Source: a virus
Lineage: Duplodnaviria; Caudoviricetes
Direction: 5' to 3' (one strand)
Length of the DNA stretch: 60,179 nt
IMG/VR virus record: IMGVR_UViG_3300031857_000191
Location: 1 to 60,179 of that record
How positions within the stretch are numbered: position 1 is the first letter of the stretch; each line of letters begins with the position of its first letter. The notes under the pieces are model-generated. The model was not told the origin of the DNA, made no database searches, and was given only the letters and a program-made list of their open reading frames with translations. This document shows positions 1-60,179 of this stretch, in pieces. The position numbers and the translations under genes were made by a program.

Positions 1-223
1 TCTTTTCTTTGAGTTCAGGATATGACTCATAAAGATCATCTCCGATACCACATTTGAGAATTTGTATCGGAATTGTTTTGCCATTGTAATCTAAATATTG
101 ACTAATGTCTATTTTGGTTTCGAATGAGGCTTTGTACTGCTCTGTCTTTGTTGAGCCAACGGTTTGTCCTTTCACTGTCGTGAAAAGAAATATCCCTAGT
201 AATATTGCTAATAGATTTTTCAT
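1..223 (-). CDS. Secreted protein, 5' part only (runs off the window start); possibly CsgG/HfaB-like
   Basis: Not in the ORF track; hand translation MKNLLAILLGIFLFTTVKGQTVGSTKTEQYKASFETKIDISQYLDYNGKTIPIQILKCGIGDDLYESYPELKEK, with a Sec signal peptide ending VKG|Q. The CsgG-like call is inference. Confidence 0.7.
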   Translation of the reverse strand, partial: MKNLLAILLGIFLFTTVKGQTVGSTKTEQYKASFETKIDISQYLDYNGKTIPIQILKCGIGDDLYESYPELKEK

Positions 224-246
224 TTTGATTTAACATAATTTGATTT

Positions 247-273
247 AAAAAAAAGGGAACCGAAGTTCCCTTT
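247..273 (-). terminator. Rho-independent terminator
   Basis: Minus strand AAAGGGAAC-TTCG-GTTCCCTTT followed by a T run, just after the stop of 280..525. Confidence 0.8.
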
Positions 274-279
274 AGTTAA

Positions 280-525
280 TTATTCTTTTTCTCCTTTTCT
301 CTTGTTGATAAACTTATCAACAGAAGCGATACCAAAAGCACCTAACACAATTACCATAAAACCATCAAATACAAACTCGTGAATAGGCATATTTTTACCC
401 ATTATACCAGTTACAATATCTGCTATTAATGTAACTACCATCATTATGAAGGCTGTAAAGCCAACTACTGATTTTTCATTGATTGTGTTGCTGTCGTCAA
501 ACAGATTTTTCAAGAATTGTTTCAT
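280..525 (-). CDS. Small two-TM membrane protein (holin-like topology)
   Basis: Two hydrophobic segments and a basic C-terminus (KFINKRKGEKE). Confidence 0.6.
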   Translation of the reverse strand: MKQFLKNLFDDSNTINEKSVVGFTAFIMMVVTLIADIVTGIMGKNMPIHEFVFDGFMVIVLGAFGIASVDKFINKRKGEKE

Positions 526-549
526 ACTTTTAATTTTTATTATCCTTTA

Positions 550-1134
550 TTAATCTTTAATTTTACCACATTTTTGACATTCTTCTTCTCCGTCATGATC
601 ACTATCACCCCATTCATGTTCACATTGTCTATGTGCTTGATACTCGAACTCTAACTTTTCCATTTCTTGTTCATGCTCTTGCTTATCTTTAGCCATCGCC
701 TGATCATGTTCTTGTTGGTCAGTTGCTAATTCATGATTTTGTTTATTTTCAACTACAGCTAAATCTCTAGCTGCTGCTGCTCCTGCTACGAAAGCATCTG
801 GAATTAATGGAGTAAATGGTTTGTTACTTTCTTTAATGTCATTAACACTACCCATACTAACACCATCTTCCTCATCCATTTTCTGTACTAACATTTTATC
901 TTTATCAGTATCGCTAAACCAGTAGTCAATGATTTTGCCATAACTACCAATAAAAGCACCTAATAATAACATTAATAATTCTTTCCATGCCGCAGCCATA
1001 GGTGTCGCTAATCCAATAGCAGTAAATATACCTATGATTATAAGCATAAATCCACCTAATACCATTGCTGTGATGTACCATCTACGGGACATCATTTTAT
1101 TTAATAAATCTCTAAATCCTGTTGGTTGTTGCAT
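550..1134 (-). CDS. Two-TM membrane protein with coiled segment and C-terminal Cys/His motif
   Basis: N-terminal TM pair; C-terminal CEHEW...ECQKC putative metal-binding motif. Confidence 0.6.
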   Translation of the reverse strand: MQQPTGFRDLLNKMMSRRWYITAMVLGGFMLIIIGIFTAIGLATPMAAAWKELLMLLLGAFIGSYGKIIDYWFSDTDKDKMLVQKMDEEDGVSMGSVNDIKESNKPFTPLIPDAFVAGAAAARDLAVVENKQNHELATDQQEHDQAMAKDKQEHEQEMEKLEFEYQAHRQCEHEWGDSDHDGEEECQKCGKIKD

Positions 1135-1152
1135 ACTTTTATTTTTTATAAA

Positions 1153-1464
1153 TTACCACTGTGGTGCTTGTTCTTTAAATTCATCACCTTCTTTCTTCTT
1201 AGTTGGAGCTGGTTTAGCCGCTGGAGCTGCACCCGCTGCTTTTTCCTTGATGATTACAGTTTTACCTGCTGATTGAGCTTGTTGGTTGCTGTTAGTAATG
1301 TTAATTACTGGAGCCGCTGCTGGAGCAGGAGCTGCTTCATCACCACCACCTGTTAATTTATTTGTAATAAATCCACCTACACCTAGTGTAACTGTACTTA
1401 CCAAACCAATGATAATGTTTTTAAACGATTTACCAGTTGATTCTTGTTCTACTTCTTCTGCCAT
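1153..1464 (-). CDS. Single-TM protein with Ala/Pro-rich linkers
   Basis: One hydrophobic helix followed by AAPAPAAAP and AAGAAPAAKPAP linkers. Confidence 0.6.
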   Translation of the reverse strand: MAEEVEQESTGKSFKNIIIGLVSTVTLGVGGFITNKLTGGGDEAAPAPAAAPVINITNSNQQAQSAGKTVIIKEKAAGAAPAAKPAPTKKKEGDEFKEQAPQW

Positions 1465-1475
1465 TTTATTTAATT

Positions 1476-1847
1476 TTAAAGTTTATTAAAATCTGTTATA
1501 CCTAATTGTTTGCCACTAGCATCAAATAAAGCAATTCTATAAGCGGATGAAGGTAAAGCAGCTGTATATACTTTTAGTATATTATCACCTGCTATTACAT
1601 TAACAGTTTCTTTAGACACTACTCTATTTGAAATGTCAAATATTTTAATTGTAACTGATTGCGAAACATCACTTTTAACATTCATAGCAACTTCTGTTGT
1701 TACAAATGGTGATTGCAGTTTGATACCTACTGTTGAGGTTATTTTTAATTCAGCGTTCATTTGTGGAGGGGTTGGTGTGGGTACATCAATTTTTGTACAC
1801 CCTGCAAATAGAACGATAGCGAACGCTAATAAATATACGTTTTTCAT
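1476..1847 (-). CDS. Lipoprotein with T9SS C-terminal-domain-like Ig fold
   Basis: Lipobox LFAG-C, Pro-rich tether, then VTIKIFDISNRVV...LPSSAYRIAL pattern resembling the Por/T9SS type A sorting domain. Confidence 0.6.
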   Translation of the reverse strand: MKNVYLLAFAIVLFAGCTKIDVPTPTPPQMNAELKITSTVGIKLQSPFVTTEVAMNVKSDVSQSVTIKIFDISNRVVSKETVNVIAGDNILKVYTAALPSSAYRIALFDASGKQLGITDFNKL

Positions 1848-1859
1848 TGTGTCTTACTT

Positions 1860-2195
1860 TTAATTTATTATAATGGAAGTTTTACCTATTTGTGTTCTAG
1901 TATTATCTTCCAATATCAGATATAAATATTTAACAGGTAGTGAACTAGTGTATATTTTTAACTTGTTTTGTCCTACTTTACCATTAATGCGTTCCCTTGT
2001 TATTACGTTTTGGGTTTGATCTAACATTGTTAAAGTATATACACCTGGTGATTTTAAATCAAAGTAAATATCCCCACCATTAGACACAGTTGATTCAGTA
2101 ACACTGAATATATCCTGTACTGTTGGTGGTGTTGGTGGTACGTCTACCTTTTTACAAGCTGATAATAGTAGTAATATGAATAGTAATTTTTTCAT
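1860..2195 (-). CDS. Lipoprotein, paralogue of 1476..1847
   Basis: Lipobox LLSA-C, KVDVPPTPP tether; YTLTMLDQTQNVI...GQNKLKIYTSSLP aligns with GDNILKVYTAALP of the neighbouring gene. Confidence 0.6.
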   Translation of the reverse strand: MKKLLFILLLLSACKKVDVPPTPPTVQDIFSVTESTVSNGGDIYFDLKSPGVYTLTMLDQTQNVITRERINGKVGQNKLKIYTSSLPVKYLYLILEDNTRTQIGKTSIIIN

Positions 2196-4495
2196 TATTT
2201 TACTTTAACTTTTAATTGTTTACCGTCTTTATTAACAGCATCAGTAGCACCTATTGATATTAAACCTAATATATTATCAAGTTTAGTTGTTGATGTGAAT
2301 GTTATTTTATATTCAGTAGTATTATCTAATGTAGTACTACCATCACTAATTAATGAGCCTAAGTTTATATAATTGCCCTTATTAGTATTATAGTTCATTG
2401 GACTACCTTTTGTTTTATATTCTATGCCTTCAAATTTTAATATTGAATTATCATAATTTAACTGGAATTGAGTTCCTACTACTTCTTGCTGTAGTGGATC
2501 TAAAGTAATGTAGGCATATATTTTATCACTTATCTCAGTAACAATTGAAGTATTAATTTCATTTGATGTAGGTGTATTCATTAATCCAACAGCCATAGTT
2601 GTTAGACCATTTGAAGGTGGAGTTGCTGAGTGAGATAGGTTAACATCCCCTTTCCAAGTCACAGCTAAATTATAAGTGTAATTTATTATTCCATCTGTTA
2701 GATTAAAATTATAGTCTTTACCTAAATAAGATGGAAATTGCTGCCAGTTAGATTTACCTATTGTTCCATAGGTAGTATCTAATATAACTTTCATTGTGTT
2801 GTCTAAAGTATAACTATTAACTATGTTTTTAGCACCAGTTAAATTTTGTAATAGAGCGAAGCAATCAGATTCATCAAATGCATTATCATCATTCACATCA
2901 GCATTCTTATATTGAATACCATAAGTAAATTCATTACCTGTTTGATTACCAAATATACCTCCATTAGCTAATTCTTTAAATGCTAAATAAACATCAGATA
3001 CAGTTACTATACTATTATATAGTGTTCTTAATTGTACTGAATCATATTGCTGAAATTGAAATTTATGTTGCTTGTATTCTGCTAATTGTGATATTGAAAT
3101 TGTACTTTGAAATGCGTAATCAGTATTCCAGCCATTCACATTTCTAATATATGAATTTGATGTTGATGTTCCGTCGGTTATTTTTGTTAGTGGAGATGGT
3201 ACTGTGTATATTGCCCAACCATTAGCGTCATGTGATGTGTATGTTATAGATCCATCATAAGCATCAAATATTTTTGTATTTGTTATTTTAGTTGGATCAA
3301 CAGTAACCTGTCTCATATCAATTAGTAATCTACTATTACCATTTAACCAACTAGCATTTGGGTTAGTGTATGACCATTCAACTTGACCTGGTGTTATTGT
3401 TGCTTTATATTTTTGTGGGTTTAAAATTCTTGCTGTATCTAATTGTTCAGTAAGTGTCACTCTACCTAAACCATTTAATACTTTAAATGTATTACCTGTC
3501 CAGGTTGATGATGTATCATTTCTTTTAGATAATGAACCTAAGAATCTAGTTTCATCTATAACACCACCAAAATTAAAATTAAAATTTGCTCTTAAACTTG
3601 TATTTACACCGTTAGAGTGTATTACACTATTATTATAGAATTCCGTAAATGTTTGATCATCAGGATTTGTCCAAGTTCCAAATTCAATTACATAAGCACA
3701 ACTAAAATGGGCAGGCAAATCATTCCATTGAGAACCACCACCCCATTTAGTTACCGCATAATCTTCATTACCACTATTGTTTGGTTCACCGCCCGCCCAG
3801 TTATTATATTGTCCTTGTATGTTTCCGTTTAGTTGTCCGTTTGATGTTTTGATTAAAGTTCCCGCTTCAGGTCCAGCATCAATTCTCCATTGTGCCTCCA
3901 CTACTTCATCTGTTAATGCAAACCATATATTACCTTGTGGAACATTATTAAAAATAAATGCATCTTCATCTGCTGAAGTGATTGTTACTAAATATCCTTG
4001 CTGTCCTTTAAAGGTTTGTTGTGATGAAAGTAATTTAGCGTTTGGATATGTAGCTCCAGTTGATATTGGTCTATAAAAGTGTCCGTTTGTTGGATTATAG
4101 AAAAATCCTGTTGGATTTATAGTTGCCGATACTGATATTTGAATATTACCAGCTGTAGCTGTTGTGTTAATTTTAAGTGTTGCTAAAGCGTTATTAATAT
4201 TAGCTTGTGTACCTGTGAATGCTAAACGGGTTTTATTACCTGTCATAGTGTATCCTGTTGCTGGTGTTAAACCTGTTACAGTAGTTAAATTAAATGTAGT
4301 TCCAGCTGGGGCAGTAGGTAAACCAATAGCACATAATAAAGTTGATGTTGAATTAAATCCATTTAAACTAAATCCACTTGCATTTTGACCCGCTGTGTTT
4401 ATAGTAAATTCTTTAGCATCTGGTGCGGTGACAGATTGCCCAATCGATATGATTGAGCAAACTATCAATAATAATGTAACTATTATTTTTTTCAT
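2195..4495 (-). CDS. Secreted multidomain protein: C-type lectin + dockerin-like + cohesin-like
   Basis: Signal peptide from MKKIIV (start 4495); lectin motifs NGHFY, GYLVTITS, WFAL, GEPNN, WNDL; Ca-loop ADVNDDNAFDESD; C-terminal GTQFQLNYDNSILKF cohesin-like strands. Confidence 0.7.
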   Translation of the reverse strand: MKKIIVTLLLIVCSIISIGQSVTAPDAKEFTINTAGQNASGFSLNGFNSTSTLLCAIGLPTAPAGTTFNLTTVTGLTPATGYTMTGNKTRLAFTGTQANINNALATLKINTTATAGNIQISVSATINPTGFFYNPTNGHFYRPISTGATYPNAKLLSSQQTFKGQQGYLVTITSADEDAFIFNNVPQGNIWFALTDEVVEAQWRIDAGPEAGTLIKTSNGQLNGNIQGQYNNWAGGEPNNSGNEDYAVTKWGGGSQWNDLPAHFSCAYVIEFGTWTNPDDQTFTEFYNNSVIHSNGVNTSLRANFNFNFGGVIDETRFLGSLSKRNDTSSTWTGNTFKVLNGLGRVTLTEQLDTARILNPQKYKATITPGQVEWSYTNPNASWLNGNSRLLIDMRQVTVDPTKITNTKIFDAYDGSITYTSHDANGWAIYTVPSPLTKITDGTSTSNSYIRNVNGWNTDYAFQSTISISQLAEYKQHKFQFQQYDSVQLRTLYNSIVTVSDVYLAFKELANGGIFGNQTGNEFTYGIQYKNADVNDDNAFDESDCFALLQNLTGAKNIVNSYTLDNTMKVILDTTYGTIGKSNWQQFPSYLGKDYNFNLTDGIINYTYNLAVTWKGDVNLSHSATPPSNGLTTMAVGLMNTPTSNEINTSIVTEISDKIYAYITLDPLQQEVVGTQFQLNYDNSILKFEGIEYKTKGSPMNYNTNKGNYINLGSLISDGSTTLDNTTEYKITFTSTTKLDNILGLISIGATDAVNKDGKQLKVKVK

Positions 4496-4496
4496 A

Positions 4497-6131
4497 TTAT
4501 TCAACTATTAATTCTATCTTTTTACCAGTCGCATCAACTGCATCTGCTAATACTGTATAGAATAAACCTGCAGTATTATTTAAAGGTACTTTAGGTGTGA
4601 ATATTAGTTTATATGGAGTGCCAACTTTAATTCTAGCTGTCTTTAATTGATCAATTGAACCAAATGTTAATCTACCATCATTATGTGTTGAGAAATTTGT
4701 AATAGTAGACCCAGCATCAAATATAACATCTGTTAATGTTAATTTAGTACTGTCATATTGCATGATTACTTCTAAACCAGCTAAGTCAGCTTTAGTTAAA
4801 TTAGCTGATAATGTTACTTTATTATTTTCAATTGTTGAAGTTAAACTTAATGTTGCTTTCTCTAATATAGGTGCTTTGTAAGACATAGTACCAATTTTTA
4901 TAGTTTCACCTGTATTAGCTGAGTTTGTAAAAATACCACTAGCTATTCTAGCTGCAATTGTATCAGGATGAGATGAATGTGACCAATCTAGATCACCACC
5001 CCAAGCAAATACAGCATCTACAGTTTGTGCAGGTTGAGTAACATATACTCTATATTTTGAAGTACCATCTAACCAACTTTGATTTAATAAACCACTATGC
5101 CATCTCCAAGATGTAGATGTTGATGTCGGAATGAAAGCGTTAGCAGATACATCAATTCCCATCACATAAGCAAATGAATAATAAGCATCTGCTTCAGTAA
5201 ATGTCATATCGTTTTTAGTTACATTACCAATTCTTCTTTCAAGTGCAGGTCTTGTAAAAAATGTACTATTACCAGCTATATCAGTTTGAGAATGTCCTAA
5301 AAAGGCTCTATATGCGTCTGATACAGTTATTACATTGTTCATCCAACTTTTAGACGATGCATTTCCAATGAATACACCTAATGAATCACCAACTTTAACA
5401 CCTGTTGTGAATATAGCCTCACCACTACCGTCCAATGCTTTTTGTTGAAGTGGTTGTTGTGACCAATCAATATCACCACTACCATCATTTTTTAATCTCA
5501 TTAACTGAACATTATGGTCAGCGATATTATAACCCGATGGGAATAATACTCTTACTTTAAAGAAAGATGTATTGCCACTTACTCCAGTAACTGATAAAGG
5601 GCCTGATGTTGTTCTTACAAATGGAATATTGTTACCAGTTGCACTATCTAATGCATATGATAAGTCTAAATCATGAAAGTTCTCATATATATTTTGGTCT
5701 TTAAGAATATATTTTTGAGTTGCTATTACACCGTTGATTGATTGATCTGCTCTTTGAATTGCTAATTGTCCAACATTCCAATCCGCATTTACAGCATACG
5801 ACCAAGGTGTAGCTTGATACTGACCATATAATGATGTATCACTTACATTTGATTTAGGTGTAAATTTATAGTTAGTCCAACCAGTATAATAAGTTTGAGC
5901 TTGACTACCTTGTGAGAATGTAGTTGATAAATAAGTTAACGCCTTGTTATTAAATTGATACCTCAACCAAAAATAACGTGGTTTAGTTATACCTTTATCT
6001 ACTGTATATGTTACAGTTACAGTATCACCTACTTTGTAAGGTCCAGCTGAAATAGATTGGTTTACAATTATTTGAGCATTAGTTGTTATGGATACTATAA
6101 GTATTCCAATAGTTAATAATAATTTATTCAT
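4497..6131 (-). CDS. Secreted cohesin-like/dockerin-like protein
   Basis: Signal peptide; N-terminal KVGDTVTV...YQFNNKALTY and C-terminal LAGLEVIMQYDSTKLTL cohesin-like segments; shares TVSDxYxAF and WxGDxxxSHS motifs with 2195..4495. Confidence 0.6.
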   Translation of the reverse strand: MNKLLLTIGILIVSITTNAQIIVNQSISAGPYKVGDTVTVTYTVDKGITKPRYFWLRYQFNNKALTYLSTTFSQGSQAQTYYTGWTNYKFTPKSNVSDTSLYGQYQATPWSYAVNADWNVGQLAIQRADQSINGVIATQKYILKDQNIYENFHDLDLSYALDSATGNNIPFVRTTSGPLSVTGVSGNTSFFKVRVLFPSGYNIADHNVQLMRLKNDGSGDIDWSQQPLQQKALDGSGEAIFTTGVKVGDSLGVFIGNASSKSWMNNVITVSDAYRAFLGHSQTDIAGNSTFFTRPALERRIGNVTKNDMTFTEADAYYSFAYVMGIDVSANAFIPTSTSTSWRWHSGLLNQSWLDGTSKYRVYVTQPAQTVDAVFAWGGDLDWSHSSHPDTIAARIASGIFTNSANTGETIKIGTMSYKAPILEKATLSLTSTIENNKVTLSANLTKADLAGLEVIMQYDSTKLTLTDVIFDAGSTITNFSTHNDGRLTFGSIDQLKTARIKVGTPYKLIFTPKVPLNNTAGLFYTVLADAVDATGKKIELIVE

Positions 6132-6136
6132 TTGTT

Positions 6137-6787
6137 TTACTTTTCAAACAGTTTAGTGACTAATTTATCACAACCTTTTTTCAAAGCAGAACTTAATGAT
6201 GATTGATTAAATTTACCTCCTTGGTCAACTACAAGTGTAGTCATAGAGATTTCTGATGATGATTCTTCTATCTCAACTTCTTTTTGTTTTAATCCTTCTT
6301 TAAATAAAGTACCTCTTAATTTAATAACTACAGCGTTATCTGTTTTACCAAATACAGATACACCTTTTTTAGTTGTTATTTGATCTAAATGGAGGATATC
6401 AACATCTAAATAAAATTGAGCCTCTGGTGTTATATTATATCCTTTGTCTTGTAAATATTCTTCTAATACATTTTTAACTCCAAATTCTAAATTGCGGTTA
6501 CCTGCTAATTTACCTACTTTAACTAAGTTAGTCACATTTTGCACATAAATATGCTCTTCAGCGACATAATTAATATTTTTTGGATCATTTTTATAATTAC
6601 CATCAAAACGAACATAAAATTCATTTACTATTTCTCTTATTTTATCATCTTGATGTGTTGTCTCTAAATAAATGAAGTAGACTTGTGTTACTAAAGCGCT
6701 AATTACAAATACAACAGACGCGTAAAGTATACCTAGGACTAATCGATCTCTCAGACCATTAGCAATGGCCATTGCGTTTTTTAACAT
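6137..6787 (-). CDS. Membrane-anchored protein, possible CsgG/TolB-N-like fold
   Basis: N-terminal TM helix, then an alpha/beta domain ending in an amphipathic helix (FNQSSLSSALKKGCDKLV). Fold call is inference. Confidence 0.45.
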   Translation of the reverse strand: MLKNAMAIANGLRDRLVLGILYASVVFVISALVTQVYFIYLETTHQDDKIREIVNEFYVRFDGNYKNDPKNINYVAEEHIYVQNVTNLVKVGKLAGNRNLEFGVKNVLEEYLQDKGYNITPEAQFYLDVDILHLDQITTKKGVSVFGKTDNAVVIKLRGTLFKEGLKQKEVEIEESSSEISMTTLVVDQGGKFNQSSLSSALKKGCDKLVTKLFEK

Positions 6788-6808
6788 ACTCTTAATTTTT
6801 TATCAGAT

Positions 6809-6816
6809 ATAAATAT
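6809..6816 (-). promoter_or_regulatory. ATATTTAT motif, putative phage late promoter (representative copy)
   Basis: Same octamer also at 7541, 11905, 24305, 33339, 38292, 38750, 47627, 50121, 52580, 53651, 54221, 56339 and 57377, each shortly upstream of (or abutting) a minus-strand start codon. Confidence 0.65.
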
Positions 6817-6835
6817 GTTAATAATATAACCCAAT

Positions 6836-6864
6836 AAAAAAGAGTAACTATTTCTAGTTACTCT
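6836..6864 (-). terminator. Terminator downstream of tmRNA
   Basis: GAGTAACTA-GAAA-TAGTTACTC followed by a T run on the minus strand. Confidence 0.8.
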
Positions 6865-6870
6865 CATTTG

Positions 6871-7311
6871 TGGAGATGACGGGAGTCGAACCCGTGTCTT
6901 GTTAAGTATTCATAATACCAACGTTTCACATGCTTAGATCTGATAAATCTGATCAGTAGGGGCAAACCAGTTATGGTCGACTTCCACCACTTGATTTTAT
7001 GACTATCAAGAAAACAATTTGTAAGGCTGGGGCGATGTAGTCATTACTCTGCTTTCACACCCATCACTCCTAAAGAGCTGTCAGTATCAGAGTACCTTAC
7101 TAGCTTGTAACTTCTGTTCCTAGGATGTTACACCCGATGCTAATTAAGCAGCTAATGCGTACTCGTTCGCGCCTACGAATGACATTAAGTCTTCGAAGGT
7201 CATGGTTGACATTTCGTCGTTTATTGGTTTGTAGCTTTCTAAGGCGACACTACCGAACGCCTGCATGTGGTACTATCAATCGCATAGCAATCAAATACCA
7301 AAAACATCCCC
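6871..7311 (-). ncRNA. ssrA: tmRNA
   Basis: 5' GGGGATG pairs with 3' CATCTCC-A including the G3:U wobble; T-arm ACGGG-TTCGACT-CCCGT; internal reading frame 7218..7144 ends ANEYALAA-stop. Confidence 0.93.
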
Positions 7312-7328
7312 ATAATAGTTTTTAAAGT

Positions 7329-7360
7329 AAAAAATAAGCCACCCAGTAAACTGAGTGGCT
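7329..7360 (-). terminator. Terminator after small lipoprotein gene
   Basis: AGCCACTCAG-TTTA-CTGGGTGGCT followed by TATTTTTT on the minus strand. Confidence 0.75.
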
Positions 7361-7367
7361 ATATAAA

Positions 7368-7520
7368 TTACTTAGCAGAATCAACAGTAGATACAGTTGT
7401 ATCAACAGTCACAGTTGAATCAGTAGATACAGTTGTTGAATCAGTAGCAACTACATCAGTAGAAGCATTACCGCAAGCAGTTAAAGCAGCGATAGCGAAA
7501 ATAGCGATTAATTTTCTCAT
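7368..7520 (-). CDS. 50-aa Asp/Ser/Thr-rich lipoprotein (below ORF-track cutoff)
   Basis: MRKLIAIFAIAALTAC-GNASTDVVATDSTTVSTDSTVTVDTTVSTVDSAK; lipobox LTAC; ATATTTAT motif upstream and terminator downstream. Confidence 0.8.
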   Translation of the reverse strand: MRKLIAIFAIAALTACGNASTDVVATDSTTVSTDSTVTVDTTVSTVDSAK

Positions 7521-7553
7521 GTTTGTTTTTTTTGTTTATAATAAATATTATTG

Positions 7554-7639
7554 TGCCTCAGGCGAGAATCGAACTCGCACTCGCGTTGCGGCGAACAAGA
7601 TTTTAAGTCTTGCGTGTCTACCTATTTCACCACCAAGGC
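7554..7639 (-). tRNA. tRNA-Leu(TAA)
   Basis: Cloverleaf with CAAGA-CT-TAA-AA-TCTTG anticodon arm and long variable arm; CCA not encoded. Confidence 0.93.
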
Positions 7640-7660
7640 ATTATCTGTTATCTTATAATA

Positions 7661-7918
7661 TTAGAGAATATCATCATTAGATAGATTAATCTCTATTTTA
7701 TTTTTATTTCGTCTCACTTCTTCAGCTTCTTTGTAAAGCCTTATCCAAGTTAAACTAACATCAACTATAGCTAATACAGGTGCTAAAAATAGAACCATAA
7801 TCGCGTCTAATCCTGGTGCTGAGTCTAGTCCACCACCTCTTAAATTAGTTGCATTATAGCGTTTTACTAATTGATAAAAACAATAAATAACACTTACTAC
7901 ATAAATTGTCCAAAACAT
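7661..7918 (-). CDS. Small membrane protein
   Basis: Two hydrophobic segments; preceded by a TTTG-N20-TATATTTA promoter. Confidence 0.6.
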   Translation of the reverse strand: MFWTIYVVSVIYCFYQLVKRYNATNLRGGGLDSAPGLDAIMVLFLAPVLAIVDVSLTWIRLYKEAEEVRRNKNKIEINLSNDDIL

Positions 7919-7939
7919 TTCTTTATTTTTTAATTATAT

Positions 7940-7971
7940 TAAATATAATATCTTTTTTTTGGGTCATCAAA
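7940..7971 (-). promoter_or_regulatory. Bacteroidota sigmaA-type promoter (-33/-7)
   Basis: TTTG-N20-TATATTTA, close to the known TTTG-N19-21-TAnnTTTG consensus. Confidence 0.7.
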
Positions 7972-7987
7972 TTTATTTAACCCATTG

Positions 7988-8058
7988 TTGCCCCTCAAGG
8001 ATTCGAACCTCAACAAACAGTACCAAAAACTGTCGTACTACCGTTATACTAAAGGGCA
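7988..8058 (-). tRNA. tRNA-Gln(TTG)
   Basis: ACAGT-TT-TTG-GT-ACTGT anticodon arm; GGTTCGAATCC T-arm. Confidence 0.92.
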
Positions 8059-8063
8059 ATAAG

Positions 8064-8137
8064 CTCTCTCTCTTGGACTTGAACCAAGGACCCTCTGATT
8101 AACAGTCAGATGCTCTAACCAACTGAGCTAAGAAAGA
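8064..8137 (-). tRNA. tRNA-Asn(GTT)
   Basis: TAGCTCAGTTGGTTAGAGC D-arm; TCTGA-CT-GTT-AA-TCAGA anticodon arm. Confidence 0.93.
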
Positions 8138-8142
8138 GTATG

Positions 8143-8230
8143 CGGAAGCTCAGGGATTCGAACCCCAGAATCGCTCATCACGATTGCTTGTTTTCAAGAC
8201 AAGTCCGTTCAACCACTCCGGCAAGCTTCC
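8143..8230 (-). tRNA. tRNA-Ser(TGA)
   Basis: CTTGT-CT-TGA-AA-ACAAG anticodon arm, long variable arm, G discriminator. Confidence 0.93.
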
Positions 8231-8234
8231 GTTT

Positions 8235-8307
8235 TGAAGTAGGTCACTGGAAACCTTATAACTGATATATCAGCTTATGGGTTAAGTACTCCTCTTATGC
8301 TACTTCA
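8235..8307 (-). ncRNA. Unidentified structured RNA unit C1 (73 nt)
   Basis: 8-bp closing stem TGAAGTAG/CTACTTCA enclosing a long hairpin; ends 4 nt before tRNA-Ser. Confidence 0.55.
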
Positions 8308-8322
8308 TCGTACTCCAATTTG

Positions 8323-8423
8323 CAGTCAGGACAGGATTTGAACCTGTACGTCTCTTATTTTACAGTTGATTAATGAGACTACTCAACTAAGGTTAATAGC
8401 GTCTATCATTCCGCCACCTGACT
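8323..8423 (-). ncRNA. tRNA-like RNA A (Leu-type scaffold, non-canonical anticodon and variable regions)
   Basis: Acceptor AGTCAGG/CCTGACT, D-arm TGGCGGAATGATAGACGC, T-arm ACAGG-TTCAAAT-CCTGT; no clean 5-bp/7-nt anticodon arm. Confidence 0.75.
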
Positions 8424-8424
8424 A

Positions 8425-8539
8425 TGTGAAGAGCTTTACAATTAAGTTGGTACTCTTCGTGATAGGGATGCTATCTTCGCCCTAAACCATCATTCGTGAG
8501 GTCTGTGTCCTCCAACGATACTCATCAGTTCTCTTCACA
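8425..8539 (-). ncRNA. Unidentified structured RNA unit C2 (115 nt)
   Basis: 9-bp closing stem TGTGAAGAG/CTCTTCACA; internal GAGG/CCTC and TAGGG/CCCTA hairpins. Confidence 0.55.
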
Positions 8540-8557
8540 GCAATAGATGAGAGGCTG

Positions 8558-8700
8558 TAGTCAGGACAGGATTTGAACCTGTAATACTTGCACATGCTAT
8601 GCCCAAGGCTTCTAATCGTGATAGCGACTCATTAAACTACAAGCATGTATATGTCTAATATCTACTAAAACTAAGCGTCTACCAATTCCGCCACCTGACT
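8558..8700 (-). ncRNA. tRNA-like RNA B (same scaffold as A with a longer, different insert)
   Basis: Acceptor and T arms identical to A; D-arm TGGCGGAATTGGTAGACGC; insert of about 90 nt with a TACATGCT/AGCATGTG stem. Confidence 0.75.
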
Positions 8701-8704
8701 ATAT

Positions 8705-8801
8705 GGATGAGGTTTAGTTGGCCGACTAAACAATGTTACTATTAGCTGCACCACGAGTTACACGTGGCTGACGGGTGCTCCGCTTTCATATACTCTCATC
8801 C
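8705..8801 (-). ncRNA. Unidentified structured RNA unit C3 (97 nt)
   Basis: 7-bp closing stem GGATGAG/CTCATCC; internal GCAC..CACG/CGTG-GTGC and GTTTAGT/ACTAAAC hairpins. Confidence 0.55.
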
Positions 8802-8804
8802 TTG

Positions 8805-8877
8805 ATCCAGAAACAAGAATCGAACTTGCGACCTACTGATTACAAATCAGTTGCTCTACCTGCTGAGCTATTCTGGA
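8805..8877 (-). tRNA. tRNA-Thr(TGT)
   Basis: ACTGA-TT-TGT-AA-TCAGT anticodon arm; TCCAGAA/TTCTGGA acceptor stem. Confidence 0.92.
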
Positions 8878-8880
8878 ATA

Positions 8881-8971
8881 TAGTAAAGAATCTGACTCGT
8901 GAAACACCAGATAGTACTTAATTTTGTTTTCTCACATTTTAAGTGGTCACCTATGGATGTAGTCTTTACTA
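8881..8971 (-). ncRNA. Unidentified structured RNA unit C4 (91 nt)
   Basis: 9-bp closing stem TAGTAAAGA/TCTTTACTA; ends 3 nt before tRNA-Thr. Confidence 0.5.
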
Positions 8972-8979
8972 ATTTATTT

Positions 8980-9079
8980 TAGGAAAGTAGAAGATGGGTG
9001 CGTGGACATCTACTTTTACGATTGGCGTTACTTTGGTTTATACCTCCTCACCTTTTTTAAGGGATTCCCAATCAACCTA
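8980..9079 (-). ncRNA. Unidentified structured RNA unit C5 (100 nt)
   Basis: TAGG/CCTA closing pairs, GATTGG/CCAATC stem, AAAGTAG..GATG/CATC..CTACTTT hairpin; starts 4 nt after tRNA-Glu. Confidence 0.55.
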
Positions 9080-9083
9080 TTTG

Positions 9084-9155
9084 TACTCTCAACGAGAATC
9101 GAACTCGTATTACCAGGATGAAAACCTGAGGTCCTAACCGTTAGACGATGAGAGC
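9084..9155 (-). tRNA. tRNA-Glu(TTC)
   Basis: TCGTCTAACGGTTAGGAC D-arm; TCAGG-TT-TTC-AT-CCTGG anticodon arm. Confidence 0.92.
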
Positions 9156-9174
9156 AACCTTAGTATGATTAAAT

Positions 9175-10842
9175 TTAGAATCCTAATCCTGGATTGCCAA
9201 ATTCATCTTCTTTCTTATCTTTAGTTGGTTCCTCATAAATAACTGTTTCAGTTGTTAATATAGTACCAGCTACAGCAGCTGCATTTTCAATTGCTAAACG
9301 AGTTACTTTAGTTGGATCTAAAATACCAGCATCAAGCATATTAACAAATGTTTCTGTTTTTAAATCAAATCCTTTCCATGTATTATCATATATCTCAGTA
9401 TTTGGATCTAATGATATTCTATCTAATTCATACATATAATACTCTGGATTTTGATAACCGGCGTTAATTAATATCTGAGTAAATGGAGATGATAGAGCAT
9501 TGAAAACAATTTTTTTACCTGTTTTAAAATCATTGCTTTCATCTTTACTAAATGTAATAGCATTTCTAGCATACAATAAAGCAGCGCCTCCACCTGGTAA
9601 TATACCTTCTTCATTAGCAGCACGAGTAGCGAATAAAGCATCTTCAACTCTATCCTTATACTCTTTCATATCAATTTCATTCACACCGCCAACATTAATA
9701 ATAGCTACACCACCAATTAATTTACCTAATCTTTCTTGTAATTTTTCTTTTTCAAAGAATGATTGTGCTTTATCAATTTGATCTTTAATCTCATTAGCTC
9801 TTATATCAATATCAGCCTCAGATCCTTTACCATCAATAACTGTTGTTTTATCTTTAGTTATTGTCACTGTTCTAGCTTGACCCAAGTAAGATGATAATTG
9901 AGATGGTTGTATTTTATCTAATTTTAATCCTTTTTCTTTAGATATCACTTGACCACCTGTCACAATAGCTAAATCTTCTAAAATTAGAGTTTTACGCTCA
10001 CCAAAGTCAGGAGCTTTAACAGCTACTACTTTAACAATACCTCTCATTTTATTAACAATAAGTGTCGCTAATGCTTCACCATCAATATCTTCAGCTACAA
10101 TCAATAATGATTTATTCTCACTATTTACTTTTTGTAACACATTTAATAATTCAGCGGCAGCAGTGATACGACCATCATAAATTAATACAAATGGATCTTC
10201 AAGTACAGCTTGCATTGTATTATTGTTAGTCACAAAGTAAGGTGATTTATAACCTCTATCAAACTGAATACCTTCAACTACTTCAAGTGTTGTTTCACCT
10301 GTTTTACTTTCTTCAATAGCAACAACTCCATCACGACCTACTTTTTCAATAGCAGTGGCAATTAAATTACCTGTTGACTCATCATTATTAGCTGAGATAG
10401 TAGCTACTTGTTTTAGTTGTTCTTCAGATGAAATATCTTTACTATTTTCTTTTAATGCTGTTACTACTTGTTTAACAGCAGCATCAATACCTTTTTTAAT
10501 TTCAACCGCGTTAGCACCTTCACCTACTTTATTTAAACCTTCTTTAATTAAAGCATAAGCTAACAATGTAGTAGTGGTTGTACCATCACCTGCTGTATTA
10601 GCAGCTTTAATAGCTGATTGTTTAATTACTTCAGCACCAATATTTTCAATTGGATCTTTTAAAGTGATTGATTTTGCTACTGTTACTCCGTCTTTAGTAG
10701 ACACAGGTAACTCATTTTGTTTTTCGATAATAACATTACGACCAAATGGACCTAATGTTGACACAACTGCTTTAGATAACTTTTTAGCACCTTCAGCTAA
10801 TTTCTGTCTCGCGTCGTTATTATATTCAATTATTTTACTCAT
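9175..10842 (-). CDS. groEL: Chaperonin GroEL
   Basis: TLGPFGRNV, TKDGVTVAK, AGDGTTT, FDRGYKSPYF, KAPDFGE, EKLQERL, PGGG motifs. Confidence 0.97.
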   Translation of the reverse strand: MSKIIEYNNDARQKLAEGAKKLSKAVVSTLGPFGRNVIIEKQNELPVSTKDGVTVAKSITLKDPIENIGAEVIKQSAIKAANTAGDGTTTTTLLAYALIKEGLNKVGEGANAVEIKKGIDAAVKQVVTALKENSKDISSEEQLKQVATISANNDESTGNLIATAIEKVGRDGVVAIEESKTGETTLEVVEGIQFDRGYKSPYFVTNNNTMQAVLEDPFVLIYDGRITAAAELLNVLQKVNSENKSLLIVAEDIDGEALATLIVNKMRGIVKVVAVKAPDFGERKTLILEDLAIVTGGQVISKEKGLKLDKIQPSQLSSYLGQARTVTITKDKTTVIDGKGSEADIDIRANEIKDQIDKAQSFFEKEKLQERLGKLIGGVAIINVGGVNEIDMKEYKDRVEDALFATRAANEEGILPGGGAALLYARNAITFSKDESNDFKTGKKIVFNALSSPFTQILINAGYQNPEYYMYELDRISLDPNTEIYDNTWKGFDLKTETFVNMLDAGILDPTKVTRLAIENAAAVAGTILTTETVIYEEPTKDKKEDEFGNPGLGF

Positions 10843-11125
10843 AAATTGCTAATATTTCTGATTCTTTAGTTATGTAATAATCTTCACCATCAACACTAAT
10901 TTTAGAAGAACCCAGTTTAGGTACTAATACTTTTTGTCCAGGTGTTAATTTTGTTCTATAATACTCTCCTGTATGCCAATTGTAAGTATCACTTACATTA
11001 ACTACTTCCCCTATTTCAGGACGTTCTTTACCCATGTCTGGAATGACAATATTTCCATATGTTTGTTCTTGTTCCTCAATAGGTTTAAGGATAACATGAC
11101 CATTTAATGGTGTTAATTTACTCAT
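10835..11125 (-). CDS. groES: Co-chaperonin GroES
   Basis: LTPLNGHVIL...GNIVIPD...EILAI pattern; directly upstream of groEL. Confidence 0.93.
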   Translation of the reverse strand: MSKLTPLNGHVILKPIEEQEQTYGNIVIPDMGKERPEIGEVVNVSDTYNWHTGEYYRTKLTPGQKVLVPKLGSSKISVDGEDYYITKESEILAIYE

Positions 11126-11148
11126 ATTCTTTATTTTATTTTAATATA

Positions 11149-11355
11149 CTAATTTTTTATCTCATAGCCAAGCAATTCAGCTTCTTCTATTTCTTCTAAG
11201 AAAAACAAGTAACCATCTTTTCTTAACACTTTATTTGATCCTACCCATGCCATTATTAGATCTAGGTTAGGTCCAGTGTATTTAACATCATCTAAAACTT
11301 TACGTTTTAGAATGTATAGTTTGTCTTGAAACGAAATTAATTGTGAATTTATCAT
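11149..11355 (-). CDS. Hypothetical protein
   Basis: 68-aa ORF co-oriented in the operon. Confidence 0.55.
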   Translation of the reverse strand: MINSQLISFQDKLYILKRKVLDDVKYTGPNLDLIMAWVGSNKVLRKDGYLFFLEEIEEAELLGYEIKN

Positions 11356-11358
11356 AAC

Positions 11359-11894
11359 TGAGATTAGGTAGGTCTCTTTTTAAATTATCCTTTTAGGATT
11401 TTTTTGTTGTTTACTTTAATCTCGATTTTCCTAGGTGCTTTTTCAGCTGCATAAGGAATATCAAGTACTAGTAAACCTTTATCTAAAGTTGCTTGTAATT
11501 TAGATAATTCAAATTTTGATGCTACCTTCCATGCTAAATCAAATGAACGTTTAGCAATACCTTTTTGTAGGTAAGATTTGATTTCTTCTGTTTCTGGTTT
11601 GTTATAAGAGATACGTAATGTTTCTCCATCTACTTGAATGTCTAGATCAGATTCAGATAAACCTACTACTGCTAGTTCAAAGCGTAACCCATCTTCTGTT
11701 TCTAAAATATCAACTGGATAGTTGATTTTGTTTTCAAATGTGTTAAATGTGCTGTTTGCGTCGAAAAAATTTTTCCAGACGATGTCAAATGGGTCAATAC
11801 CCCAATGTGCGATTCTTGTCATTTTGTTTTGTTTTGTGCTTCCCTAAGGTAAGCGGTTAATTAATTCATAACTTGAGACCTACCTATAATCTCA
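11359..11894. repeat. Inverted repeat pair (11359..11376 and 11875..11894) bracketing hsp20
   Basis: TGAGATTAGGTAGGTCTC versus GAGACCTACCTATAATCTCA: reverse complements apart from a 2-nt bulge. Confidence 0.85.
11385..11822 (-). CDS. Small heat-shock protein (Hsp20/IbpA-like)
   Basis: NYPVDI, ELAVVG, YLQKGIAKRSF, ATLDKGLL, PRKIEI alpha-crystallin motifs. Confidence 0.93.
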   Translation of the reverse strand: MTRIAHWGIDPFDIVWKNFFDANSTFNTFENKINYPVDILETEDGLRFELAVVGLSESDLDIQVDGETLRISYNKPETEEIKSYLQKGIAKRSFDLAWKVASKFELSKLQATLDKGLLVLDIPYAAEKAPRKIEIKVNNKKILKG

Positions 11895-11913
11895 TTTTGT
11901 GTTTATAAATATA

Positions 11914-12648
11914 TTATTGATCAGAAAGACGAACAAGATAATAAATTGAATCTATTCCATCTTCAGTAAATGATATTTTCATTAATCCTTCTTGACTAAT
12001 TTGAATTTTACCATTAGTAGCATCTTCATTTGCTTTTAACACTTCCATCATCACATCAGCTGGGAATGGTATTTCTGTTAGGCCAAACATTGATTCACAT
12101 GGTGTTTTGAATTTAATTTTATTAGCGTAACCATTTCCTTCACCTATTACTATAACTAAATCCTTCATTTTCTCATCAGTCAACTCATCTTTAACAGTGA
12201 ATTGTTTAACATCACCTAATGCTTTTTTAGCATTAGTGAACTTTGAAATAAAATCAGAGTCAATATTAGCCTCAGCATCATAACTAGATGGTTCATTAAT
12301 ATTAGGTACTGTCTCAATCAGATTTAAATCAGACAAATAATAATTTAGATCATACTGGTTATCTGCTAATGTTATTTCAAGTGGTGTACCACGTTCGCTT
12401 TTATTTAACTTTAAAACCACAGTATCATTCATTATCTTAACTAGCTTATAAAATTGACTAGTATTATATATCCCTATTTCACTGTCTTCTAAATCAAAGT
12501 TAGGGCTGATTACTTTACCAACTAAATTTTTCATTGGTGTGATAAAATCAACTGTTATGGTTTTATCTTTAATTACCCATTTAACTGATTCAACTGTACT
12601 ATTCAAATAGTACTTATCAAGGACTGATGTTAATGTTTGTTTATTCAT
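11914..12648 (-). CDS. Sliding clamp (T4 gp45/PCNA-like)
   Basis: EIGIYNTSQF motif, C-terminal GLMKISF...YYLV, size and position downstream of PolB. Confidence 0.75.
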   Translation of the reverse strand: MNKQTLTSVLDKYYLNSTVESVKWVIKDKTITVDFITPMKNLVGKVISPNFDLEDSEIGIYNTSQFYKLVKIMNDTVVLKLNKSERGTPLEITLADNQYDLNYYLSDLNLIETVPNINEPSSYDAEANIDSDFISKFTNAKKALGDVKQFTVKDELTDEKMKDLVIVIGEGNGYANKIKFKTPCESMFGLTEIPFPADVMMEVLKANEDATNGKIQISQEGLMKISFTEDGIDSIYYLVRLSDQ

Positions 12649-12649
12649 A

Positions 12650-12988
12650 TTATTTCCAAAGTATTTGAATTAAAATTATACAAACTCCTAGGCTCAAACA
12701 AGTAAGTGTTTTAGGAGTTAAAGGCTCTCTAAACATATAATGAGACATGATAGTGAATACTATTACTCCTATCCCAAATCCAATTAATCTACTAGGCCAT
12801 ATTTGACCATCATATGCTGTTACAAAATTTTTAACAGAATACATAAACAATAATGAAATAGGAATACCCATACATGCTACTAGAAATGTATTATTTTTAA
12901 ACCACTCAATTTTCATTTGTCCTTGCAGTTGGAAGAATGTTAATACTTGAGCTAATAGACCATAAATGAAACCTTTTAATAAATTCAT
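12650..12988 (-). CDS. Small four-TM membrane protein (DMT/SMR-like topology)
   Basis: Four hydrophobic helices; FREPLT loop before the last helix. Confidence 0.55.
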   Translation of the reverse strand: MNLLKGFIYGLLAQVLTFFQLQGQMKIEWFKNNTFLVACMGIPISLLFMYSVKNFVTAYDGQIWPSRLIGFGIGVIVFTIMSHYMFREPLTPKTLTCLSLGVCIILIQILWK

Positions 12989-12997
12989 TATTTAATT

Positions 12998-15586
12998 TTA
13001 AAATGAGAAAAATTTATTTACATAAGCATTTAATGATGGGAAAGACCATTTTAAATCTTCATAAATACCTTGTAATTTATTTAATAGTGTTGAGTTGAAC
13101 CCAGCTTCCTTATCAATAAATTTAGTGATAAACTCATTTATAAATTCTGGATCGTTACCTGTGAATCCTAATACTTCAATTTTATATGGGTTGTCTTTTA
13201 ATTGAACATAATACATTTTATCACCTTCAGTAAAACATGGATATTGTTTATCTAATTTCTTAAAGCGTAATAAGTCATTATACCAAATAGCTGCTTTAGT
13301 ATTAATAGGACATTTTAATTCTAATTTAGAAAATATTTGTCCTGATTGTGGTTTAGAGGCAATGTACTTATTAATATTCTTAACTCCAGTTGGTTTAGCA
13401 ATACTTTTAATAGGTACACTATCTAATGATTTTTTAAACTCAATAATTTTTTTATCAATATCTATTTTTGTTTTACCATACATGATATCTAATAAAATTG
13501 ACTCTCCAAATTTACGGTACATTGGATTCATGTTTGACTTCATTACATCCATACCTTTGATATCTAACTCCTCAGTTGGTACACCTTCTTTATTAACAAT
13601 AAATTGAGCGTATCTTCTCTTACCAGCGAAATAACCTCTTTCAAGTACAACCTCTTGCTTTAATTCAAAATACTCATTATTAACATTAAATAAATCTTTA
13701 CATAGATTTTGTAAGAATGGAGCTGTTTTATCTTGATATTCCTTAGTTATTTGAAGCGCGATGGGTACAACTTCTTCTCTATTATTAATATTAACATCAG
13801 GTTTACGTTTGATAATTAAATCTTTTAATTCAAAGAATAAACTATCTGTATCAGCAGTGATTACATAATCTTTCTCAACACCTAATTCTTTAGTGACTTC
13901 ACTATTTACAAAGTTAATACTTTCTTGATCTAGTCGTTGTCCTGTAAGTGTAATGGCTTTACTGATAAATAAATTCCCATCACTATACCTCCAACCATTT
14001 TGCGCAAATACACCATATACGTCATTTAATTTAATTTTAAAGGTATGTTGTAATCTGTTATAATACTCACCCATTGCTTTATCACCTGACTTATATGCTT
14101 TCTTCATTAAGTCTTTATATTGTTTTCTTTTATCAAACCAGTCATTTAATATTTCCACTACAATACTTGACTTGTCTCTTCTAAATAGAGTACCATTAGC
14201 GGATATGATGAGTTTATTTTTTTCAACTAACTCAATCATGTCTTTTACTTTGATATAAGTTAATTTTACTCTTCTATCTGGAGTTACTTTTTCAATAGGT
14301 ATTTCTTCATCTTCATCCATTCTCTTTAAATCACCTAAACCCCATTGATTATCATATTTGTCTCTATTTTGTATTCTACCTATTAATGTTTCTATACCCA
14401 TATTCAAATTACGAATAATAGATGGATATAGTGAAGTAAAGTCTAAGTCAGACACCCACTCATATAATCCTGGTACTGGATCTTTTAAATAACCACCAGC
14501 ATATTCTTCATTACCTTCTTTTAATGCTGGATTGTATGTAGTTGGCTTATTAGGTGAAACTATATCTTTTCGTTTTAGATAAGTTAATATAGCACCTTCA
14601 TTTAAGGATGTTGAGTAATAAATGTTCTCATATGGTGTATGACATAAGTGACAAATATTAACTGTTAAATTAATAAATTGTAATTTGTCATCTAATTTAA
14701 TTAATATCTCAACGTCACGTAAGTTATACTCTATAAATGTTTTAACATCTTCTCTGAATAATTTATCAAGTGAACCTTCATATTCTACTTTACCTAAATT
14801 AACATATTTTTCTCCTATGTCACCTAATTTATAAGATGACTCTTGTTTCATAATATACTTCTTATGTAACAACATATAGTCAAGATGATTAACACCTGCT
14901 ATATTAACTACAGATTCATTTGATTGACTTTTCTTATTAAAGAAATCTCTAACAGAAACAATACCTAATGGAGATAATTGTTTAGCTTGTTGTTCACCTA
15001 ATACTTTACAAATGCGGTGATACAAATATGGAATATCAAAAAACTCACTATTCCAACCACTAACAATAGTTGGATCAGTTTCAAGCCATATTGAAATAAA
15101 TTTGGATAATAAGTCAAATTCAGTATCACACGGAATAATTTCCTTATTTTCCTCTTCAGTATATTTTAGTTGTTTTTTCTCATCTAGAACTAGACAGTAA
15201 TATTTTTTCAGAGTAACATCATATAAAGCTATAGATGTTATTTTCATTGGAGCTGACTTGATATAATCAGTTGTTAATGCTCCTCCAATTTCACACTCAA
15301 TATCTAGAAATACTGTGTTATGGTATTGTGGAGCATCATCTAAGTCCTTATAAGCATCTACTAACACCCTAGTTTCCATAGGTATGTCTATTTCATAGTA
15401 TGTTAGTGGATCATTTTTATCACAAGTATTAGTTGGTGATACACGTTTACCATCTAACGTTTCATATTTGCCATTAGGATCTAGTTTATAATAAGTAGGA
15501 TAGTATTCAAAGTCTAACCAACCCTGTTTATCATCTCTTAAATGACACTTCTTAGTTCTAAAATCGTAGTATATTGCTTGATACAT
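12998..15586 (-). CDS. Family B DNA polymerase (T4 gp43-like)
   Basis: Exo motifs DIEC, GWNSEFFD, YNLRD; polymerase motifs DFTSLYPS, KIKLNDVYG, ADTDS, KRRY. Confidence 0.96.
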   Translation of the reverse strand: MYQAIYYDFRTKKCHLRDDKQGWLDFEYYPTYYKLDPNGKYETLDGKRVSPTNTCDKNDPLTYYEIDIPMETRVLVDAYKDLDDAPQYHNTVFLDIECEIGGALTTDYIKSAPMKITSIALYDVTLKKYYCLVLDEKKQLKYTEEENKEIIPCDTEFDLLSKFISIWLETDPTIVSGWNSEFFDIPYLYHRICKVLGEQQAKQLSPLGIVSVRDFFNKKSQSNESVVNIAGVNHLDYMLLHKKYIMKQESSYKLGDIGEKYVNLGKVEYEGSLDKLFREDVKTFIEYNLRDVEILIKLDDKLQFINLTVNICHLCHTPYENIYYSTSLNEGAILTYLKRKDIVSPNKPTTYNPALKEGNEEYAGGYLKDPVPGLYEWVSDLDFTSLYPSIIRNLNMGIETLIGRIQNRDKYDNQWGLGDLKRMDEDEEIPIEKVTPDRRVKLTYIKVKDMIELVEKNKLIISANGTLFRRDKSSIVVEILNDWFDKRKQYKDLMKKAYKSGDKAMGEYYNRLQHTFKIKLNDVYGVFAQNGWRYSDGNLFISKAITLTGQRLDQESINFVNSEVTKELGVEKDYVITADTDSLFFELKDLIIKRKPDVNINNREEVVPIALQITKEYQDKTAPFLQNLCKDLFNVNNEYFELKQEVVLERGYFAGKRRYAQFIVNKEGVPTEELDIKGMDVMKSNMNPMYRKFGESILLDIMYGKTKIDIDKKIIEFKKSLDSVPIKSIAKPTGVKNINKYIASKPQSGQIFSKLELKCPINTKAAIWYNDLLRFKKLDKQYPCFTEGDKMYYVQLKDNPYKIEVLGFTGNDPEFINEFITKFIDKEAGFNSTLLNKLQGIYEDLKWSFPSLNAYVNKFFSF

Positions 15587-15590
15587 ATTT

Positions 15591-15622
15591 TAAATATAGC
15601 AAGCATTATTTGGGTTAGCAAA
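15591..15622 (-). promoter_or_regulatory. Bacteroidota-type promoter of polB
   Basis: TTTG-N20-TATATTTA only a few nt upstream of the ATG. Confidence 0.7.
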
Positions 15623-17920
15623 TTAATTTTCTCTACGTTCTTCAGGCTTATAATATACTATTCTATTATGCCATACTGGAGATGCTAATAACACAGCTGG
15701 GTTTAAATTGCCTTTAGCTGTTTCTTGGTACATATAAGACATCCATGTTTGTTCATATGGGTGTGCCCACTTTGTATCAAGGAACATTTTTCTATTACCT
15801 TCTTTACCAACAATCATAGGCCAGTTGGCATAATATATGTCTCCTGAGATGTAACTTAATCCTTCAAATACTTCAATACTCTTAAATTTAGTTCTTGGAG
15901 CATTTGGATCTAATCCTGATATTGGTAATTTATCATAGTTAGGCCAATCTCTGCTTCTAATTTCTTGAGGAACATTATACCATGATACTTGAATATTATT
16001 ATCCATATACACTTCTGTATAAGATAACTTCATAAAGTCAAACTGCTCTCTAAGCATTATCTTATGAACATTATCATATAAGTTAGGTACATATTTTCTA
16101 AAACCATTTCTACAAAATTCAGTATTGTCTGTAGGATAGAATCCCATATCATCTTCAAAGAAGAAATAAAAATCACTATCTGAATTGTCAAAATGTTCAG
16201 CAGCATATTGTCTACCTCTATTGATACCTAAATTTTCTCCTGTTATAATATGTTCAAATCCATATTTTTCACAAACCACCTTATTTCCTTCTATAGCATC
16301 TGGATTATTTGAATTATCAATTAATATTTTCCTATGTGGTTTTTCTAACCAATCAGATGAACTATTTTTCCATGTTGATAAGGTATGTTCTATTTGTTCT
16401 GGGAAGTTAAAGGTAAGCATATATAGAGATGTCTTTATACCTTTCAAACTTGGATTATATGCTTTTACTTTAGCTTTTGGTTTTATTAAAGGTACTAACT
16501 CAGCTTTATCATCAAGTAATGCTTGAATATATTTTACAATCAAACCATTTCCATCTAATTCAAATCTTCTATAAACACTAGGATTGATATAAGACATAAG
16601 AGTGAATACACTCTCTTCAGTTCCCATTAATCCTCTATTCAAAGTATCTTCTAATAACTTATAATAATCACCATTTACTTCTCTAATTACTTCTTTTCTA
16701 CCACCAAATAATCCTCCTCTACAAACATAATTAACATCTGTACCTGCTATTCTATCCATTTCTTTTTTATCAAAACCATGAATTTCAGTAGTTGTTTCAT
16801 ATGGATAAGATAAGAATAAGAATGAATCTAAATGTTGATTTATTTTATCTAGTACATTATTTTCAGTTAAGAATTTATCATAAACAGTATTAGTTATACC
16901 TGCGTCTAACCAAATAAAATATTCACTGTCAAATGGATTCCAAATTGAAGCATCACTTAACATAAACATTTTAGATTGAACAATTGGATTATACCACTCT
17001 AAATGAGCTTGAGGTGAACCTACTAACCAACCTTGTTCTCCAGTTTGATTAAACCAATCTGGGTTGGTTCTTATATTTTGAGTTCGATCCCAAAATGGTT
17101 TATAAAGATTTTTCACATCTTCTAATTCCATTATTTTAACATAAGTATTTTGTTTAGATCTTTTCTTCCAAACTAAGTATTCATACTCAGCAGGAATATA
17201 GATAAACATATTAACTGGTATATCTAAAAAGTTGTTAAAATGTTCTATATAATGACTAAAATCTCTTCCTGGTCTTCCAATATTCCAAAGTCCAGTTACT
17301 ACTGTTAATTCTTTATTATTAACCTCTACCACTTCCTTTTTTGTTTTTACTATAACAATATGATTTCCTTTATTAACAATACTATATCCTTTAGTTACTG
17401 ATTCAAATTCATCTAAATATTCTATTAGTAATTCCTCAGTACCTTGATATCCTCCTATGTCTTCAATAATGTAAATGCCATTTTCTCTTAATTTAGGAAA
17501 TAGATTTTTTAATGTTTTAACTTGATATTTTGGATCATGATTTCCATCATCAATAATAACATCAAATTCTAAATTATCTAAATAGTAGTCACAATATTCT
17601 TTTTCAGCAGAATCAAACAGAAATGTCTTAATTCTTTCTTCAGTGAACATACAATCTTTAGCTATATCAACTCCATACACTTGAGCATTTGGAAAGAAAT
17701 CTCTCCAAACACGTAATGAACCACCTGGTTTGTAATGACTGAAGTGTTGTGTATTACCAGAAAAAGAACTTGGTATACTTGGGTTTAATGTTCCTAATCC
17801 TATTTCTAGGATAGATGTTGTTTTATATTTTATATTATTAAATAATTCATCATAAGTATAGGTATACTTGCTTAATGTTTTATCAGTACCATATTTTTCT
17901 ACTAATTCAAATAAATCCAT
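15623..17920 (-). CDS. Fusion: SAM methyltransferase + HtrL/YibB-like glycosyltransferase + GT-A (GT2-like) domain
   Basis: GTDK, ILEIG, GVDI, IIDDGNH (MTase); LTVVTGLWNIGR, NPFDSEYFIWLDAG, GGLFGG, GTEE (HtrL-like); LIDNS, NLGINRGR, FFEDD (GT-A). Confidence 0.8.
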   Translation of the reverse strand: MDLFELVEKYGTDKTLSKYTYTYDELFNNIKYKTTSILEIGLGTLNPSIPSSFSGNTQHFSHYKPGGSLRVWRDFFPNAQVYGVDIAKDCMFTEERIKTFLFDSAEKEYCDYYLDNLEFDVIIDDGNHDPKYQVKTLKNLFPKLRENGIYIIEDIGGYQGTEELLIEYLDEFESVTKGYSIVNKGNHIVIVKTKKEVVEVNNKELTVVTGLWNIGRPGRDFSHYIEHFNNFLDIPVNMFIYIPAEYEYLVWKKRSKQNTYVKIMELEDVKNLYKPFWDRTQNIRTNPDWFNQTGEQGWLVGSPQAHLEWYNPIVQSKMFMLSDASIWNPFDSEYFIWLDAGITNTVYDKFLTENNVLDKINQHLDSFLFLSYPYETTTEIHGFDKKEMDRIAGTDVNYVCRGGLFGGRKEVIREVNGDYYKLLEDTLNRGLMGTEESVFTLMSYINPSVYRRFELDGNGLIVKYIQALLDDKAELVPLIKPKAKVKAYNPSLKGIKTSLYMLTFNFPEQIEHTLSTWKNSSSDWLEKPHRKILIDNSNNPDAIEGNKVVCEKYGFEHIITGENLGINRGRQYAAEHFDNSDSDFYFFFEDDMGFYPTDNTEFCRNGFRKYVPNLYDNVHKIMLREQFDFMKLSYTEVYMDNNIQVSWYNVPQEIRSRDWPNYDKLPISGLDPNAPRTKFKSIEVFEGLSYISGDIYYANWPMIVGKEGNRKMFLDTKWAHPYEQTWMSYMYQETAKGNLNPAVLLASPVWHNRIVYYKPEERREN

Positions 17921-17921
17921 C

Positions 17922-19538
17922 TTAATATTTTTTAAAGTAATAATCTTCTATAATTAAACAATCTAGTTCTGTTTTTTCAAGTATTGTGAAAGCGTCTTTA
18001 ACAGTTGATAATATTGGTTTTCCATCCACATTAAAGGATGTATTAAGTAAAACACCGATACCTGTTTTTTCTTCAAATTTAGTTAACAAATCATATAACC
18101 ACTCATTTTGTTCTCTAGTCACTGTTTGAACCCTAGCTGTACCATCTACGTGAGTAATAGCTCCTAATTTTTCTTTCCATTCTTCTCTTACCTTAGGACA
18201 AAAACTCATCCATTTAGATTCTTTATTCCATTCAAAATACTTATTTACATCTTCTAAACGAACAACAGGAGCAAATGGTCTATACCACTCCCTATGTTTT
18301 ACTTTAGCATTTAAAGTATCTTTCATTTCTGGAATAGATGGATTACATATTATGCTTCTATTGCCTAAGGCTCTAGCTCCATGTTCTGATCTACCTCTAG
18401 CTACACCAACTATTTTTCCTTCACTTAAATCATTAATTAAATCATCTTGATCTAAAAAGTTAGATGTAAATCTAATATGAGTGTTTTGAATATAATAAGA
18501 TAAACTATCTAAATCTAATAATGTTGTGCCTGAGTATGTACTATCAAATGGTTTTTCTGGTCTTAAATGATTCAACATTAAACCTAAAGCAATACCACAA
18601 TCATTCGGATCTGGGCCTACAAATACTTCTTTATCAAATTCATTTACTAAACGTGTATTTAATAAAATATTTAAACCACATCCCCCAGCTATACCAATAG
18701 GCAAATCAGGATATTCATTCATATAAGGTAAAGCTATTTCTAAAAAGCTATCTTCAAATGCTCTTTGAGTTGTAGCAGCTATATCCCAAGCTAATTTATC
18801 CTCTATTCTTTCATATATATCAAATGTTACTCCTATTTTATTACCTAATTCATTCACATATTGTTCATAATCTAATCCATTGAGATTACTTTTATAAAAA
18901 TCCATAAATGCTGGTAGCCATTCTTCTCTTACTTCTCCATAAGAAGCTAATCCCATTATTTTGCCTGGATAAACTAAATTGCCTGTTCCTAAATCTTCAA
19001 ATTTAATATCTTTAAGATAATGACCTAATGTCATATATGGAAATCCTAAGTCATAGTAAATATGAGGACTGTCAAATAAAGGACTATTTACACATTCTAA
19101 TAATTTAGGTGACTCACCTCTAATACAATGGTATATATTAAATTTACCATCATTTCCTCCTCCATCAAAAGAAAATACTAACATTTCAGGATGTGGAGAT
19201 TGATAAAAACATCCAGCTGCATGAGCTTCATGATGAAGACCATGAATAAAATTTTTAGCAGGAATATATGTTTCTAGTTCATGTTTTTCACTTATGATAA
19301 CATCTGTATTTAAAAAATAACAGTTTTCAAATTCTGTTATATTAAATTTATTCATTATCCATTGAGGAATATATTGAGCATAGAATAGTATATCTTCTGT
19401 TTTAGGACATTTATATTGAGCTAAACCACTATTTTTATAATTAAGAAATCTTTCTAGTTCTAATACTAAAAGTATTTCACCATTCTCTTCTACAACATAC
19501 GCTGCGTTATGAGATCCGTAAAAAGCTATATTCGCCAT
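17922..19538 (-). CDS. O-carbamoyltransferase (NodU/CmcH/TobZ family)
   Basis: HHEAHAA, DGGG, GKIMGLASYG, AGGCGLN, ARALGNRSI, KHREWYRPFAP, THVDGTARVQTV, LLNTSFN. Confidence 0.95.
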   Translation of the reverse strand: MANIAFYGSHNAAYVVEENGEILLVLELERFLNYKNSGLAQYKCPKTEDILFYAQYIPQWIMNKFNITEFENCYFLNTDVIISEKHELETYIPAKNFIHGLHHEAHAAGCFYQSPHPEMLVFSFDGGGNDGKFNIYHCIRGESPKLLECVNSPLFDSPHIYYDLGFPYMTLGHYLKDIKFEDLGTGNLVYPGKIMGLASYGEVREEWLPAFMDFYKSNLNGLDYEQYVNELGNKIGVTFDIYERIEDKLAWDIAATTQRAFEDSFLEIALPYMNEYPDLPIGIAGGCGLNILLNTRLVNEFDKEVFVGPDPNDCGIALGLMLNHLRPEKPFDSTYSGTTLLDLDSLSYYIQNTHIRFTSNFLDQDDLINDLSEGKIVGVARGRSEHGARALGNRSIICNPSIPEMKDTLNAKVKHREWYRPFAPVVRLEDVNKYFEWNKESKWMSFCPKVREEWKEKLGAITHVDGTARVQTVTREQNEWLYDLLTKFEEKTGIGVLLNTSFNVDGKPILSTVKDAFTILEKTELDCLIIEDYYFKKY

Positions 19539-20450
19539 TTATATTAAAGGTTTTAAAAAGAAATGAGAGAATGATGTTTGTTCTGGTTTAAAGATATTAT
19601 TCCATCCTTCATGATAGAATGTGTCAAAATGCCAATTTTTAAACCAGTTTCTATTAGTGGCATTTATATAAGCCATCACTTCTTGTTCAGTGCATATCTC
19701 ATCTACTTGTAAAATTTGATCTATTACTTCTTTAGACTTGGTAATATACTGTAACATTAATTCAGATTGGCCTCCAAAAAACCCAGCTACAGGAAATACA
19801 GAATCATAATTAGTACTTAAATTTAATTTAGTGTTAAATTCAAATAAATTATCATCTGATGTTTTTCTATATAAGTTGATTATTTTATCTTCAGCATACT
19901 CGTTTATTTTACTTAATACATCTGGATTAAATGCTTTATCATAATGATATACTTTATATTCATTAGCCATATATTGGTTTCCATATAATGAAGCAAATTC
20001 AGGCTCATCATTATATTTACTAGCAAAAGCAGGAAATAATCCATTGTGAGATAAACCTGAATCAATCCAATATAACTGAGTATTTGGTTCATATTCATTA
20101 GCTAAAAAAGAATATTTCATCCAATATATAACTGTTGGTCTAGTATAAAATCTAGGGTTATTAGGATCATTATAAGCAGGTTTACTTGTTCTTATTTTAT
20201 AAACTTGATCTTGATAAGGATTATCTTTGATATCATATACTTTAAGTATTAGATTTTCAAGATTAAATTTTTCTTTTAATTCAACTAATTGATTATATCC
20301 TTTATCTCCAGGATCAGTATAGCAAATTATTTCTCCCATGTTACTTATAGTAGCTAGAGAGTACTTATACCATCTATCTCTATTTAACTGTCCCCAATAA
20401 GGTTCTCCATTATGAAATGGATAATACGATGTTACTAATTTATTTTTCAT
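19539..20450 (-). CDS. HtrL/YibB-like glycosyltransferase
   Basis: YWIDSG, AGFFGG, TEQEVM motifs parallel to the middle domain of 15623..17920. Confidence 0.65.
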   Translation of the reverse strand: MKNKLVTSYYPFHNGEPYWGQLNRDRWYKYSLATISNMGEIICYTDPGDKGYNQLVELKEKFNLENLILKVYDIKDNPYQDQVYKIRTSKPAYNDPNNPRFYTRPTVIYWMKYSFLANEYEPNTQLYWIDSGLSHNGLFPAFASKYNDEPEFASLYGNQYMANEYKVYHYDKAFNPDVLSKINEYAEDKIINLYRKTSDDNLFEFNTKLNLSTNYDSVFPVAGFFGGQSELMLQYITKSKEVIDQILQVDEICTEQEVMAYINATNRNWFKNWHFDTFYHEGWNNIFKPEQTSFSHFFLKPLI

Positions 20451-21691
20451 ATTGTATGTTCTATTCTTTCAGCCCAGCCTCTTTCTTTACTATAAGCCCA
20501 AGCTACCATTCGTTTAGGATCTTTATCAAAATAAGGAAAAAATTCTTCATAATGAATAGGTGTACCATTCATAAATGATTCTAATTGATGTCCTTCAATA
20601 GTTTTAGTATGGATACCAATACCATTTTCATCATCAAATGCAATTAATATAGACGCATAATCATTAGCTGGTAATTCATTTTTATGAATTGTCACTAAGT
20701 GATAAAATGATTTAGACCAAGGGCTATCAATTTGATTAGGTGGGTATTGATTATCTAGAGTATATTTTTGAACTGATCTAGTTTTAAAATTCACACCAGC
20801 ATATGTTTCATAATCTTCTATTGTTCTAGCAGTTCCTAAATCATATCCTGTTAAATCATATCCATTATCTTCTACTCTAAATAATTGTCTAATTTTAGCT
20901 CTAGCTATATTTTGTCTATTCCACCAATCAACTCCAAGTTTAGCATCATCATCCCATTTTAACATTCCGCTTCTTTCTTCTCTCATAGTTGAATGCCATA
21001 CTACTAATTTATGAGGGTGGAACATATCATATCCATGAGTATAAGATCTAACTGTTAGGTTAATTTCTTCACCACTAAAGTAAATATCTGGATCATGTTT
21101 TACTTCTCTAGCCCATTCTGTTCTAGCAAAACAAAAATGTCCTGATAAGAATCTACTAAATGGAGGTTCAGTCATATCTTTCCAACCATGTAATAAACTT
21201 GGTCTAATAAAAATAGTACCATGAGGATAAAAACAAGCAAATTGTTGTTGCCAAGGTTCCATTGAACGTCCTGCTGGATCATTAAATGGAGTATATAATG
21301 GTAAATAAGCGGCTAATATTGGTTTATAACCTTGTTTTTCTCTTTGATTATGCATTTCAATTAATGTCACATCCCAATCTTGAGCAAATCTATGATGTGA
21401 ATCAAGTTGTAAGATATAATCTTGTTTACCCATTAATTGCTCATTTATCACTGCTCTAGCCCAAGGTAAACCTTTAGCTTCAGTATATAAACATTCATAA
21501 ATGTTAAAACGTTTATCCCCTTTAAACTCAGTTAAATCATCAAATTTATCATCTGGATGATATTGTCTACAAATACCAAAATGAATACGCTTAGGGTATT
21601 TAGCATTTTTAAGAGCATCCTTAATAGTAGGTACTAATTCTGGATCTCTATAAGCTGGTAAGTGAATAAATATTGTTTCTTTTTTATTCAT
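20447..21691 (-). CDS. GT60-like (Skp1/polypeptide) GlcNAc transferase, paralogue 2
   Basis: TIFIHLPAYRDPEL, KGLPWAR, LQLDSHHRF..WD, FLSGHFCF, GEE motifs of the Gnt1-type family. Confidence 0.85.
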   Translation of the reverse strand: MNKKETIFIHLPAYRDPELVPTIKDALKNAKYPKRIHFGICRQYHPDDKFDDLTEFKGDKRFNIYECLYTEAKGLPWARAVINEQLMGKQDYILQLDSHHRFAQDWDVTLIEMHNQREKQGYKPILAAYLPLYTPFNDPAGRSMEPWQQQFACFYPHGTIFIRPSLLHGWKDMTEPPFSRFLSGHFCFARTEWAREVKHDPDIYFSGEEINLTVRSYTHGYDMFHPHKLVVWHSTMREERSGMLKWDDDAKLGVDWWNRQNIARAKIRQLFRVEDNGYDLTGYDLGTARTIEDYETYAGVNFKTRSVQKYTLDNQYPPNQIDSPWSKSFYHLVTIHKNELPANDYASILIAFDDENGIGIHTKTIEGHQLESFMNGTPIHYEEFFPYFDKDPKRMVAWAYSKERGWAERIEHTI

Positions 21692-22931
21692 ATTTTATAT
21701 TTTGTTCTATTCGTTCACACCATCCTTTTGAAGTACTATGTGGCCATACTCTCCAAGATTTTGGTTGTTTATTATCATTATATTCTCTCCAAATGTGTAT
21801 AAATTGATCATTTGGATCTTGATTTAATAGCCCTTGATATTCTTGAACATCCATATCTTGTCTATAAGCATCTGTTCCATCTTCATTTAAAACTGCTACA
21901 GCGAAAGAAGTATAATCACTTTCAGTTAATGCTCCTTTCCAAACATCAATACAAATTTTAAGCTTATTAAGTAAATTATCTTCAAACTTATCTTGAGGAA
22001 CAGGGAGTGGTTTATATTCAACAGTATGTTTATGTACTTGTCTAGTAGAAAATTTAACACCAATGTAATGTTCATATTCTTCTAAAGTACGAACTTTTCC
22101 AAATCCATATTTTTCTAAATCTGTAGTTGAACCTTCTATTACACTACCCATACCATGTAAAGCTCTATATCTAGAATAAGATATTGAATTTCTTTTATTC
22201 CATTCACTATCATCATCCCATTGTTTTACTTTTCCTGATCTAGTATATTCATGCCACATAATTGGCTTATGAGGATGAAATAAATCATATCCATAAGTAA
22301 ATGAACGAGCAGCTAATGATGGTTCTTCACCATGAAAATAATATAAAGGATCATATTTAACTTCATTACACCATTTGCCTAATGTAAAAATAAAATGTCC
22401 TGATAAAAATCTAGATGGGATAGGTCCTGTAAGTGATTTCCAATCTGGAATAGAATGTGGTTTAATAAAGATAGGACCCTCAGGCATATATCTATCAAAC
22501 TCTAAACTCCAACAATCATCTTGTCTTCCTGCTGGGTCATTATTTGGAAAATATCCTGGTAGGTAAGCTGTTAAAAGTGGTTTTTTATGACCTTCTTTTT
22601 TGAGACTTTTTAACATCTTAATTAAAGTAGAGTCCCAATGTTTAGTAAATCTGTGGTGTGAATCTAATTGTAAATAATATGTTTCACCACCATATAAATC
22701 TTGTAGTAAATTTCTAGCCCAACATGCTCCTTTAGCTTGTTGGTATGGTACTTTAATAAAATGAAATCTAGAATCATTTTCAAACTCTTCTATAGACTCA
22801 TCTTCACCATACTGCCAACATACACCTATTTTTAACCTATCTGGATTTTTAGCTGTTGCTAATAAATCTCGTAATGTAGGTAATAATTCAGGATCACGAT
22901 AGCTAGCTATCGAAATAAAAATTGTTTCCAT
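21684..22931 (-). CDS. GT60-like (Skp1/polypeptide) GlcNAc transferase, paralogue 1
   Basis: TIFISIASYRDPEL, AKGACWAR, ETYYLQLDSHHRF..WD, YFHGEE, HEY, GKVRTLEEY. Confidence 0.88.
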   Translation of the reverse strand: METIFISIASYRDPELLPTLRDLLATAKNPDRLKIGVCWQYGEDESIEEFENDSRFHFIKVPYQQAKGACWARNLLQDLYGGETYYLQLDSHHRFTKHWDSTLIKMLKSLKKEGHKKPLLTAYLPGYFPNNDPAGRQDDCWSLEFDRYMPEGPIFIKPHSIPDWKSLTGPIPSRFLSGHFIFTLGKWCNEVKYDPLYYFHGEEPSLAARSFTYGYDLFHPHKPIMWHEYTRSGKVKQWDDDSEWNKRNSISYSRYRALHGMGSVIEGSTTDLEKYGFGKVRTLEEYEHYIGVKFSTRQVHKHTVEYKPLPVPQDKFEDNLLNKLKICIDVWKGALTESDYTSFAVAVLNEDGTDAYRQDMDVQEYQGLLNQDPNDQFIHIWREYNDNKQPKSWRVWPHSTSKGWCERIEQNIKYE

Positions 22932-22948
22932 AACTAATTCAATATAAC

Positions 22949-23962
22949 TTAAATTTCTTGATTTTCCAATAATCCTTTAGCCTTCTCATAACTCATGTTA
23001 TAAGTTTTCTTTCTTCTATTACCTGTGATAATCTCAAGTTCAGAACATAATACTATAAAGTTATTAATATCTGTTTGATTACAAGGTATTTTTGAAGTAG
23101 AAGCTAAAGCAATTAATTTAGTTTTTGGTAAAGCGGAATCTTGTTCTTTTTTTCTTCCGTTTTGATAGTATAATTTTAATAAACGTAAATTTATTTCTAA
23201 TTGTCTGAATTTAGGTGTTGTTAATAACTCCTTCATTTCATCATATGAAGTCCATGTATAATAAGAACTAAATGCTACACCTATTAAGATAATTAATTCT
23301 AAAAATACAACCATTAAAGCAAACGCAGTGTTGTTTTCTTTGAGTGTGTTAGATTGTATTTCAGTTTTTTTCGTAACTTTTGATTCAAGCTCATTAATTT
23401 TTTGTTCTTTCTGGATAGATAAAACATTAACAATCGAGTCTCTGTATAGTCTGTCAGCTTTCCTAGTACCTGGTTGATTTCTGTAGAATTGAATTTCCTT
23501 ATCATAATACTTAGCTATTGAATCTGTTTTATTAGATAATGTAGAATCCGCTTTAACTGATATAGTTTCAGATGTGTCTATCAATCTATGAGCACCATTT
23601 AATGATAAATAAAATGATCCTGCTACTAAAGATCCACACACTAGAAATCCTATAACATTGTTAAATGTTATTAATTTATTTCTAAAAATAGATAATGTTA
23701 ATTGTTCAAAAGCAAATCTCTTAAATAGTTCATATCCAGTCATAAACAAGATAATGAATATAGAAAAGAATAAATCTTGTCCTGGAAATAAATGAGGGAT
23801 ACTATTTGTTACATTCTTAATAAAGAAATAACTAAATAAAATCAAAAATATGTTACCTAAAAACGAAAAATAATATAATGTATTGCTTAGTGAGTTAAAA
23901 TTTCTCTCAAAGCTAAACGTTTCTAAATCATTTTTAAGTTTAAAGTATTTATCTAATTTCAT
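22949..23962 (-). CDS. Multi-TM membrane protein with coiled-coil region
   Basis: Three N-terminal TM helices, a helical soluble region, a fourth TM helix and a basic C-terminal domain. Confidence 0.6.
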   Translation of the reverse strand: MKLDKYFKLKNDLETFSFERNFNSLSNTLYYFSFLGNIFLILFSYFFIKNVTNSIPHLFPGQDLFFSIFIILFMTGYELFKRFAFEQLTLSIFRNKLITFNNVIGFLVCGSLVAGSFYLSLNGAHRLIDTSETISVKADSTLSNKTDSIAKYYDKEIQFYRNQPGTRKADRLYRDSIVNVLSIQKEQKINELESKVTKKTEIQSNTLKENNTAFALMVVFLELIILIGVAFSSYYTWTSYDEMKELLTTPKFRQLEINLRLLKLYYQNGRKKEQDSALPKTKLIALASTSKIPCNQTDINNFIVLCSELEIITGNRRKKTYNMSYEKAKGLLENQEI

Positions 23963-24285
23963 ATAACTTCTTCTAACAAACCATCTTTAGCTAATACAAT
24001 AACACCACTATATAAAGGATGTTTATTATCTACATTAACTATTTGTCCTTCAAAATATTGAACTCCACCATAGTTAAGTGGTTTTAAAATTTTAAATTTA
24101 CGTACTTTAGAATCATAAGGAAATAATTCATTAAGCATCTGTCTACGTTCATCACATCCACATCCTTCAGCTCCAGCTAATTTAGCGACAGCATCTGCTA
24201 CTTTATCAATACCAAAAAAATTAGTTACTTTAGCTATTGTGTCACCAATGCCTTGTGATTTTTGTTTTGGATCAAATCCTTCCAT
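23959..24285 (-). CDS. Hypothetical phage protein with CGC motif
   Basis: GIGDTIAK...GCGCDERR..LN; ATATTTAT motif upstream. Confidence 0.6.
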   Translation of the reverse strand: MEGFDPKQKSQGIGDTIAKVTNFFGIDKVADAVAKLAGAEGCGCDERRQMLNELFPYDSKVRKFKILKPLNYGGVQYFEGQIVNVDNKHPLYSGVIVLAKDGLLEEVI

Positions 24286-24319
24286 GATATAATGTTTTCA
24301 TTATATAAATATATACAAA

Positions 24320-24847
24320 CTATAAGGAATTACGTTGTTTGTCTCCTTGCCATTGTCCATTATATAATTCAGCACCATTACATTCGTGGAAGTAGATTTG
24401 TGCTACTCTAGCATCTTTTTCAATGAATATTGTTTCATGTACATAAAGTAATGTACCCATATTTTCTGTTTCAAAGCCTGGATCAAATACGGGGCTATTA
24501 ATAATTGCGCCATTACGATACAATGATGAACGTTGTTTGATAAATGCTACACGATTATCAGGTATTTTACAACCTTCATTAAAAGTAATATCATAAACAC
24601 CTTCATGTAATAACCATCCTTCAACTCCATCTAAATTAATAGATTCAAATGGGGTGTATGTAGTTAATTCAGTTTTGTCTTTTAATACTTTACCAATTTT
24701 GTAATCAGCATTATTAGAAGTAGTGTTTGGAAATCCTACTTTCTGTACTGCTTTAAGAGTAATATCATAACCAACTTGTGCTGGTTTACCTTGTGTATTT
24801 TCTAATAGTAATAGACCTTCGTCTACAATTTGTTTTGCGTTTAACAT
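24320..24847 (-). CDS. dCTP deaminase/trimeric dUTPase family protein
   Basis: GYDITL, QRSSLYRNG, FDPGF, RVAQ, YNGQWQG motifs. Confidence 0.85.
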   Translation of the reverse strand: MLNAKQIVDEGLLLLENTQGKPAQVGYDITLKAVQKVGFPNTTSNNADYKIGKVLKDKTELTTYTPFESINLDGVEGWLLHEGVYDITFNEGCKIPDNRVAFIKQRSSLYRNGAIINSPVFDPGFETENMGTLLYVHETIFIEKDARVAQIYFHECNGAELYNGQWQGDKQRNSL

Positions 24848-24859
24848 ATTATAAATTTA

Positions 24860-25030
24860 TTAAAATTCTTCAGCGATTCCAAGTAATTCAGCTCCAATTA
24901 ATAGACCACCAGCAGCGTTAATATACCAATGATCAACATACATTAGAGCTATTCCTGCTAGTATTCTTCCTACTGATTTAATTAGACTAAGTCTAAAATG
25001 CCAGTTTGTTTTTGATTCTTTTACTTGCAT
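24860..25030 (-). CDS. 56-aa membrane protein (below ORF-track cutoff)
   Basis: MQVKESKTNWHFRLSLIKSVGRILAGIALMYVDHWYINAAGGLLIGAELLGIAEEF; fills the gap between its neighbours. Confidence 0.7.
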   Translation of the reverse strand: MQVKESKTNWHFRLSLIKSVGRILAGIALMYVDHWYINAAGGLLIGAELLGIAEEF

Positions 25031-25031
25031 A

Positions 25032-25322
25032 TTATAATAAATAGTTTTGTACAGTAGGTATTTCTATTGTGTCATAAGTTGCTTCAAATATATCTGGTTT
25101 GCAAGGATAATACTCACCTTTCACCCCACGAATTATATAATCTCCTTTAGAACATTTCATATCACCTTCTAAAGTTGGAATTAACAAATATGGAGAACCA
25201 TCTTCTTCTTTTCCAATTTTAAATTTTTCTATATCACTAAGTGAGAAGATATCTAAACATCTGAAGTTTCCATCATATTGTACTGCTTCAATTACTACTG
25301 GTTTTTTTCTATACTTTGGCAT
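25032..25322 (-). CDS. Conserved phage protein (PGDYG-like)
   Basis: YRKKPVVIEAVQ, IPTLEG, GDYIIRG, YPCKPDIF..TY. Confidence 0.8.
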   Translation of the reverse strand: MPKYRKKPVVIEAVQYDGNFRCLDIFSLSDIEKFKIGKEEDGSPYLLIPTLEGDMKCSKGDYIIRGVKGEYYPCKPDIFEATYDTIEIPTVQNYLL

Positions 25323-25323
25323 A

Positions 25324-25959
25324 TTATTTCATTTTTGTTCCATTCACTTCAATAGCGTGTAAGAACTCTTCTCTAATTAAATTATCTTTCTCCATAAACA
25401 CACCACTAAATTTATTTGTAGTCATTGTAGATGGATGTTTGATACCTCTATGTGAACAACAAGTATGTTTACAAGCAATACTAACTGCTACAGATGGACA
25501 ATCCATTTTAGTAGATAAGTAATCATGAATTTGTTGTGTTAATGATTCTTGCATTTGTGGCCTACGAGAAAACCATTCAACAATTCTATTTAATTTACTT
25601 AACCCAATTACATTTTCACCTGGTACATAAGCTAATGTAGCAAATCCAGTAAATGCTAAGTTGTGATGAGCACACATACTAACGATAGGAATACCTGATT
25701 GGATTACTAATCCATTATAACCATCATCATTAGGGAATACAGTGATGTTTGGTTCATCAGTAATACTACCTACAATTAAATCTTTCAACCATGCTTTAGC
25801 TACACGACGAGGTGTATCTTCTGTTTGTCTATCTGCTTTATAATCAAATCCTACTGCTGTAAGAAACTGAGCATACGCCTCAGATGCATTCTCAATCATT
25901 TGCTCTACTTCTTCTGGTGTACGAGCTAAATTACCATTTGATTTTTTTAATAAATCCAT
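25324..25959 (-). CDS. folE: GTP cyclohydrolase I
   Basis: TPRRVAK, SMCAHH, GLSKLNR, RPQMQE, HTC...RG. Confidence 0.95.
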   Translation of the reverse strand: MDLLKKSNGNLARTPEEVEQMIENASEAYAQFLTAVGFDYKADRQTEDTPRRVAKAWLKDLIVGSITDEPNITVFPNDDGYNGLVIQSGIPIVSMCAHHNLAFTGFATLAYVPGENVIGLSKLNRIVEWFSRRPQMQESLTQQIHDYLSTKMDCPSVAVSIACKHTCCSHRGIKHPSTMTTNKFSGVFMEKDNLIREEFLHAIEVNGTKMK

Positions 25960-25961
25960 AA

Positions 25962-26174
25962 TTAATCTTTTTTATTTTCGTTTAATTTAGCTATTTCTTT
26001 TTGATTTTCCAAAAGTTTTATAGCTACCATAGTATTAAATGTTGAGATTTGATCCCATAATTTATCTATTTCTCTTTTAGCTTTTTCTAATTGAATGTGT
26101 TGACGTATTTGTAAACCCATCAAAATAAATAAAGCTCCTATTAATAGGTGTTCTGGAGTTAATGTTATATTCAT
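25962..26174 (-). CDS. Small membrane-anchored coiled-coil protein
   Basis: N-terminal hydrophobic helix followed by a heptad-like region. Confidence 0.55.
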   Translation of the reverse strand: MNITLTPEHLLIGALFILMGLQIRQHIQLEKAKREIDKLWDQISTFNTMVAIKLLENQKEIAKLNENKKD

Positions 26175-26266
26175 TTCAATTTATTTATTTGTCTAATCAT
26201 GTTTATAGCTCCAAATACTGATAGTATAGCTATAACAACATAACCCCATATAATTAATGTTTCCAT
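26171..26266 (-). CDS. 31-aa single-TM peptide (below ORF-track cutoff)
   Basis: METLIIWGYVVIAILSVFGAINMIRQINKLK; starts just after the queE stop and has an ATGA overlap with the next gene. Confidence 0.6.
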   Translation of the reverse strand: METLIIWGYVVIAILSVFGAINMIRQINKLK

Positions 26267-26267
26267 A

Positions 26268-27104
26268 TTATACGTTTAATGTTTTATTCCAAGCTGCAAT
26301 ATGCAATCTAGTTAAACCTCTAAATCTATATTTCTTAGCCATTTCTAGACAGAATTGAGTACGCTCTTCAAAATCTTTAACATCATCTAATCCTGGCATA
26401 CAAACCACGTTGGCAAGAGGTATGCTAAATGGTATAACAAAGTCACGAAATAATTCTTTAACGTCTTCTTCATTAGATATAACAAATTTAAATTGATAAT
26501 TCTTATGTTCCATTATACGTTTAATAGCGTCAGGTACAATACGCTGTTTCTCAGTCATACCTGAATTAGCTAATTTAGGTGAACAATTGATTTGATCAAG
26601 CATAGTAAATAGCTTGTCTTCAATTTTAATAGTACCATTAGTTTCTATTTCATAGAATGGACTAACAGCATTATCAAGATGTCTAGATAACCAATAATTA
26701 GTAAAATTAACAATTGCTTCTTGATGTCCTTTAATTGTTGGTTCTCCACCTGTCCAAATAACATGAACTGTACCATTTAAAATATCATCATATACACCTT
26801 CATCTTTCCAACGATTAATTAGATAATCAAATTCTTTATCTTCACCTCTCCATAACCACTGAGATGTAGAATCACAAGTCCAAGTTGCTTTACCTTCAGC
26901 ATGTAAATCACCAACAAATATTTCTCCATCTTCTAGATTTTGATCTTTCATTAGTTGGTTAGTGAACGCTCTGCTCATACCGCAAGTTAGGTTACAAATA
27001 CCTAAACGAACAAAATATGATGGAATACCAGATGAAATCCCTTCACCTTGTATGCTATAAAAATCACTACTAATAAGTAGTTTATTTGGATCTATTTTGC
27101 TCAT
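26268..27104 (-). CDS. queE: 7-carboxy-7-deazaguanine synthase (radical SAM)
   Basis: FYSIQGEG, FVRLGICNLTC...CDS (expanded Cys motif), TGGEP, IETNGT, SPKL, RLH. Confidence 0.92.
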   Translation of the reverse strand: MSKIDPNKLLISSDFYSIQGEGISSGIPSYFVRLGICNLTCGMSRAFTNQLMKDQNLEDGEIFVGDLHAEGKATWTCDSTSQWLWRGEDKEFDYLINRWKDEGVYDDILNGTVHVIWTGGEPTIKGHQEAIVNFTNYWLSRHLDNAVSPFYEIETNGTIKIEDKLFTMLDQINCSPKLANSGMTEKQRIVPDAIKRIMEHKNYQFKFVISNEEDVKELFRDFVIPFSIPLANVVCMPGLDDVKDFEERTQFCLEMAKKYRFRGLTRLHIAAWNKTLNV

Positions 27105-27255
27105 TATTTTCTGTTTTAGGTGTTTCTACTTTTTTGAATTGGGCTTTATACTCAGATTTAGATGCATACTGAAATCTGTTACCTGCTTTTTGAAAAGCTT
27201 CTAGGTCACTAACTCTTGTAATAGTGCCTGTTTTTGTGTCTTTTAAACATTTCAT
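27082..27255 (-). CDS. Small hypothetical protein
   Basis: Likely start MKCLKDTK at 27255, coupled by an ATGA overlap to the upstream small ORF. Confidence 0.55.
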   Translation of the reverse strand: MKCLKDTKTGTITRVSDLEAFQKAGNRFQYASKSEYKAQFKKVETPKTENNEQNRSK

Positions 27256-27386
27256 AGTTTCCTCCATGTTTTTATATAATTAAAAATAATATCAAAATTT
27301 AGGGGTTCCAAAAGGAACCCCATTAAATTTAAATGTGTTTTTGAGTCAGCACATAATCCTAAGGCATGTTCAATGACATGAATCAT
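27252..27386 (-). CDS. 44-aa hypothetical protein (below ORF-track cutoff)
   Basis: MIHVIEHALGLCADSKTHLNLMGFLLEPLNFDIIFNYIKTWRKL; ATGA overlaps at both ends. Confidence 0.6.
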   Translation of the reverse strand: MIHVIEHALGLCADSKTHLNLMGFLLEPLNFDIIFNYIKTWRKL

Positions 27387-28213
27387 ATATTAGCTTTTTT
27401 ATGATCATTAAGTACTTTTTCTACTTCTGATTTTACTTCTTCCCACTTAACTATACGAATACCGTTTTCAAGTGTTTCACCATACATTACAGGATCAGGA
27501 CGGCCTAGTTTAATAAACGCTTCTACACGTTCTACTGATGCTGCTGATTTGTAATCTGATAACCATACAGTGTCTGATAGTTTAATTGGTTTATATGATG
27601 TATTTGTACGTTTATATACTTCATCAAATTCTAAGCCTAATGTGTTACATGCTGCTAATCCATCTTTTAATATACCAAACTTATCATCATTCAAATAAGG
27701 TGTATAATGGTATACTAATTCACTATCCCAGTTACCTACTTTAAATGCTTCAAAATCTACATCTCTAAATTCTTGTCTACAATCAGGATAAATAGCGTGG
27801 TCACCAGCGTGAATACCCATCGCAATAGCACATTGTTGTTTTTCACCTTTAGTTGCCTCAGATAAAGCAACAGCTTGAATTAGTGAAGAAAAAATCTTAT
27901 TACGATTAGGAACAACAGTTTCTTTCATATTGTCCTGCTCATAATGTCCCTCAGGAACATCTTTACCACCTTCAACTAAAGCTGAGTTAAGTAATTGTTG
28001 CAATCCATCTAATTTAATAATTTGATGTTTTACACTTTGTCCTTTAGAGTTTAAATATTCAACTAATGATTGTGCTCGTTCAAGTTCAATTCTATGTTTT
28101 TGACCATAATCAAAAGATAAAGCTGTTACTTGATAATCATTAGATAATAAGTGGATTAGTAATGTACTAGAATCCATTCCACCAGATAGACTTAATACTG
28201 CTTGTTTTTTCAT
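27383..28213 (-). CDS. queC: 7-cyano-7-deazaguanine (preQ0) synthase
   Basis: SGGMDS PP-loop, FDYGQKH, VVPNRN, YPDCR. Confidence 0.93.
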   Translation of the reverse strand: MKKQAVLSLSGGMDSSTLLIHLLSNDYQVTALSFDYGQKHRIELERAQSLVEYLNSKGQSVKHQIIKLDGLQQLLNSALVEGGKDVPEGHYEQDNMKETVVPNRNKIFSSLIQAVALSEATKGEKQQCAIAMGIHAGDHAIYPDCRQEFRDVDFEAFKVGNWDSELVYHYTPYLNDDKFGILKDGLAACNTLGLEFDEVYKRTNTSYKPIKLSDTVWLSDYKSAASVERVEAFIKLGRPDPVMYGETLENGIRIVKWEEVKSEVEKVLNDHKKANI

Positions 28214-28223
28214 TTGTTTTAAA

Positions 28224-28523
28224 TTAAAATGGAAGAGTATTATCTTGTGTTTCGCTTACCTTCCGTTCAAGCGATTTTTTCTTTTTACTTTCATACCATT
28301 CACTATCTTCTTTAATAACAGTTCTATAGTCAGGATTGTTAAAAAATGATAATAAAAAGTTTTCAGTATATAAATTTACAGGTCCTGAATATACAGGATT
28401 TGATACTTGTCTAGTCTCGATTTTAGTTTTTTGGTTATGAGCATATGCTGCTACATGTTTACCAAGTTCTTTACCTGCTGCTCTTCCTAAGTAATCATAA
28501 AGTGAAAGCATATTATTTGACAT
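28224..28523 (-). CDS. Hypothetical phage protein
   Basis: SLYDYLGRAAG..LG..V; co-oriented in the operon. Confidence 0.6.
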   Translation of the reverse strand: MSNNMLSLYDYLGRAAGKELGKHVAAYAHNQKTKIETRQVSNPVYSGPVNLYTENFLLSFFNNPDYRTVIKEDSEWYESKKKKSLERKVSETQDNTLPF

Positions 28524-29307
28524 AACTTTTAAATTTATTTACATTGAAGATAATGTCATCTAAGCGGTCAGATAAATCCATTTCAAAATAATGCTCTAGT
28601 TTATGTTCAGGTTTCCAACTAATGCCATTATCATTATATCTTTCACCTTCAGCTCCTACTAAAATTGGATTTGATGTATCTACTGATTTAATAAATTTCC
28701 AATCATTATAAGCCATAAATTCTTGTGGTAATGAACAACCTAATAAATGATGATAATAAGTAGGTCTAATAATATTACGTTCAACTAATTTTCTAATAAA
28801 CTCCATTCTGCCATACATTGATGCTTTTAATGGTTCTGTACCTGCGAATGTTGAATACATCTCTTGATAAGCACAACTTGAATGATTAAATGCTATATGA
28901 GTATATCCTAAATCAACTAATATTTGATATGTAGTGATCAACTCACCTATGTCTTGTCCTTGACAAACAGCCATTAAATTTACTTCTTCTGGGAGATGCT
29001 GTTTGTAATTAATCATCCAGCTTTTAGCATTACGAAGTGTTATTTTTGAATCATTCCAAGCATCAGGAACAATAAAAATATTAGGACGAATTAAATTAAT
29101 TTTTTCTAATAGATCTTCTGTTGTATGAGTTACTCCCTCAAACAACCCATTATCCATTATAATAAAACGTTTATCTAAACGTGATTTTTGAAAGAATAAT
29201 CTATATTGATCATACTGATCAATTAAATGAGGAAGACAATAATCATAATCATTCCATTCATACGCGTGATGCATTAAACCAAGAGGCAACTCATGACTTA
29301 CTTTCAT
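28513..29307 (-). CDS. TGT-fold guanine transglycosylase-like protein (DpdA-like)
   Basis: Likely start MKVSHE (29307); IMDNGLF, VPD, AVCQG, HLLG, SVDTS motifs in TGT order; lies between queD and queC; no CxCxxC zinc motif. Confidence 0.65.
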   Translation of the reverse strand: MKVSHELPLGLMHHAYEWNDYDYCLPHLIDQYDQYRLFFQKSRLDKRFIIMDNGLFEGVTHTTEDLLEKINLIRPNIFIVPDAWNDSKITLRNAKSWMINYKQHLPEEVNLMAVCQGQDIGELITTYQILVDLGYTHIAFNHSSCAYQEMYSTFAGTEPLKASMYGRMEFIRKLVERNIIRPTYYHHLLGCSLPQEFMAYNDWKFIKSVDTSNPILVGAEGERYNDNGISWKPEHKLEHYFEMDLSDRLDDIIFNVNKFKSYVK

Positions 29308-29308
29308 A

Positions 29309-29521
29309 TTATTTATATTTATGTAACTTTTTTTTCCATTTATCAATCTGAAGTTGGCAATACCATTTACCCATGTTACTAGAGGCATTAGCATATCTTT
29401 TTTCCCATTCTGCTATTTTGTCAAATATAGGCCTATTAGCTTTATTAATAATATCTATATCATAATAGCTATTATTTTCAAGCATACCTTCTTCCCATTC
29501 TTCTTTTTTACTCTTACTCAT
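29309..29521 (-). CDS. Hypothetical protein
   Basis: 70-aa ORF tightly packed in the operon. Confidence 0.5.
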   Translation of the reverse strand: MSKSKKEEWEEGMLENNSYYDIDIINKANRPIFDKIAEWEKRYANASSNMGKWYCQLQIDKWKKKLHKYK

Positions 29522-29975
29522 ATATAGCTGTGTTTTTACTATTTTCCATAAATTCTACTCTCACAACTTTAACTCTACCACTAGTTTCTTCTTGAACAAA
29601 TGTGTTTAATTTCTCAAAAATATATTTTGCAAACTGTTCTGCTCCAACAGCTGGTAATACTCTAACTTGAGCTATTCCTAGTTTGTCCATTGTTTTAAAT
29701 CCACTAATACCTGGATCATCTTCAGCTACTATTAATGTATGATCAAACATATACTCCATCCATTCTTTAGGGCTCATATTATCAATAGTACCTTTAGCTC
29801 TTTTCATACCACCAAAGTCCCATACCCAATTTCTTTCATCTAATTCTCCTTCAAACCATACTCTGAATGATACACCATAACCATGAAGGAATCTACAGTG
29901 AGTACCTTCTGCTTTCCATTGACGGAATACACAACTGAATCCATCAAATAATTTTGTTGATTGAAATTTATTCAT
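29514..29975 (-). CDS. queD: 6-carboxytetrahydropterin synthase
   Basis: HCRFLHGY, WVWDFG, FDHT, GAE, VEFME motifs. Confidence 0.9.
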   Translation of the reverse strand: MNKFQSTKLFDGFSCVFRQWKAEGTHCRFLHGYGVSFRVWFEGELDERNWVWDFGGMKRAKGTIDNMSPKEWMEYMFDHTLIVAEDDPGISGFKTMDKLGIAQVRVLPAVGAEQFAKYIFEKLNTFVQEETSGRVKVVRVEFMENSKNTAIYE

Positions 29976-29978
29976 ATA

Positions 29979-30464
29979 TTATTGTTTTTTAGGTCTACCC
30001 CTACGTTTTTGTATTGTTCTAAAGTCATAATTTGTCTTTATTAATGTATAAAGCTCTTTTAAGGTTCCATCAAAAGTTTCCATTTTCTTTTCCAAATCCT
30101 CTTTTTCTATTTCAAAAAGACTAGTCACAGCTTTAATGTAATCATCTAAACGTTGTGGCTCATCCTTTTCAAAATCCTTCATTAAACGTCTATAACGTTC
30201 TCTATATATAGTTTGAGATTCATGGCGTTTAGATGGATCACTAATATGGCCTGTTTTTTCTTCCATCTCAAGTAAGGCGTATTGTGCTTGCCAATAATAA
30301 GACGAAAAATCGAAATCCCCATTATCAATTCGGGCGTGTACAGCGTCCTTACTTGACAACGGAGATTTCTCTTTAAATTTTCGCCACCAGAAAAACTGGT
30401 TATATTTGAGTGGTTGTAGTTTGTTTAACTCTCTATTGATTGTTTCCTTTGAGTGTATTATCAT
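29979..30464 (-). CDS. Hypothetical phage protein
   Basis: 161-aa ORF with YNQFFWWR, RIDNGDFD and an RRGRP tail. Confidence 0.6.
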   Translation of the reverse strand: MIIHSKETINRELNKLQPLKYNQFFWWRKFKEKSPLSSKDAVHARIDNGDFDFSSYYWQAQYALLEMEEKTGHISDPSKRHESQTIYRERYRRLMKDFEKDEPQRLDDYIKAVTSLFEIEKEDLEKKMETFDGTLKELYTLIKTNYDFRTIQKRRGRPKKQ

Positions 30465-30696
30465 AACCTGATTTAGACTTAAATATATCTATCTCTTCCT
30501 TGGTCGCCAAATATTTGTCTTGTACAATTTGGTTTCCTCGTTTATGTGTAGGTTCATATGGACAATGTCTACAACCATTGCCGCAGCATTGACCACGTTC
30601 TATATGGAAGAGAGCTGTAAATATTACTCGCTCACCTTCCGTATAGTAGTGAATATGTTCTATTAGTTTAGACAATCTCACAAGCACCTCCTGCAC
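30433..30696 (-). CDS. Cys-rich small protein (DUF5522-like)
   Basis: RGQCCGNGCRHCPY motif; start uncertain (perhaps TTG at 30675). Confidence 0.7.
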   Translation of the reverse strand: MQEVLVRLSKLIEHIHYYTEGERVIFTALFHIERGQCCGNGCRHCPYEPTHKRGNQIVQDKYLATKEEIDIFKSKSGYDNTLKGNNQ

Positions 30697-32518
30697 AAGC
30701 TGCTTGGTCCATTAATGCTGTATTATCACTAAATTCAACAATTTTACTTAAATCAATATTATGTAAATGTTGAGCCATTTCATTGAATTGTTCTTCAGTG
30801 ATATCTTCAAATGGTGCTTGAGTATAAGTACCTCCAAAATAAGGTAATACTGATAGACCATTAAATGTGTCTTTATTATCCCACATCCATTGTCCTACTT
30901 GTTCCCATTCACCTTCTTGAATTGATACAGTTGCAGATACGTTGTTTGTGTTAGCACCTCTACGATGTCCTTTCTTAACCCATTGCATGTTAAATTTCTT
31001 AACACGCTCTAACATATCCATCACGTTTTCAGTTCTTAAAATTGATCCTTGTGGAGCACGTTGTGGTACTGAAATTACAGCTTGAATTGTTGGTTTGAAG
31101 AAATCATCTTCTACTAATTCTGGGTGGTTAGCTGCTAAGTAAGAGTAAATAGCTTCATTCTTACCTACACGAATACGTCTGATATAATAGTCATTATGCC
31201 AAGCGTGAATACCTGATGCTGTACCTAATACTAATGAACTAGTACCTGATGGTTTAACTGTAGTTACACGAGCTGCTTTATTAACACCAATTAATTCTGC
31301 TACTCTTGCATTTTCTTCTTTAGCTAAATCAGCCGCTTTCTTTAAATCGTAATTTAAAATTACACCTGATCCAATACCAGTCATACCAACACCTAATAAA
31401 GCGTCTTTTTCAGTTGTTTTTCTCCAAATATCTCTTAAATAATGGAAATCAGTGTATGCTGCTTGTAGTGTTCCTATAAATGCTCCTACTCTTACTCTTT
31501 CGTTTAAATCTTCTTGTGATTCAATATTTGAAACATTCACCTCACATAAGTTACAGAACTGATAAGAACGTAAAGCAATTTCACAGCATGGATTAGTTCC
31601 CCAATCTTTATCATTTGAAAAATAAATTCCTGGTTCACCTGAATTACTTAATTCAATTTTCTTCCATAATTTAAAAAATTCTTCTTCATCAATTTTATGA
31701 CGCATCACAACTGCTGAGTTATTTGCTCTTCCACGTTGTGGATTTTCTTCCCACCAATTTCCAAATTTGCATGTTAGCATATCTTCATCATCCAAGTTGA
31801 ATAATGAGATTAACGCTGCTCTTCTAATACCACCACTCAATACCGCATCTGCTATATGGCAAGCCATATCATGAGCTTCTACTGATGATATTCTATCACC
31901 ATTTTTCTTACGTTCAAATACTTTTTGTAAGTTAAATAAACATTCTTTTAATGGTTCAGGACCAGGTGCTTTACCACCTACAGTAATTAATTGAGCGCCT
32001 TTTGCTCTAATATCTCTAAAGTCAAATAATGGTAATGGAGCGCCTGTAAAATATGCTTTACATAACATACGAACAGCATCAGCCCATCCTTCAATACTGT
32101 CACCAATTAAGTAACGTTTTGATTTGATTGGTACTTTAATTTCTGGTAATTGTTCAATATGATGAGTTTGTACTGAGTAACCTACTCCACATCCGCTTAA
32201 CAGCAAAAACATTATTTCGCTGAAAGAACGCCAATCATCAATAGGCAGAAAACTGCAATTAAATATACGAGCATTATTAAGTTCAATGGGCTTACCCGCA
32301 AACTGTAAGCTACGCATTGACGGTAAAACCTTTTTATCATATACAAGTTTATAAGCTTCTTCAATTTCATTTTTTAACTGTGGAAATTTATTTTGGTGCA
32401 TTTCCTTGTTTCTAGTTACTAATTCTTCCCATGTTTCTCTTCTGTTTAATTCTGGTCTAAATTTGGCATACTTCATGTATGTGGTAATTTCAGATAGAAT
32501 TCCCTGTGTTACGTCCAT
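30668..32518 (-). CDS. nrdJ: Class II (B12-dependent) ribonucleotide reductase
   Basis: RRETWEE, LPSMR, FNCSF, GCGVG, RRAA, TNPCCE, TTVKPSGT, C-terminal ACAGGACE. Confidence 0.92.
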   Translation of the reverse strand: MDVTQGILSEITTYMKYAKFRPELNRRETWEELVTRNKEMHQNKFPQLKNEIEEAYKLVYDKKVLPSMRSLQFAGKPIELNNARIFNCSFLPIDDWRSFSEIMFLLLSGCGVGYSVQTHHIEQLPEIKVPIKSKRYLIGDSIEGWADAVRMLCKAYFTGAPLPLFDFRDIRAKGAQLITVGGKAPGPEPLKECLFNLQKVFERKKNGDRISSVEAHDMACHIADAVLSGGIRRAALISLFNLDDEDMLTCKFGNWWEENPQRGRANNSAVVMRHKIDEEEFFKLWKKIELSNSGEPGIYFSNDKDWGTNPCCEIALRSYQFCNLCEVNVSNIESQEDLNERVRVGAFIGTLQAAYTDFHYLRDIWRKTTEKDALLGVGMTGIGSGVILNYDLKKAADLAKEENARVAELIGVNKAARVTTVKPSGTSSLVLGTASGIHAWHNDYYIRRIRVGKNEAIYSYLAANHPELVEDDFFKPTIQAVISVPQRAPQGSILRTENVMDMLERVKKFNMQWVKKGHRRGANTNNVSATVSIQEGEWEQVGQWMWDNKDTFNGLSVLPYFGGTYTQAPFEDITEEQFNEMAQHLHNIDLSKIVEFSDNTALMDQAACAGGACEIV

Positions 32519-32593
32519 TTTGATTTATATATTTAAAAGTTAAGTGTACGATGTCATGCCACTTTTCAGTAGCTTTATTTTTATTTCCTTAAT

Positions 32594-32857
32594 TTAAAGT
32601 AATCGACTGTCTAATTCAGTCATCTGAATGTACAAAACAAAATCTTCAAAAATATCTTTAGGCACACCTTTAAGTGATAAAGCATGTTCTTGAAGAAGTG
32701 ATTCTGAAATCCTTTCACTAGTACCCTCTAATAATAATGGTTTAAAACCAGTAAAAACTTCATTAATTAACTTTGATTCATTCTCATCACCAAAGTCATC
32801 ATTATCTTGAAGATATTGATTCATCAATTCTTCAATTTTGGTTTTAGAGTATTCCAT
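32594..32857 (-). CDS. Acidic hypothetical protein
   Basis: 87-aa ORF overlapping the stop of the upstream gene. Confidence 0.5.
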   Translation of the reverse strand: MEYSKTKIEELMNQYLQDNDDFGDENESKLINEVFTGFKPLLLEGTSERISESLLQEHALSLKGVPKDIFEDFVLYIQMTELDSRLL

Positions 32858-33332
32858 TTTTATAGAGTTTTTTTACTTCCTTAATTATTTTTGTTGTTAA
32901 CTTAATGATAGCTTCTTTAAGTTTTTGTAACAACGCTTTCTTTTGTTGTCCTATACGAAGACCTTCAAAAGGTACCTCAACATTTTTCATGTGGGGTTCT
33001 AAATATTGACGATAAGCATTTCCTGCTAAAATAACAAAAGTATCTTTGTCAAGATTATAACCTTTTTGTTGTAATTGTTTTAAAACAACTTCTGACCATT
33101 TTTCACGTTCACTAGCTGGCATTTCCTTTAACGTTAAGTTATAAGGAGGTATTGTTTTATTTAATGGTACTAAATGATATTTAGCAGATATGATATATAT
33201 ATTATTTGGACTAGCTAATTTTTTAGCATACTCCATTTGTTTCTTAAACAAATCAGAATTATATAACTTTTCAGCGGGCATTGGTTTTGCCTCTTTACCT
33301 GAAGAACACGATACTAGTACAACTTTACTCAT
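32844..33332 (-). CDS. DUF6884/YaaA-like protein
   Basis: Likely start MSKVVLVSC (33332); LVSC..K, PAEKLY.SDLF, IISAKYHL, YNLTL, LAG..Y, GLRIGQQ. Confidence 0.7.
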   Translation of the reverse strand: MSKVVLVSCSSGKEAKPMPAEKLYNSDLFKKQMEYAKKLASPNNIYIISAKYHLVPLNKTIPPYNLTLKEMPASEREKWSEVVLKQLQQKGYNLDKDTFVILAGNAYRQYLEPHMKNVEVPFEGLRIGQQKKALLQKLKEAIIKLTTKIIKEVKKLYKNGIL

Positions 33333-33348
33333 ATAACGATAAATATGT

Positions 33349-34725
33349 TTAAGGTTTACTATTATTATTAAGTTCAAAAAACTTTCTCTTCAAAGTGTCC
33401 CGATCAAAGGTATCAAAATTTTCATTTAATTTCTTTGGTTTTTCACTTTCAAGTGTTTCTTCATCCAATTCATTACTATCAATCTGTATATGACCCGTAG
33501 ATGTGTCTATGACAGCTGCATAAGTTATACCATCCATACCATATCTATTTTTCATTATATGGAATCTACCTGTACCGCCTGCTTTATCTTGACGTCGACG
33601 TGATAATGACATTGCAAAGTCAGTAATCATCATTTTATTATAAGAACCCGCTGCTTTATCACCTTCAATAATATTATCATTAGCACCTGCTCTATTTACC
33701 TGGCTTACAGACCAAATTGGAACATTCATTTCACGTGCTAAACCTTTAGTAGCTACATAAACATCATCAATTTCTTCCTTACGTTCTTTACTTGTTCTGT
33801 TAGCACGTAATAAATCCACGTAATCAATAAGAACTAAATCTGGCGCTTGGTCTAAGTCTCTACATTTTTGTATATGCGACTCAATAGTGCTTATAGTCGC
33901 TTTACCCGTCGGATATTCTTTAATCACTAATCTACCAGGTAAAGTAGAAACCACTTTTTCAACGTCTGTTCTGTGTTCTTGTATTTGGGCTACTGATATA
34001 TTGGTAAAACAAGCATCATATCTTTTACCTACATATGCTTCACTTAATTCTAGTGTGTAGTGGTTAACATTAAATCCTGCTTTAACAGCTGCTGCTCCTA
34101 AAGCAATTAATGACCAACTCTTACCACCACCTGGGCCTCCGAATATTAATCCAAAATCACCACCCCCTAATCCACCTTGTAGTAATTCATTTACTACAGA
34201 CCAAGGTGTAGCAATTGGATTTCTATATTCAGCACGATATCTATCTTCAACATCTTTTTCATACTCATGACCTAAGTTTTTGTCCATACCTGCTTTTAAA
34301 GCTGAGTCGACAAGTGCTCTAATGTCATCATACATTCCTGATTGTAGTAAATCAACTGATGTTAATAGTGCTTTTTTTAGTTGTTGGTTTTTACAGAAAT
34401 TACTAAATTCTTGTTCTACATAATCTTGATCTTCATTTGAAGCTTTATATGCTTCTTTTAGCTGTTCAACTACAGATGTTTTTAAAACATCATTATCTAT
34501 TTTCTTTACTTCAATATGTAAAGTATCTAATGTAGGAGTTGAGTGCCATTTATCAAAATACTTGATAATAGTTTCTACTAACCATTGATGAGCTTGATTA
34601 TCAAAATAATCAGGTGTAGCTACATCTCTAATGTTAAGTAGAAATTTTTTATTTTTAAGAAGCGAGCTAATTACCTTGGTTTGAAAATTCAAACCATATT
34701 GATTCAATTTGCTAAATGCAACCAT
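33349..34725 (-). CDS. Replicative DnaB/gp41-like helicase
   Basis: Walker A GGPGGGKS, YTLEL, LIDYVDL, SQVNR, KNRYG. Confidence 0.92.
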   Translation of the reverse strand: MVAFSKLNQYGLNFQTKVISSLLKNKKFLLNIRDVATPDYFDNQAHQWLVETIIKYFDKWHSTPTLDTLHIEVKKIDNDVLKTSVVEQLKEAYKASNEDQDYVEQEFSNFCKNQQLKKALLTSVDLLQSGMYDDIRALVDSALKAGMDKNLGHEYEKDVEDRYRAEYRNPIATPWSVVNELLQGGLGGGDFGLIFGGPGGGKSWSLIALGAAAVKAGFNVNHYTLELSEAYVGKRYDACFTNISVAQIQEHRTDVEKVVSTLPGRLVIKEYPTGKATISTIESHIQKCRDLDQAPDLVLIDYVDLLRANRTSKERKEEIDDVYVATKGLAREMNVPIWSVSQVNRAGANDNIIEGDKAAGSYNKMMITDFAMSLSRRRQDKAGGTGRFHIMKNRYGMDGITYAAVIDTSTGHIQIDSNELDEETLESEKPKKLNENFDTFDRDTLKRKFFELNNNSKP

Positions 34726-34730
34726 AACTT

Positions 34731-35759
34731 TTATTTTATTTTATATGCTTGAAGATATGAAAATATTTCGGTTAGCCAAATCTCTGTGTTAGGGATTGAA
34801 TTACCTAACTTATCTTCGTTGTATAATTTTAAAAATGCTAATTTTTCTAGTTTTGAAGGTTTACTAGTTAAAACCTCTTCTATCTCCTCAATACCGTTTT
34901 CAGGTATATCTACATCTGTTAAATCCATTAATTGTTGATTCAGTAAGAGTTGTTTTGAGAAATTACAAATGTCTCCATATAAACCATGTTCATTAACTAA
35001 TTCTTTAGATTTCTCTAATATACTTTCAAATGTAACAGTAGCTGTAGATTCTAATTCTGGGAATAACTTGAATAGTTTTTTAGGACCTAATCCTTTTACT
35101 CCAGGTATATTATCTGAACTATCTCCCATTAATATCTTTTGATTGATATAGTTTTGAGGATATAAATTATAGTCTTCTTTAACTAATTTAGGTGTATAAA
35201 ATTTCTTTTTAACAGGAGAATATACTGTTACTTTATCATTTACTAATTGTAAAAAATCTTGGTCAGCTGACATGATATATACTTCATCCTTAGCCTTATT
35301 AGTTATATAAGCTATAACATCATCCGCTTCTACTTTATCAATAGAAAGTAAATCAACAGGTAATAATCTTAAATAATTAACTAAACGTAATATTTGATCT
35401 TCAATCGATGCTGCTTCTTCTTCTTTGTTGTCAAAGCCATCCCAATTAGTTATACGTTGTAGTTTTCTATTGCCTTTGTAATCAGCAAATAAATTCTTTT
35501 TGTTTGTTGTACTGCCTGTACCATCAAATACTAGAATTACTCTAGTAGGTTTAATATGTCTAATTGCAAAACCGATCGACTTTAAGAAACCAGTGAGCCC
35601 ACCAATGTGGGCTCCTCCTGGATTCATATGATTGATCATGGCAAAGCTTCTTAGAAATGTGTTCATTGAATCTACTAGTAGTATTCTACTATTTAAATGT
35701 AATGGATCCTCTTGTGAGTTTTGTATACCATCAAGTATTTGCTTAAGCGTCTTGTTCAT
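34731..35759 (-). CDS. 5'-3' exonuclease / T4 RNase H-like flap nuclease
   Basis: LVDSMN, VFDG, YKGNR, EADD, SADQD, GDSSDNIPGVKGLG; likely start MNKTLK. Confidence 0.93.
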   Translation of the reverse strand: MNKTLKQILDGIQNSQEDPLHLNSRILLVDSMNTFLRSFAMINHMNPGGAHIGGLTGFLKSIGFAIRHIKPTRVILVFDGTGSTTNKKNLFADYKGNRKLQRITNWDGFDNKEEEAASIEDQILRLVNYLRLLPVDLLSIDKVEADDVIAYITNKAKDEVYIMSADQDFLQLVNDKVTVYSPVKKKFYTPKLVKEDYNLYPQNYINQKILMGDSSDNIPGVKGLGPKKLFKLFPELESTATVTFESILEKSKELVNEHGLYGDICNFSKQLLLNQQLMDLTDVDIPENGIEEIEEVLTSKPSKLEKLAFLKLYNEDKLGNSIPNTEIWLTEIFSYLQAYKIK

Positions 35760-36852
35760 CGTCATTGTCAATTTCAATCATTGGTGATATTTTACTACTT
35801 TCTTCCCATTCACTATTGTCTTCTGTAACTTGAATTTCTTCAATTTTTACATTTTCACCAAACCACTCATGTGCGTGAGCTGCCTTATAAGCTTTCTCAT
35901 CGTCTTTAGTGTCAGGAATAAATCCATGTGGTGTAACAATTACTGTTGATGTTGTAGCAATACCACAATCAGCGTGAATCTTGTCAATTGATATTTTGGT
36001 ACGTTTAGCAAACTCTACTTTTTTACCTTTATTTTGAGCGTGTATTTTAGATGTACCACTATTTGTAACATTACCAAATGTAATTACTAATGAAGCATCC
36101 CAATACATTGTATTACCACCTTTATTAGTCATTCTTGGTTGACTCATAGGTGTAAGTGCTGGTTGAACTCCTACTTTATTAATTACAAAGAACGTGTTAG
36201 TGAATTGGTAACTTTCTTTACGTGACATTGGAAACTTCTGGTTAATGAAATTACCAAATTGTGTCGACATAGCACCTGCATTCCACATTGGATTATTTTT
36301 TCCTTGTTCAATACTCATATCACATGGTATAGAACCTACTGAATCCCATAAGAATAACAAGTCATGAGGTAAGTTACCTTTCTTTTGCTCATCTAAAATG
36401 TCAGCGATAAATGCTGCTACATCCTCAATTGAATTTAGAGTTGATCTGTCAACATATAAGAAGAAACCACTATAGTTTAATACTTCTCCTGTTGCTTCAT
36501 CAGGAACAGCTTCACAACTGAATCCCATTTTTTGAGCGTGAGCGAAATCCCATTTCATCTCAGTAATAATGAATACAGGTAACACTCCCATTTTTTGGGC
36601 AGCTACTGCTGCTTCAATCATTAAAGTTGTTTTTCCTGTATCCGATCCACCTCTAGCAATTGTGATATGACCCATTGGTATACCAGGAATTGAAAGTGCA
36701 TCTTGTACTGCAGGTGAGAATGGAATCCACTTCTGCGCTTTAAAATTTGATGATTGATCTAGTTTTTTAGTTTTCTTAAACTTATCAAGATCAAATGTAC
36801 CTTTAATAGCTTGAGAAACACTAGCGTTTACGCTTTTTGCTGTTTTAGCCAT
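35743..36852 (-). CDS. RecA/UvsX-like recombinase
   Basis: GIPMGHI, Walker A GGSDTGKTT, Walker B FLWDSVG; next to the gp32-like SSB. Confidence 0.85.
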   Translation of the reverse strand: MAKTAKSVNASVSQAIKGTFDLDKFKKTKKLDQSSNFKAQKWIPFSPAVQDALSIPGIPMGHITIARGGSDTGKTTLMIEAAVAAQKMGVLPVFIITEMKWDFAHAQKMGFSCEAVPDEATGEVLNYSGFFLYVDRSTLNSIEDVAAFIADILDEQKKGNLPHDLLFLWDSVGSIPCDMSIEQGKNNPMWNAGAMSTQFGNFINQKFPMSRKESYQFTNTFFVINKVGVQPALTPMSQPRMTNKGGNTMYWDASLVITFGNVTNSGTSKIHAQNKGKKVEFAKRTKISIDKIHADCGIATTSTVIVTPHGFIPDTKDDEKAYKAAHAHEWFGENVKIEEIQVTEDNSEWEESSKISPMIEIDNDDEQDA

Positions 36853-36859
36853 TGTTTAG

Positions 36860-37663
36860 TTATTTTTGGAATAATTCATCAAATTCATCTTCATCAAACC
36901 CTTTTTTCTTAGTGTTAAGAGTGTAGTTAGTTTTAGGTGCTTCTACTACTGGTGTTTCAGCGACTTCTTCAGTTGTTTCTTCACCACTGTCTTCACTTGG
37001 TTCTAACCATTCCATTAACATGGTTTTCATTTCATCAAACTCATACTTCTTATAAAGTGAAAGTACGTCTGGTTGTTCTGAAATCCATTTTTTAATCAAC
37101 TCATTATCTTCTGATAATGGTGATGTTTTTGGTTTGATACGAATAGATGATTTGTTGAATTTAGTACCTGTAACTTCAGGTCCAACTGTATCAACTGTTA
37201 AGTCTCTACCATCCATAATGTCTGTGTAATCTCCGATATCATCATCTTCAGCAATACCTAATAGTTCAAGATACATTTCCTTACCAAATTGCCACATGCG
37301 AACACCTTTGTCTTCTTCGCCTTTAACAATTACAGGAACAAATACTCTCATTTTAGGTTCAATCTTTTTAGCTAATGACCAATTTTCTTTGTCACTAGTT
37401 TTACGTAGTTGTTGTGCAAATTCAACAATTGGATCTTTTTCACCAAAGTTAGTTAATGACAACATGGTTTTGTTTCCAATACCATAATGGAACATTACTT
37501 CTTTGAATGGATTTGATTTGTTGAACTTAGATGGAACAATACGAATCACTGATTTGCCTACTGGTGGTATCCAGAAATTTTTAGCACGGTCGTCATTCTT
37601 GGCGCCGCCTTTGCCTTTGTTTTGCAACGATTGCATACGTTGCTTAATTGCATTTAAATCCAT
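36860..37663 (-). CDS. Single-stranded DNA-binding protein (T4 gp32-like)
   Basis: Likely start MDLNAIK (37663, just after a promoter); FWIP..G...IRIVP, WQFGK, DGRDL; acidic tail EDEFDELF. Confidence 0.88.
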   Translation of the reverse strand: MDLNAIKQRMQSLQNKGKGGAKNDDRAKNFWIPPVGKSVIRIVPSKFNKSNPFKEVMFHYGIGNKTMLSLTNFGEKDPIVEFAQQLRKTSDKENWSLAKKIEPKMRVFVPVIVKGEEDKGVRMWQFGKEMYLELLGIAEDDDIGDYTDIMDGRDLTVDTVGPEVTGTKFNKSSIRIKPKTSPLSEDNELIKKWISEQPDVLSLYKKYEFDEMKTMLMEWLEPSEDSGEETTEEVAETPVVEAPKTNYTLNTKKKGFDEDEFDELFQK

Positions 37664-37695
37664 GTTATAACTTTTATTGTTTAAATTGTATATAG

Positions 37696-37727
37696 TAAAT
37701 ATAGCATCAAAATTCTTAGATGCCAAA
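37696..37727 (-). promoter_or_regulatory. Bacteroidota-type promoter of the ssb operon
   Basis: TTTG-N20-TATATTTA. Confidence 0.7.
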
Positions 37728-37728
37728 C

Positions 37729-38286
37729 TTATTTCCATCTCCATGTAAAACCTCTAGCTATTTTTAATTCTCCACGACAACACCTTCCTATATTATCATT
37801 ATAATAACCATACATTTTTACAGCGGCATGTTTAGATGATTCCCATTCTTTAACAAATTCTCCTTGTTTAGTGAATTGAAGAACTGGTTTTCTTATTTTG
37901 TTAATAAATTTAGCTGTTTTAGGTCTAGAATTAGCTTTAGTCATTTTTTGTTTTGATGACTCTGAGAATTTGCGACCTAAAAGACGTTTACTTATTTTTT
38001 GTTTAGTACTATCAGTATGATATTCAGGACCGCCTCCACCTTTTTTGTTAGGATTCATTATAATAAATCCCCATTGTCTAAATTGTTCTATCCAATATAT
38101 TTCTAATGGCGTCCAATCTTTACGATCTAATGAATGTATTTCATCAATATAATCAAAGGTAATTTGAGGACCAAATTTAAATTTATGGTCCTTTTCACGG
38201 GAATTGTTTTTAGTCTTACCTATATAAACTTTATTAGGATTATTATCTATATTAGTAATTAAATATATTTTAGTGACATCTGTCAT
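37729..38286 (-). mobile_element. Free-standing GIY-YIG homing endonuclease with NUMOD-type DNA-binding repeats
   Basis: KIY...VYIG..R and E motif; HTDSTKQKIS/FSESSKQKM repeats; KPVLQF..GEFVKEWES..AA..IGRCC...GFTW C-terminal domain. Confidence 0.8.
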
Positions 38287-38331
38287 CTATTATAAATATC
38301 CCCGTGTGTTACGAAGGAGGCCATTTATAAC

Positions 38332-38751
38332 TTAGAGATTAACTATCTTGTAAATAGTTGTTTCCAACTTACGAAGATCAGGGCCATTAGTGAGTAAAAT
38401 GGTGTTTTTATAATCATTCCATTCTACTTTGTAATTAGGATCAGCATAACCGTTATTCAATGTTTTGATTAAAGTATTCAAAGCATTAATTGTATATAAA
38501 GTATTTGACTCTTTTTTGCGATGCAATAAGATAGTATTAGGCAAAACTGAGGTTGTGCTCAGATTTCCTGGATCGATGTTGTAAGTACAAATGAACTCAT
38601 CACTATCTTTAGATTCTAAGATGAAAACCTTATTATATAAGATGTTATAACGTCCAGTTATAGTTTCAAGCGTTTGCTCTATGTCTTCCTTCTTTGAGAA
38701 GGTTGCGAATAACTTGTTTGCCAATTCCTCTATTGTTAAATTCCAGGTCAT
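38332..38751 (-). CDS. Hypothetical phage protein adjacent to the PolA-like gene
   Basis: NKLFATF, TYNID, HRKKESNTLYTINALN; ATATTTAT abuts the ATG. Confidence 0.65.
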   Translation of the reverse strand: MTWNLTIEELANKLFATFSKKEDIEQTLETITGRYNILYNKVFILESKDSDEFICTYNIDPGNLSTTSVLPNTILLHRKKESNTLYTINALNTLIKTLNNGYADPNYKVEWNDYKNTILLTNGPDLRKLETTIYKIVNL

Positions 38752-38758
38752 AAATATG

Positions 38759-40018
38759 TTATTTTTTTATTAAAGCGCCATAATTCTCGCCAACACTCAT
38801 ACGAGTTGGAAAACCATCAGCTTCTAGTTCTTGTTTAATTTTTGGTAATAATGTTTTAACGTCCTCCTTAGCCACATCTAATAGAATTGAATCGTATGTA
38901 TATAATACTATTTTAGTTTTTTTACCATCTAATAATTTTAACACACGATCTAATGTTAATGTATTATAATATGTTTCGTATGCCTGGATTAGATAACTTA
39001 ATATTTTATTTTTATTTGGATTTTCTATTTTAGTTTTATAGATATTAGTTCCCCATGGTAATTTTAATCTATTTGTAGAGTTAAATTCTTCCCATTGGCT
39101 TTCTAACCATTCACTTAATTTAGCGAAAAATGGAAACCAAGCATATTCGTCTCTAATACCACCATATAAATTTTGAAACATTATTTCTTTAGGTACTTCA
39201 TCATATGGATCAATTTCAAAATCATACCCTATAGCTTTACCAATGATGCGGGGATGATAAGCACTGTAATCAAATTCAACAAACATGTAATTATTTGGTT
39301 CAAATGACTCACGCGGTACACCCTTAGGAAGTGCGGCGAAATTAACACTATTAAAGGCGTTTGACGGACGATAAGTTAAATTATATAGATTGTATTGAGT
39401 AAAAACTGTATTCCCGTAAATCGAATTATCTTTCCAAGTTACTTCAAAATGTTTATTAAATTTACGTGGATCAATGCCTATACCATTTTTTTCAATTTGA
39501 TAAAATACATTAGTGAAATTATAATTTAAAAATGTACTAGCTACTTGCCATTTAGAAATTAATCCTCTTTCTTTTATATTCCTGTGTATTTTTTCCCATT
39601 TCTCATAATGTTTAGGGATAGGAATAAGTGTACTTAATTCTTGTATATAATATTTTTCACGATTGAAATCAATGTGTACTTTAGTATCAAATTGTGATTC
39701 ATCTATGTAACTGTAAAAATTTACATCAATTAAATTATGTCCTGGTAGAAAATACAAATGGAATTTTTTATCTAAAACATAAACTGTGTTAATGTTAGAT
39801 ATAAATTCCTTAACTGTTTCCCAATCTAATTTAAATGCTTCACTATGGTCGATAGGTAATATATAACCTTTTTCTCCATCATTATAATATACTAAACATG
39901 GTTTAGTTAGAGATGGATGGCGATTATCATTTGTAGTGATGATATTAACAAAACACTTATCATGTTCTGGTTTACCTAGATAATCTAATTGTTCTTTTGT
40001 CTCTATTATATAAAACAT
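38759..40018 (-). CDS. Compact family A DNA polymerase-like protein
   Basis: IEKNGI, TYRPSN..NFAALPK..R, motif A FDYSAYHPRI, motif B K..FQNLYGG, SYLIQ, motif C YTYDS, GENYG. Confidence 0.8.
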   Translation of the reverse strand: MFYIIETKEQLDYLGKPEHDKCFVNIITTNDNRHPSLTKPCLVYYNDGEKGYILPIDHSEAFKLDWETVKEFISNINTVYVLDKKFHLYFLPGHNLIDVNFYSYIDESQFDTKVHIDFNREKYYIQELSTLIPIPKHYEKWEKIHRNIKERGLISKWQVASTFLNYNFTNVFYQIEKNGIGIDPRKFNKHFEVTWKDNSIYGNTVFTQYNLYNLTYRPSNAFNSVNFAALPKGVPRESFEPNNYMFVEFDYSAYHPRIIGKAIGYDFEIDPYDEVPKEIMFQNLYGGIRDEYAWFPFFAKLSEWLESQWEEFNSTNRLKLPWGTNIYKTKIENPNKNKILSYLIQAYETYYNTLTLDRVLKLLDGKKTKIVLYTYDSILLDVAKEDVKTLLPKIKQELEADGFPTRMSVGENYGALIKK

Positions 40019-40035
40019 AACCTTTATTATTAGGT

Positions 40036-40067
40036 TAAATATATAGTAGAGATTTTAGGACACCAAA
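40036..40067 (-). promoter_or_regulatory. Bacteroidota-type promoter of the PolA-like gene
   Basis: TTTG-N20-TATATTTA. Confidence 0.7.
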
Positions 40068-40079
40068 CTTAGATATTAT

Positions 40080-43000
40080 TTAAATACATGTTCCATCACC
40101 AGCTGTTAATACTGGGTTTACAGATCCGTTTATTACAACATTAGAGAATGTCATGCTATTAAATCCAGTTAATGTGTTATTACAATATACATTATAGTCA
40201 CTATCAACTAAAGATATATTTTGTCCTGATATAGTAGAACTATATACTACTACTATATCATATGTTCCTATTTGATTTGTATCAACAGTTGCACCATTGC
40301 CTGGGACGTTTGGATCTACTCCTGTAACATTTGTCACTCCAACACCATTCACTGTTATACTAGATAAGTATATTTCTACATCTAATGATATATTAGTTGC
40401 TATTTGTATTGTAACTGTTGAAGCTGCTGGTGATGAGCTAGGACATGGTGTAGGATCAGGTGTAACACTAGGTGTAACACTAGGTGTAACACTAGGTGTT
40501 CTAGTTGGTGTTGGGGTGAATGATGGTGTAGGGGATGGATCTTGACTACATGTTGAACCTTGTGTTAATGTTATATATGGACTAGTAAAGAATACTGTAC
40601 CTTCTCTAGCACAAACATATCTTTGGTATCCATTAACTACTGAGCCTTCTCTAAATGTTCCTCCACAATCTATATAGCTAAAGTCATAAGCATTTCTATT
40701 TGAAGTGCCATCATCAGCTGATAATTCATATGTGTAACAAACTATAGGAGGTGTTGTAGTTGGTGTTATACTTGGAGTAATACTTGGTGTAACACTTGGT
40801 GTCACACTAGGTGTAGAGGTACTTGTTGGTGTGATAGACGGAGTCACACTAGCAGTTCTAGTAGGTGTTATACTAGGTGTTGGTGTATTTGAAGGAGTTA
40901 TACTTGGAGTTACACTAGCAGTTCTAGTAGGAGTTATACTTGGAGTAACAGTATTACTTGGAGTAACACTAGGTGTAGCTGTGTTACTTGGAGTAGCTGT
41001 TATACTAGGTGTAGCTGTATTAGTTGGTGTAATACTAGGTGTTCTAGAAATACTAATACTAGGTGTTACACTTGGTGTAGCTGTATTAGTTGGTGTAACA
41101 CTAGGTGTAGCTGTGTTACTTGGTGTTGCAGTAATACTAGGCGTAGCAGTGTTAGTAGGTGTAATACTAGGTGTTCTACTGATGCTAATTGATGGAGTAG
41201 TACTTGGAGTAGATGTGTTAGTAGGTGTAATACTAGGAGTATTAGAAATACTAATTGATGGAGTTATACTTGGTGTAGCAGTAATACTAGGCGTAGCAGT
41301 GTTAGTAGGTGTAATACTAGGTGTTCTAGAAATACTAATACTAGGTGTTACACTTGGTGTAGCTGTATTACTTGGAGTAACAGTGTTACTTGGTGTAACT
41401 GTATTTGATGGAGTAATACTTGGAGTAGCAGTGTTACTTGGAGTAACAGTATTACTTGGTGTAGCTGTTATACTTGGTGTTATACTCGGAGTATTAGATA
41501 TACTAGTTGAAGGTGTTATACTTGGAGTACTACTAATTGAAATACTTGGTGTTACACTAGGTGTAGCTGTATTACTTGGGGTAACAGTATTGCTTGGTGT
41601 AACTGTGTTACTTGGAGTAATGCTAGGAGTATTACTAATTGAAGTACTAGGTGTTATACTTGGAGTACTACTAATAGAAGTACTTGGAGTGATACTTGGA
41701 GTAGCTGTTATACTTGGTGTAACTGTGTTACTTGGAGTGACAGTGTTACTAGGTGTTATGCTTGGAGTATTAGATATACTTGTTGATGGTGTAATACTTG
41801 GAGTACTACTGATAGAAGTACTTGGTGTGATAGAAGGTGTCGCACTAAAGCTAGTACTTGCTGTAACACTAGGAGTAGTACTAATACTAATACTTGGTGT
41901 CGCAGAAGGTGTAGCAGTATTACTTGGTGTAACTGTTACTGTTGGAGTGAAACTAATACTTGGAGTTATACTTGGAGTAACACTAATACTGATACTTGGT
42001 GTTGTACTAGGTGTAGATGTTAAACTTGGTGTTATTGAAGGTGTTGCTGTTATACTAGGAGTAGCAGTTACACTTGGAGTCATAGATACACATACTCCAC
42101 TTCCTACAACAATAGCATCTCCTGTACCATGACTTCCACTAACTATTAAATAATTTCCTGATGCTATACCTGGACCTGTTAAATAGAATGCATCTAATGA
42201 ACTTCCTACTAATGTTTGAATTTCAGCTATAGTCCATTTATCTGTTCCATTTGGTACTTGATATAAAAATTCTCCTATTTCTAGTGGCTGATCAGCATCA
42301 TAAACTAATATTTGTATTGTTGGATTATAACAAGTATTATATGAATTATCAGATATGTAATAGTATTCTCCATCTAATGGATTAGAAGTAGAAGGTGTTA
42401 CTGTTACTGATGGTGTTGCAGATACAGTAATTGAAGGTGTTCCACTAGGTGTAATACTTGGAGTTGTTGTAGCTGTTATTGATGGAGTAACAGTATTTGT
42501 TGGTGTTATTGAAGGTGTTAAACTTGGTGTTTCACTAGGTGTGATACTTGGAGTAACTGTATTACTTGGAGTTATAGAAGGAGTAATACTTGGAGTAACA
42601 GTGTTACTTGGTGTTATACTAGGTGTGACTGTAGAAGTTACACTTGGTGTTGGTGTTTCACTAGGTGTAGCAGTAATACTAGGTGTGTTAGATATACTAA
42701 TAGATGGTGTTGTTGAATTTGTTGGAGTAATACTTGGAGTATTACTTATACTAATACTTGGAGTAGCTGTAGTGGTAGGTGTTAATGATGGTGTTCTACT
42801 TACACTTATAGATGGTGTTGTAGAGTTTGTTGGAGTAATACTAGGTGTATTACTAATAGAAATACTTGGGGTAATACTAGGTGTATTACTCATTGTTGGA
42901 GTAGAAGTTACAGTTGGTGTAACACTTATACTTGGTGTTTCACTTGGTGTAGCTGTAATACTTGGAGTAACACTAATAGAAATACTAGGCGTTATACTTG

Positions 43001-43934
43001 GAGTAGTAGATATACTAATAGATGGAGTAATACTAGGTGTGTTACTTATACTAATAGATGGAGTAGCACTAATAGAAATACTAGGAGTAGCAGTTATTGA
43101 AGGTGTGTTACTGATAGAAATACTAGGAGTAGCACTTGGTGTTTTACTAACACTAAATGATGGTGTTAAACTAATAGTAGGAGTTATACTAATAGTAGGT
43201 GTAATAGATGGAGTAATACTTATTGTAGGTGTTACACTTGGTGAAGGCATTTCAGCTATGCTCATATCTATTTCTTCACGAATAGATCCAAAATCCACTA
43301 TTTTTGGTCCAATAGATACTAAATTTGATATTACACGAGTATATTGTAGAGGATCATTTAAATAAATAGATAAACCTGGTATTGTTCTTTCAGCGTTTTG
43401 GATTGATCTTAAATTAGTATCTTTAACTCCAGATTCAATTCTAACGTTGTTATCATATATGTCATTTAATGGTCCTACTAGTTTCCATATAATCTCAACT
43501 ACATTGTAAGAAATAATAGCAACACTATTATTGATTATTCCATCATATGTTGCTCTACTTATCTCAACTATATAAGGAGATACTGATGCTTTTAATTGAG
43601 CAAAGTATCTAGTAAAATATTTTAAAGCGTAATTAGATTCTGTTGGTGGAATATATTCTCCTGTAATTAAAGGAGTATTTAATAAATCACCAAACCTTTG
43701 AGTAAAACCTCCTGATATGACATTATTTTTCAATAAAAAGTCACTACTCATAGGTGTGTCAGATGTCACACGGGTTAGAAGTATTGATGTGGAAGTATGA
43801 TTTTCTCCTGTCCAATAATTATTATTTTTATCTTTATGATAAAAACCAGAATAAGATTCATTAGATGCGGCGGTAACAAAGTTTCCACCTTGATCGTATC
43901 CTCTCTCTATAATATATGATTCTGGTATGAACAT
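40080..43934 (-). CDS. Mucin-like putative virion protein: globular N-terminus, long Thr/Pro/Ser tracts, small Cys-containing domains
   Basis: Over half of the 1284 aa are TPS/TPT repeats; last gene of the tail/baseplate module; start overlaps the stop of the 1120-aa gene; no signal peptide. Confidence 0.8.
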   Translation of the reverse strand: MFIPESYIIERGYDQGGNFVTAASNESYSGFYHKDKNNNYWTGENHTSTSILLTRVTSDTPMSSDFLLKNNVISGGFTQRFGDLLNTPLITGEYIPPTESNYALKYFTRYFAQLKASVSPYIVEISRATYDGIINNSVAIISYNVVEIIWKLVGPLNDIYDNNVRIESGVKDTNLRSIQNAERTIPGLSIYLNDPLQYTRVISNLVSIGPKIVDFGSIREEIDMSIAEMPSPSVTPTISITPSITPTISITPTISLTPSFSVSKTPSATPSISISNTPSITATPSISISATPSISISNTPSITPSISISTTPSITPSISISVTPSITATPSETPSISVTPTVTSTPTMSNTPSITPSISISNTPSITPTNSTTPSISVSRTPSLTPTTTATPSISISNTPSITPTNSTTPSISISNTPSITATPSETPTPSVTSTVTPSITPSNTVTPSITPSITPSNTVTPSITPSETPSLTPSITPTNTVTPSITATTTPSITPSGTPSITVSATPSVTVTPSTSNPLDGEYYYISDNSYNTCYNPTIQILVYDADQPLEIGEFLYQVPNGTDKWTIAEIQTLVGSSLDAFYLTGPGIASGNYLIVSGSHGTGDAIVVGSGVCVSMTPSVTATPSITATPSITPSLTSTPSTTPSISISVTPSITPSISFTPTVTVTPSNTATPSATPSISISTTPSVTASTSFSATPSITPSTSISSTPSITPSTSISNTPSITPSNTVTPSNTVTPSITATPSITPSTSISSTPSITPSTSISNTPSITPSNTVTPSNTVTPSNTATPSVTPSISISSTPSITPSTSISNTPSITPSITATPSNTVTPSNTATPSITPSNTVTPSNTVTPSNTATPSVTPSISISRTPSITPTNTATPSITATPSITPSISISNTPSITPTNTSTPSTTPSISISRTPSITPTNTATPSITATPSNTATPSVTPTNTATPSVTPSISISRTPSITPTNTATPSITATPSNTATPSVTPSNTVTPSITPTRTASVTPSITPSNTPTPSITPTRTASVTPSITPTSTSTPSVTPSVTPSITPSITPTTTPPIVCYTYELSADDGTSNRNAYDFSYIDCGGTFREGSVVNGYQRYVCAREGTVFFTSPYITLTQGSTCSQDPSPTPSFTPTPTRTPSVTPSVTPSVTPDPTPCPSSSPAASTVTIQIATNISLDVEIYLSSITVNGVGVTNVTGVDPNVPGNGATVDTNQIGTYDIVVVYSSTISGQNISLVDSDYNVYCNNTLTGFNSMTFSNVVINGSVNPVLTAGDGTCI
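40745..43250 (-). repeat. Coding tandem repeats (TPSI, TATPSI, TPSNTV, TPSISIS units) in two tracts, about 43250..42390 and 42085..40745
   Basis: Visible 12/18/24-nt units; exact 48-nt duplication at 41131..41178 and 41281..41328. Confidence 0.9.
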
Positions 43935-46900
43935 TATTGTGGTTTTTCAAATCTAATAACTCTGAAATTAGCTGTGCTAGTACCAACACCACCACTTAAT
44001 AGTGGTCCCCCATAAATACTTAATCCAGGTATATAATTATTAGATGCGTTTGCTTGTAAAAGATTATAAAATGTTAAAAATAATTGATCAAAAGAATTAG
44101 CTGGAAATAAATAGTATGTTGATAAGTCTGTACCATCATTTGCTATTTGATAATCATCCATTGATGTATTGACATGCAAAATAGCAGTATTTATTTTACT
44201 ATTATCAATATGATCTATTTTTGATATTTGATTAGATGAACTTCCTATAGTTGTAGATGCTGTAAATGTTTTTATGTTTATAAAACTTTCAACTTGTCCA
44301 AAATATGTTTTACTATAAGCATCTTTAAGTCTAGTGATATCATTATCTCCTCTGTTAACAGCATCTATATTTCCATTAGAATCTTGTCCTAATAATAATC
44401 TACTAACAGTTTGATATAAGGATGAAGAACTACCACCTCCAGAAGGTGTTATAAAAGTATTATAATCAGCAGGAAAGTTTGGAGCAGTTCCTCCATATCT
44501 AGAAAGTGCTACAGCATGCCAGTTTCTTAAATAATATTCTATAGATGCTGTATCATAAAGAAAATCTAATATTTGTCTAATATAATTACCTTTTTCAGTA
44601 GCACTTGCTCCAGAATTTAAAAAATTATTTATACCTAAACTAAATTGTTTATATAAATCAAAATCAAACTCTGGTTTTTTATTTCCTGTTCTTCCAGAAT
44701 TATATTTAGAAATAATATAAGTATATTGATTAACCATATAGTCAGCTATAGCACATAATAGATATCCATTTTTTGCTTGGTCAACCCTAGCAGCTGATAT
44801 TATTGATTTTAGTCTTGTTTTATCAACAATATATTTGTCTGTTATCTTATCATTATCTAATAAACAAATTTGAGTTCTTACAGTTGTAGTCCAATCATTA
44901 TTTTGTAAATTATGATTAATACCTGTTATAATAAATCCTAAATTTTTGTTATAATAATCTCTAGGCAATATTGATTTATCAATAGTGAAAATTTGTCCTA
45001 TAACTAAACCACCTATACCATCAAGAGTAATTTCTAATTCAAAAGGAATTAAAGCTTTAAAATCAACATCACTTCCATTTAATTGATAATGCATTGTTTT
45101 TAATAAACTACCAGCATTTATTACTTCATTTTCTTGAGGTACTGATGTTACCATCCATCCACTTCCTCCTGTTGGTTTTCCTAATACATTTACATTTAAA
45201 TAACTAGATAAAGATTCTAAGTTTTTAAATATATTATAATAATAAACATCACTTCCGCTAATAATTGTAGTTCCTAAAGTGAGGGTAGCTGGTGCTGTAG
45301 GATCGTCAAATGTAGGAGACATAATTCTATCAGTCAATCCTCTATTAAAGTATGTTTGAGTAGATGAATATATATCACCTAAGTTTCCAGTATCAGAGCC
45401 AGCGGTACCAGCACCAATAGCTATCATAGTTGATTGCTCAGCAAATATACGAGAGTTTATTTTAACATCTCTACAAATACTTTTTAAACCAATTAAATCA
45501 AATTTAAATTTACTATTTTTACTTGAATTTTCAAGGTATTTAGCATCAATAATTTGGACAAAATTTCTATCAGTATATAATTTAAAGTCATTTATACCAC
45601 CTAAAGCTAAAGAAACAGCGTCTAAAACTTCTTGTAATAATTGAATAATATCAACTCCATCTGGTCCTCCATATAAACTTCTATATAACTGAATAATTTT
45701 ACTCATTGATACAAATATATTTCCTACTAAACCAACACTTGTTGTACCTGGGGCTAAAAATTCAAATTTACTTATTGAAGCAGGAGTAGCTGTAGCTCCT
45801 AATGTTAAACTAGTGGTATCTAATTGTGAGTACACAACTGGAGAAAACCCAGTTGTTTTGTCTGTTATGAATGTAGCTTGAGAATTTTGAATTAAACATG
45901 TTGTAGGATCAATACTCACAGAATCAATACTAGCTAAACATGGAGTGTTATATGGTATTGCTATAGATACAGCTGGTTTATTGTTTTTTTTATTTTTATA
46001 TATAAAAAATTCATTAATGATAGCTATAAAAGCATTCATACTAATGTATTCTATACCAGTACCTTGAGTTTTACCATCACTTAATTTTATAATAACTTGT
46101 GTATCTAAATCTATACCAGTACCTCCAGTAGTATCTACTATGTAATTATCCCATGGACCTTTAATATAAGCGGATACATTTTTGGTTAATCTGGTTTTAA
46201 TGTCTGCATATATAGCATCCGCTTGGTCACGTAATATTTTTTGGTCATCAGTTGTTGAACCAGATATATATAATTCTCCTTGTATATTTCCACCACCAAA
46301 TGAATAAGATTTTACCCATTCACTTTCATTAATTTTTCCAATAATATTTAAAAATATTTTTTCAAAATTGCTAAGTACTGGTTTTGGAGGAACTGAGGAT
46401 GATAATGATGGTGGAGTGTAGCTAGATCCTAAAATAATATTTGGGTTACCACTAGCTTTTAAAGTTTCAATTATTTCTCCTCTTGATATTAATGTAGTAC
46501 TACATTGAAAACCTCCATTAGGCATTAATTGCCAAGAAAAGTTTTTAACATATCCTAATAAAGCATCATAATTACCATTAGTTTTGTCAATATCACTATC
46601 AATTTTAGTGTGTATTTTATCATCATTGAACCTAGCATCAAATACATCTATTGTTGGAATTTTAAATGTTGTTACTTCCTTAATGTTAGGATAGTCATTT
46701 AAATTAGTTGGAACATCATGATCAATATATTGAGACCAACCCCATTCTAAAAGAACAGTATATCCTGTTCTCATAAATAAAATTTCCAATTCTTCAAGTT
46801 GGTGTTTATCCCAAGCCATAAATTGTATAGTGGCTTCTCTTAAAGAACCATAAGCGCTTTTATTAGTGATAGTTACTCCTGTGATACCAGGCATTGGTCT

Positions 46901-47296
46901 TAAACCAAATGATCTACTTACACCTAGTCCTTGCTTAACATCAAATTTTTCACTAGCGTTATTAAAATCTATATTACTACCATAGATACTATCAGAATTA
47001 CCTACTCCTGATCGTAAAGAAAATCCACTTGATCCACTATATAATGTACCTCCTTCTAAAATATATTTTTTAGCTAATTGATCACCTGTATATTTTCCAT
47101 CATTAACTAATTTTCCTGTTTTAGCATCATAAACTTTAGAGTTATAATTAACAAATGATGCCATTCTAACCCATGAATTTTTACCAGTAGTATATCTTAA
47201 AAAGTCAGATCCTCTAACTTCTGATGATATTAATTTTTCACGAGCTTTTAATTGAGCTGCTATTTTAGGTTTGAGAGTACTTTTAAATATAGACAT
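43934..47296 (-). CDS. Large baseplate hub-like tail protein
   Basis: GLRPMPGITGVTI, LREATIQF, VLLEWGWS, YDALLG.VKNFSW, IPFELEITLDGIGG, ITGINH..WTT; follows the LysM-like gene. Confidence 0.6.
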   Translation of the reverse strand: MSIFKSTLKPKIAAQLKAREKLISSEVRGSDFLRYTTGKNSWVRMASFVNYNSKVYDAKTGKLVNDGKYTGDQLAKKYILEGGTLYSGSSGFSLRSGVGNSDSIYGSNIDFNNASEKFDVKQGLGVSRSFGLRPMPGITGVTITNKSAYGSLREATIQFMAWDKHQLEELEILFMRTGYTVLLEWGWSQYIDHDVPTNLNDYPNIKEVTTFKIPTIDVFDARFNDDKIHTKIDSDIDKTNGNYDALLGYVKNFSWQLMPNGGFQCSTTLISRGEIIETLKASGNPNIILGSSYTPPSLSSSVPPKPVLSNFEKIFLNIIGKINESEWVKSYSFGGGNIQGELYISGSTTDDQKILRDQADAIYADIKTRLTKNVSAYIKGPWDNYIVDTTGGTGIDLDTQVIIKLSDGKTQGTGIEYISMNAFIAIINEFFIYKNKKNNKPAVSIAIPYNTPCLASIDSVSIDPTTCLIQNSQATFITDKTTGFSPVVYSQLDTTSLTLGATATPASISKFEFLAPGTTSVGLVGNIFVSMSKIIQLYRSLYGGPDGVDIIQLLQEVLDAVSLALGGINDFKLYTDRNFVQIIDAKYLENSSKNSKFKFDLIGLKSICRDVKINSRIFAEQSTMIAIGAGTAGSDTGNLGDIYSSTQTYFNRGLTDRIMSPTFDDPTAPATLTLGTTIISGSDVYYYNIFKNLESLSSYLNVNVLGKPTGGSGWMVTSVPQENEVINAGSLLKTMHYQLNGSDVDFKALIPFELEITLDGIGGLVIGQIFTIDKSILPRDYYNKNLGFIITGINHNLQNNDWTTTVRTQICLLDNDKITDKYIVDKTRLKSIISAARVDQAKNGYLLCAIADYMVNQYTYIISKYNSGRTGNKKPEFDFDLYKQFSLGINNFLNSGASATEKGNYIRQILDFLYDTASIEYYLRNWHAVALSRYGGTAPNFPADYNTFITPSGGGSSSSLYQTVSRLLLGQDSNGNIDAVNRGDNDITRLKDAYSKTYFGQVESFINIKTFTASTTIGSSSNQISKIDHIDNSKINTAILHVNTSMDDYQIANDGTDLSTYYLFPANSFDQLFLTFYNLLQANASNNYIPGLSIYGGPLLSGGVGTSTANFRVIRFEKPQ

Positions 47297-47304
47297 AACA
47301 CTTT

Positions 47305-47622
47305 TTAACTATTTAATTGTTCAAAATCACTTAATATCTGAGTTATATTACCTGGTATTCTAAGTTGAAAACCAAGTGTTGGATATAAAGAATCATTTGG
47401 TAGATCTGGGTTAGCTATTTGTATAATCCACCATAATGATGAATCACTATAGAATTGAAATGCTAAATTATCTAATCTATCTCCACGTATTGTACTTAAA
47501 AATACATCAGCATCAGATAATGGTATATCTGGGTAACGTGTGGATGAACGGTATCTAATAACCTTTGGGTATTGAACCGTTGGTTTAGTTTGAATTATTG
47601 GAATATTATCATAGCGATCCAT
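47305..47622 (-). CDS. LysM-like baseplate wedge protein (gp53/tail X-like)
   Basis: GDRLDNLAFQFY.DSSLWWII..AN...LRIP. Confidence 0.85.
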   Translation of the reverse strand: MDRYDNIPIIQTKPTVQYPKVIRYRSSTRYPDIPLSDADVFLSTIRGDRLDNLAFQFYSDSSLWWIIQIANPDLPNDSLYPTLGFQLRIPGNITQILSDFEQLNS

Positions 47623-47651
47623 GATAATAAATATGACCTTTATTAAGAATT

Positions 47652-49541
47652 TTAATCTAAGTACTTGTTAGATGCTGGAGTTAATAACTTTTTTGTATCT
47701 GGATCATATTTTTCTCCAGCTTGAGTAGGATATGCTTTTTTATCAAGTGTAACAAATGGTGCATTTGCAAATTTATCCTTTTGTACTTTTCTAGGTAAGA
47801 ATGTATGAATTGGTTTAAATGATAAATTAACAGTAATATGTTTAGGTACTTCATATTGTGTTTTATCAATAGGATTATTTTTATCTAATGATATTTCCCA
47901 ATTTGATTCTAACATTCCTGATAATTTAATATCAGTGAATATACCTGGTTGTCTATAAATGTAGTCACCAACTGTTAAGTAACCTATATTTCCTCTCATT
48001 TTATTAGATGCAGTATAGTCAGGAGCGAATGAAGACATTAAATAGTTTAATTTACTATAAATAGGTTTCATTTCTTCAGGTGAATGAGCATATAGTGTGA
48101 ATCCAACAGATATATCTCTTGTGAATCCATCATATACATAAAAATCTTCACCTCTACCCATGTAACGATATGAGTTCCATCTAGCATTCATTCCATCACT
48201 AAATTCATTTAAATATGCTCTAAATGCTAAAACATCTGTATTAATAGTATTATTTGCTATAGGAGTATCATTATTTAAAAATTCTATTCTAAATTTAATA
48301 ATATCACGACCAAAATATCCATCTACTTCTTTATCGCCTTTATTTAATAATTCTTTTGGTAGATTTGGATCATTATTTGGTTTTAATGAATTATCATAAA
48401 ATGTAGAACTATTAGTTACATTAATGACATTTATAGAATCAACTTTAGACTTGAATTTAATATTGTTAGGACCATACTTACTAGTTGAAGTACCTATTCT
48501 TGATTGAATATTTTTATTTCTGTATGATGAATGATTAAAAATATCAAAATCATTATCTGCTATATTATTATTTAACTCATCAATTGCTTTTTGTCTAGCA
48601 TCTGCTTCAAGTTCTATTTCTGATGCTTTTCTATTTAAGCGATCAATTGTATTTCTATCTACATCACTTGTGTCAACTGTTTCTCCTGTAGATGGATCTA
48701 TTTCATTAGAAATATTACTACTAATAAAATTAGAAAGACCTCTATTAATAATAGCTTCATTTCTTAATCCTGATATTAGATTTTGTTGATCAGGTATGTA
48801 ACCAGAACTAGTTTTAGTTTTATAATCATCAAAATAATTTAATATACCGTTATATGATAAAGTAGATAAAGTTGGTTTATTAGTATGTAGTGTAGTGGTA
48901 GTAATAAATGTTTTACCAATACCATAAACTGAAGAAGCACCACCATTATATGAGTTTAATCCAATAACATTTGTATCACTAGCATCTATACTTTTTATTT
49001 TATCAAGGTAACCAACTAATCTATTTTTATTATTGTTATTATTGTCTATAGTTATGTTTTCATAATTATAACCTTTAATATTAGTTAAACTATCACCTTC
49101 TAAAAATCCAACACCACCAACTGGAAGAATACCATGACGAATAATATGACCTCCAAATGCGTTTAGAGGTACTTGAGCTAAAGTGTTTATACCTAAATTA
49201 TATAACTGAGTGTTGTTGTTACTTAGAGCTCTAAAATCTTCTGGTTGTTCTAATCTTGGGTTTGATTTTTGTAATCCAACTTGCTTAGCTATCCATACAA
49301 GACCTTTAGGTGATTTTAAAAAATTACCTACACGAGCTGTGTCTCTAAGTGATGCTAACCCAGCATTTACAACACCTCCTCTTACAAGACCATCATCAAA
49401 TGAAGTGAACTTAAGTCTTGGTTGTTCTGGTTTTTGAGTATAAGTAACATTATTAGGACTAGAAAAAGATCCATTACTATTAACAGAGTTATAGTATGGG
49501 GCTAAATTAGACCATGCACTATTTAAGTTTGAAAAGGGCAT
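47652..49541 (-). CDS. Baseplate/tail-tube initiator-like protein
   Basis: C-terminal FRAYL..FSD...W..Y.GR.E..Y.Y.GF.R.I...F and LTVGDY; position between tape measure and LysM genes. Confidence 0.6.
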   Translation of the reverse strand: MPFSNLNSAWSNLAPYYNSVNSNGSFSSPNNVTYTQKPEQPRLKFTSFDDGLVRGGVVNAGLASLRDTARVGNFLKSPKGLVWIAKQVGLQKSNPRLEQPEDFRALSNNNTQLYNLGINTLAQVPLNAFGGHIIRHGILPVGGVGFLEGDSLTNIKGYNYENITIDNNNNNKNRLVGYLDKIKSIDASDTNVIGLNSYNGGASSVYGIGKTFITTTTLHTNKPTLSTLSYNGILNYFDDYKTKTSSGYIPDQQNLISGLRNEAIINRGLSNFISSNISNEIDPSTGETVDTSDVDRNTIDRLNRKASEIELEADARQKAIDELNNNIADNDFDIFNHSSYRNKNIQSRIGTSTSKYGPNNIKFKSKVDSINVINVTNSSTFYDNSLKPNNDPNLPKELLNKGDKEVDGYFGRDIIKFRIEFLNNDTPIANNTINTDVLAFRAYLNEFSDGMNARWNSYRYMGRGEDFYVYDGFTRDISVGFTLYAHSPEEMKPIYSKLNYLMSSFAPDYTASNKMRGNIGYLTVGDYIYRQPGIFTDIKLSGMLESNWEISLDKNNPIDKTQYEVPKHITVNLSFKPIHTFLPRKVQKDKFANAPFVTLDKKAYPTQAGEKYDPDTKKLLTPASNKYLD

Positions 49542-50104
49542 TAGTATCTTCCTTCTTTAGGTCCTTTATTTTTATAGACATTACCTATTGGTAATCCGTT
49601 TCCGTCTAATTGAGACGCAGGTACAAATACTGTAAATCTTCCTTTACCATATTTTCTACCAGTTAATAAATCTTGAGATGATATTATTTTATTATTTTGG
49701 GCTCTTGCTTGAATATCTGAAGTAGACATTTGACTTACACTTTCAAAAGATGGTTGGGTTTTACCTTGTAAACCTAACCCACTAAGAGGTAATCTTTTTT
49801 CAAGTACAAATCCAGTACCTGTAGCTGAATTAAAAGTAGGACCAGAGTTAGTTGTACCTGAAATTCTAGTATATTCTTTAGGGGTAATACCACCTAAATC
49901 TAAACCAGAAGGTGCCACTTTAACTCTATTTGGAGCTTGACCATATGTTCTTCCAAGAGTCATATCTTGAGAAGAAACTATTTTATTATTTTTAGATAAG
50001 GCTTGAATATTTGATGAAGTACGTTGCCCTTCATTTTCAAAATTAGGTCCTGGTTGCCCTTTTAAACCTAATAAGCCTGTTTTTAATTTATCAAATAATG
50101 CCAT
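49541..50104 (-). CDS. Tail-module protein with an internal duplication
   Basis: LGLKGQPGPNFE...NNKIVSSQD..GRTYG is repeated as LGLQGKTQPSFE...NNKIISSQD..GRKYG. Confidence 0.6.
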   Translation of the reverse strand: MALFDKLKTGLLGLKGQPGPNFENEGQRTSSNIQALSKNNKIVSSQDMTLGRTYGQAPNRVKVAPSGLDLGGITPKEYTRISGTTNSGPTFNSATGTGFVLEKRLPLSGLGLQGKTQPSFESVSQMSTSDIQARAQNNKIISSQDLLTGRKYGKGRFTVFVPASQLDGNGLPIGNVYKNKGPKEGRY

Positions 50105-50129
50105 GATGTTATTGTTTTATATAAATATG

Positions 50130-52553
50130 TTAAGCAAATGAGTTATTAGCACCGTTTTGGCTAGAATATGTATTCCATTTACCAATGGTTTCATTAGTAA
50201 CATTTAATTCAATAGGTCTAATAGCCATTTGTTCTAATGCTTCTTGTGTTCGTTTTTGAGCTTCATCTCTAGCAGCTTTATTAGCTTCTTCTTTTTCTCT
50301 AGTGGCTTGCATTTCAGTTACTAAACTACTAACACCTCCAAGTAATCCACCAATAATAGCCCCAGCAGCTGTTCCAAGACCTGGTATGACAGAGCCCATA
50401 GCAGCTCCAGTTAAAGCACCAGAAGCAGCTCCTCCTACTGTGCTTACAGCTGTTTTGCCAGCTCCTGTATCCATATTTGAAGCAATAGCTGAAGTAGCTA
50501 ATCCAACACCCATACCAGCTAAACTTAATCCTAAACCACCACCAAATCCACCACCACCAGTTCCTGCTTTGTATTGTTTAAAAGCAGCAGCACGCTGAGC
50601 AGGAGTCATTCCTTTTCCAGCTACAGATGTTTGGAATTGATTCCAATTCATCATTCCGCCTCCTCCAAACGCACCTCCTCCCATTCCTCCAGCTAACATA
50701 GGTCTAGTCACCATTGGATTAGCATCAGTACCACGTTGGAATAGTAATCCTTTTAAACCACCAGCCATTAATCTAGTAGCACCTATCAATAATGGAGCTC
50801 CTAAAATAGCAGCTCCTAAAGCATTACCTAATCCTCCACCTGTCATTTTGCTAAAAGCACCAAGTATACCTTCAACTCCTTTTAAACCTTTTTCTATATA
50901 CTTGTATATAGTAGCCATTGGACCAGAAGCTATTTTTGATAAAATAGATGATATTTTTTCAAATGTATATTTTTGTAATTCAGCTAATGATTTTGCTTCA
51001 AGATCTTTCTTAACACTTTCTTCAATTGTTATACCTCTTTCTTTAGCTAATTTAAGTTGTTCAGTTGCTGTTTTTGAAGCATCTGCTCCTAATTTATTTT
51101 CAAACTCACGTTTACGAAGCATATCACCCATTTCTGAGGCTGACATTCCAAATGCTTCAGCGTATGCTTGTCTTTGAAGAACATTCATTCTTTCAAACTT
51201 ATGAATGTTGCCTACTTCCTCAGCTATAGCCGTGGTTAATTTAGCTGTATCACCACTTAAAGCAGCTGATCTGGCTTTTTCTAGGTTAATAGCTTTACCA
51301 GTTAATAATTCAGCTTTAAGTTCAGCTTCAATTGATTGTTCAAAATTAAGTAATGACTCACCAATTTTATCTACTTGTTCTAATGTTAATCCTAATCTAT
51401 CAGCTTGCATTACAGCTTTAGTTAGTTCACCAACATTACCTTTAAATTTAGTTAATATTTCACCACTAACTGAACTTACTTTTTGCAATATTTTTTGTTG
51501 ACTTAATGTACCACCAAATTGTGATTTTTGATTTACAGTTGTTTTAATAACTGTATTTAAAATATCATCATTTGTTTGTCCTATTTCTCTGGCTAGTACA
51601 GCTAAATGAGCATTTTGTTCTTCACTTATACCGTAGTAATGAGATAATTTTTCAGCTGTGATTGCTTCTTTATTAGTGAATGCAATTGATGTACCTAATG
51701 CTTCATTTAATTTATATCTACCTTCTAGTATTCTAGCTTCAGTAACAAAAGCATTTCTTTGTTCAGCAGCATATTGATAAGCACTCTCATATAAAGCTTG
51801 AGATTGCTCTTTACTTATATTTAATTGTTTACCTTGCTCAACTATTCTTTTATTAACACCACCATATAAATCAAAAAATTTCTTAATTAAACCTATTTGG
51901 GCTGTAAATAAAACTACAGGATCAGTTAATTTTTTACCAATCTGACTAAATGTAGTAGTTAAACCTGAGCCAAATGCTGCCCATTTATTACCTGTGTTAG
52001 CAGCTGTTTCATAAACATTTTCTAGTATTTTTTCAGTGTCAACTAATTTTCCTAATAATGGAATTTGAGATATACCTTCAAATATCTTACCTGTTAAACC
52101 AGCTGTTTTTTCAATTTGTTTAGCTCTAGTTAACTGAGCAGTTAATGTAGCTACTTGTTGTTTAGATGCTTCTAGAGCATCATTTCTCCATTGAGCTTCT
52201 TCTTTAGTTAAAGTACCAATTTCTTGCTCTAATAATTCAAATGTAGCAGCAGCTTTATTTTGCTCTTTTAATGCTTTAGCGATCTGAGTTTGAATAGTAT
52301 TTGATCTTAAAGCACCACGATTTAATGACTCTTGATTTTCTGCAATTGTGAAAACATCTTTAGCAGATGCTTTAAGTGTTTTGGCTAGATCTTTATAGTA
52401 ATCATTAGCAGTTTGTTCAACTTCCTTACCAATCTTCTGCTGTAATTTAAACTGCTCAGCTAAATTATTAGCAATTGAGTTAAGAGTATTATTAGTTATC
52501 TTTAACTCATCATTTAATTTATCTTGTAATTGTACTTCTTCTGGGGTAGCCAT
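50130..52553 (-). CDS. Tape measure protein
   Basis: Long helical Ala/Glu/Lys-rich protein with LLNFEQSIEAELKAELLTG and Gly-rich hydrophobic C-terminal repeats; follows the tube and chaperone genes. Confidence 0.8.
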   Translation of the reverse strand: MATPEEVQLQDKLNDELKITNNTLNSIANNLAEQFKLQQKIGKEVEQTANDYYKDLAKTLKASAKDVFTIAENQESLNRGALRSNTIQTQIAKALKEQNKAAATFELLEQEIGTLTKEEAQWRNDALEASKQQVATLTAQLTRAKQIEKTAGLTGKIFEGISQIPLLGKLVDTEKILENVYETAANTGNKWAAFGSGLTTTFSQIGKKLTDPVVLFTAQIGLIKKFFDLYGGVNKRIVEQGKQLNISKEQSQALYESAYQYAAEQRNAFVTEARILEGRYKLNEALGTSIAFTNKEAITAEKLSHYYGISEEQNAHLAVLAREIGQTNDDILNTVIKTTVNQKSQFGGTLSQQKILQKVSSVSGEILTKFKGNVGELTKAVMQADRLGLTLEQVDKIGESLLNFEQSIEAELKAELLTGKAINLEKARSAALSGDTAKLTTAIAEEVGNIHKFERMNVLQRQAYAEAFGMSASEMGDMLRKREFENKLGADASKTATEQLKLAKERGITIEESVKKDLEAKSLAELQKYTFEKISSILSKIASGPMATIYKYIEKGLKGVEGILGAFSKMTGGGLGNALGAAILGAPLLIGATRLMAGGLKGLLFQRGTDANPMVTRPMLAGGMGGGAFGGGGMMNWNQFQTSVAGKGMTPAQRAAAFKQYKAGTGGGGFGGGLGLSLAGMGVGLATSAIASNMDTGAGKTAVSTVGGAASGALTGAAMGSVIPGLGTAAGAIIGGLLGGVSSLVTEMQATREKEEANKAARDEAQKRTQEALEQMAIRPIELNVTNETIGKWNTYSSQNGANNSFA

Positions 52554-52588
52554 TTGTATACTTGCAGTTTATATCACGTATAAATATC

Positions 52589-52612
52589 AAAAGCGCCTAT
52601 TTTTTAGGCGCT
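52589..52612 (-). terminator. Possible terminator hairpin
   Basis: AGCGCCTA/TAGGCGCT stem followed by a short T run; overlaps the stop at 52597. Confidence 0.5.
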
Positions 52613-52896
52613 CTTGCGTTAAATGCGAAATCTGGTATTGGTGGACGTTCTTTAGTGGTTTTATTTGGTTGCGCCATTTCTGCGCCGCCACTCACATTGA
52701 ATCTTTTATCTATTTCTTCTTGTTGTTTTTCAATAAGTTCTGATAGTTTTTGTAAGTAATATTGTCTATATCTTATAGGCATATTATATACTTGATCATG
52801 AGTGAATCCACCTTGACTATGATAACAAAGTAAAAATACTTCGTCTAGTATTATTTTCTTATACTCCGGAGTCAGGCCAAAAAAAGCTAACCCCAA
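52597..52896 (-). CDS. Tail assembly chaperone C-terminal extension (probably expressed by frameshift)
   Basis: Only a TTG start; overlaps the upstream gene across a T7 run; GGFTHDQVYNMPIRYR motif. Confidence 0.65.
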   Translation of the reverse strand: MGLAFFGLTPEYKKIILDEVFLLCYHSQGGFTHDQVYNMPIRYRQYYLQKLSELIEKQQEEIDKRFNVSGGAEMAQPNKTTKERPPIPDFAFNARAPKK

Positions 52897-53626
52897 TTGG
52901 TAAATCGATGCCCTCCACTACATCGCCGTTAGATTTAACCGCGTTAACTTTCATGTCAACATCTGGCATTACTTTGTTAATCTGTTCGCGTAAAGCTTTT
53001 ACGTCTCTAGCTAACATATTTTCAGCAAATTCTCTAACCGCTGCTGTTTCTCTATCACCATTAACTGCTACAATAGTGTGTTTCAAACGAGTTGTAACAT
53101 CATATGAACCTTGAGCATTGATTTTTTCTAAACCTTTAATTTCTTTATCTATTTTTTGCTCATCACCATGTGTTAATAACTTGAATGTAACCATAGTTTT
53201 AGAGAATGGTAATTCAAAATTAAATTCATTTTTACCTGGTGTGAATAGACTTTCATCGATTTTCTTAGTATCTAATGTTGTTAAATCAACAGTAGCTTTT
53301 TCAGCTCTACCTGTATTAGGATCAACAAAGGTAAAATCATAATCTTTACCATATCCTAAAATACGTGCTGCTATCAAAATAGCGTTTTTATCACCATTTA
53401 ATAACATATTATAGTCTATACCTGTTGTCACAATCATTGATTGTAATAACTTATCAATAACTGTTCCTTGACGAATAAAGTTAGCATTAGATAGAATATC
53501 TTCTTCTTTTGCAGTCATGTACTTCATTTCAATAACACCTTTTGATAATGGTGATTCAGGAGGGTAAATTAAACCTTTAGAAGGTAAATCGATTTGTTCA
53601 GTAGGATACTTAAACTTTTGTTCCAT
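52859..53626 (-). CDS. Tail/baseplate-hub assembly chaperone (T4 gp26-like)
   Basis: Likely start MEQKFK; IDLPSKG..Y, MTAKEEDIL, GD..AIL..AR..GYG, ends FFWP; between tube and tape measure. Confidence 0.75.
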   Translation of the reverse strand: MEQKFKYPTEQIDLPSKGLIYPPESPLSKGVIEMKYMTAKEEDILSNANFIRQGTVIDKLLQSMIVTTGIDYNMLLNGDKNAILIAARILGYGKDYDFTFVDPNTGRAEKATVDLTTLDTKKIDESLFTPGKNEFNFELPFSKTMVTFKLLTHGDEQKIDKEIKGLEKINAQGSYDVTTRLKHTIVAVNGDRETAAVREFAENMLARDVKALREQINKVMPDVDMKVNAVKSNGDVVEGIDLPIGVSFFWPDSGV

Positions 53627-53666
53627 AACGTTTATATTGTTTTTATATATATAAATATACAAAGAT

Positions 53667-53693
53667 AAAAGAAGTCATCCTCTCGGATGACTT
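53667..53693 (-). terminator. Terminator after tail tube gene
   Basis: AAGTCATCC-GAGA-GGATGACTT followed by CTTTT. Confidence 0.75.
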
Positions 53694-53718
53694 TCTTATT
53701 AAATATATGGATGAACGA

Positions 53719-54204
53719 TTAGTAGTTCAGGATACAATAATCCATTGCTATTGTTAAGCTGATTGAAACATATGCTTCGTTAGCCCAATCGTATTCACCA
53801 AAGTTAGCTTCTTTAACAAAAGAACCTTTAACTATCCACTCACCAACTACATCACCAACAGGACCTAAAATGTCTAAACGTAAATCTTTTTTATAGAAAT
53901 CACTATAGCCATCACGTCCAGTTACTGATTCGTGAGCCAAACGAGCCCATTCCATTACAGCTTGAGCGCCACTTGGAGTTACAGGATCATAAAGTTCTAA
54001 AGTCATATCATTCCAACGAACTTTACCCTTAACTTTACGGTAAACGTTGATATGATCTAATACGATTTCACCAGCGTTGAAAGACGGAGTTGAAGCTTTT
54101 CTAATTAAATATGAAGGGATACCGTCAATATACATTAAAAAGCGATTCTGAACTTTTGGTTCAAAAGCGGTGAACATAATTTCGGTAGGATCTAATACTG
54201 CCAT
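53719..54204 (-). CDS. Tail tube protein (T4 gp19-like)
   Basis: FEPKVQNRF, KGKVRWND.TL.LYDP, YKKD, W..KG.F, LTIAMDY. Confidence 0.9.
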   Translation of the reverse strand: MAVLDPTEIMFTAFEPKVQNRFLMYIDGIPSYLIRKASTPSFNAGEIVLDHINVYRKVKGKVRWNDMTLELYDPVTPSGAQAVMEWARLAHESVTGRDGYSDFYKKDLRLDILGPVGDVVGEWIVKGSFVKEANFGEYDWANEAYVSISLTIAMDYCILNY

Positions 54205-54237
54205 TGTATTGTTATTTTATATAAATATTAATAGTTA

Positions 54238-54525
54238 TTATTTTTGCGCAACTGGATTTTCAACTGGTTTCTTTTCAGTTTCAGCGTCTGATTGCATTTT
54301 ATTTAAGTAACTCAATACCATTTTATAGTTTGGGTTACTATCAAGACCAGATAACTGAGAACCTTTTTTATTTTTTAGCCACATCATTAATGCTTCAATC
54401 ACTCTAGAGTAATCTTTTACATTAGTTACTGCTGATGCTATTTTTGTTAAAGAAGGGCCAACGCCAGCAACCGAAGTATCGGCTGCTGCGTCGTCCTTGA
54501 ATTCTTTTATTTTTTTATTTTCCAT
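54238..54525 (-). CDS. Hypothetical protein between sheath and tube
   Basis: 95-aa co-oriented ORF. Confidence 0.55.
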   Translation of the reverse strand: MENKKIKEFKDDAAADTSVAGVGPSLTKIASAVTNVKDYSRVIEALMMWLKNKKGSQLSGLDSNPNYKMVLSYLNKMQSDAETEKKPVENPVAQK

Positions 54526-54544
54526 TATTTAAATTATAATTTTA

Positions 54545-56314
54545 TTAACTTCCAAATTCTACACCAGTTGGTAAGATGTTGAAATCTAATAAGATAAATT
54601 CAGCTGTACGAGTTGGTTGTAAGTAAATTTGACCTACTAATTGATTTCTATCAATTACATCTGGAGTGTTATTTGTGTCATCCATTACTACTCTGAAAGC
54701 ATATAAACCTTGTCTTTGTTGTACACTTTCTAAGTATGGAGTAACTTGAGATAAGAATCTGTTTCTTGTTACAGTTGTGTTTTGTTCAAATACTAATGTC
54801 TTAGAAACATTACCAATGTAACGCTTAAGAGCAATTAATAATCTACGAACGTTAATTCTATCTAAAGCACTAGCTTTTTGTTGTAATGTCTTTTGACCAA
54901 ATGCTGTAACACCTACGTTAGGGAAAGTAGCGATTGGGTTAACTTTACCAGCATATAAATTATCACGATTTGTTGGAGATAATTTTCTTTCTGCTTGAAT
55001 AACACCACCTAAACCACCACGATTTAAACCAGCAGGAGCAAACCATTCAGCACTTACATTATCGTTGAAAGCATAAACACCAGCCATAATTGTTGAAGCA
55101 GGTACCCATACGTTTCTACCAGTTTCTTGAGATACAACTTGAACCCAAGGCCAATAAGCACCAGCATAGTTAGTATCTAAACCTTGTGCTTCAGTTACTG
55201 GAGTGTTAATAGTTGAACCATATGGAGTTAAATCCATAATATAGAAATGATCACCTCTTTCTTCAGCATTTGAAATATAATTTGTTTGAGCTGTAGCGTG
55301 ATCAGCTTGTTGTAAACCTGGAGTGATTAGTAATTCATAATCATAATCATCTTTGTTACTTAAAATGTTACTTGCAGTAGCATAGTTAGCAACTGGAACA
55401 CCTTGAGGAGCAGTAGCTGAGTTGTTTTGGAATAAACTGTTTCCAATAAATGGAATGTCATTACCAATAGCACCACTAAATGCACCACCAAATGAACCAC
55501 TACCAATTTGAGGTAATGAAGCTGAATAGCTTTGGTTATTTGAATCTGTAGCAACACCACCTACGTTATTAAAATATGATGGAGTATCTCTAACAGATTT
55601 AACTCTTACATAGCGGCTATTGTTTGGATAGCTACCAGATAATTGAATATAATATCCACCCATATCAACATCATAAGATACAGTTCTTGATTGATCACCA
55701 ATTACTGCGGCGATATAGTTAGGTTGTAATGGATCTAAAGATACATTAGAATAAGTTTCTAAAACAACTTTAGTATTTGTATTGTCATCACCACGACGAA
55801 CTAATACTGTGAAAGTACCTTGTTGTAAATTTACATTTGATACTTCCCACTTAACGTTATCTTGAGTTCCAGTAGCTAAAGCACCATTACTTAATAAAGA
55901 ACTAGTGTTGTTGTTCATTGTACCAACATTGATTGTTTCTAAAACAAACGATGCAGTAAATCCACTGTTACCTGGAATTCCACTTGTACTAGCAGTTGTA
56001 GCACAACTAGCTGTAGCAGCGGTGAATGAACCACTTGGTACTCTTGTTACTAAAATTGATTCACCACCTTGTAAAAAGTAGTTGTAAGCAGCAATGCTTG
56101 TTAAAAACTCATAATTAGCACCTCCGCTAATAAATGAACCACCAAATCTGTTTTTAAAGTCACTATATGAAGTAACTACAGTTGGGATATACGGTTGACC
56201 TTTAACAGTCGGACCTACTAATGCCAAACCCACAGTTGGAGGTAATTGGGTTATTTGAGATAAGTCATTCTCACGTGTTAGTACACCTGGAGAAATTAAT
56301 GTTTCTTGCGCCAT
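54545..56314 (-). CDS. Contractile tail sheath protein (T4 gp18-like)
   Basis: SPGVLTRE.D, VGPT.KG, YWPW, WFAPAG.NRG, VNPI, GQKTL, INVRRL, FEQN, AEFI. Confidence 0.95.
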   Translation of the reverse strand: MAQETLISPGVLTRENDLSQITQLPPTVGLALVGPTVKGQPYIPTVVTSYSDFKNRFGGSFISGGANYEFLTSIAAYNYFLQGGESILVTRVPSGSFTAATASCATTASTSGIPGNSGFTASFVLETINVGTMNNNTSSLLSNGALATGTQDNVKWEVSNVNLQQGTFTVLVRRGDDNTNTKVVLETYSNVSLDPLQPNYIAAVIGDQSRTVSYDVDMGGYYIQLSGSYPNNSRYVRVKSVRDTPSYFNNVGGVATDSNNQSYSASLPQIGSGSFGGAFSGAIGNDIPFIGNSLFQNNSATAPQGVPVANYATASNILSNKDDYDYELLITPGLQQADHATAQTNYISNAEERGDHFYIMDLTPYGSTINTPVTEAQGLDTNYAGAYWPWVQVVSQETGRNVWVPASTIMAGVYAFNDNVSAEWFAPAGLNRGGLGGVIQAERKLSPTNRDNLYAGKVNPIATFPNVGVTAFGQKTLQQKASALDRINVRRLLIALKRYIGNVSKTLVFEQNTTVTRNRFLSQVTPYLESVQQRQGLYAFRVVMDDTNNTPDVIDRNQLVGQIYLQPTRTAEFILLDFNILPTGVEFGS

Positions 56315-56360
56315 GTTTTGAATAGATTTTGTCTAATGATAAATATGTAAGATAATTTAT

Positions 56361-56400
56361 AAAACGAAGAAACCCCGGCAATTACTGCCGAGGTTCTCTT
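56361..56400 (-). terminator. Terminator upstream of sheath gene
   Basis: AACCTCGGCA-GTAAT-TGCCGGGGTT followed by TCTTCGTTTT. Confidence 0.7.
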
Positions 56401-56432
56401 CTATATTAACTCCTAACACCTAACAATACATA

Positions 56433-56660
56433 TTATGAATTTACTTCACCTGTTTCAAGATTAATAGAACCTTCACCATATTTATCTTGTAATTTTTTAG
56501 CTAAAACTAATTCAGCGTCGCTTAAATTTTTACGGTATTCAAGTAAACGAGATTTTTCAATCTCTAATTCACCTAATGATATAGCTAAATCGTTGTAACT
56601 AGCTTTAATCTTTTTAATTTCGTCTAACTCTTCAATAGTTAGTTTTTTAACTTCACTCAT
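56433..56660 (-). CDS. Small coiled-coil phage protein
   Basis: Coiled coil ending KYGEGSINLETGE. Confidence 0.65.
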   Translation of the reverse strand: MSEVKKLTIEELDEIKKIKASYNDLAISLGELEIEKSRLLEYRKNLSDAELVLAKKLQDKYGEGSINLETGEVNS

Positions 56661-57118
56661 TATTCAGGTTTTACAAGTTTAAAGAAAGTAACATAAACTC
56701 CTTCTGATTCTACATTTTCAAAATCAACGAGTTTAAATTCTTTATGTTCTAATTCTTTTTCTTCTTGTAAAAGTGTATTGAAGTCATTTTGAAATTCTAC
56801 AAACTTTGGATTTACTTCTCTGCTTGTTATTTCACCTTCTTCATTAGTAACAACGTTGATATACATTGGAATACTGATATTACCAGTTTCGTCAGTTTCA
56901 CCGTGTTTTTTAATTAATTCTTCTTTAAGTTTCTCAACAGATTCTTTTTCAGTTGTTACTTTTTTAGCTAAATCTGATAACCAATATTTAGTTGATAACT
57001 TAATTTTTTCAGTTAGTAAGCCTTTAGAAAGTACTTCACCAGTCTGATTATTCACAACACCATTAAGTTCAGCTTCTAAAGCATAAAACTCATGTAATTT
57101 TAATGTAACTTTTTCCAT
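56660..57118 (-). CDS. Helical hypothetical phage protein
   Basis: KLS.KYWL..L...LIKKHG pattern; stop/start coupled to the next gene. Confidence 0.6.
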   Translation of the reverse strand: MEKVTLKLHEFYALEAELNGVVNNQTGEVLSKGLLTEKIKLSTKYWLSDLAKKVTTEKESVEKLKEELIKKHGETDETGNISIPMYINVVTNEEGEITSREVNPKFVEFQNDFNTLLQEEKELEHKEFKLVDFENVESEGVYVTFFKLVKPE

Positions 57119-57123
57119 ATATA

Positions 57124-57351
57124 TTATTTAGATTTTTTCGCTGGTTTTTTAACATCTTTTTTTGCAGGTGCTTTTTTAGCTACTGGTTTTTTCTCAGTTG
57201 GTTTTTTAGCTATCTCCGCCATAATAGTTGGTGGTGGAGTTGATTCAGGAGCTAACTCTTCAACATGATTTACTGATGTTTCTTTTTTCTTGTTGTTAAT
57301 AACAAATGCTACTACTACAGCAGCAATTAATAAGATAATAATTAAAGCCAT
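57124..57351 (-). CDS. Membrane-anchored protein with Lys/Ala/Pro-rich tail
   Basis: N-terminal TM helix; KKPVAKKAPAKK tail. Confidence 0.6.
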   Translation of the reverse strand: MALIIILLIAAVVVAFVINNKKKETSVNHVEELAPESTPPPTIMAEIAKKPTEKKPVAKKAPAKKDVKKPAKKSK

Positions 57352-57377
57352 TTTATTTAATTTTTGTTTTATATATA

Positions 57378-57409
57378 TAAATATATAGTAAGTTTAGAAA
57401 ACAACCAAA
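57378..57409 (-). promoter_or_regulatory. Bacteroidota-type promoter overlapping an ATATTTAT motif
   Basis: TTTG-N20-TATATTTA. Confidence 0.65.
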
Positions 57410-57434
57410 TTTATTTTTATATTATGTAAATATT

Positions 57435-57710
57435 TTAAGGTTTTGGGTTATTATCTTTTACTTCTTTAACAGCGGCGAACCACTCACTTGTTTTAGCATT
57501 ATTACCAAAAAGACCATTATTAATATCATGCCATAATAAATCTAATTGTTCTCCTATTTTAGGATATTCTTTTGCTTTTTTATCCTTACACTGATTTTCT
57601 AATATTTTTATTAAGTCTCCTTCAGGTAAATTCCATTCAATAGTTTTATCAGTGATAAACTGTTCTTTGTTTTCTGCTTCTAAATAATAATTGTATGCTG
57701 TTTTTTCCAT
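57435..57710 (-). CDS. Tail-fibre-associated small protein
   Basis: EYP.IGEQLDLLWHD...W...VK...PK motif; directly after the fibre gene. Confidence 0.6.
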   Translation of the reverse strand: MEKTAYNYYLEAENKEQFITDKTIEWNLPEGDLIKILENQCKDKKAKEYPKIGEQLDLLWHDINNGLFGNNAKTSEWFAAVKEVKDNNPKP

Positions 57711-57721
57711 TTTAATTTATT

Positions 57722-60179
57722 TTAATATATTGCTACACCACCCCATCTATTGTACATTACATTACCAGTGCTGCTACCATATCGGTTATTAACCACCCAG
57801 TAAACATCTCCCACTCTACCATTAGCAACCATCCAGAAGTGATTTGGATCTGTTCCTCCATCAGGGTTATATTCATAAAGAATATTATCATTTACTGTTG
57901 TTCCATTTGTTATTTGCATTACACCACCTGTAGAACCGTGGGAATTAGGGAAATAAGCAGTACCTGTATTACCATCTGAACTATTAAAAGTTCCTGTGAA
58001 TTGGGTAGAGTTATATTTGTTTGTAAATATTAAATTGTATTGTGTTGTGGTTGGTCCTGTAAATGCAACCCAGTTAAAATAAGAAGCTCCTGTAATACCA
58101 CCCGCAGCGCTACCTCCTGTTCTTGCAAAAACAGCTAATTTTGTTACTCCATAATTTGATATCATTGCAGTTGGGCTAATTTGATATTCAGTATCCCATC
58201 CTGCTGTTGATATTGTTGAACTAGCAAAGCTTGTATTACTAGGACCAGTTTCAGCTCCTGTAAAATATTGATTGAATATTATTGCATATCCAACACCACC
58301 ATCCATTGTAAAATCACAATAACATTGGAAAGCATTACCACTATTAACATTTGGTATTTGTAACCAGTAAACTCCACTTGTTGGATTACCTACTATTTGT
58401 TTAATAGCTTTAGCTGATGTAGCTGGAGAAGATGAGGTTGAACCATCACCACTTCCTCCTACATTCACCCAAACAGTACCATTATAGAATTCTGTTCTAG
58501 TTGTTGATGTATTAAATCTACCCATACCTGCTGTAGGAGAGGATGGTCTTTGTGCTGTAGTTCCGTTTGGTAAACGTATTGCATCTGTTCTTGATCCTAC
58601 ATCTAAAGAACATCCTGGGGATGTAGTACCTATACCAACATTACCATTAGGAAACCATTGATTTGTTGTATTAAACTGTAATCTATTTAAATCAGCATAA
58701 TAAAATGATAATAAATCATCTGTTGGGTTGTTTGTTAATATAAAGTCTCTTTCTTCGTTTGTAAGTCTTAACCTAACAGCGTTTTGACCAGTATTTTGAA
58801 CCATTAATGTTGTATCAGTTGCTCCTCCATTAACATGTAATTTGTAGCCTGGGGATGTAGTACCTATGCCAAGATTACCATTACTATCAATACGAGCTCT
58901 TTCTGAGTTTGCTATTAGAAATTGAATAGCAGATGCACCCCCTAAATGTGTATTCCATGAACTTGTAAAATCACCTACTCTAATAATATTATTAGAGTTC
59001 ATTCCAATTAAATCTTGAGGAGTTGCTGAACCACCACTAAATCTAGCTCTATAATAATTTCCATTTGGAATTACAATATTACCACCTACAACTTCTAATT
59101 TCTCACCTGGTGATGTAGTTCCTATTCCTATATTATCAGCGACAGTTATAGTGCCTGAGTTGGCATAGAAATATCCTTCAGAACCTGTTATGGATTTCTC
59201 ATTAGTTCCTGTTCCAGGAGTTCCTATGGTATTAACAACAGCAAATCCACTGTCAGTACCATTGTATGCTTGCCACTGAAATGTTGTATTTGATCCTCCG
59301 TAATCACTACCATAACGAACTTGCATCCATACCTGACATTGTCCACAACCGCCTGTCATTCTTGCTCTCACTTGAATAACCATTGCATTGTAAGTATTTC
59401 GTTGCCATTGTATAAAAGGTAAAGAACAAGTATTTGATACAGTGATTTCACCTTCTTCTTCTGAAGTATTAGTTCCGATACGATAATAAATCTTATCTGT
59501 TGTAAATGCACCGCATGTACCTAAATGTATCCATACAGTGCCAAATGAAACAGAGTTAGGAATTGATAATACATTATTACCATATCCATAAATTCTTTCG
59601 TGTTGACTTGTTCCAACTAGTGAAAAATTTCTAGAGGGTGATGTAGTACCTATACCTACATTACCTCCAAAATAAGCAGCATGTGTATTACCTCCTACTC
59701 TAACATCTAAAGAAAAACCAGAAGTGGGAGAGGAATTGTTAATACCAACCTGACCTCCTGATGTTGAAAATAAAGTGTTGCTAAAGTATGTGTTACCACT
59801 GACTCTAGTGGCACCAACAATATCTAATTTATATGCTGGAGATGTAGTACCTATGCCTACGTCACCTCCACTTGTTATACGCATTGCCTCAGACTCATTA
59901 GTACGGAAAATCATTGCTCTAACAGAAGAAGTATTATCATAATCAATAAATCCTCTATTGTTTCCTGATGTAGTACCAAAAATTAATCTTGATAATCCTG
60001 TACTTCCTGCTGTAATGTTTATTGATGTATTTCCTGATGTAGATACATCTAAATTACCAAGAGGTGATGTAGTACCTATACCAACACTACCCGCGGCGTT
60101 AATACGCAAAGCTTCTGTCATGGTATTAGATGTATTATTCACAGCTATAGCAAATTGAGTACCTGTTGTTGAAGCATAA
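57722..60179 (-). CDS. Tail fibre, 3' part (frame stays open to the window end) with C-terminal fibrinogen-like domain
   Basis: Six GIGTTSP repeats; LPNGTTAQRP motif; SGVYWL...CYCDFTMDGG. Confidence 0.85.
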   Translation of the reverse strand, partial: YASTTGTQFAIAVNNTSNTMTEALRINAAGSVGIGTTSPLGNLDVSTSGNTSINITAGSTGLSRLIFGTTSGNNRGFIDYDNTSSVRAMIFRTNESEAMRITSGGDVGIGTTSPAYKLDIVGATRVSGNTYFSNTLFSTSGGQVGINNSSPTSGFSLDVRVGGNTHAAYFGGNVGIGTTSPSRNFSLVGTSQHERIYGYGNNVLSIPNSVSFGTVWIHLGTCGAFTTDKIYYRIGTNTSEEEGEITVSNTCSLPFIQWQRNTYNAMVIQVRARMTGGCGQCQVWMQVRYGSDYGGSNTTFQWQAYNGTDSGFAVVNTIGTPGTGTNEKSITGSEGYFYANSGTITVADNIGIGTTSPGEKLEVVGGNIVIPNGNYYRARFSGGSATPQDLIGMNSNNIIRVGDFTSSWNTHLGGASAIQFLIANSERARIDSNGNLGIGTTSPGYKLHVNGGATDTTLMVQNTGQNAVRLRLTNEERDFILTNNPTDDLLSFYYADLNRLQFNTTNQWFPNGNVGIGTTSPGCSLDVGSRTDAIRLPNGTTAQRPSSPTAGMGRFNTSTTRTEFYNGTVWVNVGGSGDGSTSSSPATSAKAIKQIVGNPTSGVYWLQIPNVNSGNAFQCYCDFTMDGGVGYAIIFNQYFTGAETGPSNTSFASSTISTAGWDTEYQISPTAMISNYGVTKLAVFARTGGSAAGGITGASYFNWVAFTGPTTTQYNLIFTNKYNSTQFTGTFNSSDGNTGTAYFPNSHGSTGGVMQITNGTTVNDNILYEYNPDGGTDPNHFWMVANGRVGDVYWVVNNRYGSSTGNVMYNRWGGVAIY

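What the first reader, a model, noticed from the sequence alone, without database searches (positions are those of the whole stretch)
8235..9079. tRNA operon tiled with five unexplained structured RNAs
Seen: in transcription order Glu-C5-C4-Thr-C3-B-C2-A-C1-Ser. The gaps between tRNAs are almost fully occupied by 73-115 nt units whose ends pair (perfect 7-9 bp closing stems in C1-C4; a 4-bp close plus long internal stems in C5), with spacers of only 1-18 nt. Several carry similar RGTRAC or GAGYAC words near helix junctions. They match no RNA family I recognise and contain no ORF in the track. Inference: processing of the flanking tRNAs would release them as discrete stable small RNAs, giving a polycistronic ncRNA arsenal (decoys for defence proteins, aptamers or ribozymes).
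Basis: partly seen in the sequence, partly recalled or inferred. Interest (0 to 1): 0.85.

Follow-up and report, generated by a model that had tools for sequence, protein, structure and literature searches.

The report
New structured RNAs filling phage tRNA-operon slots
The gaps between tRNA genes in this freshwater phage hold at least five conserved, folded non-coding RNAs, one of them common in uncultured phages and absent from Rfam; their job is unknown.

Summary
On the minus strand the order is Glu-C5-C4-Thr-C3-B-C2-A-C1-Ser. The units have 7-9 bp closing helices (3-4 bp in C5), spacers of 1-18 nt, no ORF and no Rfam match.

Comparative data show these are real RNA genes.
- C5 belongs to a family of at least 135 copies (103 unique) in uncultured phage contigs. 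It always lies on the same strand as nearby tRNAs and often sits 2-6 nt from a tRNA on either side. One of its base pairs is U-A, G-C or C-G in 40, 33 and 24 sequences.
- C1 (4 sequences) has 11 of 30 pairs with compensatory changes, including a loop-bulge kissing helix.
- C2 and C3 each have three compensatory pairs. C4 has one.
- A and B are tRNA-Leu-like scaffolds with hypervariable cores.

Arrays differ even between phages whose GroEL is 99% identical, and relatives carry GOLLD RNA in the same region.

Best reading: these are accessory structured-RNA cassettes, co-transcribed with CCA-less tRNAs and released by RNase P and RNase Z-type cuts, like T4 species 1 and 2 RNAs. Release, stability and function are inferred, not shown. 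A ribozyme or decoy role is neither supported nor excluded.

The parts
9172..9200 (-). Candidate sigma-70-like promoter (TTGGCA-17-TAAATT) just upstream of tRNA-Glu, inside the 3' end of the GroEL-like ORF
   Evidence: This is a consensus match only; the number of such sites in the region equals the shuffle expectation (8 against 7.9).
9083..9155 (-). tRNA-Glu(UUC), first gene of the array; no encoded CCA (discriminator A followed by CAAAU)
8979..9079 (-). C5: three-way junction RNA. P1 is (U)AGG/CCU(A). P2 is UGAUUGG/CCAAUCG with a variable apical domain. P3 is AAAAGUAGAUG...CAUCUUCUACUUU with the loop UCCACGCACC.
   Evidence: Family of 135 copies, 103 unique. Alignment A3 is 98.5% paired with covariation 0.118 against 0.053 in shuffles, 0 of 500 shuffles reaching it.
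8882..8970 (-). C4: cloverleaf-like unit closed by AGUAAAGA/UCUUUACU. It follows C5 after a 10-nt A/U spacer.
   Evidence: Homologues in L089, L082, L278, L281. Only one compensatory pair, CAC/GUG to CAU/AUG.
8804..8877 (-). tRNA-Thr(UGU)
8705..8801 (-). C3: junction RNA with a closing helix GGAUGAG/CUCAUCC, helix GCACCCG/CG-GGUGC, and a 3' arm GUUUAGU-CGGCCA-ACUAAAC stacked next to the closing helix
   Evidence: 9 other copies in IMG/VR. In alignment A7, 3 of 21 pairs are compensatory, one in each helix.
8558..8700 (-). B: tRNA-like element with acceptor AGUCAGG/CCUGACU, a Leu-type D arm, a canonical T arm, a ~90-nt non-tRNA core, and discriminator A
8425..8557 (-). C2 with its leader. The leader CUCAUC (8546-8551) pairs with GAUGAG (8521-8526) as a pseudoknot. 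The closing helix is 8531-8539 with 8425-8433. Inside are hairpins 1 and 2.
   Evidence: L168 is identical; L289 and L290 are a variant. A6 has 3 compensatory pairs and 1 mismatch.
8323..8423 (-). A: tRNA-like element of the same family as B, with a 51-nt core and discriminator G
8236..8322 (-). C1 with its leader. The leader hairpin is AUUG-GAGUA-CGAU, and its loop pairs with the bulge UACUU of the main rod. The closing helix is GAAGUAG/CUACUUC.
   Evidence: Homologues in L166, L167, L263. In A5, 11 of 30 pairs are compensatory, 97.5% are paired, and 0 of 500 shuffles reach the score.
8142..8230 (-). tRNA-Ser(UGA); the array continues with Asn and Gln

Best explanation
C1-C5 are independent, accessory structured-RNA genes embedded as cassettes in a phage tRNA operon.

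Proposed mechanism:
1. They are transcribed on the tRNA strand, probably from a promoter at the end of the GroEL-like gene.
2. Each slot is fully occupied by one fold whose ends are paired.
3. RNase P cuts at the 5' end of each downstream tRNA or tRNA-like element. An RNase Z/BN-type (or RNase E) cut follows the discriminator of each upstream CCA-less tRNA.
4. These cuts would free the units as compact small RNAs with protected ends, as happens for T4 species 1 and 2 RNAs.
5. Their near-invariant loops and junctions then act in trans on an unknown partner. Examples are the GAGUA loop kissing UACUU in C1, the pseudoknot leader in C2, and the P3 loop and AGWAA/GRA internal loop in C5.

Shown here: the folds, their conservation, their strand and spacing relative to tRNAs, and cassette-like turnover.
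Inferred: co-transcription, excision, stability and action in trans.
For: Real RNA structure:
- C5, 103 sequences: 98.5% of cells paired against 95.3% in shuffles; covariation 0.118 against 0.053, with 0 of 500 shuffles reaching it; slid controls at most 61%. Pair 143-167 is UA 40, GC 33, CG 24, UG 2. Pair 9-133 is UA 88, CG 7, UG 4.
- C1, 4 sequences: 11 of 30 pairs compensatory, 0 of 500 shuffles.
- C3, 7 sequences: 3 of 21 pairs compensatory, one per helix.
- C2, 2 distinct sequences: 3 compensatory pairs, one of them in the leader pseudoknot.

Behaviour like tRNA-slot genes:
- 104 of 135 C5 copies have a tRNA within 3 kb, and all 643 of those tRNAs are on the same strand.
- 45 copies have an upstream tRNA within 15 nt (gaps mostly 2-6 nt). 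49 have a downstream tRNA within 15 nt.

Not tied to one neighbour:
- C5 follows Trp, Glu, Lys, Ser or Asp tRNAs.
- C1 follows Met, Ser or the tRNA-like A.

Cassette turnover:
- L082 has 99% GroEL identity but the array Glu-C5-C6-C4-tRNA-like-Ser.
- A unit that stands alone in L168 is nested in the P2 tip of C5 in L164, L175 and L181.

Other points:
- No internal terminator-like site lies between Glu and Gln.
- The tRNAs lack encoded CCA.
- T4 has rnaC and rnaD annotated directly after tRNA-Arg.
- GOLLD lies in the same region in relatives L007 and L087 and is described as often near tRNA islands (PMC12286853, passages read).
- Contigs from three RNA libraries of three studies cover C1+A, C2, C3, C4 and C5.
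Against: - There are no RNA-end data. The RNA-library evidence is contigs only, and the tool warns they may derive from DNA. Some contigs bridge the A/C1 and B/C2/A junctions.
- Single-sequence folding z-scores are weak, from -0.24 to -2.05.
- C4 has only one compensatory pair, and its closing helix never varies.
- The C2 closing helix carries a mismatch and a 2-nt bulge in L289. With two sequences, 54 of 500 shuffles match the score.
- Most of the invariant 3' core of C5 was fixed by the search pattern, so that invariance is ascertainment.
- C5-C4 has no tRNA between the two units, so tRNA processing alone cannot separate them.
- The units are dispensable: close relatives lack them.
- No partner or function is identified.
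Confidence: 0.6

Rival explanations
1. One or more units, C5 above all, are self-cleaving ribozymes of an undescribed class. They would trim the 3' trailer of the upstream CCA-less tRNA, or free themselves, as proposed for HDV-like theta ribozymes next to phage tRNAs.
For: - C5 starts 2-6 nt after the upstream tRNA in 45 of 135 copies, similar to the +/-5 nt placement of theta ribozymes (PMC10879173, passages read).
- C5 is small (minimal form 77 nt) with many near-invariant unpaired nucleotides.
- The tRNAs lack CCA.
Against: - No hammerhead, HDV, twister, pistol, hatchet or hairpin family matches at E<=10, in the window or in a minimal C5 locus.
- The AGG that pairs with the 3' CCU lies upstream of P2. 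That topology differs from the HDV nested pseudoknot.
- The CUGAUGAG of C2 is not followed by stem II and then GAAA, and it pairs with the leader, with a compensatory change.
- C5 is equally close to the downstream tRNA in 49 copies, and 31 of 135 copies have no tRNA within 3 kb.
Confidence: 0.12
2. The units are cis-acting structural spacers or decayed tRNA genes. They would insulate neighbouring tRNAs for folding and processing and have no function of their own.
For: - They sit exactly in tRNA slots.
- C3 and C4 have a cloverleaf-like topology, with a 3' arm abutting the closing helix.
- Their presence is variable among close relatives.
Against: - No tRNA similarity is detectable for C1-C5.
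- Interior loops are more conserved than helices. In C1, 63 of 98 columns are invariant across three contigs while 6 of 7 closing pairs covary.
- The same unit recurs beside different tRNAs and in unrelated contexts.
- 254 same-strand tRNA pairs in these loci are spaced by 10 nt or less, so spacers are not needed.
Confidence: 0.1
3. The units, together with A and B, are domains of one large composite RNA. This would be a modular counterpart of GOLLD or ROOL and would function unprocessed.
For: - GOLLD occupies the same region in relatives and can contain tRNAs in its linker (PMC12286853, passage).
- The block Thr-C3-B-C2-A is syntenic in the window and in L168.
- C2 lies between two tRNA-like elements in 4 of 4 loci.
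- C4 follows C5 directly in 4 of 5 loci.
- RNA-library contigs bridge junctions.
- Inter-unit complementarities exist: C4/C1 9 nt, and C3/C4 22 nt at 73%.
Against: - The units recur singly in other arrays: C1 after tRNA-Met in L166 and L167, and C5 between many tRNA pairs.
- The inter-unit complementarities are about what chance gives in 852 nt, by my estimate, and are not conserved in relatives.
- The embedded tRNA-like elements keep every feature needed for RNase P and RNase Z cuts.
Confidence: 0.08
4. They are decoys or sponges for host defence or tRNA-targeting proteins.
For: - Rapid cassette turnover between near-identical phages.
- Several paralogous tRNA-like scaffolds per array, with at least 6 nhmmer hits to B in L194 and at least 7 in L256.
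- Tandem C5 pairs in 6 loci.
- These patterns fit arms-race genes. A and B keep the acceptor, D and T arms, which are the parts many tRNA-directed enzymes read.
Against: - No defence or counter-defence partner is identified.
- C1-C5 do not resemble tRNA.
- Nothing in the window links them to a defence system.
Confidence: 0.1

Closest known systems
Phage T4 species 1 and species 2 stable RNAs (rnaC, rnaD)
   Same: Small stable RNAs of unknown function encoded inside a phage tRNA operon, on the tRNA strand, directly abutting a tRNA (annotation of AF158101). rnaC carries a T-arm-like hairpin, as A and B do; rnaD does not, like C1-C5.
   Different: nhmmer finds no sequence similarity at E<=10 in the window region or in 284 loci. 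The folds differ. Here there are five or more families per array, with cassette turnover.
GOLLD and ROOL large ornate RNAs
   Same: Phage or prophage RNAs of unknown function 'often near tRNA islands' (PMC12286853 and PMC5737381, passages read). GOLLD is present in the same region of relatives L007 (261.5 bits) and L087 (249.4 bits).
   Different: The window has no GOLLD match. The units are 70-130 nt, not 400-800 nt, and each recurs on its own.
HDV-like theta ribozymes next to phage tRNAs
   Same: Small structured RNAs within a few nucleotides of CCA-less phage tRNAs, proposed to process 3' trailers (PMC10879173, passages read).
   Different: No HDV-family match. C5 is a three-way junction whose 5' AGG pairs with the 3' end. 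The habitat is freshwater, not gut. No cleavage has been shown.
tRNA punctuation of polycistronic transcripts (mitochondria; plant t-elements)
   Same: Flanking tRNA processing defines the ends of the intervening RNAs. This is recalled knowledge; a paper on t-elements appeared only in the listing.
   Different: There the released RNAs are mRNAs or rRNAs. Here they are small non-coding folds.
tmRNA tRNA-like domain and YrlA Y-RNA-like RNAs (relevant to A and B only)
   Same: The tRNA acceptor, T and D features are kept while the anticodon region is replaced.
   Different: YrlA scores 21 bits against a 69-bit threshold, and that match lies on true tRNAs. The cores of A and B are hypervariable, not conserved.

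Membership tests
tRNA (RF00005) | Cloverleaf with T loop, D arm and 7-nt anticodon loop; covariance-model score of 29 bits or more | tested here: not met
   No match in C1-C5 at E<=10. ARAGORN with relaxed thresholds and introns calls none on the minus strand in C1-C5. The 3' half of A gets only 19 bits.
Hammerhead ribozyme (raised by CUGAUGAG in C2) | CUGANGA core followed directly by stem II, then GAAA, stem III and a UH cleavage site | tested here: not met
   Nine conserved nucleotides (GUUUAGGGC) separate the hairpin from GAA. The would-be 15.1-16.1 pair is G-C. The CUGAUGAG pairs with the leader, with a compensatory change. No Rfam match.
HDV-like / theta ribozymes | Placement within about 5 nt of a tRNA 3' end | tested here: met
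   C5 lies 2-6 nt after an upstream tRNA in most of the 45 of 135 copies that have one within 15 nt.
HDV-like / theta ribozymes | Nested double pseudoknot with P1 starting at the cleavage site and a catalytic C in J4/2 | tested here: inconclusive
   No HDV-family Rfam hit, and the supported P1/P2/P3 junction differs. The theta descriptor itself was not available to run.
Any self-cleaving ribozyme | Site-specific self-cleavage | not testable with these tools
   Needs in vitro transcription assays or mapping of ends with 2',3'-cyclic phosphate.
GOLLD (RF02032) | Covariance-model score of 150 bits or more | tested here: not met
   No match in the window. Present in relatives L007 and L087.
T4 rnaC / rnaD | Location inside a phage tRNA operon, same strand, abutting a tRNA | tested here: met
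T4 rnaC / rnaD | Sequence homology | tested here: not met
   nhmmer at E<=10 finds nothing.
T4 rnaC / rnaD | Accumulation as discrete stable RNAs processed from the tRNA precursor | not testable with these tools
   Only contigs of RNA libraries could be laid on the region.

The most novel reading that the evidence does not exclude
Freshwater phage tRNA islands carry an uncatalogued set of modular RNA machines.
- C5, and possibly the pseudoknotted C1 and C2, would be new functional classes that act on the tRNA or translation apparatus. Candidate roles are a new self-cleaving ribozyme that trims CCA-less tRNA trailers, a module that docks on the tRNA elbow through its GURA/AGUA loops, or a decoy for tRNA-directed defence nucleases.
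- The AGUCAGG-type elements A and B would be a natural 'tRNA scaffold' displaying hypervariable RNA cargo.
Probability: 0.2. Interest if true: 0.9.

Novelty: new variant of a known kind. Interest (0 to 1): 0.7.

Why it matters
Structured RNAs inside phage tRNA operons have been known since T4 species 1 and 2, and GOLLD and ROOL lie near tRNA islands. All of them still lack a function.

This locus shows that the niche is much richer than those examples:
- Several unrelated, covariation-supported families sit at tRNA-gene spacing.
- They are swapped between near-identical phages.
- One family has at least 135 copies and no Rfam entry.

That yields concrete, small (70-130 nt) candidates for biochemical tests of cleavage, ligand binding or protein binding. 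It also gives an annotation rule: gaps of 40-450 nt in phage tRNA arrays are likely RNA genes. Finally, it provides comparative material that may help explain why phages attach non-tRNA RNAs to their tRNA operons.

Tried and rejected
- Known families: Rfam at gathering scores on the window, at E<=10 on 7400-9300 and on a minimal C5 locus gave nothing for the units.
- Intron-containing tRNA: ARAGORN with introns joined the 5' half of B to the 3' half of A (window 8322-8700). This is an artefact of their repeated ends. A and B have no anticodon arm, so they are not tRNAs with introns.
- Hammerhead in C2 and an HDV-like fold in C5: rejected or inconclusive; see the membership rows.
- T4 rnaC/rnaD homology: none.
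- Cultured phages: blastn of the 2-kb region matched only tRNAs. C5 had no match at E<=0.01.
- Bacterial genomes: the C5 core gave 2 hits, both on small MAG contigs, so there is no host clue.
- Motif enrichment across 168 de-duplicated inter-tRNA gaps was dominated by C5, because the loci had been collected with C5. It is not informative.
- Inter-unit complementarities are about as frequent as chance predicts, by my estimate, and are not conserved.
- RNA-run depth: parts of the stretch without cover in RNA libraries, including the flanking ORFs, cannot be used as evidence. A loose end carrying adapter letters at 9003 coincides with a break in DNA contigs and was disregarded. The X16 contig variant of C3 is the same variant as L164, so it is not independent.
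- Pfam on 10 window proteins found replication and nucleotide-metabolism domains and nothing RNA-related.
- Print check: searches found no description of these units. PMC10690425 reports 8,495 candidate structured RNAs from IMG/VR.
Full report
WHAT THE WINDOW IS. The window is an IMG/VR virus record of 60,179 bases with a CheckV completeness estimate of 37 and about 31% G+C. It encodes a family-B DNA polymerase, a ribonucleotide reductase and a DnaB-like helicase. On the minus strand a GroEL-like ORF (10842-9175) is followed by tRNA-Glu, Thr, Ser, Asn and Gln, a small ORF, tRNA-Leu and a tmRNA.

THE OBSERVATION. The sequence gives the order Glu-C5-C4-Thr-C3-B-C2-A-C1-Ser, with the coordinates listed under parts.
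- Closing helices are 7-9 perfect pairs in C1-C4 and UAGG/CCUA in C5.
- Spacers are 1-18 nt.
- No ORF of 50 aa or more lies between 7919 and 9174.
- Rfam finds only tRNAs and the tmRNA at gathering scores and nothing in C1-C5 at E<=10.
- Terminal helices as long as those observed arise in 77, 5, 21 and 12 of 3000 shuffles for C3, C2, C1 and C4.
- GAGTA is enriched, 6 against 1.1 expected, with 0.0005 of 2000 shuffles reaching it.
- Folding energies of single sequences are unremarkable, z from -0.24 to -2.05, so the sequence alone would not settle the matter.

RELATIVES.
- GroEL-anchored searches returned 80 loci from IMG/VR (249 of 257 candidate stretches confirmed) and 80 from metagenomes (435 relatives). 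Close relatives share the layout GroEL-tRNA array-Leu-tmRNA, but the array content varies widely.
- L082 has 99% GroEL identity yet reads Glu-C5-C6-C4-tRNA-like-Ser-unit-Gln. The Thr-C3-B-C2-A-C1 block is absent and another unit is present.
- blastn and nhmmer of the units against these 160 loci found only C5 and C4, plus A/B-like elements.
- Exact-pattern scans of IMG/VR then found C3, C1 and C2. The C4 scan returned only L278 and L281, already found by nhmmer.
- nhmmer on the enlarged set added C1 in L263, C3 in L205 and L215, and C4 in L278 and L281.

C5.
- Across all loci there are 135 copies, 103 of them unique, 77-164 nt long.
- The core is a three-way junction. P1 is AGG/CCU. P2 is UGAUUGG/CCAAUCR, with an apical domain that ranges from a 17-nt loop to about 100 nt. 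P3 has a conserved loop.
- On alignment A3, 98.5% of cells pair, against 95.3% in shuffles and at most 61% when partners are slid. The covariation score is 0.118 against 0.053, with 0 of 500 shuffles reaching it.
- One P3 pair is UA 40, GC 33, CG 24, UG 2. One P2 pair is UA 88, CG 7, UG 4.
- The 24 columns of the search pattern are invariant by construction. The 5' strand and the 3' CCAUCUUCUNCUUUCCU were not constrained and are nevertheless nearly invariant.
- Context: 104 of 135 copies have a tRNA within 3 kb, and all 643 such tRNAs are on the C5 strand. 45 copies have an upstream tRNA within 15 nt (Trp 20, Glu 11, Lys 5 and others; gaps mostly 2-6 nt). 49 have a downstream tRNA within 15 nt (Tyr 24, Thr 12, Val 5 and others).
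- Six loci carry two different C5 copies in tandem.
- C5 is absent from 50,697 GenBank phage records by blastn. It is nearly absent from 185,579 species genomes, with 2 hits on small MAG contigs.

C1.
- Four sequences are known: the window, L166, L167 and L263. The interior is almost invariant, yet 6 of 7 closing pairs covary.
- A 5' leader forms the hairpin AUUG-GAGUA-CGAU. Its loop pairs with the bulge UACUU of the main rod. In L263 the loop reads GAGCA and the bulge UGCUU, a compensatory change.
- Overall 97.5% of cells pair, 11 of 30 pairs have changes on both sides, the covariation score is 0.422 against 0.193 (0 of 500 shuffles), and slid controls reach at most 42.5%.
- C1 follows tRNA-Met in L166 and L167, a tRNA 3' end in L263 (type not called), and the tRNA-like A in the window.

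C2.
- L168 is identical to the window over C2 and its leader. L289 and L290 are a variant.
- The leader CUCAUC pairs with GAUGAG just inside the closing helix. The variant has CUCGUC with GACGAG.
- Hairpin 1 has two more compensatory pairs. The closing helix of the variant has one mismatch and a 2-nt bulge.
- With two distinct sequences the shuffle test is weak: 54 of 500 shuffles match the score.
- In 4 of 4 loci C2 lies between two AGUCAGG-type tRNA-like elements.

C3. Seven sequences were aligned, out of ten copies known including the window. The closing helix, an internal helix GCACCCG/CG-GGUGC and the 3' arm each carry one compensatory pair, 3 of 21 pairs in all. Two sequences have an A.C at the outermost pair. 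An alternative cloverleaf model fits less well, with inner helices 81-92% paired.

C4. Five copies are known. Four are nearly identical. L082 gives one compensatory pair and breaks one pair of a predicted small hairpin. C4 follows C5 directly in 4 of 5 loci.

A AND B. These two elements share a 26-nt 5' end and a 25-nt 3' end. The 5' end holds the acceptor strand and a Leu-type D arm. The 3' end holds a canonical T arm and the other acceptor strand. They have no anticodon arm. A regular expression finds 59 such elements, 48 unique, 77-158 nt long, in the collected loci. The frame is constant and the core hypervariable. Several occur per array.

EXPRESSION. Contigs of three RNA libraries from three studies cover the following:
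- C1+A, 8248-8422.
- C2, 8409-8557, 8397-8585 and 8397-8512.
- C3, 8706-8824.
- C4, 8854-8970 and 8881-9003.
- C5, 9005-9078.
The tool states that DNA may be present in such libraries. Some of these contigs bridge unit junctions, and no read ends are available. This is compatible with transcription and says nothing about processing.

MECHANISM.
- Shown: the folds, their conservation, their strand and spacing relative to tRNAs, and cassette-like exchange. The exchange includes a unit that stands alone in L168 but is nested in the P2 tip of C5 in L164, L175 and L181.
- Inferred from established tRNA biology and the T4 precedent (the role of RNase BN/Z for CCA-less T4 tRNAs is recalled, not checked here): RNase P cuts and discriminator-proximal cuts at the flanking tRNAs and tRNA-like elements would release each unit with 1-5 nt tails. 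Paired ends would stabilise it.
- C5-C4 has only an A/U-rich 10-nt linker. The pair may stay joined or be cut by RNase E.
- Function is unknown. Invariant loops combined with covarying helices point to a specific tertiary fold or partner and not to a passive spacer.

COMPARISON AND NOVELTY.
- The kind of element is known: T4 rnaC and rnaD, GOLLD and ROOL near tRNA islands (PMC12286853 and PMC5737381, passages), and theta ribozymes beside phage tRNAs (PMC10879173, passages).
- The families here match none of these.
- They may be among the unnamed candidates of PMC10690425. I read its passages, but its supplements are closed.

VERDICT. These are new RNA families in a known niche, with an interest score of 0.7.

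Noticed in passing
window 8323-8423 (A) and 8558-8700 (B); also L194, L256, L168, L243 and others: A family of tRNA-Leu-like scaffolds. The acceptor (AGUCAGG/CCUGACU), the D arm (GCGG-AAUUGGUAGA-CGC) and the T arm are constant; the core of 25-105 nt is hypervariable and has no anticodon arm. 59 instances, 48 unique, with several per array. It looks like a natural tRNA scaffold carrying variable cargo.
   Followed up: partly
L007 6031-6450; L087 5045-5468: Relatives carry GOLLD RNA (261.5 and 249.4 bits) between the tRNA array and tRNA-Leu/tmRNA. The window has none.
   Followed up: partly
window 6870-7311 (-): Phage-encoded tmRNA with the short tag ANEYALAA. Relatives encode tmRNAs with 23-27-residue tags such as DEMSTMTFDDLMSFVGANEYALAA.
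   Followed up: no
L002, L008, L009, L006, L164, L168, L170, L181, L222, L258 (for example L008 6957-7120): A conserved ~156-nt tRNA-like RNA just upstream of tRNA-Leu(UAA). It has an insertion hairpin in the D loop, an anticodon-like arm CCCAC-UCGUCUC-GUGGG (CCCUC/GAGGG in L168, a compensatory change) and a very long variable region. It is absent from the window.
   Followed up: no
L164 8641-8803, L175, L181 compared with L168 (locus ~265-345): An ~80-nt unit (AUCAGCAGGGGAUUUGUAAACCCC...) stands alone after C5 in L168 but is nested inside the P2 tip of C5 in three other contigs. Modules can insert into one another.
   Followed up: partly
window 8282-8290 with 8913-8921; 8737-8758 with 8895-8916; 8365-8377 with 8628-8640: Complementarities between units: C1 bulge with C4 (9 nt perfect), C3 with C4 (22 nt, 73%), and A with B (13 nt, 85%). 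They are about as frequent as chance predicts and are not conserved in relatives.
   Followed up: partly
window 7661-7918 (-): An 85-aa ORF between tRNA-Gln and tRNA-Leu, preceded by a promoter-like site (7970-7942). Similar small hydrophobic ORFs sit at the same place in L002, L008, L009, L082, L164 and L168.
   Followed up: no
L182, L202, L206, L231, L247, L254: Two C5 copies of different subtypes in tandem, a few nucleotides apart.
   Followed up: no
L082 5890-5985: A further closed unit (C6) with a 10-bp closing helix AGAGGGUAGG/CCUACCUUCU lies between C5 and C4. Other unmatched units occur in L004, L088, L163 and L168. The set of such units is larger than the five in the window.
   Followed up: no

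What the first reader, a model, noticed from the sequence alone, without database searches (positions are those of the whole stretch)
8323..8700. Two tRNA scaffolds with identical acceptor and T arms but completely different central inserts
Seen: both begin AGTCAGGTGGCGGAAT..TAGACGCT and end TACAGGTTCAAATCCTGTCCTGACT, yet the anticodon/variable region is replaced by unrelated structured inserts of about 50 and 90 nt, and neither has a canonical anticodon arm. In A, TAGTTGA could pair with TCAACTG in the variable loop (possible pseudoknot). Selective conservation of the elbow and acceptor argues against random decay. Established: LeuRS and SerRS largely ignore the anticodon, and tRNA scaffolds stabilise inserted RNAs. 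Inference: a natural tRNA-scaffold system displaying variable RNA payloads, or anticodon-less mimics that titrate anticodon nucleases, synthetases, EF-Tu or RelA.
Basis: partly seen in the sequence, partly recalled or inferred. Interest (0 to 1): 0.85.

Follow-up and report, generated by a model that had tools for sequence, protein, structure and literature searches.

The report
Anticodon-less leucine-tRNA-shaped phage RNAs
Two neighbouring genes in this freshwater phage encode small RNAs that keep the upper body of a leucine tRNA but carry unrelated folded modules where the codon-reading arm should be; they belong to a very large, unannotated phage RNA family whose job is unknown.

Summary
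On the minus strand, inside a tRNA/tmRNA cluster of an uncultured myovirus, lie element A (8324-8423, 100 nt) and element B (8559-8700, 142 nt). They share the same acceptor stem, a leucine-type D arm and the same T arm. Their 50-nt and 91-nt centres are unrelated, and neither has an anticodon loop.

They are not tRNAs with introns and not decaying pseudogenes. The 24-nt 3' end recurs in at least 119 viral contigs, with centres of every length (whole elements 70-232 nt). A scan with the D arm alone found 33 more such elements on 19 other acceptor stems, 32 of them perfectly paired. Centre A is an H-type pseudoknot, and relatives keep it through changes on both strands.

The closest known RNA is phage T5 RNA1, annotated as "tRNA-like stable RNA with unknown functions". 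T4 rnaC and rnaD are older analogues.

The most likely reading is a set of non-decoding tRNA-body RNAs. They would be cut out and CCA-tailed like tRNAs. The constant half would engage tRNA-handling proteins, and B keeps every E. coli leucine identity element. The variable half would supply specificity. The function is inferred, not shown.

This scan has found the same family before on other DNA.

The parts
6868..9155 (-). tRNA/tmRNA cluster that holds both elements, in transcription order: tRNA-Glu, tRNA-Thr, B, A, tRNA-Ser, tRNA-Asn, tRNA-Gln, small ORF, tRNA-Leu(UAA), small ORF, tmRNA
   Evidence: ARAGORN and Rfam. All are on the minus strand. The same N73-C-A-A type of trailer follows the tRNAs and the elements.
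8559..8700 (-). Element B, whole (142 nt; discriminator A at 8558)
   Evidence: Family model R1 scores 66.9 bits.
8694..8700 (-). B acceptor stem, 5' strand (AGTCAGG)
   Evidence: Pairs 7 of 7 with 8559-8565.
8675..8691 (-). B D arm of leucine-tRNA type, with G18 G19
   Evidence: The same 18-mer as in 60 canonical phage tRNA-Leu genes.
8583..8673 (-). B central module (91 nt) in place of the anticodon and variable arms
   Evidence: No anticodon arm is called. No alignable relative was found among 178 centres.
8587..8607 (-). Hairpin in B just before the T arm, in the position of a class II variable arm
   Evidence: Minimum-free-energy fold. T5 RNA1 has a conserved hairpin in the same place. 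This is a prediction only.
8566..8582 (-). B T arm (ACAGG TTCAAAT CCTGT)
8559..8565 (-). B acceptor stem, 3' strand (CCTGACT)
8324..8423 (-). Element A, whole (100 nt; discriminator G at 8323)
   Evidence: Family model R1 scores 75.3 bits.
8417..8423 (-). A acceptor stem, 5' strand
   Evidence: Pairs 7 of 7 with 8324-8330.
8399..8414 (-). A D arm. The loop reads AATGATAGA, so G19 is replaced by A.
   Evidence: L098 and L109 have similar loops.
8348..8397 (-). A central module (50 nt): an H-type pseudoknot
   Evidence: Relatives keep the fold with other letters.
8383..8389 (-). A pseudoknot stem 1, 5' strand (TAGTTGA)
   Evidence: Pairs with 8363-8369. Relatives have AGTTG/CAACT, AGTGA/TCACT and GAGTGA/TCACTC.
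8363..8369 (-). A pseudoknot stem 1, 3' strand (TCAACTG). The A-rich loop 3 follows at 8355-8362.
8375..8379 (-). A pseudoknot stem 2, 5' strand (GTCTC), inside the 13-nt loop of stem 1
   Evidence: Pairs with 8350-8354. At the same loop offset L252 has TGGAC pairing with GTCCA, so 4 of 5 pairs are changed on both sides.
8350..8354 (-). A pseudoknot stem 2, 3' strand (GAGAC), 2 nt before position 48 and the T arm
8331..8347 (-). A T arm
8324..8330 (-). A acceptor stem, 3' strand

Best explanation
A and B are paralogous genes for non-decoding RNAs shaped like a leucine tRNA. They belong to a very large, phage-restricted family built on the upper body of tRNA-Leu: a 7-bp acceptor stem, a leucine-type D arm, a T arm and the core nucleotides. 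In this family the anticodon and variable arms are replaced by a folded module that differs between lineages. In A the module is an H-type pseudoknot. In B it is a domain of about 60 nt followed by a hairpin where a variable arm would sit.

Inferred mechanism:
- They are transcribed with the phage tRNA/tmRNA cluster.
- The tRNA-processing enzymes cut them out: RNase P at the 5' end, then 3' trimming to N73-C74 and CCA completion.
- They fold into an L shape.
- The constant half gives processing, stability and a handle for proteins that read the tRNA elbow and acceptor end. B keeps all E. coli LeuRS identity elements and could be charged with leucine.
- The variable half gives each paralogue its own specificity.

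My committed guess for their role is tRNA-body decoys or adaptors in the phage-host conflict over the tRNA machinery. They cannot read codons.

Shown here: the anatomy, the family, selection on the scaffold and on the pseudoknot, and the restriction to phages. Inferred: processing, CCA addition, charging, and any role as decoy or adaptor.

The confidence of 0.6 is for the whole statement. The identity part (non-decoding tRNA-Leu-shaped RNA genes of this family) I would put near 0.9. The decoy or adaptor role I would put near 0.3.
For: 1. Anatomy and context. Both lie in a same-strand tRNA cluster with tRNA-like trailers.

2. Family size. Of 126 matches, 119 have the AGTCAGG 5' strand upstream, and elements run from 70 to 232 nt.

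3. No consistent anticodon. ARAGORN of 86 unique elements, with scattered isotypes or irregular loops.

4. Independent scan with the D arm only. Of 117 hits, 60 are canonical tRNA-Leu, 33 are insert-bearing full scaffolds and 24 have no 3' half within reach. The 33 use 19 different acceptor stems, 32 of 33 are paired 7 of 7, and all 33 have 5 of 5 T-stem pairs. The D stem also covaries: GCG/CGC, GTG/CAC, TTG/CAA.

5. The 3' end is under selection. Of 84 unique AGTCAGG elements, 77 have A73, at least 78 have C74 and 78 have T48.

6. Restricted to phages. Only 5 stretches in 185,579 species genomes match, all on contigs of uncultured MAGs.

7. The scaffold outlasts its surroundings. No neighbouring protein family is found in more than 8 of 97 loci.

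8. The centre is structured. Pseudoknots like the one in A are found in 5 of 99 centres against 2 of 495 shuffles. Their stem 2 is complementary with different letters in each: GTCTC/GAGAC, TGGAC/GTCCA, ACTAGA/TCTAGT, CACCT/AGGTG, ATAAGTA/TACTTAT.

9. A cultured analogue is a proven stable RNA. T5 RNA1 has a leucine-type D loop, a T arm, an acceptor stem and a centre of about 90 nt. It is kept in 487 phage records, and its acceptor stem covaries.

10. Leucine identity. In E. coli, A73, A15-U48, G18G19 and A20a matter. The anticodon and long variable arm do not, and variants lacking the anticodon arm and long variable arm are still charged (passages of the 'Leucine identity' section of PMC9976931). 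B has all of these elements.
Against: - No discrete mature RNA has been shown for A or B. The RNA-library contigs that cover A also run on into the spacer. Their depth of about 5-6 is similar to the contigs on the GroEL gene, and DNA carry-over cannot be excluded.
- A has G73 and lacks G19, so the leucylation idea fails for A.
- None of 8 close relatives (GroEL 80-87% identical) has A or B at this place. The pair is therefore dispensable or turns over quickly.
- 54 of 117 family elements have no other tRNA call within 1 kb, although many of those loci are cut short.
- No partner protein, target sequence or known RNA family was found.
- A73 and the core nucleotides are common to many tRNAs, so they could be inherited from the tRNA-Leu ancestor and not selected for charging.
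Confidence: 0.6

Rival explanations
1. They are real tRNA genes interrupted by inserts that are spliced out to give decoding tRNAs.
For: With introns allowed, ARAGORN can force a tRNA call on 68 of 86 elements. A few family members carry a plausible leucine or lysine anticodon loop, for example L107, L088 and M624 in L244.
Against: - The forced calls scatter over many isotypes and intron positions.
- A and B have no 5-bp stem with a 7-nt loop carrying U33.
- The excess over a normal tRNA-Leu is only about 18 and 59 nt. That is far below self-splicing introns (recalled size ranges), and no Rfam intron family matches.
- RNA-library contigs cover A unspliced. The joints seen within B are replacements by other letters, or contigs whose middle is not known, which means other family members. 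None is a clean excision.
- The centres are kept by compensatory change.
Confidence: 0.04
2. They are decaying duplicates of a phage tRNA-Leu gene with no function.
For: - The D arm is that of tRNA-Leu.
- Some members keep remnants such as CTTAA or CTTAG.
- A and B are missing from close relatives.
- A carries G19-to-A and G73.
Against: - The scaffold is identical in phages that share no detectable neighbouring proteins.
- The acceptor, D stem and pseudoknot stems change only in compensating pairs.
- D-loop insertions always sit at the same tolerated spot.
- T5 RNA1 is a stable RNA kept in 487 records.
Confidence: 0.04
3. The constant tRNA part is the whole point. They are leucine-accepting, non-decoding tRNA bodies, serving as leucyl donors or as sponges for LeuRS, EF-Tu or enzymes that attack the tRNA 3' end. 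The centre only has to be a stable, non-decoding filler.
For: - A73 in 77 of 84 elements, C74 in at least 78 of 84, T48 in 78 of 84.
- B has every E. coli leucine identity element, and LeuRS ignores the anticodon and variable arms.
- The centres cannot be aligned across the family.
Against: - A has G73, listed as an antideterminant against LeuRS in tRNA-Ser, and it lacks G19.
- T5 RNA1 has U at the discriminator position.
- Phages keep 2 to 5 paralogues with different centres.
- In sub-families the loops of the centre are conserved while the stems covary, which argues that the centre matters.
Confidence: 0.15
4. They act mainly as punctuation. Their tRNA-like fold guides RNase P and 3' trimming so that the structured spacers between them are released as the functional RNAs.
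For: - Spacers of 91-205 nt separate the elements and tRNAs here.
- The spacer upstream of B is closed by a stem (GGATGAG/CTCATCC) ending about 4 nt before B, with fold z-score -2.57. A hairpin ends 2 nt before A.
- L249 and L252 share a conserved leader of about 120 nt ending in a CAACT/AGTTG hairpin just before their elements.
- In T5, RNA1, RNAI and RNAIII abut one another.
Against: - Ordinary tRNAs or a minihelix would be enough for punctuation.
- It does not explain the leucine-type D arm, A73, the large covarying centres, or several paralogues.
- The other two spacers fold no better than shuffles (z-scores -1.22 and -1.92).
Confidence: 0.12
5. The selected unit is DNA, not RNA. The conserved scaffold halves would be recombination or homing hot spots that shuffle cassettes between co-infecting phages.
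For: - Two pairs of elements have about 99% identical downstream DNA (399 and 381 nt), different centres and unrelated upstream DNA: L041/L049 and L086/L089.
- The same 32-nt D-loop insert sits in two elements with different centres: L103 and M630 in L090.
- Content turns over among close relatives, and an HNH endonuclease gene sits in the L256 cluster.
Against: - Recombination explains the shuffling, not the origin of the conservation.
- Changes keep RNA pairing, including G-U pairs.
- The nucleotides needed for the tRNA elbow are kept.
- Strand and trailer match those of tRNAs.
- No pair with both flanks conserved and the centre swapped was found in the sample.
Confidence: 0.08

Closest known systems
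Phage T5 RNA1 (NC_005859 misc_RNA 30501-30644, 'tRNA-like stable RNA with unknown functions'); also T5 RNA2 and RNA3
   Same: - It lies in the tRNA cluster on the tRNA strand.
- It has a leucine-type D loop (AATTGGTAGA) on a covarying stem, a T arm and a paired acceptor stem.
- A centre of about 90 nt replaces the anticodon arm, and a hairpin sits just before the T arm.
- RNA2 has the T arm GCAGG TTCGAAT CCTGT, the type common in this family.
- Function is unknown.
   Different: - There is no sequence similarity in the centre.
- The acceptor stem differs and starts with a T-T mismatch; the discriminator is U.
- The family model scores only 22 bits.
- In T5-like phages the centre is conserved (74-100% identity in 487 records). 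In the AGTCAGG clade it is hypervariable.
Phage T4 stable RNAs species 1 and 2 (rnaC, rnaD)
   Same: They are small stable RNAs of unknown role encoded in the tRNA cluster (passage of PMC3014915). rnaC ends in a T arm and an acceptor-like 3' strand followed by CAA.
   Different: There is no leucine-type D arm and no detectable homology. The family model gives 19.6 bits on the 3' part of rnaC, no better than on ordinary T4 tRNAs.
tRNA-like domain of tmRNA
   Same: An acceptor stem and T arm are formed by the two ends of the RNA. A large insert with pseudoknots sits between them, and there is no anticodon. The phage also encodes a tmRNA 1 kb away.
   Different: The elements have no G3-U70 alanine identity pair (position 3-70 is T-A) and no tag reading frame. 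Unlike tmRNA they have a full D arm. No Rfam tmRNA match falls on A or B.
YrlA / bacterial and phage Y RNAs (Rfam RF02553; abstract of PMC4201824 seen in a search listing)
   Same: They are non-decoding RNAs that mimic the acceptor, T and D arms of tRNA and carry another module in place of the anticodon arm. They are also found in phages.
   Different: In Y RNAs the RNA ends lie in the Ro-binding stem and the acceptor is closed (recalled). No Ro60/TROVE gene was found among the 40 window ORFs scanned. The only YrlA hit (21 bits) lies on tRNA-Asn and tRNA-Ser, not on A or B.
Engineered tRNA scaffolds for producing recombinant RNA in E. coli (recalled, not checked in a paper)
   Same: A foreign structured RNA is inserted in place of the anticodon arm, so that the chimera is processed and stabilised like a tRNA.
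   Different: That is a laboratory design. Whether the natural RNAs exploit the same logic is inference.

Membership tests
Canonical tRNA (Rfam RF00005) | 7-bp acceptor stem, D arm, and T arm with a TTCRA loop | tested here: met
   Both elements have 7 of 7 acceptor pairs, 3 D-stem pairs and 5 of 5 T-stem pairs.
Canonical tRNA (Rfam RF00005) | 5-bp anticodon stem with a 7-nt loop, and detection by tRNA finders | tested here: not met
   ARAGORN calls neither element. Rfam tRNA scores 19 and 13.9 bits against a threshold of 29.
Phage leucine-tRNA-shaped scaffold RNAs (unnamed family; T5 RNA1 type) | Leucine-type D arm with an acceptor stem and T arm formed by the RNA ends | tested here: met
   Model R1 scores 75.3 and 66.9 bits, and the next best hit in the window scores 16.6 bits. 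A deviates at G19.
Phage leucine-tRNA-shaped scaffold RNAs (unnamed family; T5 RNA1 type) | Anticodon and variable region replaced by a non-decoding structured module | tested here: met
Phage leucine-tRNA-shaped scaffold RNAs (unnamed family; T5 RNA1 type) | Lies in a phage tRNA cluster, on the same strand, with an N73-C74 trailer | tested here: met
   Across the family, 63 of 117 elements lie within 1 kb of another tRNA or tmRNA call, all 63 on the same strand.
Phage leucine-tRNA-shaped scaffold RNAs (unnamed family; T5 RNA1 type) | Accumulates as a discrete stable RNA | tested here: inconclusive
   Only assembled contigs from RNA libraries were available. They cover A and the spacer at depth 5-6 and cannot show RNA ends.
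tmRNA | G3-U70 pair, tag reading frame, match to the Rfam model | tested here: not met
   Position 3-70 is T-A. No tmRNA hit falls on A or B.
Y RNA / YrlA | Ro60 (TROVE) gene nearby, Ro-binding stem, match to the Rfam model | tested here: not met
   No TROVE hit in the 40 ORFs scanned. No YrlA hit on A or B. Only 37% of the genome is in hand.
tRNA gene with a self-splicing intron | Intron model match, and an anticodon loop restored after excision | tested here: not met
   No intron family matched. Forced intron calls are inconsistent. No excision joint was seen.
preQ1-I type pseudoknot aptamer (considered because of the shape of centre A and the queuosine-pathway genes in the window) | Match to Rfam PreQ1 models | tested here: not met
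   No hit at E up to 10 in 8231-8810. The resemblance is one of general architecture only (recalled).

The most novel reading that the evidence does not exclude
Phages run a modular RNA display system. A constant leucine-tRNA upper body guarantees processing, a CCA end, stability and perhaps charging. Exchangeable lower modules (pseudoknots, extended arms, nested minihelices) are shuffled between phages by recombination within the conserved scaffold. Each module would be tuned to a different host or rival factor, which would make this an RNA-based counter-defence or host-takeover repertoire comparable in logic to guide-RNA arrays.
Probability: 0.22. Interest if true: 0.9.

Novelty: new variant of a known kind. 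Interest (0 to 1): 0.7.

Why it matters
Stable tRNA-like RNAs of unknown role were already on record for T4 and T5: the T4 genome annotation and a 2010 review, and the T5 genome annotation.

This locus shows that such RNAs are not an oddity of two coliphages. Annotation pipelines miss them, or lay hypothetical-protein calls over them.

The comparative pattern says which half carries a shared function and which half carries specificity. The scaffold is fixed, A73-C74 is kept, the centres covary, and paralogues differ. That turns an old open question into concrete experiments in tractable phages (T5, Bacteroides phage BI-TP1). It also matters for phage tRNA counts and for natural rules of RNA scaffold design.

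Tried and rejected
- **Antisense targets.** The longest complement of either centre elsewhere in the window is 12 nt. Shuffles usually give 11-13 nt.
- **Guilt by association.** 1139 ORFs from 97 loci were clustered; no family is in more than 8 loci.
- **Ro60, tRNA-repair or synthetase genes.** None among the 40 window ORFs scanned.
- **Rfam.** Nothing but weak tRNA on A, B and the spacers.
- **Cultured phages with the AGTCAGG 3' end.** None among the 38 records that matched element B in a 50,697-record collection; all hits were D-arm matches.
- **Host origin.** The 3' end is not a bacterial tRNA end.
- **Orthologues of A and B in 8 close relatives.** None, so substitution rates could not be measured on true orthologues.
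- **Pairs with both flanks conserved and a swapped centre.** None in the sample. The 12 raw hits with differing centres were neighbours within one locus, and the only cross-locus pair had an identical centre.
- **Formal pair counting for the pseudoknot.** MAFFT put stem 2 out of register, so the table comes from scripts and from reading the sequences.
- **Relatives of centre B.** The best local alignments are unconvincing, and the run that would have given the background distribution failed.
- **RNA libraries.** Bins of the laid stretch without cover, and depth comparisons between genes, are not used as evidence.
- **Papers.** Five full-text searches found no description of this family. The T4 genome review could not be opened. 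Supplements were not consulted.
Full report
**What is there**

The window is a 60-kb fragment of an uncultured virus, estimated at 37% complete. It encodes a tail sheath, a T4-type baseplate protein, a DNA polymerase, ribonucleotide reductase, GroEL and Hsp20. DNA runs that hold most of the stretch include freshwater and lake-water metagenomes; the best holders are filed as fungus metagenome.

Downstream of GroEL, on the minus strand, ARAGORN and Rfam find tRNA-Glu, Thr, Ser, Asn, Gln and Leu(UAA) and a tmRNA. Between tRNA-Thr and tRNA-Ser lie two elements that neither tool calls.

- Element B is 8700->8559 (142 nt). Element A is 8423->8324 (100 nt).
- Both open with AGTCAGG, then TG, then a D arm.
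- Both close with T, the T arm ACAGG-TTCAAAT-CCTGT and CCTGACT.
- Single-sequence folding recovers the acceptor, D and T helices in both.
- The centres (91 nt in B, 50 nt in A) are unrelated and hold no anticodon stem-loop.
- The D arm of B is the exact 18-mer of many phage tRNA-Leu genes. A has GA where B has GG, so it has lost G19.
- The discriminator is A in B and G in A.
- The next bases (CAG, CAA) resemble the N73-CAA trailers of the neighbouring tRNAs.

The observation therefore holds in every point.

**It is a family, and a very large one**

- Of 126 matches, including the two in the window, 119 have AGTCAGG upstream. Total lengths run from 70 to 232 nt.
- Among 84 unique elements, 77 have A73, at least 78 have C74 and 78 have T at position 48.
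- 63 of 117 elements have another tRNA or tmRNA call within 1 kb, always on the same strand.
- In 185,579 bacterial and archaeal species genomes the motif occurs in 5 stretches, all on contigs of uncultured MAGs. It is therefore a phage sequence and not a host tRNA end.

**Scaffold conservation is real and not an artefact of the search**

Because the first scan fixed the 3' end, I scanned again with the D-arm 18-mer only. The 117 hits divide as follows.

- 60 are canonical tRNA-Leu genes.
- 33 are insert-bearing full scaffolds of 91-221 nt. They sit on 19 different acceptor stems, 32 of 33 are paired 7 of 7, and all 33 have 5 of 5 T-stem pairs.
- 24 have no 3' half within reach. By eye these include apparent attachment-site-like tRNA halves, apparent intron-bearing genes, and a few family members with imperfect ends.

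In an alignment of 46 short elements, which I picked from the 74 unique elements of 130 nt or less, the D stem covaries as GCG/CGC, GTG/CAC and TTG/CAA.

Insertions in the D loop always sit between A14-A15 and G18-G19, a spot that leaves the elbow intact.

By contrast, the commonest neighbouring protein family is shared by only 8 of 97 loci. The scaffold is kept across phages that share almost nothing else nearby.

**Not introns, not wreckage**

- ARAGORN of 86 unique elements. Only 7 are called Leu, and the rest are other isotypes or irregular loops.
- With introns allowed it forces 68 of 86 into many isotypes at arbitrary positions.
- No Rfam intron or other family matches A, B or the spacers.
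- Contigs from four freshwater RNA libraries cover A unspliced and continue into the spacer (run X16, 8248-8422; run X17, 8228-8355).
- The joints seen within B are replacements by other letters, or contigs whose middle is not known. These are other family members that share the scaffold.
- These are assembled contigs and DNA may be present, so they show neither RNA ends nor expression level.

**The centres are structured**

Five loop bases pair with five bases that lie 2 nt before position 48, after an A-rich stretch of 8 nt. That is an H-type pseudoknot.

| Element | Stem 1 | Stem 2 |
|---|---|---|
| Window A | TAGTTGA / TCAACTG | GTCTC / GAGAC |
| L252 (a phage with 81% identical GroEL) | AGTTG / CAACT, also a 13-nt loop | TGGAC / GTCCA, at the same loop offset as in A |
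| L018 | AGTGA / TCACT | ACTAGA / TCTAGT |
| L027 | GAGTGA / TCACTC | CACCT / AGGTG |
| L041 | AAGTGA / TCACTT | ATAAGTA / TACTTAT |

- Between A and L252, 4 of 5 stem-2 pairs are changed on both sides.
- A scripted search finds this layout in 5 of 99 centres of 40-75 nt, against 2 of 495 shuffles.
- Other sub-families also show compensatory changes when read by eye: L004 with the L115 element, L175 with L210 and L242, and L249 with L256.
- For centre B I found no alignable relative. Its fold, including a hairpin in the variable-arm position, is a prediction only (z-score -1.17).

**Dynamics**

- Phages carry up to 4 or 5 copies with different centres (L115, L244).
- None of 8 close relatives has A or B. 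Some have other scaffold elements elsewhere in the same cluster.
- The same 32-nt D-loop insert sits in two elements with different centres, and each of those centres also exists without the insert (L103 with L010; the L090 element with L078).
- Two pairs share about 99% identical downstream DNA but differ in the centre and upstream.
- This fits exchange of modules by recombination within the scaffold. I found no pair with both flanks conserved and the centre swapped.

**What is known**

Notes from earlier sessions of this scan had met the same family on other DNA and pointed to phage T5. I checked that lead.

- T5 RNA1 is annotated as a "tRNA-like stable RNA with unknown functions". It has the leucine-type D loop on a CCG/CGG stem, a T arm, a paired acceptor stem and a centre of about 90 nt.
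- The family model hits it at 22 bits.
- It is kept in 487 phage records, mostly unannotated. Its acceptor stem covaries between Escherichia, Salmonella and Klebsiella phages.
- T4 rnaC and rnaD are older analogues whose roles a 2010 review still calls unknown (passage of PMC3014915).
- Five full-text searches found no paper that describes the wider family.

**How it most likely works**

Shown: the anatomy, selection on the tRNA upper body and on A73-C74, structured centres, and restriction to phages.

Inferred:
- co-transcription with the tRNA cluster;
- RNase P and 3' processing with CCA completion;
- an L-shaped fold;
- engagement of proteins that read the elbow and acceptor end.

According to the leucine-identity passages of a 2023 review (PMC9976931), E. 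coli LeuRS needs A73, A15-U48, G18G19 and A20a. [quoted passage not shown] B has all of these elements. A has G73 and no G19, so it should be a poor substrate.

I therefore read the family as non-decoding tRNA bodies. The constant half is the handle and the variable half gives each paralogue its specificity. The most likely use is as decoys or adaptors in the conflict over the tRNA machinery. That last step is a guess.

**Verdict**

This is a real, widespread and barely described class of phage RNA. It is a new clade and variant of the T5 RNA1 kind, and its function remains open.

Noticed in passing
window 8701-8803, 8425-8558, 8231-8322, 8878-9082 (minus strand): Non-coding spacers of 91-205 nt separate the tRNAs and the elements. 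The one upstream of B is closed by GGATGAG/CTCATCC and folds better than shuffles (z-score -2.57). A hairpin ends 2 nt before A. No Rfam match was found where scanned. They may be further stable RNAs, like T5 RNAI and RNAIII, which abut RNA1.
   Followed up: partly
L249 7380-7518 and L252 6880-6996: A conserved leader of about 120 nt, ending in a CAACT...AGTTG hairpin, precedes the scaffold elements of two related phages.
   Followed up: no
L249 about 7239-7392 and L256 about 7238-7392: An orthologous pair of leucine-type elements of about 150 nt on the acceptor stems TGTCAAG and TGTCAGG. Each has a different hairpin inserted in the D loop, and a long-range helix changes from CGCTG/CAGCG to CGCAG/CTGCG.
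   Followed up: partly
L252 7171-7242; L244 element M624: Apparently normal cloverleaf tRNAs sit on nearly the same scaffold: a tRNA-Gln(UUG) with acceptor AGTCAGA/TCTGACT, and a tRNA-Lys(UUU)-like gene on AGTCAGG. The scaffold can therefore also carry real anticodon arms.
   Followed up: no
L062 2154-2386 (same element in L064 and L111); L082 2447-2605: Elements of 232 and 158 nt whose D loop holds a nested minihelix with its own acceptor-like stem and T arm.
   Followed up: no
L095 4335-4742; L145 791-839: A GOLLD RNA (285 bits) and a DUF2693-FD RNA (76.5 bits) lie in loci that also carry scaffold elements. DUF2693-FD is one of the tRNA mimics named in the abstract of a 2026 preprint.
   Followed up: no
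L247 404-556 (Bacteroides phage BI-TP1; also LoVEphage and Phocaeicola phage PV4-TP1 by BLAST): An unannotated element with a leucine-type D arm, a centre of about 117 nt, a CCCGG/CCGGG T arm and the acceptor stem GAATAAG/CTTATTC. It offers a cultured gut-phage system for experiments.
   Followed up: partly
L245 396-477 (Xanthomonas phage Xoo-sp13): A normal tRNA-Leu(TAG) gene that is not annotated in the record.
   Followed up: yes
window 6868-7311 (minus): A phage-encoded tmRNA with tag ANEYALAA. Relatives keep a tmRNA at the end of the same cluster, and ARAGORN reads their tags as longer peptides ending in ADYALAA or ADYAVAA.
   Followed up: partly
window 9175-11822 (minus): A chaperone block: GroEL (555 aa), a 96-aa ORF just upstream that may be GroES (not scanned), and Hsp20.
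   Followed up: partly
window 24320-28213 (minus): GTP cyclohydrolase I and QueC (7-deazaguanine pathway) and a dCTP-deaminase-like gene. Two GlcNAc-type glycosyltransferases and a carbamoyltransferase lie at 17922-22931. Together they suggest modified DNA.
   Followed up: no
window 7368-7521 (minus); L252 6709-6873: A small lipoprotein-like ORF with Thr/Ser/Val-rich repeats is conserved inside the tRNA cluster.
   Followed up: no
L256 about 7590-8000: An HNH endonuclease-like ORF sits inside the tRNA cluster of a close relative and is absent from the window.
   Followed up: no
T5-like phage records: Homologues of T5 RNA1 occur in 487 records. In the 30 rows shown they are mostly unannotated; five are overlaid by 'hypothetical protein' calls and one by a 'tRNA-Phe' call.
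   Followed up: partly
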